Origin: Candidatus Saccharimonadota bacterium | GTDB lineage: Bacteria; Patescibacteriota; Saccharimonadia; Saccharimonadales; Saccharimonadaceae | Reading direction: 5' to 3' | Length of the DNA stretch: 32,000 bases | Assembly (NCBI GenBank): GCA_023898645.1 | Contig: CP060232.1 | Location: 360,001 to 392,000 of the forward strand | Shown here: piece by piece, positions 1 through 32,000 of the stretch | How positions within the stretch are numbered: the first letter of the stretch is position 1 | Layout: every line of letters starts with the position of its first letter | Position numbers and translations under genes: made by a program | The notes under the pieces: model-generated | What the model saw: only the letters and a program-made list of their open reading frames with translations | Database searches by the model: none | What the model was told of the DNA's origin: nothing

Positions 1-449
1 GGCAGAAAGTCGGCGTGCAGGTAGACTCGCAGATATTTAACACGTCTGATCCTAGCCAAAACTTTACTACTGATATCTTGCAGCAGCGTAATTACGACGT
101 GCTCATCGACGATCTTGTTATAGGAGGGGATCCGGACGTCTTTGCTTACTGGCACTCGCAGGGTTTGCTGAACTTCTCGGGTTATAACAACAAGAATAGT
201 GACGATGATTTGTCGAGTGCGCGTACAACGTCCGATCAGACGCTGCGCTCGCTTAAATATGTAGCGTTTGCCAAGCAGTGGTTAGCGGATGTCCCAGCTA
301 TCGGACTATATCAGCCAAATCTTATATATGTTCATAGTAAAAATACCCAAGCCGTTCAGCCGGAGAATACGGTTGTTAGTGCCGACGACCACTATGCAAA
401 CATATTGTACTGGACGGCGTTGCAGGGCTTGGTATATAAAACGCCATAA
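1..449 (+). CDS. 3' end of an extracellular solute-binding protein (ABC transporter SBP family 5-like); 5' end lies outside the window
   Basis: The frame is open from the window edge (codons from nt 3) to TAA 447-449. The C-terminal sequence ([11 protein letters not shown]...GYNN...[12 protein letters not shown]) resembles the C-lobe of peptide/oligosaccharide-binding proteins. Family call is from memory only. Confidence 0.5.
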
Positions 450-453
450 CGAC

Positions 454-1842
454 ATGGCGGAGATTCGCGATTTTTCACATTTGACTGACCGTCCTGAAAT
501 AGAGGACAGGTTGTTTCGTAGTGAAGTAGTAGAGGAAGCTATCGAGGACGTATCGATACGAATTCACGACAAAGAACTTCGACGAATGTTTCGGCAGTGC
601 CTGCCAAATACGCTAGACACAACTACAAGCTATCGTGAGGATGCTGACGGCAAACCAGATACCTTTATTGTAACGGGTGACATACCGGCCATGTGGTTGC
701 GAGATTCAACTAATCAGGTGTGGCCTTATTTACGATTTGCCAAGAGTGAACCTAAGCTTCAGAAAATGTTCACCGGACTAATATTTCGACAAGCAAAATG
801 TGTGTTGATTGACCCATATGCCAATGCGTTTGTCGATCCGCACCTAAAGAATCCACCTGAAACTCCTCACTGGCCACACGGTGACAATTGGCATCCCGGT
901 GTGTGGGAACGAAAATACGAGCTTGATAGTTTGGCGGCTTTTATGCGACTCGTCGTCGGCTACTGTAGAGAAACTGGTGACGAAACGGTTTTGACCGACG
1001 AAGTTTTAGAGGCGATTAGATCAGCGGAAGAGGTTATAAGATCCGAACAAAAGCCCGTTACGCCAAAGAACCTTTCCGGCCTTCACAGAGCGATCATGCC
1101 AAACGGAGAACCTTTTCGTGTTGGGCGCGGTGAGTTGTTTGGCTATGGTGAACCAGGGTGGGGCGATGGCTTGAGTCGTAATCTTTTCCGTCCGTCGGAC
1201 GACGAAGCTGAACTGCCGTATCTTATACCAGCAAATGCCATGGCGACCGTTGCCCTAAACGGTATTTCCAGGGTACTTAAGTCGGTAACAAATGAAAGCG
1301 AATTGGCGTACGAAAGCGGCTTGCTCGCTCGAAATGTATACGAGGGCATAAAAAAGCATGGCTTTACTAATCATCCCAAATACGGCAGAATCTTTCGGTA
1401 TGAAACCGACGGATTTGAATCGCAACGGTTGATGGACGATCCAAACGTACCGAGTTTGTTGAGCTTATCATATCTTAATTTTTGCGAATCGACAGATCCG
1501 ACGTATCTAGCCACTCGAAGTTTTATTTTGAGCCGCGACAACCCGTATTACGCAAGGGGCAAGTACGAAGGGCTTGCTAGTCCGCACACCGGTTTGGGTC
1601 GTTTTTGGCCGATCGCGACCATTATGCAAATCATGACAAGTAATGACGATGCAGAAATCAGGTCGTGTTTGAAAACATTGAAAGAAACGCACGATGGTAC
1701 ACACTTTATGCACGAAGCAATTAATGTGAATGATCCGAGTGATTATAGCCGTCCATGGTTTGGTTGGGCGAACTCATTGTTTGGTGAGATGATTTTGGAT
1801 TTAGCTGAGCGGAAGCCAGAGGTTTTAGTGGGAGAGATTTAG
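454..1842 (+). CDS. Glycoside hydrolase family 125 (metal-independent exo-alpha-1,6-mannosidase, DUF1237-type)
   Basis: Long ORF. I chose ATG 454 (MAEIRDF...), 5 nt after the upstream stop; the 289 start would overlap the previous gene by 160 nt. Contains the [18 protein letters not shown] motif and a [10 protein letters not shown]-terminal motif typical of GH125. Confidence 0.8.
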
Positions 1843-1890
1843 GCAAAATTTTCGTGGAGGTTCGAGGCAATCGAGTCGACCAACGAAAAG

Positions 1891-1915
1891 ACCGACCACT
1901 AGGGTCGGTTTCTTC
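1891..1915. terminator. Bidirectional hairpin terminator between GH125 and tRNA-Leu
   Basis: ACCGACC-ACTA-GGGTCGGT hairpin (1891-1909). It is followed by TTCTTCGTT on the plus strand and CTTTTCGTT on the minus strand. Confidence 0.5.
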
Positions 1916-1917
1916 GT

Positions 1918-2004
1918 TGGTGCGCGCGAGAGGACTTGAACCTCCACGCCCTTGCGAGCACTAGCACCTCAAGCTAGCCTGTCTACCAATTCCAGCACGC
2001 GCGC
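1918..2004 (-). tRNA. tRNA-Leu(GAG), class II with long variable arm, CCA encoded
   Basis: The reverse complement folds as acceptor GCGCGCG/CGCGCGC, anticodon stem CTAGC/GCTAG with loop TTGAGGT (anticodon GAG), and T arm GGAGG-TTCAAGT-CCTCT. Discriminator A plus CCA. Confidence 0.9.
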
Positions 2005-2033
2005 GCATCAATCTCGATAAATTATACACAATA

Positions 2034-2062
2034 TTGCCGGATATTACCATATCTGTTATAAT
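2034..2062 (+). promoter_or_regulatory. Sigma70-type promoter for typA
   Basis: TTGCCG (2034-2039), 17-nt spacer, then TATAAT (2057-2062) preceded by TGt. AGAGGAG RBS at 2071-2077. A divergent minus-strand TGtgTATAAT (2021-2026) faces tRNA-Leu. Confidence 0.5.
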
Positions 2063-2084
2063 CACACACAAGAGGAGCGCCCGT

Positions 2085-3923
2085 ATGGGCACTATTTTTA
2101 TGAAAGATCCAAAATTTATACGAAATGTTGCGATTATTGCTCACGTCGACCATGGCAAGACGACGCTTGTTGATGGTCTTTTGAAACAATCCAACACTTT
2201 CCGCGACAACCAGGCTGAAATGTCACAAACTCTCATCATGGACAGTGGCGATCAGGAACACGAACGTGGCATCACGATTACTGCAAAGCAGACGTCTATT
2301 TACCATGGTGATTATAAAATTAATATTATCGACACACCCGGCCACGCCGATTTTAGTGGCGAAGTAGAGCGGACGCTCAACATGGCTGATGGCGTGCTAT
2401 TGATCGTTGACGCACAGGAAGGTCCTATGCCACAGACGAAGTTCGTGCTCAGTAAGGCTTTGGAACTTGGCCTCAAGCCTGCGGTTGTCATAAATAAAAT
2501 CGACAAACCGTCACGTCGCATAGCTGAAGTTGAAGACGAAGTAGCCGACTTGTTTTTGGAGCTAGCTGTAGACGACTCACAGCTGCACTACCCAACATAC
2601 TTTGCAATTGCCCGTGAAGGCAAAGCGTGGAATGAATTTCCTGAAAATCCTAGTGAAGATGCTGACCTAAATCCTATTTTTGATGCGATTGTTAGCGACA
2701 TACCCGCACCTGACGTCGACACGGCAGGCACGCTGCAGCTTTTAGTAACATCCCTACAATATGATTCATTTCTAGGTAAATACGCCATAGGCCGCATATC
2801 ACGCGGCTCTATAAAGCCTCGTCAGCAGGTGACGCTTGTTAAGCGTGACGGCGCACACGTGTCTGCGCAAGTCGATAAACTTTTTGGTTATCGTGGCTTA
2901 TTGCGTGAAGAAATCGAAGGCGCTAGCGCTGGCGACATTGTGGCGCTCACGGGTATCGCCGCTGCGCACATAGGTGAGACGATTGCTGATAAAGACAATC
3001 CTGAGGCATTGCCAGTTCTTGAAGTTGAAGCTCCGACATTGAGTATGTATCTAGGTCCTAACACTAGTCCTATGAAAGGCCGCGAAGGTGAATTTTCGAC
3101 AAGTCGTCAGATTGGTGATCGTCTGCGACAAGAGCTTGAAACGAACGTAGCTCTACGTGTCGAAGACGACGGTATCGGTTTTGTCGTAAGCGGTCGTGGT
3201 GAATTGCACCTAAGCGTACTTATTGAAACGCTGCGCCGCGAAGGTTACGAGTTTGAAGTTGGTCGTCCGCAAGTTGTGACTATTGAAAAAGACGGCAAGA
3301 CTCAAGAGCCTGTCGAGGAATTGGTCATAGAAGTCGGCAACGAGTTTGTCGGTACTATCAGCCAAGAAATGGGCACGCGCCGCGGTGAATTGACGCATCA
3401 AGAGACGACGTCGAGTGGGGCTATACGTCAGACATACATCATCACCACTCGTGCCATGATCGGTTTGCGTAATCAGTTACTGACTGCAACTAAAGGGACG
3501 GTTATTATGAATAGCCTGCCTCATGGCTACCAGCCGCTCGGAGCTAAGCTAGCTGGTACGCGTAACGGCGCATTGATAGCATTTGAAGCAGGTACGACAA
3601 CGCCGTATGCGTTGCAGACGGCTGAGTCGCGTGGCGAGCTATATGTTGGCCCGGGGACTGATGTGTACGCTGGTATGATCATCGGTTTGAATCGACGTTA
3701 CGAAGATATGGAGATTAACGTATGCAAAGCGAAGCATCTGACTAACATGCGCTCTAGTAGTAGTGACGGTGTAGTACAGCTAACTCCATTTACGGAGCTA
3801 AGTCTGGAACAGTGTATCGACTTTTTGAATGACGATGAATTACTTGAAGTGACACCAAAAAATCTACGACTTCGTAAACGAGAACTTGATCCAAACAAGC
3901 GTAAACGCGCTGCAAAACAATAA
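2085..3923 (+). CDS. typA: Translational GTPase TypA/BipA
   Basis: AIIAHVDHGKTTL (G1), DTPGHADF (G3) and NKID (G4) motifs, with EF-G-like domain order and length of about 612 aa. ATG 2085 sits 7 nt after the AGAGGAG RBS. ATG 2100 is an alternative start. Confidence 0.9.
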   Translation: MGTIFMKDPKFIRNVAIIAHVDHGKTTLVDGLLKQSNTFRDNQAEMSQTLIMDSGDQEHERGITITAKQTSIYHGDYKINIIDTPGHADFSGEVERTLNMADGVLLIVDAQEGPMPQTKFVLSKALELGLKPAVVINKIDKPSRRIAEVEDEVADLFLELAVDDSQLHYPTYFAIAREGKAWNEFPENPSEDADLNPIFDAIVSDIPAPDVDTAGTLQLLVTSLQYDSFLGKYAIGRISRGSIKPRQQVTLVKRDGAHVSAQVDKLFGYRGLLREEIEGASAGDIVALTGIAAAHIGETIADKDNPEALPVLEVEAPTLSMYLGPNTSPMKGREGEFSTSRQIGDRLRQELETNVALRVEDDGIGFVVSGRGELHLSVLIETLRREGYEFEVGRPQVVTIEKDGKTQEPVEELVIEVGNEFVGTISQEMGTRRGELTHQETTSSGAIRQTYIITTRAMIGLRNQLLTATKGTVIMNSLPHGYQPLGAKLAGTRNGALIAFEAGTTTPYALQTAESRGELYVGPGTDVYAGMIIGLNRRYEDMEINVCKAKHLTNMRSSSSDGVVQLTPFTELSLEQCIDFLNDDELLEVTPKNLRLRKRELDPNKRKRAAKQ

Positions 3924-3924
3924 T

Positions 3925-3951
3925 AAAATCTCCGCATTAAGCGGAGATTTT
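3925..3951. terminator. Bidirectional rho-independent terminator between convergent genes
   Basis: AAAATCTCCGC-ATTA-GCGGAGATTTT. The perfect hairpin is flanked by A-runs and T-runs on both strands. Confidence 0.8.
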
Positions 3952-3965
3952 ATTATTGATGCAAA

Positions 3966-4373
3966 TTACTTAACTAGTGTTTTCTTGACACGGACTGACT
4001 GCTTGAAGTAGAGCGCCCATGCGGCGTATATAGCAGGACCAGTTACAAATCCTATGAACCTTAAGCCGTTATCGACACCGTCGCCAGCAACAATGTTGTT
4101 AATTATTCCAGCTACGGCCATTGTACCGAGAGTGATATACACAACCTGTAGGGCGGACTTTTTCATCGAAAAAATCAGCGATGCTGATACGAATAATTCA
4201 AGTGCTAGTAGGGGTGCGAATAGCAACTGCATCAATTCCTGAGTGTTATTGGCTCCGCCGCTAAGCGTACTAAAGAATAAGTAGACTTCACCGACGCCAG
4301 ATAGAAGAAAAACAATGGCGAAAAATAATAACCATCCTCCGACTTTGTTGGATTTAGATTTCGATTTAACCAT
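3966..4373 (-). CDS. Small integral membrane protein (about 4 TM helices), function unknown
   Basis: 135-aa ORF with a basic N-terminus (MVKSKSKSNK) followed by hydrophobic helices. Its position is delimited by the terminator and a divergent promoter region. Confidence 0.6.
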   Translation of the reverse strand: MVKSKSKSNKVGGWLLFFAIVFLLSGVGEVYLFFSTLSGGANNTQELMQLLFAPLLALELFVSASLIFSMKKSALQVVYITLGTMAVAGIINNIVAGDGVDNGLRFIGFVTGPAIYAAWALYFKQSVRVKKTLVK

Positions 4374-4492
4374 GAGACATGTCTCCTCTTATTTCTATAC
4401 TGATGTCACAAGTTTAGTATAAGCTTTTTAATTTGTCCAATATACATTAAGCATAAGCTTTACAATACGTCAATATCTTAATCATATTTTAA

Positions 4493-4521
4493 TTGATTAG
4501 TCCAGACATAACCTCTATAAT
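4493..4521 (+). promoter_or_regulatory. Candidate promoter for the trehalase gene
   Basis: TTGATT (4493-4498), 17-nt spacer, TATAAT (4516-4521). The ATG at 4532 lies only 10 nt past the -10 hexamer. Confidence 0.4.
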
Positions 4522-4531
4522 GGAGCCACGA

Positions 4532-6148
4532 ATGGCAAAAAAGATTTCAAAAATACCGATAAGGATCCCTAAAGAAGAGGCGCTTAAGTCGGCACTCGTA
4601 AATACCGCCGGAGCTCTCATGCTAACTAAGCACAGTCCAGACGAAGCGCTGGGCGACTTATTTACTGATGTCCAGAGCAGGCAAGTGTACGACGATGGTA
4701 TGACGTTCGTGGATCTTATACCACGTGAACGAATGCAGCATATCAGAAAGCAATACCACATCGCTAAAAGTGATCCTGACTTTGATTTGCACGAATTTGT
4801 AACCAGGCATTTCTATGCGTACGAAAATTCAAACGGCGAGTATCACACTAACTCCAGTCATACACCGCGTGAGCACATACGCGAGCTATGGAAGGTGCTC
4901 GAACGACGTAATCGTGTAGACAGGGGATCGCTCATAGCTATACCGTACACATATGTCGTGCCGGGTGGCAGATTCAGCGCTCAATTTTATTGGGACAGTT
5001 ACTTTACTATGCTTGGTCTTGCCGCGGATGGTCGCTGGGATATGGTCGAAAACATGATCAAGAATGCTACGTACATGATTCGTAAGTTTGGTTTTGTTCC
5101 GACGGCAAATAGGACGTATTTTCTCTCTCGCAGTCAGCCGCCGTTTCTTTCGCACATGGTGCGTTTACTCGCTAGGCATCAAAATCGCACTTTGACACTG
5201 CTTGAACACCTGCCTTATTTACTGGGTGAGTATCGTTTTTGGATGAATGGACGAAAGATGCTTGGTAAACTCGATGAATCTGCAGCTGTACGTCGAGTTG
5301 TGTTGATGCCAGACGGTACTATGCTTAATCGTTACTATGACAACAAGCGAACGCCACGGCCGGAATCGTTGCGAGAAGACGTTGAAACGGCTCGAAGTAA
5401 GGATACTGAAAAGGCAGAAAAGCTTTATCTTGACTTACGTGCTGCAGCTGAAAGCGGCTGGGACTTTAGTAGTCGATGGTTCTCTGACTCTCACGAGCTT
5501 GGCTCTATCCATACTACCGACATCGTTCCGGTTGACTTGAATTGTTTGATGTACCATTTGGAAATGACGATTTCTGAAACGTATCAACTAATGTATCAAC
5601 CTCTGCTAGCGCGTAAATACAGAAAGCTTGCAGAAAAGCGTCAGGCAGCGATTAGTCGATACATGTGGGACGAAAACGAGCAGTTTTTCGTTGACTATGA
5701 TTTTCGTACCGGCAAAAAGACAGGAAGATTAACGATAGCTGGAGTGTTCCCGTTGTTTACAAAAGTTGCTACGCCGGCTCAAGCTAAAGCTGTGGCGAAA
5801 CGCTTAGAAAAAGACTTTTTGAAAGATGGTGGGTTAGTCACGACACTTATAGAAAGTGGTCAGCAGTGGGATTGGCCAAACGGCTGGGCGCCCATGCAGT
5901 GGGTGGCAATACAAGGACTACGCGAATACGGGTACTATACACTTGCCGATAAAATAAAAAAGGCATGGGTTGAAGCTTGCCTATATACCTATAAAGAAAA
6001 GCAGAAAATGGTCGAGAAATATAACGTCGTGCATCCACGTAAATTAAGCGGCGGAGGAGAATATTCACTGCAAGATGGCTTTGGTTGGACGAACGGAGTA
6101 TTAGCCGCGTTGCTTGCAGAGGATGACAAGCCTGAAGCTAGGAATTGA
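4532..6148 (+). CDS. treA: Trehalase, glycoside hydrolase family 37
   Basis: Motifs FYWDSYFTMLGL, SQPPFLSHMV, AESGWDFSSRW and QWDWPNGWAPMQW are GH37 signatures. The start is ambiguous: ATG 4532 is preferred (GGAG 6 nt upstream, or near-leaderless from the promoter above); ATG 4520 and TTG 4493 are alternatives. Confidence 0.85.
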   Translation: MAKKISKIPIRIPKEEALKSALVNTAGALMLTKHSPDEALGDLFTDVQSRQVYDDGMTFVDLIPRERMQHIRKQYHIAKSDPDFDLHEFVTRHFYAYENSNGEYHTNSSHTPREHIRELWKVLERRNRVDRGSLIAIPYTYVVPGGRFSAQFYWDSYFTMLGLAADGRWDMVENMIKNATYMIRKFGFVPTANRTYFLSRSQPPFLSHMVRLLARHQNRTLTLLEHLPYLLGEYRFWMNGRKMLGKLDESAAVRRVVLMPDGTMLNRYYDNKRTPRPESLREDVETARSKDTEKAEKLYLDLRAAAESGWDFSSRWFSDSHELGSIHTTDIVPVDLNCLMYHLEMTISETYQLMYQPLLARKYRKLAEKRQAAISRYMWDENEQFFVDYDFRTGKKTGRLTIAGVFPLFTKVATPAQAKAVAKRLEKDFLKDGGLVTTLIESGQQWDWPNGWAPMQWVAIQGLREYGYYTLADKIKKAWVEACLYTYKEKQKMVEKYNVVHPRKLSGGGEYSLQDGFGWTNGVLAALLAEDDKPEARN

Positions 6149-7313
6149 GCAGCCGTTTAGATATACGGATGACTTTTTGGCTAATTCTAGCGGGAGTACC
6201 CTGGTCGGGCTGAGGTTTTTTTGGTTTAGCATTTTCGCTTACTATTCGCGTAAGCACTTCTTCGTAGCCGTCAATCATAGTGGTTAATGAGAAGTTTTTG
6301 ACTACATGATCTCGGCAATCTTTGCGTTTAATTGTCGGAAGTTTTTCAATCGCTAGTATCATTTCAGCGCTGTTGTTGACTATGAACCCAGTTTTTTCAT
6401 CCTTAACAACCTCTTGTACCGATCCTCGGTTGAAAGCGATTACTGGTGTGCCGCAGGCTCCCGCCTCGACCATCGCCAGGCCGAACGGTTCTTGCCATTG
6501 GATAGGCATAAGTAGTCCGCCGGAATTTTGGTAGTATTTAACCAGTTGGGCACGTTCCAGCATGCCGAGGAATAATATTTTGTTGCTCAAATATGGTTTT
6601 ACATGCTCATCAAAGTACCATTGGTCAGATTTAGAAACCGATCCAGATATCAATAGTTTGCGATCAGTCTGCATGGCTATTTGAACTGCTTCTTTGACGC
6701 CTTTGTCGGGCGTGACGCGGCCAGAAATCATCAGATAATCTTCTGGTTCACCGTCAGTTGTAAATAAATCAGTATCTATGCCGTTATATACAGTTGCGGC
6801 ATAGTTTATGTCGGGCGCGTCTCGGCGCTGACTATCGGAAATAGAGATGAAATGCTGGTTTGGCGTGCTGTGCATTTCTATGGCTTCGCGACGATCGCTG
6901 TCTATGAAGTCATGAACGATGTAGACGACGGGAACTTTAGGGAATAGGCCGGCTATCGGTAGTGCGGATTCAAAGTGGTGGAACAGTACGCAATCGAATT
7001 CCCCGCTTGCTGCTCGTTCTAAGATTTTCTTTACGAAACTTGCGTCATAAAGTGCCGGTCGGTAATCGCTAAAGAGTTCAGTCGTGCCCACAAAGTCATC
7101 AAGCTCCGCCTGATCTTTAGCTACGGAGTGCATGCCGTACGTTTCGATGGTATCAACATCAAGCTTTGTACCCTCGGGTCCAAAAAACGTCACTGTGTGG
7201 CCTCGTTGCTGTAGTCCTTCTGCAAGGGTTTGAGCAATAATTGCTGGAGAATAAGCAACGTTGCCTGGTGGGGGGGTCTCGAGAAACGCTCGGACCATCA
7301 TTGCAATTTTCAT
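6138..7313 (-). CDS. Glycosyltransferase family 4 (GT-B fold)
   Basis: N-terminus MKIAMMVRAF and a C-terminal EPFGLAMVEAGACGTPVIA motif (the E-x7-E region of GT4). Start taken at ATG 7313; the ORF-track start at 7352 adds 13 unlikely residues. The 3' end overlaps the trehalase gene by 11 nt in convergent orientation. Confidence 0.8.
   Translation of the reverse strand: MKIAMMVRAFLETPPPGNVAYSPAIIAQTLAEGLQQRGHTVTFFGPEGTKLDVDTIETYGMHSVAKDQAELDDFVGTTELFSDYRPALYDASFVKKILERAASGEFDCVLFHHFESALPIAGLFPKVPVVYIVHDFIDSDRREAIEMHSTPNQHFISISDSQRRDAPDINYAATVYNGIDTDLFTTDGEPEDYLMISGRVTPDKGVKEAVQIAMQTDRKLLISGSVSKSDQWYFDEHVKPYLSNKILFLGMLERAQLVKYYQNSGGLLMPIQWQEPFGLAMVEAGACGTPVIAFNRGSVQEVVKDEKTGFIVNNSAEMILAIEKLPTIKRKDCRDHVVKNFSLTTMIDGYEEVLTRIVSENAKPKKPQPDQGTPARISQKVIRISKRLLNS
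7270..7276 (-). repeat. C7 (coding strand) homopolymer about 12 codons into the GT4 gene
   Basis: The plus strand reads GGGGGGG at 7270-7276, encoding T-P-P-P. It is currently in frame. Confidence 0.9.
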
Positions 7314-7386
7314 AAATTGTGATGCATCTCTGCAATATATTGAGTATAACACGAATAAAGGATATTGTAAATTTTACACCCTTTTT

Positions 7387-8517
7387 CTAGCTGAGGATTT
7401 GTAGTGCTTTTACTGCCAGTATGAACTTCGCGTGCGACCAAGCAAGAGGCAGAACCCCCTTACCTTGTCGCTCATCGTCAGGGTAAATTTGCTCCGGCAA
7501 TATGTTTTCGGGCAGTAGACCGCGTTGATATTCGCGATCAAGTCGTTCGATTGTGTCATGAAACATATCTCGCGCTTCGTCAGGTGCGCCTATTGCGTCG
7601 AGGGCAATTGATTGCCAGAAGGTTAGCAGGGGCCAGGCGCCGGCGGTTGATTCACGAGATCCTTCGCGGACGATGCCGTCGTATGTATCGCCTCGGTAGC
7701 GATAAACACCAAGGCCAGGTCGATAGAGTTCATCGCTGATGGCAGTAATTGTGGATGTTGTTCTGAGACCATTTTTTTCAAATGGGTAGGCAAGGCTAGA
7801 TAAGCTGGCGTCAAGTGTATTGTCTGAATTGAAATGCGCTGAGTTTTGATAAATTTTCCTTAAGAAAAATCGCGTATCTACAGAATCGATGACACCTTGC
7901 ATTTCGGTTTGAGCTTGCTGCCAACTGCTTGTGTCGAGGTGTTCGAAGCGCTTGATTGCTCGTCCGAGGCCGTGAGCTACCGAGGCGATAGTGTAGGTAA
8001 ATACGTCATTGTCGCGCTGGGTCGTTTCGCGGTTTTCCCATAAGTCTTGAGTTGGTCCAAAGCTTTGCCCGTTCCATTTGCCAACTAGTCCATTAGCCAT
8101 TTTATTGATGGCAGTGTCGACTTTTTCATTTGCTTCCGGTACAACCACGTCAAGAGCCCCCATGAGAGACCCTGCTTGATCTGGTTGGTGTTGTTCGCCG
8201 TAACGCACGTCCAGAGCGCCGTTTGTTCCGTAGCGTTTGATATATAGACCCGTTCGAGCGAAGCCCTGGACGTTATTTAGCCAGCCCGCGTAGTTAATGG
8301 CTCGCTCTGCTGCTTTGTCGGGGTTGATCGCATGTGCGGCTAGTAATTGATATGCTGCGTCACGCGCCCAGGAAAATCGATAGTTTTCAGCTGTCGATGG
8401 ATAAATCGGCAGGTCTGAGTTGGCTGCCACCAGTGCGCCATTCGGCAAGGCGCATGCATCAAGCTGGTTCTCACTCTGCGTATACAGCTGCTCTATACGT
8501 CCTTTCAAACTCTTCAT
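7387..8517 (-). CDS. Glycoside hydrolase family 15 catalytic-domain-only protein (glucoamylase/trehalase-like)
   Basis: Motifs FSWARDAAYQLLA, DLWENR and LPLAWSHAKFI are typical of the GH15 (alpha/alpha)6 domain. At 376 aa it has no N-terminal beta-sandwich domain. Confidence 0.75.
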   Translation of the reverse strand: MKSLKGRIEQLYTQSENQLDACALPNGALVAANSDLPIYPSTAENYRFSWARDAAYQLLAAHAINPDKAAERAINYAGWLNNVQGFARTGLYIKRYGTNGALDVRYGEQHQPDQAGSLMGALDVVVPEANEKVDTAINKMANGLVGKWNGQSFGPTQDLWENRETTQRDNDVFTYTIASVAHGLGRAIKRFEHLDTSSWQQAQTEMQGVIDSVDTRFFLRKIYQNSAHFNSDNTLDASLSSLAYPFEKNGLRTTSTITAISDELYRPGLGVYRYRGDTYDGIVREGSRESTAGAWPLLTFWQSIALDAIGAPDEARDMFHDTIERLDREYQRGLLPENILPEQIYPDDERQGKGVLPLAWSHAKFILAVKALQILS

Positions 8518-8600
8518 AAGTCCATTATGCGCCGGTTTGTGTGTGGAGGCAAGGTGGTATAATGGTTATGTAACAGTATAGCTAGGGATAAAATAAACAT

Positions 8601-10436
8601 ATGTCCGAAGAAGATTCATCATTCAGCCAAACCACTGCAAGCCAAACTTCTTCGCAGATTCTTGACGAGCAGAATGAGCCCCAACTACAGTCCAAGCACT
8701 TATCGATTGAGGAGATTATTAAGAACGTACCCAAGCGTAAGACGCACTGGAAACAGTCTGTCGTGTATCAAATTTATCCGTGGACGTTCAACGAAGACAA
8801 AGGCCGAAATCCACAAAGGGGTCATGGATCGATTCTGGGTATAGCCGAAAAGATGCCGTATCTGAAGGACGATCTTGGCGTTGATGCTATTTGGCTGTCG
8901 CCGTTTTATCCGTCACCAATGAAAGATGGTGGCTATGACGTTAGTAATCTTACGGACGTGCACCCAGATTTAGGCACGCTTGATGATTTTGATGAAATGA
9001 TGAAAGCGGCGCACCGTCATGGCATTCGCGTGATGGTCGACTTTGTACCAAATCACACGTCAGACCAGCATGAATGGTTTCAGAAATCTCGCAATCGCGA
9101 AGAAGGTTTTGAAGATTGGTATATATGGCATCCCGGACACACAGGAGAGAACGGCGAACACTACCCGCCAAATAATTGGGCGTGCGTATTTTCAATCCCC
9201 AATCGTCAAGCCCGCAACCGCGGTGAGATGTCTTGGTTGCAGCCCCATGAATGGACGCCGCCGATTTCTGCATGGCAGTGGGACGACGTTCGTGGCGAAT
9301 ATTACATGCACAGCTTTGCAGTAGAGCAGCCTGACCTCAACTGGAGCAACCCCTATGTTCGCGAAGCCATGAAAGACGCTATGCGTTTTTGGATCGACAA
9401 AGGTGTCGATGGTTTTCGCGTTGACGCAGTCAATCATATCGGTAAAAACATGGACTTTCCAGACGAAGGGGTCAACACCGCCTATGACGAAGCATGGTGC
9501 GACAATCCTTACGATCAGGTGCTGCGCCACAATAGCGCGGATTATCCCGAAGCACTCGACAAATACGTGTGGGAAATGGGGCAGGTACTGAAGGACGACA
9601 GATACATTGGTCGTGACCTGCGAATGGTACTCGAGGCCTACATAGGCGAGTCGCAGCTTCGTGATCTCGATGCAATTGCACCGTCATATGCTAATACGTT
9701 CAATTTTGGTCGTATGCTACTTGATTGGAACGTGCAGAATCATAAGATCCAACTAGACTATTACTACTCCCGACTTAATCAAAACGCCATCGGTAATCAA
9801 GTTAACGGCAACCACGACAAGCCTCGACTAGCTACTCGCATGGGCGATGAGCGCGCACGAACAGCGATTGTGATCAACATGTTTTTGCCCGGCATGACGT
9901 TTATATATAACGGCGAAGAACTTGGTTTGCACGACGCAGAAATACCAGAAGATCGTATACAAGATCCGAACGGTCTGCGCGATCCGGCGCGAACACCTAT
10001 CATATGGAACGACGAAGAGCCGAACGGCGGTTTCAGCAATGCCGATCCAAACAACCTATGGTTACCGACAAATTTGTCGGACATGCACTTGTCGTTGACA
10101 AAACAAAAGCAAGACAATAAGTCGTCATACTCACTTTACCGAGCGGCAAATATCTTGCACCATGAGCTGCCCGTCATCCAGCGCGGTATGTACAGTAGTC
10201 ATCATACAGATAACGATCAAGTGCTAGCCTATGGGCGTAGCTACGATGAAAACTATGCGGCGGTTCTAGCAAACTTTTCTGAACACGAACAGTTCGTAAA
10301 AGTTTTAGACAGCCCGTTTGTCATTGGTACCGCAGTGCTTTCAAGTATCTCAGTTGTTGAAAATCAAAGAAATGTTGACCTCCGTGCTGGCGTTAAGCTT
10401 GCGCCGCATGAGGCACTCGTAATACTCTCTGCGTAG
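8601..10436 (+). CDS. GH13 alpha-glucosidase / oligo-1,6-glucosidase-like enzyme, copy 1, with a Ser/Thr/Gln-rich N-terminal extension
   Basis: VVYQIYPWTF, DAIWLSPFYPSP, DFVPNHTSDQHEWF and GVDGFRVDAVNHI correspond to GH13 conserved regions I-II. An extended -10 (TGgTATAAT, 8555-8563) lies upstream. Confidence 0.85.
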   Translation: MSEEDSSFSQTTASQTSSQILDEQNEPQLQSKHLSIEEIIKNVPKRKTHWKQSVVYQIYPWTFNEDKGRNPQRGHGSILGIAEKMPYLKDDLGVDAIWLSPFYPSPMKDGGYDVSNLTDVHPDLGTLDDFDEMMKAAHRHGIRVMVDFVPNHTSDQHEWFQKSRNREEGFEDWYIWHPGHTGENGEHYPPNNWACVFSIPNRQARNRGEMSWLQPHEWTPPISAWQWDDVRGEYYMHSFAVEQPDLNWSNPYVREAMKDAMRFWIDKGVDGFRVDAVNHIGKNMDFPDEGVNTAYDEAWCDNPYDQVLRHNSADYPEALDKYVWEMGQVLKDDRYIGRDLRMVLEAYIGESQLRDLDAIAPSYANTFNFGRMLLDWNVQNHKIQLDYYYSRLNQNAIGNQVNGNHDKPRLATRMGDERARTAIVINMFLPGMTFIYNGEELGLHDAEIPEDRIQDPNGLRDPARTPIIWNDEEPNGGFSNADPNNLWLPTNLSDMHLSLTKQKQDNKSSYSLYRAANILHHELPVIQRGMYSSHHTDNDQVLAYGRSYDENYAAVLANFSEHEQFVKVLDSPFVIGTAVLSSISVVENQRNVDLRAGVKLAPHEALVILSA

Positions 10437-10448
10437 TATGATACTGAC

Positions 10449-12161
10449 ATGACACATTTTAAACCCTGGAATCAAACTATCCTTTACCAGCTCTACCCAT
10501 GGAGCTTCAACGAAGACAAGCAACGACAACCACAGAGGGGTGTCGGTTCAATCCGAGGTATTATCGAAAAAATTTCTTATCTGGCGGATGTTGGCATTTC
10601 GGCTGTATGGCTTTGCCCTCCGTATCCTGGCCCCATGTATGACAACGGCTATGACATTGCAGATTTTATAGATATCCACCCAGAGCTCGGAACTATGGAT
10701 GATTTTGACGAACTTGTGAAAGCCTGTCACGAAAAAGGCATTCGTCTTATGTTGGACTTTATCCCGAATCATTCGTCGGAAACGCATGAATGGTTCCAAA
10801 AATCACGTCGTCGATTAGACGGTTACGAAGACTGGTATATTTGGCACCCTGGCAAAAAAGATGACGAGGGCAATACAATTCCGCCAAACAATTGGCCTGC
10901 AATATTTTCGGCACCAAATCGTCAGGCGCGAGATGAAGGAAAGATGCCGTGGTTAAAGGAAGACGAACCAACTCCGGCAGTTTCTGCCTGGAGGTGGGAC
11001 GAATTACGCGGTGAGTATTATCTTGGTTCTTTCTCGAAAGAGCAGCCGGATCTCAACTGGGAAAATCCAAAAGTACGCGAAGCGATGAAAAACAATATGC
11101 GTTTTTGGATTGATCGCGGCGTTGATGGATTTCGTATGGACGCAGTTAATCACATGGCGAAAAATCGTAGTTTCGAAGACGAAGAACGAGACCCAACATT
11201 TAACGAAAAAGAAGGCAGCAAGCACTCACGCAATCCGTACTATCAATTCAAACATGTAAATAGTAGTAATTATCCAGAGCGACTATTCTTTTATGTCAGG
11301 GAATTTTGTTCTGTTGTTCGAGATGAGAAATACAAAGACAGAGATTTGCAGATGGTTCTTGAGTCGTACCTTGACGACGAACAACTTGCTGAAATAAATA
11401 ACATTGATCCTGAAAAGACCTTTACGTTTAACTTCGGTCCGTTTTATATGTCATGGGATGCTCAGACTCGTCAAAAGCAAATGGATGAATATTATGCGAA
11501 CTTTCCTGAAAACGGAATTCCAAATCAGGTGTTTGGCAATCACGACAATCCCAGGCTTGCGACGCGCTTCGGCGACGGTGTTGCGCGTGCGATGGCGGTT
11601 ATGGGCATGTTTGCGCCAGGTATGAATATTATTTATAGCAGCGAAGAGCTTGGGCTCCACAACGTCGATATACCGCCAGAAAAATGCATGGACCAGCTTG
11701 CGTATCGTGATGGCCAAAGAACCCCTATCGTATGGGACGATACTCAGCCAAATGCAGGCTTTTCCAACGCTGCGCCCGAAGAACTATGGCTGCCGATAAA
11801 TGAAAAAGATCTGCCAATTGCAGTAAATCGACAGCAGAATGATCCAAAGTCGTTTTATGCGCTGTATAAAACGTCCATCAAAATGCGATGGGATTTGCCT
11901 GTATTCCGAGATGGTAAATATAACTCTGTGAAAACATCAAATGCAGATGTGCTAGCATACGCAAGAAAATCTCAGGACGGAGATGCCGTTGTGTATGTGA
12001 ACTTTACTGATCGCCCACAAAGAGTTGAGGCATCGGATACGTTTAATAGCGGCAAAGTTATTTTATCGAGTATTGATGTAGCCGAAGAGCCTCGCGAGGT
12101 TAGCGTCGCCGAAGGCATTGACTTGCGTCCGAACGAAGCCGTTGTTATCGTTGCCAATTAA
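10449..12161 (+). CDS. GH13 alpha-glucosidase / oligo-1,6-glucosidase-like enzyme, copy 2 (tandem paralog)
   Basis: Collinear with copy 1 through the same motifs (ILYQLYPWSF, DFIPNHSSETHEWF, GVDGFRMDAVNHM). It starts 12 nt after the copy 1 stop. Confidence 0.85.
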   Translation: MTHFKPWNQTILYQLYPWSFNEDKQRQPQRGVGSIRGIIEKISYLADVGISAVWLCPPYPGPMYDNGYDIADFIDIHPELGTMDDFDELVKACHEKGIRLMLDFIPNHSSETHEWFQKSRRRLDGYEDWYIWHPGKKDDEGNTIPPNNWPAIFSAPNRQARDEGKMPWLKEDEPTPAVSAWRWDELRGEYYLGSFSKEQPDLNWENPKVREAMKNNMRFWIDRGVDGFRMDAVNHMAKNRSFEDEERDPTFNEKEGSKHSRNPYYQFKHVNSSNYPERLFFYVREFCSVVRDEKYKDRDLQMVLESYLDDEQLAEINNIDPEKTFTFNFGPFYMSWDAQTRQKQMDEYYANFPENGIPNQVFGNHDNPRLATRFGDGVARAMAVMGMFAPGMNIIYSSEELGLHNVDIPPEKCMDQLAYRDGQRTPIVWDDTQPNAGFSNAAPEELWLPINEKDLPIAVNRQQNDPKSFYALYKTSIKMRWDLPVFRDGKYNSVKTSNADVLAYARKSQDGDAVVYVNFTDRPQRVEASDTFNSGKVILSSIDVAEEPREVSVAEGIDLRPNEAVVIVAN

Positions 12162-13321
12162 AGTTTCACGTCTTCGGGCAAGAAGCCTTTGGTGTGTTTG
12201 AAATCGGCCTCCCATTTGTAATCTTTGTTGTAGCCAAGATCTTTCATGAGTTTAGTGGGTGCGTTACGCAGATGAAGTGGCACTTGGGCGTCTGGGTAAC
12301 GCTTTGCTAAGCCTTGCGCGGTATGCATAAGTTCGGTTACTTCACGTGATTTTTTGCTACGAGCGAGGGCAGTCGCTACGTGATAGAGTATATAGTTGCT
12401 TTCCGGCATACCTACTCGCTCAACGGCTTCAAACGCATTGAGCGCTAGACCTAGAGCGCCGTTTCCGGCCAGTCCGATGTCTTCGCTGGCAAAAATCACC
12501 ATGCGGCGTGCTATAAATTTGGGATCCTCTCCAGCATCTATCATCCGCGACAAATAATACAAAGTCGCATCGACGTCGCTACCTCGCATGCTCTTGATAA
12601 ATGCCGATATGACGTTGTAATGCATGTCGCCTTTTTTGTCATAACCGGGCACTCTTTTTTGTGCAGCCATTTTAACGACATCCGGGGTTACTTTCGCTTC
12701 GCTCATGCCCAGAGCGAGTTCGAGATTTCCGAGAGCCACGCGTGCGTCACCACCAGACAATTCTGCTAGGTAATCGATTGCTTTGGGCGTGACGAACTTG
12801 GTTTTCTTTAATTCTTTAAGCGCATGTTTGATTATGTCGGTAACTTCTTCTTTGCTAAGTGGTTGCAACACGAGTACACGACTGCGGCTTAGCAATGGCG
12901 TGATAACTTCGAAGCTAGGGTTTTCGGTAGTTGCACCGATGAGTGTGATGAGGCCGGATTCAACATGTGGCAAAAAGGCATCTTGTTGCGCTTTGTTGAA
13001 ACGGTGAATCTCGTCGACGAACAATACGGTTCGTACCTGTAGGTTCCAATTTTGACGTGCGTGCTCCACAACGCGTTCGATGTCTTTCTTTCCGGAAGTT
13101 ACGGCCGACAACTCAACAAACTCTGCATCAGTCTCTTTGGCTATGATTCGTGCCAGTGTCGTTTTGCCGCTGCCGGGTGGGCCCCATAATATCAGGCTGA
13201 CAGGTTCTTTGTTTTTTACAATCTGTCGTAATATTTCGCCATCACCTAGCAAATGGGTCTGCCCAATTACTTCGTCCAATGTTTGTGGACGCATTCGTTC
13301 TGCTAGGGGTACTCTCTCCAT
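12158..13321 (-). CDS. rarA: Replication-associated recombination protein A (MgsA/RarA AAA+ ATPase)
   Basis: [18 protein letters not shown]-terminus, Walker [10 protein letters not shown], Walker [11 protein letters not shown], and a C-terminal MgsA domain ([23 protein letters not shown]). Start taken at ATG 13321. The 3' end overlaps GH13 copy 2 by 4 nt (TTAA). Confidence 0.9.
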
Positions 13322-13323
13322 AT

Positions 13324-13335
13324 CTATAATTATAG
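13324..13335. promoter_or_regulatory. Palindromic shared -10 region for divergent rarA and ddl
   Basis: CTATAATTATAG is a perfect 12-bp palindrome. It gives TATAAT on the plus strand (13325-13330) and on the minus strand (13334-13329) within a 36-bp intergenic gap. The -35 matches are weak. Confidence 0.4.
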
Positions 13336-13357
13336 CCGAGGATGGTACAATAAACAC

Positions 13358-14407
13358 ATGAACCGCAAGCAAGTGCTACTGCTCTTCGGCGGCGAGTCAT
13401 CAGAACATGATGTCTCGATTTCTTCAGCTCGCAATGTATATGCGGCGATTGACGACGAACTTTATGATATACATCTAGGCTATATTGATTCGCATGGGAA
13501 GTGGTGGTTGCTCGATAGTTTTGATATGCAGATAGATACCAGTGACGCACCGCAGTTGCTGCCAGTGCTTGGAAGTAGTGGATTTGTGACGATGCCAGAA
13601 GGCAAGGCAGTCAGACCTGATGTGATCATGCCGATTCTGCATGGCCGCAATGGCGAGGACGGTAGCGTCCAAGGCCTCGCTCAACTGCTTCATGTTCCAA
13701 TCGTTGGTTGCGACGTGACGGCCAGTGGCATCGCTATGAATAAACTTGCTTTTAAAGAAATTTTGCAGGCAAATGACATACCCGTCATCCCTTACGTAGC
13801 GCATCGTACATATGAAGATGCTCCTGATTTTGGCAAGTTAACCATGCGACTGGGTAACCCGTTATTTGTTAAGCCTGCTCGTGCCGGTAGTTCAGTTGGT
13901 GTAAGCAAGGTTCATAACGAAAGCGAATTCAGGGACGCTCTGGCCGAGGCGCACAAGCATGACTCGATCGTGTTGATTGAAAAGGCGATTAGCGGTCATG
14001 AGTTGGAGTGCGCCGTACTTGGAACGCCGCCAAATCATCGCGTGAGCGGTGTGGGCGAAGTTATTCCAGGCGATGATTTTTATACGTACGAAGACAAGTA
14101 TGCGTCGGACAGCAAGGCGCAAATCAATATAGATGCCGAGATTGATCCTGAGGTAAAGGAGCGCATTCGCGACATCGCGTCGAAAATTTTTGAGGCGCTG
14201 GGATGCAGCGGTTTGTCGCGCATAGATTATATGCTTGGTAGTGAAGGCAACTTGTATGTCATGGAAGTAAACACGATGCCGGGCTTTACTAACATCAGCA
14301 TGTACCCGAAATTATGGCGACAACAAGGTATCAGTTACTCGCAATTAATAAAACTGCTGATTGACGACGCACTCGAAAACGGTACAATGAGAAGTACACA
14401 AACATAG
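13358..14407 (+). CDS. ddl: D-alanine--D-alanine ligase
   Basis: N-terminus VLLLFGGESSEHDVSISSA, ATP-grasp core, and EVNTMPGFT near the C-terminus. Typical length of 349 aa. Confidence 0.9.
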   Translation: MNRKQVLLLFGGESSEHDVSISSARNVYAAIDDELYDIHLGYIDSHGKWWLLDSFDMQIDTSDAPQLLPVLGSSGFVTMPEGKAVRPDVIMPILHGRNGEDGSVQGLAQLLHVPIVGCDVTASGIAMNKLAFKEILQANDIPVIPYVAHRTYEDAPDFGKLTMRLGNPLFVKPARAGSSVGVSKVHNESEFRDALAEAHKHDSIVLIEKAISGHELECAVLGTPPNHRVSGVGEVIPGDDFYTYEDKYASDSKAQINIDAEIDPEVKERIRDIASKIFEALGCSGLSRIDYMLGSEGNLYVMEVNTMPGFTNISMYPKLWRQQGISYSQLIKLLIDDALENGTMRSTQT

Positions 14408-14417
14408 GAGGGAATTT

Positions 14418-15164
14418 ATGGAATTTACAGTGTTTTTAACCGTATTGGCTGTTGCCTTTGTGTTGAGCGGAATCAAGATCGTTAATCAATACGAGCGTGG
14501 CGTCGTTCTGACACTTGGTAAATTTTCAGGCATGCGCGATCCTGGTCTGCGTATCGTCGTGCCGATTTTTCAGCAGATGATCAAAGTCGATATCCGAACC
14601 AATACAATCGACATCCCAAAGCAAGAAGTGATTACGAGCGACAACGTAACGGTTAATGTCGACGCCGTCGTGTATTTTCGAGTAGCCGATGCACAAAAGG
14701 CCGTGCTCGAAGTGACGAACTACATTTATGCTAGCAGCCAATTCGCACAAGCCGCCCTTCGCGATGTAACTGGCAACGTAGAACTAGACTCGCTCCTAGG
14801 TAAGCGTGACGAAGTCAGCAAGCAAATTATGGAAATAGTCGATGTCCAGACCGAAAAATGGGGTATAGATGTAGAAAGTGTGAAAATCCAAAACATCGAA
14901 CTGCCACAGGACATGAAGCGAGCAATGGCTAAGCAAGCCGAGGCAGAGCGTGAGCGCCGAGCCGTCATCATTACGGCCGAAGGCGAAAAGGCGGCTGCTC
15001 AAGCAGTGGCAGATGCTGCCGGTATGCTGACTAAAGTTCCTGGAGGCATCAACATCCGTACGCTCCAGACACTCGAGAAGATTGCAGTTGAGCCAAGCCA
15101 AAAGACGTTGTTTGTCTTGCCTGCAGATTTAACAGATGCAATTTCCCGCGTAGTCAACAAGTAA
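14418..15164 (+). CDS. SPFH/Band 7 (stomatin-like) membrane protein
   Basis: N-terminal TM helix followed by IVNQYERGVVLTLGKF, then a coiled AEAERERRA segment characteristic of SPFH proteins. Confidence 0.85.
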   Translation: MEFTVFLTVLAVAFVLSGIKIVNQYERGVVLTLGKFSGMRDPGLRIVVPIFQQMIKVDIRTNTIDIPKQEVITSDNVTVNVDAVVYFRVADAQKAVLEVTNYIYASSQFAQAALRDVTGNVELDSLLGKRDEVSKQIMEIVDVQTEKWGIDVESVKIQNIELPQDMKRAMAKQAEAERERRAVIITAEGEKAAAQAVADAAGMLTKVPGGINIRTLQTLEKIAVEPSQKTLFVLPADLTDAISRVVNK

Positions 15165-15340
15165 CACCTTGGCAAAAACCCCTGTTTCTAGTAAAATATT
15201 GTATGTAGTTAAAACTGCGATTTACCCAATTTATCAAACCAAGCTTTAGCTGTTTGATGAATTGAGAGGAAGAAGCGACTAGAGGGTGAAAGCGAGGTCA
15301 ATTTATTGACATCGTGGAAGCCGACCGTCGATTCTGACGT

Positions 15341-15416
15341 GGCTCTTTAGCTCAGTTGGTAGAGCAGAGGCCTGAAGAGCCTTGTGTCACTAGTTCGAGT
15401 CTAGTAGGAGCCACCA
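15341..15416 (+). tRNA. tRNA-Phe(GAA), CCA encoded
   Basis: Cloverleaf: acceptor GGCTCTT/AGGAGCC, D loop AGTTGGTA, anticodon loop CTGAAGA (GAA), and T arm ACTAG-TTCGAGT-CTAGT. Confidence 0.9.
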
Positions 15417-15424
15417 AAGAAAGT

Positions 15425-15456
15425 ACCCCATCATCACGTTGGGGTGTTTTCTTTTT
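15425..15456 (+). terminator. Rho-independent terminator after tRNA-Phe
   Basis: ACCCCA-(9 nt)-TGGGGT followed by GTTTTCTTTTT. Confidence 0.7.
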
Positions 15457-15462
15457 GAAGGA

Positions 15463-15485
15463 GTGACACAAGGCTCTTCAGGCCT
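15463..15485 (-). repeat. Perfect 23-nt inverted copy of tRNA-Phe positions 28-50
   Basis: GTGACACAAGGCTCTTCAGGCCT is the exact reverse complement of 15368-15390, which spans the anticodon arm, the variable loop and the start of the T stem. Confidence 0.9.
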
Positions 15486-15509
15486 AGGCCTTCAGAGCGC
15501 ATGATTGTC

Positions 15510-15622
15510 GCTGAGGGCTCTGTCACTAGTTCGGCGCAGTGAACGAAGCGAAAGAAAGCGCGAAGCATTTTCTTGAGCAAGTGAGCGGAGGAGCGGAACG
15601 AAGTGGAGCGATGTCTAGTAGG
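15510..15622 (+). repeat. Degenerate direct copy of the tRNA-Phe 3' portion, interrupted by a 79-nt purine-rich insert
   Basis: TGTCACTAGTTCG (15521-15533) matches tRNA positions 45-57, and GTCTAGTAGG (15613-15622) matches positions 59-68. The two blocks are separated by 15534-15612. The upstream CTGAGGGCTC loosely matches the anticodon-loop region. Confidence 0.7.
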
Positions 15623-15728
15623 TGAATGACACACGTTTCCACATTGACTTTATCTATATAGGTGCGGTAAAACTAAGACACATTTGTCTCAAGTGGGGGT
15701 AAATGAGTTCTTTGCGGAAGGAGATGAT

Positions 15729-16397
15729 ATGTTCGCGAAGCTGCGGCTTACATGCCGTGATGCAGTAGGCTGGCTGGTCTACAAGATTGTGCGGTTTCTC
15801 CTTCTGGCTATAGTCAAGGTGAAACGTGTCAATCTGCAGGTTGTCGGAACGGAGCGTCTGCCCAAACGCGGCGCATACGTACTGGCGCTCGTGCCACACA
15901 CGTCGTTTGTTGACGGTCCGCTTATCATAATGGCTGTCCGGCGTCGATTCATTGGCATGGGTATGGCTGAGCTTTTGGACTGGAAAGAGTGGCATGTCAT
16001 TAGCCTGCTTTTTAGGCTGATGGGCCACATTCCTGTCCAGCGCGACAATCCAAAGTCGCGCAAAGAAGCGTTTGAAGCCGGCATTGCTACTATACGGCGA
16101 GGCGTCCCTGTATTTATCAGTCCACCAGGTAGAATCAGGAACCCCGAAGAGCGTGACGTCTGGCGCAATGGCTATGCAAGGATGTCTATAGAAACGGGCA
16201 CTCCAATGGCTCTAGTGAGGGTATTCGGTGCCAAGGCGTTCATGGACGAAGGTCCGGAAGGCGAATGGATTTTCGACTGGAGCCAGCCCATGGCTGTTAT
16301 CATCGGCGCCGTGCTTGATCCAAATGACTTCACGTCGGCAGATGAACTCGATGCGGAAGCTCAGCGAATCTACGAAACAATTCGGCCACCCGACTAA
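15729..16397 (+). CDS. plsC: 1-acyl-sn-glycerol-3-phosphate acyltransferase family protein
   Basis: HTSFVD (HX4D acyltransferase motif) and a downstream PPGR block. ATG 15729 sits 5 nt after the GGAAGGAGA RBS. Candidate promoter TTGACT (15644-15649), 17-nt spacer, TAAAAC. Confidence 0.8.
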   Translation: MFAKLRLTCRDAVGWLVYKIVRFLLLAIVKVKRVNLQVVGTERLPKRGAYVLALVPHTSFVDGPLIIMAVRRRFIGMGMAELLDWKEWHVISLLFRLMGHIPVQRDNPKSRKEAFEAGIATIRRGVPVFISPPGRIRNPEERDVWRNGYARMSIETGTPMALVRVFGAKAFMDEGPEGEWIFDWSQPMAVIIGAVLDPNDFTSADELDAEAQRIYETIRPPD

Positions 16398-16405
16398 GTC
16401 GACCA

Positions 16406-16436
16406 CCCTGTGCGTACAAGCGTACAGGGTTTTTAT
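16406..16436 (+). terminator. Rho-independent terminator after plsC
   Basis: CCCTGTGCGT-ACAA-GCGTACAGGG stem (with two G-U pairs) followed by TTTTTAT. Confidence 0.65.
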
Positions 16437-16474
16437 ATGTATTTGCTGATAAAACTTATGCTACACTGTAGGAA

Positions 16475-18811
16475 ATGGTGGACATACTCTATATCATAAT
16501 CATCATAGTTTTGGCGGTTTTGCTTTCTAAAAAGCCTAAAGACGAATCTGATGGAGAGCAGTACTATAGGGGGTATCGAGACGGCTGGAAGGCCCTAGGT
16601 AGTCGCGTAAAAGACTTGGTAGAAAAGGGCGATGTAAGTAAGGCCGCGCTGAAATCAGTCATAGCGGGTGATACTGGCGAAAATGTAGCTAGTGACTCGG
16701 TAGTGCACGCAACTAAGAAGCACGCGGCGGCGCATGTGTCGACCAAGAAACAGCTTGTTGACGACGAAAAGCGCTCGATTCGAAATACGAATATCGTGTT
16801 GTATTTGGCGAGCTTTTTGTTTGTTGCTGCAGGAGCGGCGTTTATAGCGGCGGCCGTAGACGACACGGTGAAGTTATTTGGTGTATGGTTACTTGTGGCT
16901 GCGTTTTACGGCGTCGGACTAGTTATGTACGAAGGTACTCCGAAGCTCAAACCGGCTGCCATTGCCTTTGTTGGGACGGGTATGGCACTTTTGCCTTTTG
17001 CTGGCGTAGCCTTGCACCGATACGGTGGCATGAGTAGTGAGGCATCATGGATGGTGACGTCTTTAGTCGGGGTGGTGGCATATTACTGGGCTGCTATACG
17101 ACTTAAAAGTTTAGTCGTGTCGTACCTTACGATGGCGTTTGTCATTTCTCTTGTCAGCAGCTCTGTCGCGACGGCGTCGCTGCCGATAGTATGGGGTTTT
17201 ACGTCGATTATTGTCGTTTCACTTTTAGCTAGCCTGGCCTCATACGTTCGTCCGTCGTGGCTTCCAGCAGTATTTAACGAACCCGTTGAACGTACTGGTC
17301 AAATAGTGACGCCAGTTGCGTTGGTCGCGAGTTTGTTTGTTTACAGCGACCTGTCGCTTCGTGGGTACGAAATTGTGTTCGGCGTGGCAACCGCGCATTA
17401 CATAGTGGCATGGTTGCAAGCGCGTCAGGACATTTATGAAAACGCAGCCCGCGCAGTAGGGCATATTGCATTGTTGCTTGTCGCTTGGGATGTAACTGAC
17501 AGTGATCATGTTGCGTTCGGATTTTGGTTCCTAGGTTTAGCAACGGTGCAATTAGTCTATTCGCTATTGCGCAGACGACTCGGCTACGAAATATGGCTAT
17601 GGGTTGCCATGAGTTTGCAGTTTGTGGCGAATTTATACTGGACTGGATCGGAGCATCCGATGGTGTTGTTTTCATACGGACTGGCAGTTTTGGGCGTGTC
17701 GAGTTTTGCTGTCGCCTATCTATTGCGCTCGGTCAAATTAGCGCTACCTGGTCTTGGTGTTACGGTCTTTTTGCCATTGGTTGTCATGAGAGGTGCTATC
17801 GAACCGCATCTTGAATGGGGCTGGCTTGTGAGTTGGTATTTGTGTGCGGCTGTCTTTGCTCTCTATGCCTACATGGAATGGACGCGCAAACGGTCGGGTG
17901 ATTTCAAGTTGTTTGTTGCGGCTGCTTTTGTGCTGTATGTTTCTATGGCAGCTATATTTTCTGCACTGCTTAGCAATGGTAGTGGCGCTTCCGCTATGGT
18001 GGCGGTCACGGCTCTGCTATTTGTAGCTAGCTATGTCATCAATGTGCCATGGGTGGTGTTTGCTGCCGCCTTTACTGCAGTTGTAGCTATGACGCGATTG
18101 TGGATTTTTTATGACTGGGACCATGAATGGCTTGCCGTTGGCGTGTCGTCTGTAGTGAGTGTTATGTTGTTTGCTGCTAGTTGGGTCATGCTTGCCCTAT
18201 ACGACGAGCGTCGTCGTCCACTCGTACTTTATTCGGCATGGGTAATCGGGACTTTTGGTGCCCTTGGTTCATTCTTTAGCGGTACTGATCCGATCGTGTT
18301 GACGGCGTCGTTGCTGGTAGTAGCCGTGGCAACTTCGGTTATACTCGAAGGCCGTCGTTCTGGTCGCGTGGGCATGGTAGAAGCCGGCGCATATATAGCA
18401 ACGATTGGCGCTCAGCGGATGTTTAGCGTTTGGTTCCCTGATTTAAACATGGTCTTTTATGCACATTGGTGGGCACTTGTTATAGCTGCGGTTGCAGTGG
18501 CGCGAAATCAATACATCCCTAGGATTATGGTAGCTATGGGATTCATCACGTTCTTTACCGGTATATTTGCATTAAACGACGGCGGCAACTATACACTGCT
18601 GTTTCTACTAGAGCATGTCGTACTGGTTGTGGCAGGCGTTTCCACGAATAAAAGCTGGGCAATATGGTGGGGTATTACTGCTTCCTCGTTGGCTGTTCTT
18701 TACTTCTTGCGCGACATTGCCTTTTTGGCATTCGGTTTCTTAGGGCTGCTGCTAATCGGTTTTGTCATATGGCGACTCCTGAAATCTGGCAATAACAGTA
18801 ACGGTAGTTGA
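16475..18811 (+). CDS. Large polytopic membrane protein (about 20 predicted TM helices), unknown function
   Basis: 778-aa ORF. It has one N-terminal TM helix, a charged soluble segment of about 90 aa, then almost continuous hydrophobic helices. It may be DUF2339-like, but I cannot confirm that. Confidence 0.7.
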   Translation: MVDILYIIIIIVLAVLLSKKPKDESDGEQYYRGYRDGWKALGSRVKDLVEKGDVSKAALKSVIAGDTGENVASDSVVHATKKHAAAHVSTKKQLVDDEKRSIRNTNIVLYLASFLFVAAGAAFIAAAVDDTVKLFGVWLLVAAFYGVGLVMYEGTPKLKPAAIAFVGTGMALLPFAGVALHRYGGMSSEASWMVTSLVGVVAYYWAAIRLKSLVVSYLTMAFVISLVSSSVATASLPIVWGFTSIIVVSLLASLASYVRPSWLPAVFNEPVERTGQIVTPVALVASLFVYSDLSLRGYEIVFGVATAHYIVAWLQARQDIYENAARAVGHIALLLVAWDVTDSDHVAFGFWFLGLATVQLVYSLLRRRLGYEIWLWVAMSLQFVANLYWTGSEHPMVLFSYGLAVLGVSSFAVAYLLRSVKLALPGLGVTVFLPLVVMRGAIEPHLEWGWLVSWYLCAAVFALYAYMEWTRKRSGDFKLFVAAAFVLYVSMAAIFSALLSNGSGASAMVAVTALLFVASYVINVPWVVFAAAFTAVVAMTRLWIFYDWDHEWLAVGVSSVVSVMLFAASWVMLALYDERRRPLVLYSAWVIGTFGALGSFFSGTDPIVLTASLLVVAVATSVILEGRRSGRVGMVEAGAYIATIGAQRMFSVWFPDLNMVFYAHWWALVIAAVAVARNQYIPRIMVAMGFITFFTGIFALNDGGNYTLLFLLEHVVLVVAGVSTNKSWAIWWGITASSLAVLYFLRDIAFLAFGFLGLLLIGFVIWRLLKSGNNSNGS

Positions 18812-18836
18812 AATTTCACCACCGTTACTGTACAAT
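18808..18836 (+). promoter_or_regulatory. Candidate promoter for tRNA-Gly
   Basis: TTGAAA (18808-18813, overlapping the upstream stop codon), 17-nt spacer, TACAAT (18831-18836). This is about 15 nt before the tRNA 5' end. Confidence 0.5.
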
Positions 18837-18851
18837 ATTTTGAGTAAATGC

Positions 18852-18927
18852 GCGGGTGTAGCTCAGTTGTTAGAGCGCTTCCTTGCCAAGGAAGAGGTCG
18901 AGAGTTAGAGTCTCTTCACCCGCACCA
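18852..18927 (+). tRNA. tRNA-Gly(GCC), CCA encoded, with noncanonical D loop and T loop
   Basis: Acceptor GCGGGTG/CACCCGC and anticodon loop TTGCCAA (GCC). The D loop is AGTTGTTA and the T loop is TTAGAGT, where AGTTGGTA and TTCGAGT would be usual. Confidence 0.85.
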
Positions 18928-20526
18928 TTTTAGACTTAGAGCCTCTTCGGAGGCTTTTTGTATCTGTTGAGGCAAGGTTCTAACCATTTCTAGCTCGGTA
19001 CGTATGCTTTTAGCGTTCTTAGCCACCGGAATTAGCCACTTATTTGCCTCTATCTCCAGTACACCGTTATTCAATACAGGATTTTGTCCGATTGCCAGCA
19101 ACACCTCTCTTTTAATGGCAATGTCACCATCCCTAAACTTGTCGCTAGCATAGGTTAGCTTATCGAATGTTTGCTCGACTATCTCGTACCAATTCTTTAT
19201 GCGGTGACTGACATCTGCCTGTTCTTCTTGTAGGCGTACCAGGTCGGTCTTAAGAGCGGCGCTTTTGGTTTTATACTCTTCATCGTCAATTAGCGCTCTA
19301 GTTGCCATGTCTAGCAGCTTATCTAGCTGTGACTGAGTACTAGCAATGGCTTTATTCTGCGCATCCTGTACACCGTTGCGCTCATCAATTTCTTTACTGG
19401 CGAATTCGCGTAGGGCATCCATAGTCCACTCGTACATCTTTGGATGCAATTCGTAGCTATCCATTAACTCAAGTAGCATTGCCCATAACTTTTCTTCGCG
19501 CACGTTGATAGACTTTTGCGTACAATCTTTGTTTTTGCCGGTACAATGATAATAAATATACTCGTGACGGTTACCATTTTTCTGTATCTTTATTTTGTGT
19601 TCCGCAGTAATACTTAGGCCGCAGGCGGCGCATCGTATAAATCCTCTTAATGCAAACTGCTTGGTTGATGCTAAACGCGGGAAGCCTTTGTCGCCTAGTA
19701 GCACCTGCACCCTGTCATACTCCTCTTGTGTAATCATTGCGGGGAAATCTGCATCATAAAACTTTTCGGGGGCATATGGGTCGGGCACAAGTCCGGCATA
19801 CCGCACATTGCGCAGTATGTTATACAAGCTGCTACGTGATATGGTGCGGTTGCCTTTGCGTCGGGTGTTTGGCGTTTGGTAGCCCCATTCCTCATTCATA
19901 ATCTTACGAATAGACTGCACGCTATATTCACCGGTCAAGAATAAATCGAACGCCTTGCGGATAAGGTCAAATCGCTCGGGGTCTTTTACGACTATGGCTT
20001 GGCCTCTGCCGCCACCCGAAACCTTGATACGCTCATTTAGGTAACCGGCCGGAGCTATGCCGGTCAGCCCACCCTGCTGCCGTTTCGTGGCATTGCCGCG
20101 TTTTACATCCTTGCTTAGCTTGGCGGAGAAGTATTGTGACTGACTCATGGTCATTTGTAGCATCATCATGCTCTCTGGAGTGTTATCAAAACTAAAGCCA
20201 GAGGCAAACCTGAGGTCTTTAATCTTACCTTGCCGTATGCGCCATGTTATTGAACTTGCATCTACTTCATTGCGGCTCAGTCGGTCAGGGTGCCACGCAA
20301 TAATTCCATCAATTTTGCCCGCATCCACCATAGCGAGCAGCTCTTTGAACAGTGGACGCTTATCCGGCTCGAAAGCACTTTTACTCTCCGGTTCAATCCA
20401 GGCAACAATATTAAGGTCACCGAAACGCTCTTTAATTTTGTCCCGCTGGCTATCCAGTGAAAGTACTTGTCGCTCGGCTTCCTCGGTTGATTTACGCGTG
20501 TATACCGCATATCGTAGATTTTCCAT
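18916..20526 (-). CDS. Large serine recombinase (resolvase domain, recombinase domain, Zn ribbon and coiled coil)
   Basis: N-terminus YAVYTRKSTEE with the catalytic Ser in an R-x-S-T context, followed by IIAWHPDRLSR. Cys cluster CAACG...YYHCTGKNKDC and a C-terminal coiled coil. AAGGAGA RBS precedes ATG 20526. The last 12 nt overlap tRNA-Gly. Confidence 0.85.
   Translation of the reverse strand: MENLRYAVYTRKSTEEAERQVLSLDSQRDKIKERFGDLNIVAWIEPESKSAFEPDKRPLFKELLAMVDAGKIDGIIAWHPDRLSRNEVDASSITWRIRQGKIKDLRFASGFSFDNTPESMMMLQMTMSQSQYFSAKLSKDVKRGNATKRQQGGLTGIAPAGYLNERIKVSGGGRGQAIVVKDPERFDLIRKAFDLFLTGEYSVQSIRKIMNEEWGYQTPNTRRKGNRTISRSSLYNILRNVRYAGLVPDPYAPEKFYDADFPAMITQEEYDRVQVLLGDKGFPRLASTKQFALRGFIRCAACGLSITAEHKIKIQKNGNRHEYIYYHCTGKNKDCTQKSINVREEKLWAMLLELMDSYELHPKMYEWTMDALREFASKEIDERNGVQDAQNKAIASTQSQLDKLLDMATRALIDDEEYKTKSAALKTDLVRLQEEQADVSHRIKNWYEIVEQTFDKLTYASDKFRDGDIAIKREVLLAIGQNPVLNNGVLEIEANKWLIPVAKNAKSIRTELEMVRTLPQQIQKASEEALSLKWCG
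18941..18960 (+). terminator. Rho-independent terminator after tRNA-Gly
   Basis: GCCTC-TTCG-GAGGC followed by TTTTTG. It lies inside the antisense 3' end of the recombinase ORF. Confidence 0.7.
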
Positions 20527-20546
20527 TTATCTCCTTGAACCAAAAT

Positions 20547-20682
20547 GGACGGCAGGTTGTTGACACAGGCCACAGCGCAAAGCTATCTCCTGATACCTGC
20601 CGCCCATAAATGGTCGGGAAATAAAAACACCTTGCGCGTTTTTTGTAGCTTGTGTCAACGCTACTATTATACCACTTATTAA
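20547..20682 (-). promoter_or_regulatory. Recombinase promoter and leader of about 140 nt with interleaved inverted repeats
   Basis: Minus-strand extended -10 TGgTATAAT (20682-20674). Inverted repeat B: GGACGGCAGGT (20547-20557) with ACCTGCCGCCC (20594-20604), 10 of 11 positions paired. Inverted repeat A: GTTGACACA (20559-20567) with TGTGTCAAC (20651-20659), 9 of 9 paired. Confidence 0.45.
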
Positions 20683-20696
20683 GGCGGGTGGGCGAC

Positions 20697-22139
20697 TTAC
20701 CATTTGCCGCCCAGATTTATGCGTGTTCCACCCACACCACCATCCCCTATATTGTCTGTAATAAGGTTGTTTTGTTCGTCCAAGAACACCTTAATATAGA
20801 TATGCATACTACGTTTGTCACCGATTTCGGGCTGTTTCTGAACGATAAAGCCACTATTTTCTAGCAATGGCAGTATCTGCTTACGCAAACGCTCATCGTC
20901 CATCAGAGCATTTTCGGTGCGCAAATAGTAGTTACTCAAGTCCTGGCGACTTAGACCGATAAAACCTCTGTCCATATTAGCCTGCTCGCGCCGGTGCTTA
21001 TCGTTCCATGCTGGCAATATGTATTTCTTGTAGAAGTGCAGAACGGCCGGAGGCACGTTGAGGTTTTGGCTCGTTGCGATAGCGCCCCATAGTCTAAAAG
21101 CCTGGTCTATGTCTGACTGACTGGCGACAATCATTCCGTCGGGCTGTTTGCGAAACCATACGTTTAGCAGTGCGATTGCTTTAATTAGCTCCATCAGGTG
21201 TCGGATATCGCGTGCATGACGCGGCTTTAGCCTCGGAAAAGAATTCCTGAAACGCCTCTCGATGGCTTCCTTGCTAGGCACTACAATGCTATCAACGTGC
21301 TCAAAGCGTATAGCAATAATACGCTGCATCAGTTCTGCGCGCGCGGGCTGTTCGTCTAGCCACTGCTTAAATGCCTTGCGGTCAGCGCCGCGCTGCACCT
21401 CCAAGTGAACCGCGCTGCTTAACTTAGCTTCGGTAACTTCTGGGCTAAGCAGTAAAAACCGTGTAGCTTCTTGCTCATCTAGTAGCATATTTGCCGAACA
21501 AAAAACTGTTGCCGGAAAGCCACGCAGTATGATGTGCTCGGTGCGGTTGGCGCCCTTGTTCTTATTGGTCATTTTGTAATGCAAGTCACGGTCATCTTTG
21601 GATAGCAGCGCCCGTAGCTTCTCTTGTAGTAGCGGGTTGGGCTGTTCATATAGGAGTAAAATCTTGCGCTCAAGCGACACAACTTTAGCGCCACGCTCAA
21701 CATCGTCCACGCCGCGACTATAGAAGAATGAAGTCGGTGACGCCCCGCTCAGCGGTACTTTATCTACTTCGGGGAATAGCTTGGCAATTTCACTCGTTAG
21801 ATAAGTTTTGCCGGAGCTGCTTTGAGCATTAAAACTGATGTTAATTTGGTCTTCCGAAGTGTAAGCGCTCAGCATACCCAAAAAGCCAATAGCTTTATTC
21901 TCGTTATCGTCTTTGATGGTAAGTGATAACACTTCCATCACATCATCAACCGTCATCTCGCTAAATTGCGCAACATCTATGGCGGCGTTAATCTCGGCAA
22001 GTTCTGCCTCTAGCTCACGCTCCCGCGCTATTACTGGGTCTTCTTTTTGCTCTACTTTTTTGGATTTTAGCTGTTCGTATTTTGGCACCGGTGCCGGTGC
22101 ATTCGCGATTTCACTCACTGGTTTTAATCTCCTCGTCAT
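20697..22139 (-). CDS. P-loop NTPase, probable SF3-helicase-like replication initiator of the island
   Basis: Walker A NAQSSSGKTY, Walker-B-like KILLLYEQ, and an FCSAN block resembling SF3 motif C. The N-terminus is charged and coiled, and the C-terminus looks like a winged helix. The family is inferred from motifs only. Confidence 0.55.
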   Translation of the reverse strand: MTRRLKPVSEIANAPAPVPKYEQLKSKKVEQKEDPVIARERELEAELAEINAAIDVAQFSEMTVDDVMEVLSLTIKDDNENKAIGFLGMLSAYTSEDQINISFNAQSSSGKTYLTSEIAKLFPEVDKVPLSGASPTSFFYSRGVDDVERGAKVVSLERKILLLYEQPNPLLQEKLRALLSKDDRDLHYKMTNKNKGANRTEHIILRGFPATVFCSANMLLDEQEATRFLLLSPEVTEAKLSSAVHLEVQRGADRKAFKQWLDEQPARAELMQRIIAIRFEHVDSIVVPSKEAIERRFRNSFPRLKPRHARDIRHLMELIKAIALLNVWFRKQPDGMIVASQSDIDQAFRLWGAIATSQNLNVPPAVLHFYKKYILPAWNDKHRREQANMDRGFIGLSRQDLSNYYLRTENALMDDERLRKQILPLLENSGFIVQKQPEIGDKRSMHIYIKVFLDEQNNLITDNIGDGGVGGTRINLGGKW

Positions 22140-22290
22140 TACTTAATTGCTGTTGAATATGAGCCTTAGCAAGTACGAACCGCATAATTGACAGGCCAGC
22201 CTCTTGAGCTTGTTCGTCGGTGACATCTAGCCCATGTAGCTCAAGCAGGAGTGCCCGCAATTCTTGTATCCGTTCATTACTAAGGCGCAT
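22111..22290 (-). CDS. Small hypothetical protein (59 aa), below the ORF-track cutoff
   Basis: My hand translation gives MRLSNERIQELRALLLELHGLDVTDEQAQEAGLSIMRFVLAKAHIQQQLSNDEEIKTSE. Its end overlaps the start of the P-loop gene by 29 nt, which suggests translational coupling. No clear RBS. Confidence 0.4.
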   Translation of the reverse strand: MRLSNERIQELRALLLELHGLDVTDEQAQEAGLSIMRFVLAKAHIQQQLSNDEEIKTSE

Positions 22291-22298
22291 TTTTAGGC

Positions 22299-22493
22299 CT
22301 ATTTATTCGGTAGCAGATTACTAGTCCGCTTTAGCATTTCTAGGTTTTTGTAGTATGTGCGTGCTCGCACAGTAAGAGTGTTTTGTTGGTACCTTTTGAC
22401 ACACCTCGTCATGCGCTCGGTACTTCCGAATAGAAAATATGCCCGCCCATTACTGTGCTGTATTTCATGTAACCGGATGCGATGATTTAACAA
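22299..22493 (-). CDS. Small protein resembling the DUF5659 family (phage and candidate-phyla-associated)
   Basis: The DIGLAAALLNHRIRLHEI...GRAYFLF...TLTVRARTYYKNLEMLK pattern matches my recollection of DUF5659. The frame is open upstream to 22577, and AAGGAGG (22556-22550) sits 8 nt before a CTG at 22541. The true start is therefore uncertain: TTG 22493 or further upstream. Confidence 0.5.
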   Translation of the reverse strand: MLNHRIRLHEIQHSNGRAYFLFGSTERMTRCVKRYQQNTLTVRARTYYKNLEMLKRTSNLLPNK

Positions 22494-22562
22494 CGCCGCA
22501 GCCAGCCCTATATCATTAACTTTTCTAATTTTGGTAGCCAGTTTATTGCCCTCCTTGATGGG

Positions 22563-22596
22563 TGTAAAAATACCCGCTTAGTTTGTGCGGGTATTT
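22563..22596 (-). terminator. Rho-independent terminator after the 283-aa gene
   Basis: On the minus strand, AAATACCCGC-(9 nt)-GCGGGTATTT is followed by TT, so that with the stem's terminal TTT the T-run reads TTTTT. Confidence 0.7.
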
Positions 22597-22624
22597 GTAT
22601 CACTAGGGGCAATCTGAAAACTTT

Positions 22625-23476
22625 TCAGACGGATTTCAGATAGGATTTGTCTATGTAGTATTTAACCTCGTCATAAATTATCAGCTTTGGCACGCCAGTC
22701 ACCTCATTTATCTTGCGATTTATTTCATTCAGATGATTTTTTGCCAGCTTACGCTGTCGGGCATCGAATTTATCCGCCCTAACAGATGTAATTGAACGCA
22801 GCAGCACACCATCGCGCAGGGTATTGACAGATTTGAAGAGCTTACGCATTGCACCACCCTGAGTAGGCTCTTTGGCTGCTTTACCACGTCTATTTTTTTG
22901 CCCAATAATCACTATCTCGCACCCGCCAAAGTACAGTGTGCCCGTATCCGCATCATAGCTTCGTATAGTAATTGAATGCGGCTCAGCGCCTAGCTCTATG
23001 ACTGGCGGTGCTGCCGCAACAATGTCGGTCGCGGCGGTGGGGGTCACGCTTTCATCGTGCCTAGCTAGCTGTTCTTTGAGCTTCTCGTCGGTTGCGACAA
23101 ATTCCGCATATGGTATCTTCCTCACAGTGCTCACTCCAGCGGCAATTTCCTGCTTCTCATAATGCACGCTCACTAATTCGACAGCGTGCTCCACTAGCGC
23201 CATGCTAAGTATCACCTCAAAGAACTTCGGAACGCCATCAATTTCGCCCCTCACCGCTTGGTGATAGCCGAAGCCATCTGCGTACAGTTGTTTCATGACT
23301 GCCACTAGACGGTCACGTTGAACTTCGTAACTAGGCACAGCCTCTGGCGTGCCCGTAGTTAATCTGCCCTGCACGAACGCATTAAGATATTCCGCCAATT
23401 CCTTGTCGGTTGTTTTGCTAGCTATCGCGCGCTGCGTCGCCGCAAATACATCATCAATATTTCGGTATGTTTGCAT
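22625..23476 (-). CDS. Hypothetical protein (283 aa); the C-terminal region may be a winged-helix DNA-binding domain
   Basis: Clean ORF with its own terminator. The C-terminal 90 aa (LYFGGCEIVI...RKLAKNHLNEINRKINEVTGVPKLI...YYID) loosely resembles an OmpR/PhoB-type effector domain. I recognise no motifs in the N-terminal half. Confidence 0.55.
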   Translation of the reverse strand: MQTYRNIDDVFAATQRAIASKTTDKELAEYLNAFVQGRLTTGTPEAVPSYEVQRDRLVAVMKQLYADGFGYHQAVRGEIDGVPKFFEVILSMALVEHAVELVSVHYEKQEIAAGVSTVRKIPYAEFVATDEKLKEQLARHDESVTPTAATDIVAAAPPVIELGAEPHSITIRSYDADTGTLYFGGCEIVIIGQKNRRGKAAKEPTQGGAMRKLFKSVNTLRDGVLLRSITSVRADKFDARQRKLAKNHLNEINRKINEVTGVPKLIIYDEVKYYIDKSYLKSV

Positions 23477-23544
23477 TTAGCTCCTGTGTCCACACCCAAT
23501 CCCTATATTTTCTGCTAACCGATGTGCAACGGCAAGCACAAGAG

Positions 23545-23592
23545 GTTACATAACCATAGACACTATGCATGTAACAGGGGTGGTGTTATAAT
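23545..23592 (+). promoter_or_regulatory. Promoter of the R-M operon leader with a flanking inverted repeat
   Basis: Extended -10 TGtTATAAT (23584-23592). Inverted repeat GTTACAT (23545-23551) with ATGTAAC (23569-23575) spans the -35 zone and may be an operator. Confidence 0.45.
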
Positions 23593-23598
23593 TAGCGA

Positions 23599-23730
23599 GT
23601 CTTACTATCAAAACAAGTCAGAACGCATTTCATTGCGGTTCGCCACGAAAAGCGGCACCGCATAAGCATTTTGGCGAAAGCTGACTTGTGAATGGTAGTA
23701 AGACACCTTGCGGTGTCGCTTTTTATTTTC
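23599..23730 (+). ncRNA. Structured leader or small RNA of about 130 nt ending in an intrinsic terminator, upstream of the R-M operon
   Basis: P1: 23599-23607 pairs with 23696-23704 (9 bp). P2: 23614-23621 pairs with 23681-23688 (8 bp). Inner helix TTCGCC/GGCGAA (23639-44 with 23673-78), or alternatively TGCGGT/ACCGCA. Terminator GACACC-TTGC-GGTGTC (23702-23717) followed by GCTTTTTATTTT. Confidence 0.5.
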
Positions 23731-23756
23731 GCCGCAATTTACGGAAAGGAGCAGGA

Positions 23757-24089
23757 ATGACAACCTGTTACATAATGGACTGCGGCAGAAAGTTTGACGA
23801 CGGCGACAAGCATCTTGAGCATGACGTCTGGCAAGTGGGCTACTATAACGAAGGTCGCTGGTACTGTTCGCAAAAGCACCTCAAACAAGCCACCAGGCGC
23901 AACGGCTGGCTAATGTTTTTCATGGCAATTTGCGCAATGGTCGGTTTATTTTTCTTGCAATTCCTTATTTATCCGTTCCTTGACAAACATTACTTCGAGC
24001 TAGCTAGTAATACATGGGCATTCTATGCGGCACTGGCCATATGCCCGCTGAGTGCTTGGGTTTTCTACAAACTAGAAAAGTTTGGTTAA
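23757..24089 (+). CDS. Membrane-anchored Zn-ribbon-like protein (111 aa)
   Basis: ATG 23757 follows GGAAAGGAG. The N-terminus has CYIMDC...(30 aa)...YCSQKH (C-x4-C plus C-x3-H) followed by 2-3 TM helices. The GTG 23688 start in the ORF track lies inside the leader structure and is unlikely. Confidence 0.6.
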   Translation: MTTCYIMDCGRKFDDGDKHLEHDVWQVGYYNEGRWYCSQKHLKQATRRNGWLMFFMAICAMVGLFFLQFLIYPFLDKHYFELASNTWAFYAALAICPLSAWVFYKLEKFG

Positions 24090-24203
24090 GTTGACGGCTA
24101 TTATCGGTGGTGAATTACTTGAAAAACCTGTTACAATAGGTTCTGTAATCTTTACAATAAAAAAACAAAAACGGGTTGGGTAAAAAATAGCCAACCAACC
24201 ATT

Positions 24204-25787
24204 ATGAATGATACGAAAAAAGAACAAGAGCGCGCTAAATTGCACGCAACCATATGGAAAATTGCCAACGACTTACGAGGCAGTGTAGATGGCTGGGACT
24301 TCAAGCAGTATGTGCTGGGCATGTTGCTATATCGTTTTATTTCCGAAAACTTGACCAACTACATCAATGTACAAGAGCTACGTGACCCGAGTAATCCTCG
24401 CGACTTTAATTACGCATCACTAAGTGACGACTTCGCAGAACGCGGCCGCACAGAAACTGTTAAAGACAAGGGCTTTTTCATACTACCTAGTGAACTTTTC
24501 GAGAACGTCCGCAAGCGCGCAAAGACCGACGACAATCTCAACGAAACTCTGTCTGGCATTTTCCGTAACATAGAAAATTCCGCCAAGGGTGCTGATAGCG
24601 AAGACGACATAAAGGGTTTGTTTGATGACATTGACGTCAATAGCAACAAACTCGGCTCATCTGTAGACAGGCGCAATAAGCAGCTCATTCGTTTACTGGA
24701 TGCAGTTGGCGATTTGCAGTTAGGCAGCTACAAAGATAATACAATCGATGCCTTTGGCGACGCGTATGAGTTCCTAATGGGGATGTACGCTAGTAATGCC
24801 GGTAAGTCCGGCGGTGAATACTACACGCCCCAGGAGGTTAGTGAGTTACTGGCGCGTATCACTGTTGTTGGCAAAAAAGAGGTTAATAAAGTCTACGACC
24901 CCGCTGTGGGTTCCGGCTCATTGCTTCTTCAGTTTGCGAAGATACTGGGCAAAGATAATGTCCGCAAAGGTTTCTACGGCCAAGAGATTAACCTAACCAC
25001 CTACAACCTATGTCGTATTAACATGATTTTGCACGACATCAACTATACCGAATTCAACATCGCGCACGGCGACACCCTTGTAGAACCAAGCGAGGAACAT
25101 TGGCAGGAAGAGCCGTTCGAGGCAATTGTATCTAATCCGCCATATTCAATTCACTGGGCAGGTGACAGCGACCCACTACTTATTAACGACCCACGCTTTA
25201 GTCCAGCGGGCGTCCTAGCACCAAAGAGCAAGGCAGACCTCGCATTTACTATGCATATGCTTAAATGGCTAGCGACTACTGGCACGGCAGCTATCGTTGA
25301 ATTTCCTGGTGTTCTCTACCGAGGTGGTGCAGAAGCTAAAATTCGTAAATACCTCATAGATAACAACTTTGTTGATGCTGTCATACAGCTTCCTCCTGAC
25401 TTATTCTTTGGAACTGGCATAGCTACCTGCATTCTAGTACTCAAAAAGAGCAAGCACGACAATGCTACGCTTTTCATTGACGCTAGCGCCGAATTTGTGC
25501 GAGGTGGTAACAAGAATAAGCTCAATGAAGCCAATCGCAATAAAATTCTGGAAGCATACACCAATCGCGTTGATGTAGACCACTTTGCAAAGCTTGTGAA
25601 AAATGGCGATATTGCCACGAACGATTACAATATTGCGGTCAGTAGTTATGTTGAACGAGAAGATACACGAGAAATTGTGAATATCGCTGAACTCAACAAT
25701 GACATAAGCCAGATTGTCGCCAGGCAAAGCAAGCTACGCGCAGAGATTGATGCGATTGTGTCAGACATTGAGGGTGGTCATGAGTAA
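24204..25787 (+). CDS. hsdM: Type I restriction-modification methyltransferase subunit HsdM
   Basis: The N-terminal HsdM domain begins LHATIWKIANDLRG. AdoMet motif VYDPAVGSGSLL and catalytic motif IV NPPY (SNPPYS). 527 aa. Confidence 0.9.
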   Translation: MNDTKKEQERAKLHATIWKIANDLRGSVDGWDFKQYVLGMLLYRFISENLTNYINVQELRDPSNPRDFNYASLSDDFAERGRTETVKDKGFFILPSELFENVRKRAKTDDNLNETLSGIFRNIENSAKGADSEDDIKGLFDDIDVNSNKLGSSVDRRNKQLIRLLDAVGDLQLGSYKDNTIDAFGDAYEFLMGMYASNAGKSGGEYYTPQEVSELLARITVVGKKEVNKVYDPAVGSGSLLLQFAKILGKDNVRKGFYGQEINLTTYNLCRINMILHDINYTEFNIAHGDTLVEPSEEHWQEEPFEAIVSNPPYSIHWAGDSDPLLINDPRFSPAGVLAPKSKADLAFTMHMLKWLATTGTAAIVEFPGVLYRGGAEAKIRKYLIDNNFVDAVIQLPPDLFFGTGIATCILVLKKSKHDNATLFIDASAEFVRGGNKNKLNEANRNKILEAYTNRVDVDHFAKLVKNGDIATNDYNIAVSSYVEREDTREIVNIAELNNDISQIVARQSKLRAEIDAIVSDIEGGHE

Positions 25788-26424
25788 GATTGACGACCTC
25801 ATTAAGCAGTTTTGTCCTGACGGTGTGGACTTTATGGAACTAGGTGAGCTACTTGACTATGAACAGCCTGGCAGATACATAGTCAGTAGCACAAATTATA
25901 GTGATGAGCATTCCACGCCGGTTCTTACAGCTGGTCAGAGTTTTATACTGGGTTACACCAACGAAGAGCACGGTATTTACATGGCCAGTTCGGAAAATCC
26001 TGTGATTATATTTGATGATTTTACTACCTCATTCCACTGGGTAGATTTTAACTTCAAGGTGAAATCATCGGCAATGAAAATGCTACGCCTAAAACCTGAC
26101 AATCCTATTGATTTTCGTTTTGCATACTACGCAATGCGATGCATAAACTATAGCCCCACCGACCATGCGCGTCATTGGATTTCTCAATACTCAAAGTTTA
26201 CGATACCTGCACCTCCTCGCGAAGTGCAGCAAGAAATAGTGAAAACACTGGACAAGTTCACACAATTAGAAGCGGAGCTAGAAGCGGAGCTAGAAGCGGA
26301 GCTAGAAGCGGAGCTAGAAGCGAGAAAGAAGCAATACCAATACTATCGCAATCAACTTTTGACATTTGATTCATCGGGGGGGGGCGAAGTGGAAGACCCT
26401 TGGCGAGGTGGCGATGTACTCTAA
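25780..26424 (+). CDS. hsdS: HsdS specificity subunit, N-terminal half (TRD1 plus central conserved helix); frame ends after the G8 tract
   Basis: ATG 25780 overlaps the hsdM stop (ATGAGTAA). TRD1 is followed by LDKFTQ(LEAE)n...RKKQYQYYRNQLLTF. The frame then passes through G8 (26376-26383) and stops at 26422-26424. Confidence 0.85.
   Translation: MSKIDDLIKQFCPDGVDFMELGELLDYEQPGRYIVSSTNYSDEHSTPVLTAGQSFILGYTNEEHGIYMASSENPVIIFDDFTTSFHWVDFNFKVKSSAMKMLRLKPDNPIDFRFAYYAMRCINYSPTDHARHWISQYSKFTIPAPPREVQQEIVKTLDKFTQLEAELEAELEAELEAELEARKKQYQYYRNQLLTFDSSGGGEVEDPWRGGDVL
26266..26321 (+). repeat. 12-bp tandem repeat (AGAAGCGGAGCT) x4.6 inside hsdS
   Basis: Four perfect units at 26267-26314 plus a 7-nt partial unit. 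Together they encode LEAELEAELEAELEAELEA in the central helix. Confidence 0.95.
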
Positions 26425-26956
26425 AGCTAGAATTGAAGCCGAACACCTCAACGATGATAATTACGTTGGGGTTGATAACATTTTGCAAAACCGACAAGGT
26501 AAAACCGCGTCCAGCCATGTACCTAGCTCTGGAAATCTTACACGATTTGATAGAGGTGATGTACTTCTTGGAAACATTCGACCATACTTGAAAAAGATAT
26601 GGCACGCTGACAAAACTGGCGGTACAAACGGTGATGTTTTGGTAATAAAGTTGACAGATGATAGCGTCACGCCAAGATACCTGTACCAAGTTCTATCAGA
26701 TGACAGATTTTTCGACTCCGAAATGAAGTATGCAAAAGGCGCAAAGATGCCACGTGGCGACAAGAATTCGATTATGAAATATCCTGTACCCGTGCCGTCA
26801 ATTCCAAAGCAAAATCATATAGTTTCAGTTTTAGATAAATTTGACGCTTTAGTGCATGATATCACTGAGGGCTTGCCTGCCGAGATAACCGCGCGAAGAA
26901 AACAGTATGAGCATTATCGTAACAAGCTACTGTCATTTACGGAGCTACCTGCATGA
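26366..26956 (+). CDS. hsdS: HsdS C-terminal half (TRD2 plus distal conserved helix), in the +1 frame relative to the N-terminal half
   Basis: KWKTLGEVAMYSKARIE is a typical TRD start, and the sequence ends ARRKQYEHYRNKLLSF. The stop overlaps the hsdR ATG (ATGA). Only weak internal starts are available (TTG 26366, ATG 26414). Confidence 0.8.
   Translation: MIHRGGAKWKTLGEVAMYSKARIEAEHLNDDNYVGVDNILQNRQGKTASSHVPSSGNLTRFDRGDVLLGNIRPYLKKIWHADKTGGTNGDVLVIKLTDDSVTPRYLYQVLSDDRFFDSEMKYAKGAKMPRGDKNSIMKYPVPVPSIPKQNHIVSVLDKFDALVHDITEGLPAEITARRKQYEHYRNKLLSFTELPA
26376..26383 (+). repeat. G8 homopolymer at the TRD1/TRD2 junction of hsdS
   Basis: tcatcGGGGGGGGcgaag, counted directly from the sequence. Confidence 0.95.
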
Positions 26957-29900
26957 ACAAGTACAGCATGGTGGCGGAAAACCCGCATAGTACAGTTGTT
27001 GCCGAGTTTATACCCGCCGCGCGCCGCGCTAGCGATTATCAAAGTGAAGCTGAGCTAGAGCAGGCATTGATTGAACAGCTGCAAAGGCAAGCATACGAGT
27101 ACCTGCGTATCTCCAGCGAAACCGACCTCATTACTAATCTGCGCGCTCAATTAGAAAAACTCAACGATTACCAATTTACCGACACTGAGTGGGAACAGTT
27201 CTTCAAGCAAAACCTCGCCAATCCTAGCGAAAGCATAGAGGAAAAGACTACTACTATTCAGGAAGACCATGTTAAAAACCTAACGCGCGACGATGGTACG
27301 GTTAAAAATATTAGATTGCTCGACAAGGTAAGCATCCACAATAACAGCCTGCAAGTCATCAATCAGTACGAAATTGAGGGCGCACGAGCAAATCGTTACG
27401 ATGTGACAGTATTAGTTAATGGACTACCTCTAGTTCATATAGAACTAAAACGGCGTGGCGTGGACATCAAAGAGGCGTTTAACCAAATAAACCGTTACCA
27501 GCGCGATAGCTTCTGGGCAGGTAGTGGGCTATTCGAGTACGTGCAGTTATTTGTCATTAGCAACGGAACGTACACAAAGTATTACAGCAACACCACTCGT
27601 AACCAGCACGTTAAAGACGGTGGCAATATCAATAAAAAAGGCAAAAAGACCAGCAACAGCTATGAGTTTACAAGTTGGTGGGCAGACGCTCGCAACAAGC
27701 CAATTACTGATTTGACCGATTTTGTTGCAACGTTTTTTGCAAAACATTCACTACTGAATGTGATTACTAAATACTGCGTATTTACAAGCGACCGTTTACT
27801 GCTGGCGATGCGGCCATACCAGATTGTAGCAACCGAGCGTATTCTTAACCGCGTAGAGGTTAGTACTAACTATAAAAAGTTAGGCACCATAGAGGCGGGT
27901 GGCTACGTTTGGCACACCACCGGTTCAGGTAAAACGCTGACCAGTTTCAAGACCGCTCAGCTAGCAAGCAAGCTAGAAGACGTAGAAAAAGTACTATTCG
28001 TGGTAGACCGCAAAGACTTGGACTACCAGACAATGAAAGAGTACGACAAGTTCGAAAAAGGCGCCGCGAACAGCAACACAAGCACCGCGAAACTCAAAAA
28101 ACAGTTGGAAGACCCGAACGCTCGCATCATTATCACGACTATCCAAAAGCTAGATAAGTTCATCAAAAAGAATGAGGGGCACCGCATTTTTGACGGACAC
28201 ATCGTTTTAATTTTTGACGAATGTCACCGCAGTCAGTTTGGCGATATGCATCACTCCATTACCAAGAGCTTCAAGAATTACCACCTTTTTGGTTTTACGG
28301 GCACTCCTATTTTTCCGCAGAATATATCAAGTGGTGGACGCGCCGACCTTAAGACCACCGAGCAAGCCTTTGGCGAAAAGTTGCACACATACACCATTGT
28401 TGACGCCATTACCGATAAGAACGTTTTGCCATTCCGCATTGACTACATCAGTACTGTACGTGAAGCAGAAGATATAGACGACGAACAGGTGCGTAGCATT
28501 GATACTGAGGCAATCTTAGGAGCGCCGGAACGCATTAGCAAGGTCGTGCAATATATTCGCGACCACTTCGACCAGAAGACTAAGCGGAACAGCACCTACA
28601 TGTTTACCGGTGCGCTGCAAAACATTCACGAGGTTGCCACCGCGCGCGACAGGCACGCCATCGAAGAAATAAAGCAGCGTATTCGACTTAGCGGCTTTAA
28701 CTCTATTTTCGCTGTCAGTTCTATAGAAACGGCAAAAAAGTACTACGCCGAATTCAAGCGCCAGCAAGCAGAGGCTCCAGAGGCGTTACGGCTCAAAGTG
28801 GCTATTATTTATAGCTACGGCGCCAACGAAGACGAAGAACTTTTTGACGGGCTAGAAGACGAGAACAGTGAGGGTACCGAGGGGCTAGATAGTAGTTCAC
28901 GCGACTTTCTTGATAACGCAATTCGCGATTACAACCAGATGTTTGCAACTAGCTATGATACATCAGCCGACAACTTCCAGAATTATTACAAGGACGTGTC
29001 GCTACGTATGAAAAACCGCGAAATCGACCTGCTTATTGTGGTTAACATGTTCCTTACTGGCTTTGATGCAACGACCCTCAATACGCTGTGGGTGGACAAA
29101 AAGTTGCGGTCACACGGTTTGCTGCAAGCATATTCTCGCACCAATCGTATCCTAAACTCAGTTAAAACTTTTGGTAATATCGTGAGTTTCCGTAACCTTG
29201 AAAAAGCCACCAATGACGCCTTGGCATTGTTTGGTGACAAAGAAGCCGGTGGCATTGTGCTGCTCAAGAGCTATAACGATTACTACAATGGCTACGACGA
29301 CAACGGTAAACATCAGCGCGGATACGTGGAGCTGGTTACCGAGCTAATGGAGCGGTTCCCTGTAGGTCAACAAATCATTGGTGAGCAGGCTCAGAAAGAG
29401 TTTATTAAGCTATACGGGGGCATCCTGCGCGTGCGTAACATCCTGAGTACGTTCGACGATTTTGAGGGCAATGAAATTCTTTCTGCCCGTGATGTTCAAG
29501 ACTACCACAGTATGTATATCAATTTGTATAACGAGTTCCGCAAGGGTACCGATGCCGACAAAGAAAACGTCAATGACGATGTTGTGTTTGAGATGGAGCT
29601 GATTAAGCAGGTAGAAATAAACATTGATTATATCCTTGAACTGATACGCAAGTACCACGCCGGAAACCAAGAAGACAAAGAACTACTCGTTGACATCAAT
29701 AAGGCTGTTGATAGTAGCGTTGAGCTACGCAACAAGAAAGACTTGATAGAACAATTCATTACCTCACTCAACGTCAATTCATCGGTAGATGAAGACTGGC
29801 GTAAATTCGTCGATACTAAAAAGGTAGAAGAACTTAACCGCATTATCCAGGAAGAGGGATTAGACCACGATGAAACCTATCGCTTTGTAGACAATGCATT

Positions 29901-30072
29901 CCGCGATGGCTCGCTGCAATCCACCGGCACGGCAATTGCTAAAATTCTGCCGCCCGTATCACGCTTTTCAGCAGATAACTCACGCGGCAAAAAGCGCGAA
30001 ACGGTGCTCGACAAGCTGACCAACTTCTTTAATAAATTCTTTGATATATCTAGCGGCAAAATGGAGGACTAG
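26953..30072 (+). CDS. hsdR: Type I restriction enzyme R subunit HsdR (type IC-like, 1039 aa)
   Basis: N-terminal nuclease region (VLVNGLPLVHIELKRRG), SF2 helicase motifs (HTTGSGKT, DECHRSQ, FTGTP) and a C-terminal helical domain. The length matches EcoR124I-type HsdR. Confidence 0.9.
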   Translation: MNKYSMVAENPHSTVVAEFIPAARRASDYQSEAELEQALIEQLQRQAYEYLRISSETDLITNLRAQLEKLNDYQFTDTEWEQFFKQNLANPSESIEEKTTTIQEDHVKNLTRDDGTVKNIRLLDKVSIHNNSLQVINQYEIEGARANRYDVTVLVNGLPLVHIELKRRGVDIKEAFNQINRYQRDSFWAGSGLFEYVQLFVISNGTYTKYYSNTTRNQHVKDGGNINKKGKKTSNSYEFTSWWADARNKPITDLTDFVATFFAKHSLLNVITKYCVFTSDRLLLAMRPYQIVATERILNRVEVSTNYKKLGTIEAGGYVWHTTGSGKTLTSFKTAQLASKLEDVEKVLFVVDRKDLDYQTMKEYDKFEKGAANSNTSTAKLKKQLEDPNARIIITTIQKLDKFIKKNEGHRIFDGHIVLIFDECHRSQFGDMHHSITKSFKNYHLFGFTGTPIFPQNISSGGRADLKTTEQAFGEKLHTYTIVDAITDKNVLPFRIDYISTVREAEDIDDEQVRSIDTEAILGAPERISKVVQYIRDHFDQKTKRNSTYMFTGALQNIHEVATARDRHAIEEIKQRIRLSGFNSIFAVSSIETAKKYYAEFKRQQAEAPEALRLKVAIIYSYGANEDEELFDGLEDENSEGTEGLDSSSRDFLDNAIRDYNQMFATSYDTSADNFQNYYKDVSLRMKNREIDLLIVVNMFLTGFDATTLNTLWVDKKLRSHGLLQAYSRTNRILNSVKTFGNIVSFRNLEKATNDALALFGDKEAGGIVLLKSYNDYYNGYDDNGKHQRGYVELVTELMERFPVGQQIIGEQAQKEFIKLYGGILRVRNILSTFDDFEGNEILSARDVQDYHSMYINLYNEFRKGTDADKENVNDDVVFEMELIKQVEINIDYILELIRKYHAGNQEDKELLVDINKAVDSSVELRNKKDLIEQFITSLNVNSSVDEDWRKFVDTKKVEELNRIIQEEGLDHDETYRFVDNAFRDGSLQSTGTAIAKILPPVSRFSADNSRGKKRETVLDKLTNFFNKFFDISSGKMED

Positions 30073-30077
30073 CAAAT

Positions 30078-30680
30078 ATGTCAAAAGGAATAATCTACTT
30101 AATGTCCACCGCCGTATCTGGCCTGGTGAAGATTGGCAAAACTGGCACGGTCAATTATCCAGAACGAATGCGCTTCCTGGAGGCTAATGGATACTACAAC
30201 GTTGCGGGCTTACGACGCTATTTCGCTATCGAGCTTGAAGATTATGACGATAAAGAAAGTCTACTGCACGAAATTTTTAGCAAACACCAAGTTGGTACCA
30301 GCGAGCTTTTTGCGTTAGACCAAGACCTAGTACGTCAATTGTTGCTATCATTTGATGGTAAAGTTATCTATCCTGAAAAAATCAACAAGGAAAAAGAGTT
30401 CGACGAAGTGGCGACCGCCCGCAAGCAAGGTGCGTTATTCAGCTTTTACCGTAAAGGTTTGCAAGACGGTGACGAAATCAACTTTATATCTGATAAATCT
30501 ATTATCGCAACCGTCAGCGGAGAGCGAGAAGTTGAGTACGGCGGTCAAGTATGGAAGTTGTCACCACTAACATACAAGATTTTCGAGGATAAGGGGCAGC
30601 TAAACAGTAGCGGCGCCTATCAGGGTGCAAACTATTGGCAATTCAATAATCACAAACTAAAAGATTTGCCTGATAAGTAG
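30078..30680 (+). CDS. GIY-YIG-like T5orf172 domain protein with a DUF4357-like C-terminal domain
   Basis: The N-terminus GIIYLMS...GLVKIGKT...ERMRFL...ELF fits the T5orf172 pattern. The C-terminus EINF...ATV...EVEYGGQVWKLSPL...YWQFNNHKLKDL fits DUF4357. It starts 5 nt after the hsdR stop, with GGAGGA upstream. Confidence 0.7.
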   Translation: MSKGIIYLMSTAVSGLVKIGKTGTVNYPERMRFLEANGYYNVAGLRRYFAIELEDYDDKESLLHEIFSKHQVGTSELFALDQDLVRQLLLSFDGKVIYPEKINKEKEFDEVATARKQGALFSFYRKGLQDGDEINFISDKSIIATVSGEREVEYGGQVWKLSPLTYKIFEDKGQLNSSGAYQGANYWQFNNHKLKDLPDK

Positions 30681-30888
30681 TCGGTTCTAACCTATATTTC
30701 AAATTTTCCGAAAAATTTTTGGCAACGACATATCGACACATGTGGTGAGGGTGTCACTGCCTACCCCCCCGCCCCTTGTCAACTATGTAGGCAACGGTGG
30801 TGGGAGTGCGCGAACCGCCACGCCGGAGGCCAGTTACCTCTGTTCAGTCTATTGATGTAATCTGTTTTAAGCTATAGAATAAGTGAGT

Positions 30889-30957
30889 AGCGCGGTTCTG
30901 ACTTCTGCCAGAACGGTGCACCAATTAAAATATCGAGGCTTGCCCTCGGTTTTTTAA
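30889..30957 (+). terminator. Two-hairpin 3' element ending in a rho-independent terminator
   Basis: First hairpin: GCGCGGTTCTG-(8 nt)-CAGAACGGTGC (30889-30918; 11-bp stem with 1 mismatch and 1 G-U pair). Second: CGAGG-CTTGC-CCTCG (30934-30948) followed by GTTTTTT. Confidence 0.6.
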
Positions 30958-31049
30958 TTGGTTTGTGTCTATGTGTTCTAACTCTCGACCTCGACCCGAA
31001 AACTATAGTCGAGCATTTTGGGCTTATGCACTTACAAATATACGAATGT

Positions 31050-31078
31050 TTGCATTTTTGCGAATGGTTGTGTATACT
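31050..31078 (+). promoter_or_regulatory. Sigma70-type promoter of the ArsR-like gene (leaderless geometry)
   Basis: TTGCAT (31050-31055), 17-nt spacer, TATACT (31073-31078) preceded by TGtg. ATG 31086 starts 7 nt after the -10 hexamer. Confidence 0.55.
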
Positions 31079-31085
31079 CAAAAAT

Positions 31086-31631
31086 ATGAAAATGACAGAC
31101 TTGCTACTTCACCCCGTACGAATCCGTATCCTCCAAGCTTTTTTAGGGGAGCGTGAGCTAACGACTGCTCAGCTTGCGGCAGAAATGGGTGATATTCCTC
31201 CGGGCAGGATTTATCGACATGTAACTTTGCTAGCCGATGCGGGAGTTTTGGAAGTTAAGTCCGAACGGCGAGTGCGTGGCGCAGTTGAGCGTTCATATGG
31301 CTTGGGGATCAAGACCAAACCTGATGTAGCAGAAATAAAAAAAATGACCCGTGATGAACATCTGCAGGCTTTTACGGCATATGTAACCGGACTGCTAGCA
31401 AGTTATGAACGGTATCTTGATAGTGACAAGCCGGATCTGGTACGTGATGGCGTTGGTTATTCTATGAATGCATTGTGGCTGAGTGATGACGAGTATGCTG
31501 ATTTCGTAAAAGATATCGCAGCCGTCGTAACGAAACGGACAAAAAATAAACCAACAGCAGAGCGAAAGCGTCGCCTGATAGCGAGCGCATTTATGCCACT
31601 GCTTAACAACAAGGAGGGATCGAATGACTGA
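31086..31631 (+). CDS. ArsR-family-like winged-helix transcriptional regulator
   Basis: MKMTDLLLHPVRIRILQAFLGERELTTAQLAAEMGDIPPGRIYRHVTLLADAGVL is a typical HTH_20/ArsR N-terminus. The ORF-track start at 30963 lies upstream of the promoter and is unlikely. Confidence 0.7.
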   Translation: MKMTDLLLHPVRIRILQAFLGERELTTAQLAAEMGDIPPGRIYRHVTLLADAGVLEVKSERRVRGAVERSYGLGIKTKPDVAEIKKMTRDEHLQAFTAYVTGLLASYERYLDSDKPDLVRDGVGYSMNALWLSDDEYADFVKDIAAVVTKRTKNKPTAERKRRLIASAFMPLLNNKEGSND

Positions 31632-32000
31632 GCGTCAGATCGAATTTACGTCAGACAACTACAAATTAGCGGGTACTTTCGTGACACCGGATGAATCCAA
31701 GCCTCTACCAGCAGTGTTGATGCTACCGGGGTCGGGCCAGACGGACCGCGACGATAATGCCAAGAAGCTTGCCATAAATGTATTTCCGCAGGTGGCGGAG
31801 GCGATGAGCAGCATTGGCGTTGCTAGTTTACGATATGATAAGCGTGGCGTCGGTGAGAGCGAAGGTGATTATTGGCGCAGTGATTTAGATGATCGCATAG
31901 CCGATGCGGGCGCGGCGATCGAATGGCTAAAGGCTCAAGATGACGTAGACTCTGATAACGTATATGTTCTTGGCCATAGCGAGGGTGCGCTTGTAGCTAC
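31624..32000 (+). CDS. Alpha/beta hydrolase (5' part; continues beyond the window)
   Basis: My hand translation from ATG 31624 gives MTERQIEFTSDNYKLAGTFVTP...LPGSGQTDRDDN...VLGHSEGALVA, with a G-H-S-E-G nucleophile elbow. It overlaps the regulator gene by 8 nt. It is missing from the ORF track because no stop falls within the window. Confidence 0.7.
   Translation, partial: MTERQIEFTSDNYKLAGTFVTPDESKPLPAVLMLPGSGQTDRDDNAKKLAINVFPQVAEAMSSIGVASLRYDKRGVGESEGDYWRSDLDDRIADAGAAIEWLKAQDDVDSDNVYVLGHSEGALVA

Follow-up and report, generated by a model that had tools for sequence, protein, structure and literature searches.

The window (the whole 32-kb stretch of DNA that was analysed) carries a block of accessory-looking genes between tRNA-Gly(GCC) and an ArsR-like gene, and raises the question of whether this block is a mobile element and, if so, by what means it would be inserted and maintained. 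A first, sequence-only reading had proposed an island at tRNA-Gly with its right end at 30692, and expected alleles in which tRNA-Gly is directly followed by the ArsR-like gene. We could locate such an empty site in L012, a contig from a sister sample, in which tRNA-Gly, the host terminator and the ArsR-like gene stand in direct succession, and which aligns to 16145–18927 and 30918–32000 of the window at 100% identity, the two alignments overlapping by 6 nt. The proposed island is real and its gene positions hold with minor corrections, but its right end lies at 30923, and the 231 nt beyond the first estimate contain part of the recombinase gene, displaced from the rest (Table 1).

The 11,996-bp insertion is bordered on both sides by a 6-bp direct repeat, GCACCA, made up of the last two acceptor-stem nucleotides, the discriminator base and the CCA of tRNA-Gly(GCC); by convention, the left core copy was counted as host. 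Since the element brings the same six bases, the tRNA stays intact, its sequence being unchanged by the insertion and the same in L012. A related element in L026 is bordered by the identical 6 nt, and inspection of the att sites revealed no clear inverted-repeat symmetry. The occupied site is found in the NCBI genome as well as in two independent contigs, of which L001 (10.7 kb) spans the junction between the tRNA and the large serine recombinase (LSR) gene and L011 (30.8 kb) the right junction, both at 100% identity to the window. Because the samples of one study contain both the empty and the occupied allele, with flanks that are 100% identical, gain or loss was very recent. The suggested comparison of composition also set the island apart, with tetranucleotide correlations of r = 0.50–0.57 between island and flank versus r = 0.83–0.87 between flank and flank, at nearly equal GC content (45.8% in the island and 47.4% in the flanks). 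The host is a metagenome-assembled genome (MAG) of Patescibacteria with a reduced genome (1.13-Mb contig), as had been surmised. From allele comparison we could establish site-specific integration by the LSR at the 3' end of tRNA-Gly(GCC), so that 18928–30923 is a real mobile element, and we hold it to be likely that it is the integrated copy of a small plasmid-like element inserted by the LSR and maintained by an MCM-like ATPase.

Table 1. Features of the element and its borders (positions in the window).
Feature	Position	Strand	Evidence or remark
Host tRNA-Gly(GCC), integration target	18852..18927	+	ARAGORN; Rfam tRNA 71 bits
LSR, integrated form, 536 aa	18916..20526	-	Pfam PF00239, PF07508, PF13408; GenBank USN96912.1
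attL core GCACCA	18922..18927	.	6-nt overlap between two L012 alignments
Mobile element, 11,996 bp	18928..30923	.	absent from L012; present in L001, L011; distinct tetranucleotide usage
Terminator-like hairpin then T-run	18938..18957	+	terminator scan
MCM-like AAA+ ATPase, 480 aa, C-terminal helical domain	20697..22139	-	AF2 model; Foldseek
Conserved 59-aa protein	22111..22290	-	overlaps MCM-like gene start
DUF5659-like ORF, 64 aa	22299..22493	-	Pfam PF18903, E 2.6e-5, profile positions 21-71 of 75
Fast-evolving 283-aa 'orphan', first gene of conserved module	22625..23476	-	jackhmmer, 31 loci
Divergent intergenic region	23477..23756	.	repeat finder: nested inverted repeats, 3-4 copies of CCTGTTACAT
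110-aa ORF, N-terminus Cys/His-rich, C-terminus hydrophobic	23757..24089	+	called in L001
hsdM, type I methyltransferase	24204..25787	+	TIGR00497 749 bits; Pfam N6_Mtase, HsdM_N
hsdS, two ORFs (25780-26424, 26366-26956) through frameshift	25780..26956	+	each half matches Methylase_S
12-nt tandem repeat, encodes (LEAE)n, HsdS central conserved region	26264..26320	+	repeat finder; translation
G9 homopolymer, cause of hsdS frameshift	26376..26384	+	candidate phase-variation tract
hsdR, EcoR124-type	26953..30072	+	Pfam HSDR_N, SWI2_SNF2, T1R_D3-like, EcoR124_C; TIGR00348; PADLOC REase_I 1181 bits
T5orf172 / GIY-YIG-like candidate defence gene	30078..30680	+	Pfam T5orf172; PADLOC PDC-S57, E 9e-57
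Displaced LSR gene 3' end, encodes W-C-TVLAEVRTALLTYSIA + stop	30867..30923	-	conserved in-frame tail
attR core GCACCA	30918..30923	.	L012 overlap alignment
Host terminator	30932..30950	+	terminator scan; directly 3' of tRNA-Gly in empty site L012
ArsR/HTH_20 gene	true start ~31086		position corrected

The recombinase comprises Resolvase, Recombinase and Zn_ribbon_recom domains and matches the PHROG integrase phrog_95 (E 2e-72). In its integrated form, the final four codons (W-C-G-stop) correspond to the tRNA 3' end read in antisense, as visible from the C-terminal alignment, and a conserved 16-aa tail, TVLAEVRTALLTYSIA, is encoded at the far end of the element, in frame with the CCA codon, where it becomes part of the LSR frame only once the circle is excised. 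On integration, the gene is cut 16 codons ahead of its stop, and the 551-aa free form gives way to the 536-aa chromosomal protein. These alignments place attP inside the LSR gene, with integration swapping the 16-aa tail for tRNA-antisense codons. In 19 related loci, the far end likewise holds a conserved in-frame tail, and the tail is intact in circular relatives. Compared to L026, the tail codons show five synonymous differences and one non-synonymous difference, a pattern consistent with coding constraint; the motif GAAGTYAGAAC is nearly invariant within the tail DNA, whose conservation may partly reflect a binding arm of the recombinase and not translation alone. Among LSR homologues the tail is intact in 5 of 126, and those inspected among the remainder end in tRNA-antisense peptides.

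The LSR inserted the element by site-specific recombination with the exchange point within GCACCA of tRNA-Gly(GCC), and in the mechanism that we propose, the tail swap would tell the free from the integrated state, for example via altered stability or directionality of the recombinase. A recombination directionality factor was not identified for the element, and its circular junction (attP) was not found among near-identical LSR variants of 552–555 aa, which are integrated forms or lie at a non-tRNA junction. The terminator-like hairpin close to the tRNA consists of element DNA within the LSR codons for KASEEAL; peptide and hairpin are both conserved in L002, L022, L026 and L058, and this element-borne structure inside the LSR coding sequence would serve as terminator for the tRNA. 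A 58-aa ORF at 20527–20703 is probably not a gene, as it falls in a spacer of about 150 nt between the LSR and MCM-like genes that was found in the family members compared.

The label SF3-like, initially given to the 480-aa protein, found no support in any test run and was set aside, since the MCM-like AAA+ fold of the model fits better. With the AF2 model (pLDDT 87), best Foldseek matches were obtained for MCM (E 2e-8) and other AAA+ ATPases, further ones being viral primase-helicases and SSV proteins. Walker A reads AQSSSGKT, with E165 and R227 strictly conserved; Walker B departs from the usual form (hhhhYE), and the protein lacks the MCM N-terminal domain. About a third of the more than 950 homologues carry an N-terminal fusion to a primase-like Toprim domain, and close homologues carry Pfam PF27228 ('MTBMA_p00010_2nd'). 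We regard the protein as a putative replicative helicase or initiator, which would maintain the excised circle with the help of small conserved proteins. Homologues of the 59-aa protein occupy the equivalent position in 48 of 84 loci. The DUF5659 match is weak (24.4 bits versus a cut-off of 23.6) for an ORF that is N-terminally truncated relative to the profile, full-length DUF5659 genes standing at the equivalent position in L005, L007 and L105. For the 283-aa orphan, which shares 16–24% identity with the same-position proteins of L002, L005 and L007, searches with Pfam, PHROGs, PADLOC and NCBIfam profiles gave no family match, nor did profile searches for the 110-aa ORF. The divergent intergenic region is a candidate for a control region or for the origin, which would probably lie there, at 23.5–23.8 kb.

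The module of orphan, DUF5659, small ORF, MCM-like and LSR genes recurs across 84 related loci, the LSR gene immediately following the MCM-like gene in 61 of the 69 that could be judged. A tRNA is found at the LSR ORF end in 36 of 45 loci, overlapping or abutting in 34 of the 45 and always convergent, and fourteen tRNA species are targeted across the family. The 15 elements with both ends identified measure 7.8–12.4 kb and, in all but one, have cores 6–10 nt long that begin at CCA. Cargo is variable and mostly defence (type I and III R-M, STAND NTPases, HEPN, PIN), and in the second element, that of L026, the same core is found together with an end segment of 86% identity, the host flanks being unrelated. 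The element is no isolated case, its two core genes (MCM-like and LSR) having many hundreds of homologues in public data. L029 closes through a 127-nt terminal overlap into a 6,984-bp circle; L105 and L106, which stem from two sequencing runs, are permuted versions of one circle of 7,010 bp with overlaps of 30 nt; and L057 and L058 join into a circle of 8,773 bp. These three circular relatives (7.0–8.8 kb) keep an intact LSR, ARAGORN detected no tRNA on L029, L105 or the L057–L058 circle, and their predicted genes are unlike host core genes; in principle, circular contigs could be tandem arrays. The earlier proposal of a self-replicating and integrating element is supported by such relatives, whose contigs close into small circles and whose recombinase is intact. 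The family is apparently large and undescribed, living as a small circle or inserted in tRNA genes.

Capsid, relaxase and secretion genes are not present in the element, and natural transformation and helper-dependent transfer are candidates for its spread. A phage satellite or helper-dependent island with P4-, PICI- or PLE-like excision and replication, which moves only by helper-phage packaging, would account for the P4-like layout (integrase, primase-helicase-type replication gene, small regulators, tRNA defence hotspot), the satellite-like size of 7–12 kb and the finding of no self-transfer genes. We consider it unlikely, since PHROGs matches are limited to the integrase and a homing-endonuclease-like protein and include no genes for capsid hijack, packaging or heads, the MCM-like gene has no relative in the 2.9 million viral contigs of IMG/VR, and three data sets yielded circles as replicons in their own right. 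Alternatively, the locus could be an integrative mobilizable element (IME) that depends for its movement on a conjugation-type secretion system whose genes lie elsewhere in Patescibacteria genomes; serine-recombinase IMEs are already known (PMC5704250), and a preprint reports for Patescibacteria a T4SS with kinship to the conjugation machinery of monoderms (10.1101/2025.01.22.634366). Neither the element ORFs nor the circular relatives revealed a relaxase, an oriT-like feature or a coupling protein, rendering this reading very unlikely.

The integrated LSR is without its conserved tail, the attP junction of the window element was not found, the DUF5659 gene looks truncated and hsdS is frameshifted, all of which would fit an immobile domesticated defence island, in which integration destroyed the LSR C-terminus, so that the window copy cannot excise and is a plain chromosomal R-M island. 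We give this only a small chance, since the coexisting alleles point to very recent change, the other core genes are all intact and tail loss at integration is a family-wide design rather than decay. That the island was mis-joined during assembly might be suspected from a metagenome-assembled source whose short-read contigs break within the island at 26293–26296, but is exceedingly improbable, as both junctions are reproduced by the independent contigs and the break sits in a 60-nt tandem repeat that exceeds the assembler k-mer.

Considered as an LSR-inserted mobile element with an MCM-like ATPase, the island shares features with several known systems. Thermococcales TKV/pTN3-like elements and fuselloviruses are plasmid- or virus-like, encode a helicase of the MCM family and use tRNA genes as integration sites, and in SSV-type systems the integrase gene contains attP and is therefore split upon integration. 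While these features recur here, those systems display tyrosine integrases and a large N-/C-terminal split, whereas the present element swaps only a 16-aa tail, resides in a bacterial host and encodes a helicase without the MCM N-terminal domain. In cluster G/N/P mycobacteriophages, which use a tyrosine integrase and show integration-dependent immunity, attP lies within the repressor coding sequence near its 3' end; the C-terminus of the regulator is thus altered and the integrated state signalled, and the removed repressor tail was found by experiment to be a degradation tag. Here, attP likewise lies near the 3' end of a coding sequence and integration changes the C-terminus, but it is the serine recombinase itself and not a repressor that is split, and the tail role is putative. 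The term integration-dependent immunity appears in PMC9635641.

With classical large serine integrases (phiC31, Bxb1, A118, SPbeta, SCCmec Ccr, XisF) the LSR shares the three-domain architecture and the element ends without long direct repeats, and NCBIfam indicates weak similarity to XisF and CcrA/B/C. In the sources consulted, serine-integrase sites are described inside or between protein genes, and the tRNA and tmRNA sites documented there belong to tyrosine integrases (PMC10654092; PMC5704250). In contrast, this clade, although its enzyme type is not usually linked to tRNA genes, uses the CCA end of at least 14 tRNA species as its target and has attP in its own gene. P4-like phage satellites and pipolins, described as defence-hotspot islands (PMC11551731), are also small, located at tRNA 3' ends and equipped with an integrase, their own replication protein, regulators and an exchangeable defence block, but have tyrosine recombinases and longer direct repeats in place of an LSR. 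Replication involves an SF3/D5-type helicase (primase-helicase) in P4, pPolB in pipolins and the MCM-like protein here, and P4 has capsid-hijack genes, whereas no genes for helper exploitation were seen in the element.

Its cargo includes the type IC R-M operon that had been proposed, hsdM, hsdS and hsdR occupying 24204–30072 on the plus strand with an HsdR carrying EcoR124_C. The suggestion that this system is diversifiable agrees with two features of hsdS, a frameshifting G9 tract and an in-frame repeat of 12 nt. The two hsdS halves match complementary halves of PADLOC Specificity_I profiles, and with one G deleted a continuous 391-aa HsdS results. G9 is the sole G/C run of at least 8 in the 32-kb window, and the Illumina-based contig L011 matches the window exactly across it. 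Judged from these tracts, hsdS would probably be switchable at G9 and retunable through the 12-nt repeat. In the type IC systems EcoR124I/II, the central HsdS repeat determines how long the spacer within the recognition site is. The EcoR124_C domain of HsdR and a tandem 12-nt (4-aa) central repeat of HsdS are common to both, the repeat being LEAE in 4–5 copies here and TAEL in 2–3 copies there; the present operon differs further in the G9 frameshift tract in hsdS and in the T5orf172 gene that follows hsdR.

An empty counterpart of the island was found in L012, a 5,004-nt Logan contig from run SRR14234111, which we reached by using the 778-aa flank protein as query and finding an essentially identical 777-aa variant. 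In L012, the flank-protein gene is followed directly by the HTH_20 gene. Positions 1-2783 align to window 16145-18927 and positions 2778-3860 to window 30918-32000, in both cases at 100% identity. Since the two alignments overlap by 6 nt, the element measures 11,996 bp with GCACCA at both sides. These six bases, which form the shared overlap, are the last two acceptor-stem bases, the discriminator and the CCA of tRNA-Gly. The order at the empty site is tRNA-Gly, its own terminator and the ArsR-like gene, and the occupied arrangement is seen additionally in the independent contigs L001 and L011 from SRR14234121. The insertion is thus polymorphic around a defined core. The sequence-only reading had placed an island at 18916-30692 and proposed to look for a site in which tRNA-Gly directly precedes the ArsR-like gene, which is what L012 contains. 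Its observation could be confirmed and its interpretation is supported: existence and gene list of the island stand, while the right boundary and the 'SF3' label had to be corrected. The composition, which that reading had proposed to compare, also sets the island apart, with tetranucleotide correlations of r = 0.50-0.57 between island and flanks compared to 0.83-0.87 between the flanks, at near-equal GC content (45.8% in the island, 47.4% in the flanks). The assumed reduced-genome symbiont as host agrees with the MAG contig of 1,134,346 bp, on which GenBank holds the 480-aa protein and the large serine recombinase (LSR) as MAG proteins, and with the nearest relatives of the 778-aa flank protein, which come from Saccharimonadales MAGs.

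Further searches for the empty site returned only relatives of 34-36% identity without synteny among species representatives (genome contigs, 778-aa query). In exact look-up of the ArsR-like protein, one start form was unrecorded and the other was present only on an occupied contig, and the relatives of 61-66% identity (L016-L019) were too diverged or cut off at the insertion site. Three short-read contigs of other runs (L013-L015) end inside tRNA-Gly (window 18881-18888), just before the insertion point; such ends would fit an assembly-graph branch with occupied and empty alleles coexisting. The core gene 5' of tRNA-Gly has homologues at 28-70% identity in related MAGs, some of them much longer, and no match in Pfam or NCBIfam. 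A perfect 16-nt inverted repeat links the tRNA with a site upstream of the ArsR-like gene, and in the empty site its arms lie 71 nt apart around the terminator, giving a palindrome of about 100 nt. As an att feature this repeat was rejected, since its two arms belong to the host and occur in the empty site as well.

Features of the window at and within the inserted element
Feature	Window position	Strand	Remarks
778-aa core gene	16475-18811		
tRNA-Gly(GCC)	18852-18927		ARAGORN
16-nt inverted repeat	18894-18909 / 30977-30992		tRNA-Gly T-arm region / upstream of ArsR-like gene
LSR, 536 aa	18916-20526	(-)	Resolvase, Recombinase, Zn_ribbon_recom domains
Element	18928-30923		11,996 bp
Hairpin and T-run	18938-18957		within LSR codons KASEEAL
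VRT-coding repeat (GTYAGAACC)	19000-19008 / 30894-30902		EMVRTLP of LSR C-terminus / EVRTALL of displaced tail
MCM-like protein, 480 aa	20697-22139	(-)	
59-aa ORF			between 480-aa protein and DUF5659-like ORF
DUF5659-like ORF			weak, N-terminally truncated DUF5659 match
283-aa orphan			no matches in profile libraries
Motif CCTGTTACAT and variants	23538-24148	both	3-4 copies
Nested inverted repeats, several	23599-23738		
110-aa ORF			Cys-rich, hydrophobic
hsdM, hsdS, hsdR			HsdR with EcoR124_C domain
12-nt repeat in hsdS	26264-26320		(LEAE)x4-5
G9 tract in hsdS	26376-26384		
T5orf172 protein, 200 aa			PADLOC candidate defence family PDC-S57, E 9e-57
LSR tail	30867-30923		displaced LSR 3' end, with the 16-aa tail
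Host terminator	30932-30950		
ArsR/HTH_20 gene	real start near 31086		
attL junction			...CACCCGCACCATTTTAGAC...
attR junction			...GAACGGTGCACCAATTAAAA...
attB junction			...CACCCGCACCAATTAAAA... (reconstructed)
attP junction			...GAACGGTGCACCATTTTAGAC... (reconstructed)

By gene content the element is neither conjugative (ICE) nor a prophage. Pfam, PHROGs, NCBIfam and PADLOC scans of its ORFs gave no relaxase, coupling protein or type IV secretion genes. Capsid, portal, terminase, tail and lysis genes were not seen with PHROGs on the non-R-M ORFs, which gave only an integrase and a homing-endonuclease-like family. Features of an integrative plasmid, namely a site-specific integrase and precise chromosomal insertion, are present. 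The copies of motif CCTGTTACAT surround a divergent promoter region, and together with the nested inverted repeats they may be operators or origin iterons.

The LSR carries a catalytic domain (PF00239, E 2.8e-22) with S13 of 'YTRKST' invariant in the alignment, PF07508 and PF13408 C-terminal to it, and a match to the integrase family phrog_95 (E 2e-72). It thereby combines the catalytic serine domain, the Recombinase and zinc-ribbon domains, and the precise insertion with short att identity of a serine integrase. Between attL and attR the identity is 6 bp at a precise empty site, with no longer tRNA repeat at the far ends, and the crossover can be placed only to within GCACCA. The possibility that the far end repeats a long part of the tRNA directly was considered and rejected, as no such repeat is present in the window or in the related loci L002, L005 and L007, the true repeat being just 6 nt. 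Scanning the reconstructed attP and attB for dyad symmetry gave 10-12 of 24 positions and no clear dyad.

LSR reading frames enter the tRNA, and their end residues K/E-W-x-G are the antisense of NCCA and the acceptor stem. A clue to the original end of the gene comes from L026, a related element of 77% DNA identity whose tRNA-Gly(GCC) target has unrelated host DNA around it. The match of its far end to window 30858-30924 has 86% identity and begins precisely with TGGTGC, and the far end of the window element, read on the LSR strand, extends the frame as W-C-TVLAEVRTALLTYSIA-stop. The two tails differ by five synonymous codons and one non-synonymous codon. In-frame tails were found at the far end of 19 loci, in elements at Gly, Trp, Met, Arg or Thr tRNAs, with the consensus W-x-x-[VI][LM]-x-[EQ]-V-R-T-x-L-L-x-Y-S. 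Second codon positions of the tail are the most conserved (0.21 differences per site, compared to 0.47 at first and 0.53 at third positions). An intact tail is present in 5 of 126 LSR homologues, and the others inspected end in tRNA-antisense peptides, e.g. WCGRRESNS.... At the level of sequence, the LSR gene is split, with attP lying inside it. Since the tail continues the LSR frame at the far end, the free-form LSR of the window element would be 551 aa long, and integration would swap its last 16 residues to yield the 536-aa form.

We infer a function for this tail. A tentative and rather unlikely proposal is that the tail across attP would be a built-in state sensor, the full-length 551-aa LSR being made only by the free circle. 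If this is true, and if tailed and tail-less LSR differ in activity, stability or direction, integration and excision could be controlled without, or beside, a separate directionality factor. In the same proposal, a crossover placed in the universal CCA end would let the family change tRNA species by altering the flanking recognition arms only. Directly 3' of tRNA-Gly, a hairpin with a T-run lies within the LSR codons and is conserved in relatives; this element hairpin would replace the host terminator, which is displaced to the far side of the insertion. It should be noted that the VRT peptide is encoded twice, in the LSR at a distance of about 57 nt from the attL core and again in the displaced tail, giving a direct repeat on both sides of attP. 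The repeat could have arisen by chance or by an old duplication, or could serve as a binding motif.

The same architecture is found family-wide. Exact look-up showed the module of orphan, DUF5659, small ORF, MCM-like protein and LSR to be common to L002, L005 and L007, where the LSR 3' end meets a convergent tRNA (Trp in L002, Gln in L005 and L007) or is separated from it by no more than about 150 nt. For a broader survey 80 metagenome loci were fetched and 84 loci scored by script. The LSR gene directly follows the MCM-like gene on its 3' side in 61 of 69 judgeable loci, and the LSR ORF ends at a tRNA in 36 of 45, with the tRNA overlapping or abutting the ORF in 34 and always convergent. Fourteen tRNA species are used, with isoacceptors counted apart (Trp, Gln, Met, His, Gly, Tyr, Thr, Arg, Lys, Leu). 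Elements with both ends identified (n = 15) span 7.8-12.4 kb and share cores of 6-10 nt, always from CCA, apart from L038 with only 3 nt. The cargo varies per element and consists mostly of defence genes: type I R-M with Abi_C, type III R-M, HTH-STAND NTPases, AAA_15 with an SF1-helicase nuclease, DUF4365-TPR-PIN, HEPN_Apea and a large methyltransferase. A scan of IMG/VR returned no relatives of the family.

Single loci of the survey show additional features. In L059 a group I intron (Rfam RF00028, 73.6 bits; 13168-13358, minus strand) sits exactly at the LSR 3' end, the place of the tRNA elsewhere, and probably indicates that the target is a tRNA with an intron, which ARAGORN overlooked. The far ends of the elements in L053 (119, 665) and L059 (3239, 3891) each hold two tail or attR-like copies 550-650 nt apart, which suggests that previous insertions left remnants, or that tandem arrays formed, at one tRNA. 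In L098 two LOOT RNA matches (Rfam RF03000, 70-72 bits; 7333-7455 and 19397-19514, both minus strand) bracket a Toprim-MCM/LSR module without a tRNA at the LSR end.

The 480-aa protein had been labelled SF3-like, which was not borne out: it has no match in Pfam (at E <= 0.01, MCM profile included), PHROGs, NCBIfam, PADLOC or PDB sequences, and no SF3 protein is among its top 50 PDB folds. An AlphaFold2 model built on 60 homologues (pLDDT 87, pTM 0.85) was compared by Foldseek with the PDB, where eukaryotic and archaeal MCM subunits came first (E 2e-8 to about 1e-8, TM about 0.40), followed by RavA/MoxR, RuvB and Mg-chelatase. In BFVD, unnamed viral proteins (E 2e-16), fusellovirus ORFs, MoxR-like ATPases and Toprim or primase-helicases were matched. 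Walker A (AQSSSGKT), the invariant E165 at the Walker B position (ILLLYE, no DE) and a 'TRF' with invariant R227, resembling the SRF arginine finger, fit an MCM-like AAA+ core. The N-terminal OB-fold/zinc domain of MCM is absent from the model, in which residues 35-93 are helical only. Because this domain and a Pfam MCM match are lacking, we name the protein MCM-like and not MCM. It has more than 950 homologues, nearly all unnamed, with the named sources being Patescibacteria or Saccharibacteria; some carry Pfam PF27228 ('MTBMA_p00010_2nd') and many an N-terminal Toprim fusion. Given these fusions and the place beside the integrase, a replicative role is the best inference.

Relatives of the element also occur in circular form. 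The ends of L029 overlap by 127 nt, closing a circle of 6,984 bp with an intact tailed LSR. L105 and L106, from two sequencing runs, each measure 7,040 nt, and their ends overlap by 30 nt. One is a circular permutation of the other at 100% identity, and the 7,010-bp circle encodes the orphan, DUF5659, a 60-aa ORF, the MCM-like protein and the tailed LSR, along with three cargo ORFs. A third circle, of 8,773 bp, is formed by L057 and L058, which come from two samples. ARAGORN found no tRNA on L029, L105 or the L057/L058 circle, and the predicted genes there are unlike host core genes. Circles are the simplest reading of these contigs, with tandem arrays as the alternative. Taking them as circles, their occurrence as separate contigs, the MCM-like fold and the Toprim fusions together suggest autonomous replication by the element's own protein; any route of transfer is likewise presumptive. 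For the window's own element, the attP junction was not found among near-identical LSR proteins. LSR variants of 552-555 aa were rejected as an excised form, since they read into tRNA antisense or, in P0306, into non-tRNA sequence. In L100 (3840-3990) and L101, an LSR from the 90%-identity cluster of the window LSR is joined after TGGTGC to non-tRNA sequence GCCTACTGGATAGTAGG..., which is followed by a PLDc_2 gene. This junction might reflect integration at a secondary site, an adjacent island or another attP arm. L082 (13,474 nt, 123-nt terminal overlap) closes to 13,351 bp with an 879-aa fused MCM-like protein and no adjacent LSR, and may represent a family member that is solely a plasmid.

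In function, the element can be likened to an integrative plasmid or a satellite-type defence island, such as P4-like satellites, pipolins and archaeal MCM/integrase elements. It differs from these in its large serine recombinase, in targeting the terminal CCA region of many tRNAs and in the C-terminus of its own LSR, which is rewritten on integration. In PMC10654092 and PMC5704250, sites in tRNA and tmRNA genes are reported for tyrosine integrases, and sites of serine integrases are located within or between protein genes. A serine-integrase clade at tRNA CCA ends, its own gene rewritten by integration, is a departure from the usual picture. Literature searches on Patescibacteria serine recombinase, DUF5659 and related terms did not find a description of the family. 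The closest report describes a genomic island of Patescibacteria that carries a complete type I R-M system, with recombinase, integrase and tRNA unmentioned (PMC12455944).

Patescibacteria (CPR), a group with tiny genomes that accounts for much of bacterial diversity, are very difficult to modify genetically. The family could be considered a natural, compact vector family for them, with a tRNA 3'-end site, a recombinase with many target variants, a candidate replicon and free circles of 7-9 kb, and the clade a source of orthogonal integrases whose targets are conserved and predictable. The family also shows defence systems moving between streamlined genomes, which are often thought poor in defence. 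The element is of clear interest for both CPR biology and recombinase engineering.

The R-M cargo of the window element shows the sequence features of type I family C (EcoR124-like), comprising the HsdR C-terminus (PF12008, E 8.6e-70; HsdR also matches TIGR00348), HsdM (TIGR00497), two Methylase_S halves with their target-recognition domains in HsdS and a 4-aa repeat, a predicted assignment to a family originally defined by subunit complementation or antibody cross-reaction with EcoR124I. A frameshift at a G9 tract divides hsdS into two ORFs, and no other long G/C homopolymer occurs in the 32-kb window. With one G removed, the frame is continuous and encodes a 391-aa HsdS that has both target-recognition domains. 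A Nanopore error at this tract is unlikely, as the short-read contig L011 matches the window exactly across the region. Upstream of it, a 12-nt repeat encodes the LEAE units in the central conserved region of HsdS. A contig break at 26293-26296 was considered as a sign of heterogeneity and rejected, since the 60-nt tandem repeat located there exceeds the assembler k-mer. The spacer of the EcoR124I/II recognition sequence depends on how many copies of such a repeat are present, and type IC HsdS proteins that are truncated can function as homodimers. Length polymorphism was not observed. Phase variation of hsdS may occur, with the G9 tract and the repeat as candidates for switching or retuning R-M specificity.

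Follow-up and report, generated by a model that had tools for sequence, protein, structure and literature searches.

The window analysed here (i.e., the whole 32,000-nt stretch of DNA) carries an R-M operon in the order hsdM-hsdS-hsdR (24204-25787, 25780-26956 and 26953-30072, respectively, all on the + strand), in which the stops and starts of successive genes overlap (by 8 nt between the end of hsdM and the start of hsdS). The 527-aa HsdM (NCBI protein USN96917.1) is a type I m6A methyltransferase subunit with N6_Mtase (E = 1e-111) and HsdM_N (E = 8e-19) domains and with the NPPY and DPAVGSGS motifs in its translation. The intact 1039-aa HsdR (NCBI protein USN96918.1) is a type IC restriction/translocase subunit, in which the Pfam domains EcoR124_C (E = 8.6e-70), T1R_D3-like, SWI2_SNF2, HSDR_N and ResIII were identified. 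These HsdR domains, together with the HsdS architecture and the gene order, place the system in type IC (EcoR124I family). Directly after hsdR lies a 200-aa T5orf172/GIY-YIG-like gene (30078-30680, + strand; Pfam T5orf172, E = 4e-5), which is named 'GIY-YIG nuclease family protein' at NCBI and at this position two related loci (L008 and L015) likewise have a gene encoding 200 aa.

The operon is part of an island (context at 18852-20526), and is situated ca. 4 kb further into it than a large serine recombinase gene (18916-20526, - strand; Pfam Resolvase, Recombinase and Zn_ribbon_recom) that overlaps a tRNA-Gly(GCC) (18852-18927, + strand; ARAGORN). No match to the island was found among plasmids via megablast. 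A promoter and terminator scan of 23400-31200 was uninformative, since sites were no more numerous than in shuffled sequence, with the exception of a stem-loop followed by a T run at 30932-30950, past the last gene of the operon.

Within hsdS, between its two target-recognition domains (TRDs), a homopolymer of nine G residues was found at 26376-26384 (+ strand). The original prediction had described a G8 tract splitting hsdS at 26376-26383; its position was correct, but the tract is one residue longer. It is the sole homopolymer of at least nine nucleotides in the window, where 0.02 such runs are expected by chance (any being present in 1 of 100 shuffles), and it belongs to the class counted in a REBASE survey of phase-variable hsdS genes (mononucleotide tracts of at least nine, within hsdS and between the TRDs; PMC7383803). 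The sequence, the shuffles, five assemblies and the homologous sites in relatives together make it a candidate slipped-strand switch.

From ATG 25780, the G9 frame encodes 214 aa (25780-26424, + strand; Pfam Methylase_S, E = 1.7e-10) and terminates at TAA 26422-26424, 38 nt past the tract. The product comprises the N-terminal conserved region, TRD1, the complete central conserved helix and a 12-residue out-of-frame tail (EVEDPWRGGDVL), and thus retains one TRD and the whole dimerisation helix (through YYRNQLLTF). The alternate frame, which reads GGAKWKTLGEV past the tract, is intact and encodes TRD2 and the distal conserved helix (26385-26956, + strand; Pfam Methylase_S, E = 1.8e-9) up to TGA 26954-26956, in an ATGA overlap with the hsdR ATG at 26953. 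It is open from TTG 26366 (196 aa) and contains an internal ATG at 26414 (180 aa). The central (ARKKQYQYYRNQLLTF) and distal (ARRKQYEHYRNKLLSF) helices match at 11 of 16 positions.

Changing the tract length in silico showed that a single unit converts a full-length hsdS ORF into one truncated just past the tract and vice versa (G8 and G9): G8 yields a fused HsdS of 391 aa and G11 one of 392 aa, while G7 and G10 yield products of 269 and 270 aa with an out-of-frame tail. The content of both frames and the fused length of about 391 aa had therefore been predicted correctly, as had the relative shift that fuses them (minus one or plus two), but the absolute lengths given for fusion (G7 or G10) were off by one. 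An example of a locked version of the hsdS tract is GGAGGTGG.

HsdS residues 13-213 align to residues 13-212 of the EcoR124 HsdS structure 7BST (195 bits), and the tract maps to 'SFK-EGEVEWKTLGE' in this alignment, i.e., to the short linker at the junction of the central conserved helix and TRD2, exactly between the TRDs as had been proposed. TRD1 is 54% identical to that of EcoR124, whilst TRD2 shares 65% identity with its Neisseria (NgoAV-type) counterpart and has a 70% nucleotide match to N. gonorrhoeae.

A second repeat, which had gone unnoticed in the original prediction, lies 54 nt upstream of the G tract, within the central coiled-coil helix. This perfect 12-bp tandem repeat (TAGAAGCGGAGC; 26267-26322, + strand) was detected by TRF (period 12, 4.7 copies, 100% matches, score 112) and encodes four LEAE units. 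The helix spacer between LDKF and QY spans 24 aa in the window, as compared to 12, 16 or 20 aa in homologues (measurable in 91 of the 120 best). The array is the counterpart of the TAEL repeat of EcoR124I and EcoR124II, which sets spacer length (PMC3874165), and is possibly a second, in-frame, length-variable spacer dial next to the G tract.

The locus was recovered on contigs from six public samples, each an exact match to the window except for a collapsed 12-bp repeat in one of them (L001). All five contigs that span the tract (SRR7638747, SRR14234121, SRR28385528 and SRR12358676, ERZ27248697; four Logan assemblies and one ENA megahit assembly) carry G9. Since these assemblies are independent, the tract is not an assembly artefact, which removes the homopolymer error that had been named as a possible refutation. 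No tract-length polymorphism was seen within the lineage among these five consensus assemblies, in which minority variants are invisible. Moreover, all public copies are exact matches to the window and thus represent a single clone, which makes them uninformative on stability over time.

Length variants were also sought among proteins. No entry identical to a G7, G8 or G10 product (with two or four helix repeats) or to a G9 product having three or five helix repeats was retrieved by exact look-up, and the best match to the fused protein among 5.8 billion protein clusters was only 79% identical. The sole product on record was a 206-aa one from a single Logan contig, with 2.7 repeat copies. It was rejected as a case of repeat variation, since 32 bp is precisely the shortest path that a k=31 graph yields for a 12-bp array; other Logan contigs break at this array. 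Two DNA-pattern scans for the tract flanks in metagenome contigs returned none, in a collection evidently without the JGI contig L015, which fits both patterns.

Relatives of the window carry the tract at the same site. L008 (384 aa) and L015 (406 aa), about 78-79% identical to the window, have G8 and are in frame, and L014 has an interrupted tract (G3AG4, TCGGGAGGGGCG). In these genes GGG ranks last or second to last among the glycine codons; its share of Gly codons is only 4-7%, both here and in core genes, and despite this rarity GGG-GGG is retained in three lineages that share 74-80% DNA identity. Codon changes on the window's own branch numbered 30 synonymous and 7 non-synonymous in TRD2, on a par with TRD1 (31/7) and with the in-frame relatives (24/7 and 20/2), ratios that show, at the level of codon changes, purifying selection on both TRDs along this branch. 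Taken together, this comparative evidence favours a slippage tract that is maintained.

The closest precedent is the NgoAV system of N. gonorrhoeae, as the original prediction had recognized. It is likewise a type IC system (hsdM-hsdS1-hsdS2-hsdR), its poly-G tract lies directly past the central helix (FDNQI-GGG vs. FDSS-GG in the window), its truncated product is of similar size (208 vs. 214 aa), and in both systems one G fewer fuses the halves. The tract ranges from 6 to 9 among gonococcal strains, with the 208-aa half reading GCAN8TGC and the fused form GCAN7STCA, and the specificity switch has been proven experimentally (PMC9577141). The ngoAV locus L005 has a G9 tract at the same junction; its product is 208 aa long if the tract is G7 and 407 aa long if it is G9. 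Fused Neisseria homologues are 57-58% identical overall to the window HsdS. There are differences as well. The gonococcal TRD1 is of another type, the Neisseria linker has an insertion of 13 aa that includes a DNA uptake sequence, and NgoAV has three helix repeats whereas the window has four. In addition, NgoAV resides in a human pathogen and its switching, both specificities and a regulon have been demonstrated experimentally, whereas switching is a prediction for the window locus, which resides in a Patescibacteria MAG.

EcoR124I and EcoR124II resemble the window in having an HsdR with EcoR124_C and a central helix built on a 12-bp (4-aa) tandem repeat, but their TAEL repeats number two or three and a homopolymer tract is absent, in contrast to the four perfect LEAE repeats and G9 tract of the window. 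The precedent that had been invoked for half-size HsdS subunits acting on symmetric targets is borne out by the published truncations, with EcoR124I-delta50 recognizing GAA N7 TTC and EcoDXXI-deltaC recognizing TCA N8 TGA (PMC3874165). Like the half encoded by the window, EcoR124I-delta50 and the EcoDXXI-deltaC/deltaN forms consist of one TRD (TRD1 in the window) and the complete central helix; however, they are irreversible laboratory deletions or a Tn5 insertion, whereas the window's half arises at a natural slippage tract. In REBASE, slippage-prone repeats are present in 7.8% of hsdS genes, invariably between both TRDs, with cases including Salmonella G12, Mannheimia G[n], Mycoplasma AG[n] and H. 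parasuis GCAA[n] (Atack et al. 2019; PMC7383803). The repeat of these genes likewise immediately follows the coiled coil and the same full/half switch is predicted for them, but in the window the same gene additionally harbours another perfect repeat array (12-bp). Neither Patescibacteria nor candidate phyla are mentioned in the main text of the survey.

Based on this sequence and comparative evidence, we consider it probable (roughly 60%) that the locus is a type IC operon in which a slippage-prone G tract switches HsdS between a half and a full subunit, and regard it as a credible but ordinary case of the known poly-G hsdS switch of the NgoAV type. By analogy with NgoAV, EcoR124I-delta50 and EcoDXXI-deltaC, two 214-aa half-subunits produced at G9 would pair through the central helix and, together with two HsdM, would methylate a symmetric interrupted palindrome of which TRD1 reads each half-site; with HsdR added, the complex would restrict the same palindrome. 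Slipped-strand mispairing at replication, presumably at a useful rate in this host, would then fuse TRD2 back whenever the tract shrinks by one G (to G8) or grows by two (to G11), and the resulting 391- or 392-aa subunit would recognize an asymmetric bipartite target, both forms being expected to be active. Published spacers are N6 (full) and N7 (half) for two helix repeats, and N7 (full) and N8 (half) for three, so that extrapolation to four LEAE repeats predicts spacers of about N8 (fused form) and N9 (half-dimer). Predicting the half-sites themselves from TRD similarity was rejected as unsafe, because TRD1 is only 54-56% identical to the TRD1s of EcoR124 and N. polysaccharea.

The strongest competitor, which we nevertheless deem unlikely, is a fixed truncation. 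The G8 of the relatives could be the ancestral in-frame state and G9 a one-off +1 mutation, after which a half-size homodimer works, reversion is too rare and TRD2 is a young relic. The uniform G9 of the tract-spanning assemblies and the lack of variants on record agree with this, public data contain many natural half-size HsdS proteins with such a TRD1 (P0211, P0222, P0231, P0240-P0243, P0246 and P0251), and activity of type IC half-subunits is established (PMC3874165). However, TRD2 contains no stop or further frameshift and has kept its low share of non-synonymous changes on the window's own branch, the tract is uninterrupted despite strong avoidance of GGG codons, and nine-base mononucleotide tracts have been measured to phase-vary at ca. 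2e-3 to 1.4e-2 (cited in PMC7383803).

Another explanation, which is compatible with phase variation and can be seen as a variant of it, is that both halves are made at G9, with TRD2 translated from ATG 26414 or TTG 26366. TRD1/TRD1, TRD2/TRD2 and TRD1/TRD2 assemblies would then coexist, and the tract would alter stoichiometry and the mix of targets without swapping one target for another. A possible internal start (GAGGT, 4 nt, ATG 26414; 26405-26416, + strand) has a context (gagggtggtcATG) resembling that of hsdS's own start (gaggtggcgATG), and lies 8 nt upstream of the stop of the first half, the frames overlapping by 11 nt, so that translational coupling is possible. The window, L008 and L015, with 74-80% identity in their TRD2 DNA, share a 23-nt stretch (GGCGAGGTGGCGATGTACTCTAA) without any difference, and the Met is conserved in the clade even beside other TRD2 types (L014, L058 and P0224). 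Furthermore, gene callers call the 180-aa product on public contigs, and co-expressed EcoDXXI halves regain wild-type activity (PMC3874165). On the other hand, GAGGT is dictated by conserved Gly-Glu-Val codons, the product from ATG 26414 lacks the first TRD2 strand (AKWKTLGEVA), TTG 26366 has no upstream Shine-Dalgarno, and the hsdS2 product of NgoAV has been reported as inactive (PMC9577141). We consider this explanation rather improbable.

It is more improbable still that the frameshift killed hsdS and that DNA recognition was lost. HsdM and HsdR carry consecutive NCBI accessions with none for hsdS between them, which implies that NCBI called a pseudogene, and 47% of the ngoAV loci of gonococcal strains were judged inactive (PMC9577141), so that such a tract is no guarantee of function. 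Nevertheless, neither HsdM nor HsdR is shortened or lacks a domain, the 214-aa product has the extent of active truncations (the 208-aa NgoAV half, EcoR124I-delta50 and EcoDXXI-deltaC), and both TRDs bear the signature of purifying selection.

A true G8 misread as G9, or a fused protein made from G9 via transcriptional slippage or +1 frameshifting, is highly improbable: G runs are error-prone on some platforms, the 1.13-Mb MAG contig may derive from long reads, and perfect tRNA-Gly re-pairing might occur on a G run, but the five independent assemblies agree on G9 and no frameshift stimulator (e.g., a rare or stop codon past the run) is present. Ribosomal -1 frameshifting on G GGG GGG was rejected since a -1 slip enters the G10 frame and not the TRD2 frame.

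If the tract slips, one gene would provide an ultra-small bacterial population with at least two restriction/methylation specificities, which would serve as a hedge against phage and other foreign DNA, and could change methylation genome-wide as in the gonococcal NgoAV phasevarion. As the mechanism is established in pathogens and catalogued in REBASE, the gain would mainly be one of host range, which would extend to Patescibacteria for repeat-driven hsdS switching; a description of such switching in Patescibacteria was not found in the searchable literature. At four repeats, the locus would also be a natural test of the rule that each 4-aa helix repeat adds one bp of spacer, and pipelines that annotate such hsdS genes as pseudogenes would cause active defence systems to be under-reported in MAGs.

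If the two repeats act as two independent dials, the length of the spacer would depend on the 12-bp array, and the G tract would decide between half and full subunit. A wider and decidedly tentative suggestion is that Patescibacteria, with their genomes of ca. 1 Mb, might routinely use repeats at the TRD junction as contingency loci (e.g., poly-G in the window, (GA)n in many Saccharibacteria), in which case two dials might offer at least four specificities per gene among these episymbionts. Junction repeats do occur across the type IC hsdS family, Saccharibacteria included. A simple repeat was found within ca. 30 nt past the helix in 20 of the 50 GTDB species loci with an identifiable junction, the types being poly-G/C of 7-11, (GA)4-9, (AG)19 and GCAA3. 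Half of these repeat-bearing loci (10/20) are split, and in nine of them a change of one or two units restores an ORF of 389-430 aa. A further case of the same arrangement is L088, which is split at G9 and fused at G8.

The tract that splits hsdS consists of nine uninterrupted G's (G9, 26376–26384), one more than in the original prediction, and is the sole homopolymer of at least nine nucleotides across the 32-kb window (0.02 expected from dinucleotide-preserving shuffles). The hsdS frame from ATG 25780 crosses this tract and ends at TAA 26422–26424, yielding 214 aa (HsdS1, i.e., the first target-recognition domain, TRD1, and the central helix). The frame of the second domain (TRD2) reads GGAKWKTLGEV out of the G run up to TGA 26954–26956, which forms an ATGA overlap with the start of hsdR; both frames were as predicted. 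When the tract was rebuilt in silico, the halves were fused at G8 (391 aa) or G11 (392 aa), while G7 and G10, proposed earlier as the fusing lengths, gave products of 269 and 270 aa whose tails were out of frame. The relative rule (one G fewer or two more fuses the halves) was borne out by these products, and with the count corrected to G9 the anatomy of the locus is confirmed.

Both hsdS halves gave Pfam Methylase_S matches and are preceded by a full HsdM gene (24204–25787; N6_Mtase, E = 1e-111) and followed by a full HsdR gene (26953–30072; HSDR_N, SWI2/SNF2, T1R_D3-like and EcoR124_C), i.e., a type IC system arranged as hsdM-hsdS-hsdR. Alignment of the in-silico fused HsdS to the EcoR124 HsdS structure (7BST) mapped the G run to 'SFK-EGEVEWKTLGE', exactly at the end of the central helix and the start of TRD2, and so between both TRDs as foreseen. 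Since exact-sequence look-ups returned consecutive accessions for HsdM (USN96917.1) and HsdR (USN96918.1), hsdS is presumably annotated as a pseudogene at NCBI.

As a minor variant, the G9 state could yield a mixture of assemblies, with the TRD2 half made from ATG 26414. The HsdS1 stop codon follows 8 nt downstream of this ATG, which has GAGGT 4 nt in front of it, a context similar to that of hsdS's own start, although the GAGGT is largely forced by conserved Gly-Glu-Val codons. The window, the locus of the closest relative (L008) and a further related locus (L015) share the 23-nt sequence GGCGAGGTGGCGATGTACTCTAA without any difference, and the Met is retained in the clade even beside other TRD2 types. 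Co-expressed EcoDXXI halves regenerate wild-type specificity (PMC3874165), but the product from ATG 26414 would miss the first strand of TRD2, and the NgoAV hsdS2 product was reported to be inactive (PMC9577141). Because hsdR overlaps the TRD2 frame, its translation could be weaker when hsdS is split.

Comparison with relatives favours a tract that is maintained and varies in length. The closest homologue (P0001, 384 aa, encoded by L008; 79% protein identity, with DNA 78% identical over hsdS-hsdR) has an in-frame G8 at the site of the window's tract, as has L015 (406 aa), which shares the window's TRD2 and has a different TRD1. In L014, which shares TRD1 and has a different TRD2, the tract is broken up as TCG GGA GGG GCG. 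Glycine is encoded by GGG in only 6.6% of cases in the hsd genes of the window, 7.5% in the window's core genes and 4–6% in the relatives; GGG-GGG was nevertheless kept in three lineages with a flanking DNA divergence of 20–26%, a survival that codon drift would not predict. Codon changes unique to each branch over TRD2 and the distal helix numbered 30 synonymous and 7 non-synonymous for the window, 24 and 7 for L008, and 20 and 2 for L015 (cf. 31 and 7 in the window's own TRD1), so that the TRD2 frame was translated into protein over most of the time since the window diverged. The frameshift itself is recent or reversible, and not an old lesion. Comparison of L015 (5495–6715) and L014 (624–1811) with the window (25780–26956) also displayed TRD shuffling, with the conserved N-terminus, central helix and distal helix retained in both.

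A homopolymer assembly error is very unlikely, since G9 was present in all five tract-spanning contigs among those carrying the locus from six public samples (SRR7638747, SRR14234121, SRR28385528, SRR28385526, SRR12358676 and ERZ27248697). These contigs showed zero mismatches to the window, save one collapsed 12-bp repeat; they represent one clone and are consensus sequences, in which minority tract lengths are invisible. No G7, G8 or G10 variant products were on record in a public-protein homologue search and exact look-ups. The next-longest G run of the window (G7, 7270–7276, within a GT4 glycosyltransferase ORF at 6138–7352 on the minus strand, ca. 80 nt from its start) might be a further slippage site; together with the next-longest C run (C7, 30764–30770, intergenic) it is a useful error baseline.

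The closest known counterpart is NgoAV of Neisseria gonorrhoeae, which has the same gene order. TRD2 of the window matched an N. gonorrhoeae chromosome (mislabelled, in a plasmid collection) at 70% nucleotide identity, and the in-silico fused HsdS was 57–58% identical to fused Neisseria homologues (65% in TRD2). In the ngoAV locus of this chromosome (L005, stretch 4896–4935), G9 immediately follows the central helix (FDNQI-GGG-IADG), and the window's tract sits at this same structural junction, within one codon. The L005 strain with G9 is in the fused state; rebuilding gave 406 aa for G6, 407 aa for G9, and, for G7, 208 aa, precisely the size published for NgoAV HsdS1. The tract varies among gonococcal strains (6, 7, 8 or 9 G's), the specificity is GCAN8TGC with the 208-aa half and GCAN7STCA with the fused form, and the switch alters gene expression (PMC9577141). 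NgoAV is the one experimentally validated example.

The locus is best explained as a candidate slipped-strand specificity switch, a reading to which we give a probability of roughly 60%; it is strengthened by the G8 relatives, the selection on TRD2, the avoidance of GGG elsewhere and NgoAV, whose tract occupies the same junction. The mechanism itself is already established and surveyed, and the modest added interest is that the host is patescibacterial, that such junction repeats are frequent in Saccharibacteria, and that one hsdS gene contains a second array of perfect repeats.

This second array, absent from the original prediction, is a perfect 12-bp tandem repeat (26267–26322, 4.7 copies) encoding (LEAE)x4 of the central helix, the counterpart of the TAEL repeat of the EcoR124 family, in which two copies (EcoR124I) specify GAA N6 RTCG and three (EcoR124II) GAA N7 RTCG (PMC3874165). 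The LDKF-QY helix spacer measured 12, 16 or 20 aa in all 91 measurable of the best 120 homologues, and 24 aa in the window. Full form and half-dimer recognise N6 and N7 in EcoR124I (two helix repeats), N7 and N8 in EcoDXXI (three; PMC3874165), and N7 and N8 in NgoAV (three; PMC9577141 and the L005 rebuild). If this one rule is extrapolated to four repeats, the predicted spacers are ca. N8 (fused form) and N9 (half-dimer), and the 12-bp repeat may itself be a second dial that adjusts the spacer in frame. Its copy number is unreliable in public short-read contigs: in Logan contigs the array is either a break point or reduced to 2.7 copies, the shortest path at k=31. An ENA megahit k141 contig (L011) starts at window position 26279, exactly one unit into the array, as a mixed 3.7/4.7-copy population would produce, but low coverage or chance (1 in 12) would give the same start.

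A scan for the conserved N-terminus of HsdS, with each GTDB species represented by a single genome, yielded 72 loci, many from Candidatus Saccharibacteria, and the central-helix junction could be located in 50. A simple repeat lay within ca. 30 nt after the helix in 20 of these 50, i.e., poly-G or poly-C of 7–11, (GA)4–9 (all in Saccharibacteria), (AG)19 or GCAA x3. Such variety argues that the tracts of the window and NgoAV could easily have arisen independently. Half of the 20 repeat-bearing loci were split (ORF of ca. 190–260 aa), and in nine of these ten one or two repeat units more or fewer gave an ORF of 389–430 aa. The saccharibacterial (GA)n genes (L020, L037, L042, L045, L048, L049, L065, L066 and L072; protein NERER...) carry the repeat directly after the central helix, ca. 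560–650 nt into hsdS; some are in frame and others split (L065, L066), with one or two units restoring 389–403 aa. The 214-aa half as query likewise retrieved many natural half-sized proteins with tails such as NEMGGVNG, NEVSGGGGIKS, NERERERE and ENVGGGRSRVEENE. As in the window, the type IC hsdS of L088 (2762–2770, ERR13899379) is split at a junction G9 (209 + 206 aa) and fused at G8 (402 aa); its spacer is also 24 aa (a four-unit helix), with imperfect repeats, and its half-sized protein (P0251) has 211 sequences in its 90%-identity cluster. The pattern in this family agrees with what Atack et al. reported for REBASE, where 7.8% of hsdS genes had a slippage-prone repeat (nine being the criterion for mononucleotide tracts), always between both TRDs (PMC7383803).

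The operon lies ca. 4 kb inside an element starting at tRNA-Gly (18852–18927), into which a large serine recombinase gene extends (feature span 18852–20526). An inverted copy of 16 nt of the tRNA T-arm region (18894–18909) occurs just beyond the operon (30977–30992) and might mark the edge of the element or a site of inversion, or have arisen by chance. Three ORFs (480, 59 and 283 aa; 22111–23476 and 20697–22139, minus strand) between recombinase and operon gave no Pfam matches; all three were called in two compared loci (L002 and L003), and the 283-aa ORF is also found 5′ of the operon in L001. L008 has an additional 151-aa ORF between hsdM and hsdS (7546–8001), without a Pfam match and absent from the window. 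Directly after hsdR, a 200-aa T5orf172/GIY-YIG-like gene is present in the window (30078–30680), L008 (12274–12876) and L015 (9871–10473), and might serve this R-M module as a conserved accessory gene.

Follow-up and report, generated by a model that had tools for sequence, protein, structure and literature searches.

A perfect 12-bp tandem repeat of 4.67 copies, encoding (LEAE)4LEA, lies at 26267..26322 on the forward strand of the stretch of Candidatus Saccharimonadota DNA analysed here (32,000 nucleotides; hereafter the window). In our judgment this repeat is probably the tetra-amino-acid ruler of a type IC HsdS, present in a four-unit state and carried by an HsdS that a G9 tract truncates to half its size. 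It adds an example to a known mechanism, both devices being already known from EcoR124I/II and NgoAV; it is mildly new in its host, which lies outside the classical pathogens, in the rare four-unit state, and in a probable difference of two vs four units between samples of one clone.

The repeat array and the central helix of HsdS

The maximal period-12 run is 56 nt long and 100% perfect. Exact copies of the unit AGAAGCGGAGCT start at 26268, 26280, 26292, and 26304, and AGAAGCG comes after the last of them, so that the four perfect units and the 7-nt partial copy described in the earlier note are confirmed, while its coordinates for this real and perfect repeat (26266-26321) were off by one. 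The TRF score of the array is 112, as against 36 or less for all other arrays in the 32-kb window, and the longest lag-12 identity run is 44, whereas it reached 11 at most in 200 shuffles. Translated in the hsdS frame, the array reads QLEAELEAELEAELEAELEARKK; its wider context in the frame from ATG 25780 is ...DKFTQLEAELEAELEAELEAELEARKKQYQYYR..., and (LEAE)4 corresponds to HsdS residues 163-178.

The gene belongs to an operon of the order hsdM-hsdS-hsdR with overlapping stop and start codons. The product of hsdM (24204..25787, forward strand; 527 aa) contains the Pfam domains N6_Mtase (1e-111) and HsdM_N, and the stop codon of hsdM overlaps the start of hsdS within ATGAGTAA. The ATG of hsdR (26953..30072, forward strand; 1039 aa; Pfam EcoR124_C, T1R_D3-like, SWI2_SNF2, and HSDR_N) overlaps the hsdS stop codon (ATGA) and has its own GGAG 8 nt upstream. 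HsdR showed strong homology to EcoR124 HsdR (2w00/4bec; 849 bits, E 6e-254), including the C-terminal domain PF12008 EcoR124_C (E 8.6e-70), and HsdS, once repaired by the removal of one G (see below), matched EcoR124 HsdS (7bst_A) in two stretches in a phmmer search (E 6.9e-75). Judging from these sequence matches, the locus is a type IC restriction-modification system of the EcoR124 family, in agreement with the EcoR124-style parallel drawn previously. No promoter signal around the operon exceeded the level expected from shuffled sequence.

Upstream of the operon, a tRNA-Gly(gcc) gene (18852..18927) and the 3' end of a gene for a large serine recombinase (18916..20526, reverse strand; domains Resolvase, Recombinase, and Zn_ribbon_recom) overlap, and hsdMSR therefore appears to lie within an island integrated at tRNA-Gly; a megablast search of the hsdMSR operon against the PLSDB plasmids found no match. 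Housekeeping genes (typA, ddl, rarA, trehalase, and amylases) are found upstream, and a search with TypA gave many matches of 82-92% identity. Directly after hsdR there is a gene for a 200-aa protein (30078..30680) that matches PDC-S57, a candidate defence family of PADLOC (E 9e-57), and Pfam T5orf172/MUG113. A 200-aa gene likewise follows hsdR directly in the related locus L007 (78% identical; 9274..9876), and this same position suggests a conserved hsdMSR plus PDC-S57 module. L007 has an additional 151-aa ORF with no Pfam match between hsdM and hsdS (4546..5001), which is absent from the window. Elsewhere in the window, a G7 run (7270..7276, forward strand; C7 on the coding strand) is found about 80 nt into a GT4-family glycosyltransferase gene (6138..7352, reverse strand), a tract position typical of phase-variable surface-glycan genes; this gene is in frame with its G7.

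The array lies within the central conserved helix CR1 (26218..26361, forward strand; residues 147-194), which AF2 predicts as a helix over exactly these residues with a pLDDT of about 78-95. The AF2 model of the repaired HsdS (mean pLDDT 88.8) has a single continuous 48-residue helix through the repeat, which together with the translation supports the assignment of (LEAE)n to the HsdS central helix, and the best PDB fold match of the model is 7bst_A (EcoR124I HsdS; E 5e-21). In the phmmer alignment the LEAE units fall exactly on the TAEL units of EcoR124, where a gap of 8 residues opens in the EcoR124 sequence, so that the repeat does occupy the TAEL position of EcoR124I/II, as had been proposed. 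The spacer from LDKF to RKKQY is 21 residues long here vs 13 in EcoR124I. The distal helix CR2 (26801..26929, forward strand; AF2 helix over residues 341-383 of the repaired protein) pairs with CR1 in antiparallel fashion and has a spacer of 17 residues (DALVHDITEGLPAEITA). The length of CR1 minus that of CR2 is +4 residues here and -4 in EcoR124I, and the two are equal in EcoR124II; with CR1 exceeding CR2 by 4 residues, the four-unit protein may have little or no activity.

Our family survey covered 79 loci from GTDB representative genomes, 120 best database homologues, and 148 representatives; the representative search, made with the CR1 segment, put three-TRD HsdS first (summed stretches) and was used as a spacer-class sample. 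The CR1 spacers fall into classes of 9, 13, and 17 residues with a mode of 13, and besides that of the window no 21-residue (four-copy) spacer was found among about 310 homologous central helices. The sole homologue found with a longer ruler than that of the window is P0077 (389 aa, ENA; TNLEAELEAQLEAELEAQLEAELEA), whose 25-residue spacer is seemingly made of a 24-nt (8-residue) higher-order unit. Three-TRD HsdS of about 590-630 aa with three conserved helices, several of them from Streptococcus suis, were frequent among the strongest matches (e.g., P0009, P0012-P0014, P0035, P0050, and P0246-P0263) and represent the 'extended' HsdS class of Atack et al.

In the mechanism that we propose, each 12-bp unit would lengthen CR1 by four residues (LEAE, about one helical turn), and the antiparallel pairing of CR1 with the second helix would set the distance and twist between the two TRDs. 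Each extra unit is predicted to widen the non-specific gap in the target by 1 bp, as in the characterised relatives. Because the units are identical at the DNA level, they can be gained or lost in frame through slipped-strand mispairing or unequal recombination.

The poly-G tract and the split hsdS gene

By direct count, the homopolymer in the hinge between CR1 and TRD2 is G9 (26376..26384, forward strand) and begins 54 nt past the repeat, which corrects the earlier note, where it was given as a G8 tract 55 nt downstream. Nine Gs are out of frame, and eight would be in frame; TRD2 is therefore out of frame, hsdS is split as sequenced, and the repeat sits in a half-size HsdS. ORF1 (25780..26424, forward strand; 214 aa; Methylase_S domain) comprises TRD1 and the repeat-bearing CR1, aligns over residues 13-213 to residues 13-212 of EcoR124 HsdS, and ends in a 13-residue out-of-frame tail, GEVEDPWRGGDVL. 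TRD2 is in the +1 frame, which is open from 26366 to the stop codon at 26956, with 189 open codons past the G tract. ORF2 (26414..26956, forward strand; 180 aa from ATG 26414), which comprises TRD2 and CR2, was recovered by translation and by gene calls, the same 180-aa gene being predicted in each of five independent contigs. Removal of one G gives a full-length HsdS of 391 aa, and the TRD1-CR1-TRD2-CR2 organisation is present only after this repair. The idea that one gene carries two hypervariable devices thus holds in so far as the repeat and the poly-G are both present, but the gene is split by G9 and the poly-G is invariant in six assemblies. Annotation pipelines will label this hsdS a pseudogene.

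The product as sequenced would be a 214-aa half-size HsdS (TRD1 plus CR1). By analogy with NgoAV, EcoR124I-delta50, and EcoDXXI-deltaC, this half-HsdS is expected to homodimerise via CR1 and to methylate and restrict an interrupted palindrome; the predicted targets in the G9 state are a half-site, N9, and its complement with four units, and N7 in place of N9 with two units. If TRD1 reads GAA, the target predicted for four units is GAA N9 TTC, although GAA is a guess only, as TRD1 is just about 53% identical to the GAA-reading EcoR124 TRD (PDB alignment). P0117 was dropped as a stand-in for the EcoR124 TRD1 because its TRD1 differs. With one G fewer (G8), the two ORFs would be joined as the 391-aa HsdS with an asymmetric site, for which we infer a gap of N8 with four units and N6 with two.

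Both halves may instead be made in the G9 state. ATG 26414 lies 11 nt before the ORF1 stop codon (26422..26424), overlapping the end of ORF1, behind a Shine-Dalgarno-like GAGGT at 26405..26409, and it is a possible coupled restart site, from which TRD2 and CR2 would be made separately. The re-initiated ORF2 would then form, with ORF1, a non-covalent split HsdS with full asymmetric specificity, in addition to homodimers. The prediction of the 180-aa ORF by gene callers in the five contigs and the purifying selection on TRD2 (see below) fit such an arrangement, and it has a precedent in EcoDXXI, in which the co-expressed N- and C-terminal halves of HsdS restore wild-type specificity (PMC3874165). 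However, the GAGGT also codes for the conserved LGEV and is present in the in-frame hsdS of L007, and so may be coincidental, and the hsdS2 product of NgoAV was reported to be inactive (PMC9577141). We regard the production of both halves as rather unlikely, and give the same weight to its consequence, namely that under G9 TRD2 is retained and the specificities are present in a different mixture. We continue below with the four-unit ruler in a truncated half-HsdS as the preferred reading.

Copy number in other samples and evolution of the units

Exact look-ups of HsdM, HsdR, and ORF2 led to contigs from at least five other samples, all 100% identical to the window. The alignment of one of them, L001 (SRR7638747), with the window is 9,196 nt long and free of mismatches, and its one gap, of 24 nt, equals two repeat units: L001 has 2.67 copies, vs 4.67 in the window, and its two-unit ORF1 is 206 aa long. 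A two- vs four-unit difference between clonal samples is probable. All 31-mers of L001 occur in the 4.67-copy allele, and since the 2.67-copy allele has no private 31-mers, this Logan contig (k=31) could be a shortest-path collapse. We nevertheless judge the short allele likely to be real, because the same pipeline broke at the repeat, and did not collapse it, in another sample (SRR14234121), and because the cycle k-mers of a 4.67-copy genome would carry double coverage. The two SRR14234121 contigs, L002 and L006, break exactly 30 nt into the repeat, one from each side, as expected of a k=31 graph with an array of at least 44 nt (at least 3.67 copies), and L089 (ENA megahit, k141) starts with exactly 44 nt of repeat.

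The HsdS of L007 is 79% identical to that of the window and is intact (384 aa), with G8 in frame at the homologous site, so that G8 is the in-frame state; its repeat consists of 2.6 copies of GGAAGCGGAGCT. The closest HsdS relatives among the GTDB representative genomes are 57-61% identical and come from unrelated MAGs. In the GTDB type IC hsdS loci (L008-L086), LEAE units differ by 0.39 nt within genes vs 2.31 nt between genes, and LTAE units by 0.03 nt within genes vs 2.46 nt between genes, the differences between genes being at synonymous sites. This identity within genes and divergence between genes indicates concerted evolution, i.e., recurrent slippage or conversion across the family. 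It is common in the family for the DNA to show perfect period-12 runs, up to 50 nt long, and perfect units are accordingly a family norm and no peculiarity of this locus. The recent expansion or contraction suggested in the earlier note is thus backed by family-wide concerted evolution, and also by the 2.67-copy contig with the caveat of collapse; the units are homogeneous within genes, where they have not diverged at synonymous sites in the way that would speak for a fixed repeat number.

It is unlikely, in our view, that the repeat is a fixed coiled-coil feature with a constant long spacer, L001 being an assembly collapse and no switching taking place. The shared 31-mers would be consistent with this, as would the occurrence of the short form in one contig only: a designed-allele exact look-up (1-6 units with G9 and 1-5 units with G8) returned only the 206-aa two-unit ORF1 of L001, and two scans of JGI metagenome contigs for exact patterns (both flanks with a variable repeat, and the right junction alone) gave no match. 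Against it, besides the break in the other sample, ten cycle k-mers of a 4.67-copy genome would be at 2x flank coverage and should escape pruning, and the homogenisation within genes with divergence between genes requires recurrent slippage or conversion. In addition, the 13-residue spacer is the family mode and the 21-residue spacer is otherwise unseen, which argues for a recent expansion in this lineage. The ruler reading is thus the one that we retain.

The poly-G tract showed no variation in length, G9 being found in six of six assemblies of the organism (at least five samples); these are consensus assemblies of one clone, in which minority G-tract variants would not show. Poly-G or poly-C tracts of 7-9 nt, 27-35 nt after RKKQYxYYR, are recurrent in several lineages in ON and OFF frames. 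For example, Prevotella has G7 in frame, vs G8 out of frame in Segatella, and further hinge-tract loci occur in a Rhodobacteraceae MAG, Histophilus, and Mannheimia. In the Neisseria homologues this hinge contains GGG or GGGG.

In a comparison of the window with L007, dN is 0.103 in TRD2 and 0.144 in TRD1, with dS saturated. These values indicate that TRD2 is under purifying selection, and being at least as constrained as TRD1, ORF2 is not an old pseudogene. That hsdS is a frameshift pseudogene fixed at G9, in a dead or decaying system in which the repeat length is inconsequential, would agree with the G9 of all six assemblies and with the absence of the exact 214-aa ORF1 from the protein collection, as expected of a pseudogene annotation, but we consider it very unlikely: the assemblies are clonal (0 mismatches), so that the six G9 counts are not independent, ORF2 is open for the 189 codons past the tract and constrained as above, hsdM and hsdR are both intact and encode complete sets of domains, and truncated type IC HsdS are active in NgoAV (natural) and in EcoR124I and EcoDXXI (engineered).

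Public assemblies made with short k-mers (Logan, k=31) are systematically interrupted at the 56-nt array, as seen at the ends of L002, L003, L006, and L088-L091. Judging from such contig breaks and from the absence of the exact ORF1 protein, rulers are probably under-reported or mis-sized in assembly-derived databases, since short-k assemblies break or collapse at arrays of this kind.

We put forward, with more doubt than conviction, that the ruler jumped between two and four units in one clone, and that its natural range reaches gaps of N8 (full-length HsdS) and N9 (half-HsdS homodimer). If this is true, the ruler together with the G8/G9 switch and a possible re-initiated ORF2 would yield six or more specificities from one hsdS locus. 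The tolerance of the coiled coil for a length mismatch between its two helices was reportedly flagged as unresolved by Loenen et al., and the same locus would provide a natural test of it for a helix mismatch of +4 residues. If the copy number varies and the enzyme is active, the methylated and restricted sites would change with the DNA-reading domains unchanged, and the susceptibility to phages and plasmids, and possibly gene regulation, would differ from cell to cell. The four-unit state could be used to probe the limits of the ruler, and the family-wide concerted evolution of the units is of further added value.

Comparison with known type IC systems

The ruler is an established principle, dating from 1989 for EcoR124I/II and from 2011-2019 for NgoAV. 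The HsdS of the window resembles that of EcoR124I/II in the hsdM-hsdS-hsdR order of its operon, in the position of the repeat in the same helix, in the 12-bp in-frame unit, and in the pattern x-A-E-L. It differs in having LEAE where EcoR124I/II have TAEL, and four units (21 residues) where they have two or three (13 or 17 residues). EcoR124 is encoded by the E. coli plasmid R124 and has no poly-G, whereas the locus in the window is chromosomal, in a tRNA-Gly island, and split by poly-G. Tandem tetra-amino-acid repeats (TAEL, LEAT, SEAL, and TSEL) in the central conserved region are a hallmark of type IC systems (PMC10030836). EcoR124I, with two TAEL units, recognises GAA N6 RTCG and EcoR124II, with three, GAA N7 RTCG, and EcoDXXI hybrids follow the same unit-to-gap rule (PMC3874165).

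C-terminally truncated type IC HsdS homodimerise through CR1 and read palindromes; EcoR124I-delta50 with two units recognises GAA N7 TTC, and EcoDXXI-deltaC with three units recognises TCA N8 TGA (PMC3874165). ORF1 is like these proteins in that it consists of TRD1 and CR1 with the repeats and is without TRD2, and this likeness is the basis of our gap prediction. They are, however, laboratory truncations with two or three repeats, whereas ORF1 results from a natural frameshift and has four.

SSR-containing hsdS genes have been catalogued in a REBASE survey (Atack et al., 2019/2020; PMC7383803). As in the genes of that survey, the tract in the window lies between the TRD regions, right after the TAEL(n) coiled coil, and is predicted to toggle between a full-length and a truncated protein. 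The survey omitted unit lengths divisible by three, and the window adds an in-frame 12-mer array with evidence, subject to the caveat of collapse, for a difference in copy number.

In NgoAV, 0-3 LEAT repeats and a downstream poly-G frameshift lead to the recognition of GACN6TGC, GACN7TGC, or GCAN8TGC (PMC6789123), and the poly-G varied from 6 to 9 among 92 gonococcal strains (PMC9577141). NgoAV of Neisseria gonorrhoeae and the system in the window both have one hsdS with the same order of elements, i.e., tetra-amino-acid repeats in CR1 and then a hinge poly-G, and in both the frameshifted HsdS of about 208-214 aa (as in strain FA1090) is TRD1 plus CR1. In NgoAV the copy number (0-3 LEAT) differs by strain, and its combinations alter the methylated motif. 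The two HsdS are only about 57% identical, and the units are LEAE here vs LEAT in NgoAV. The downstream part is degenerate and inactive in FA1090, whereas ORF2 in the window is intact and conserved, and the poly-G of the window, unlike that of NgoAV, is invariant (G9) in the assemblies.
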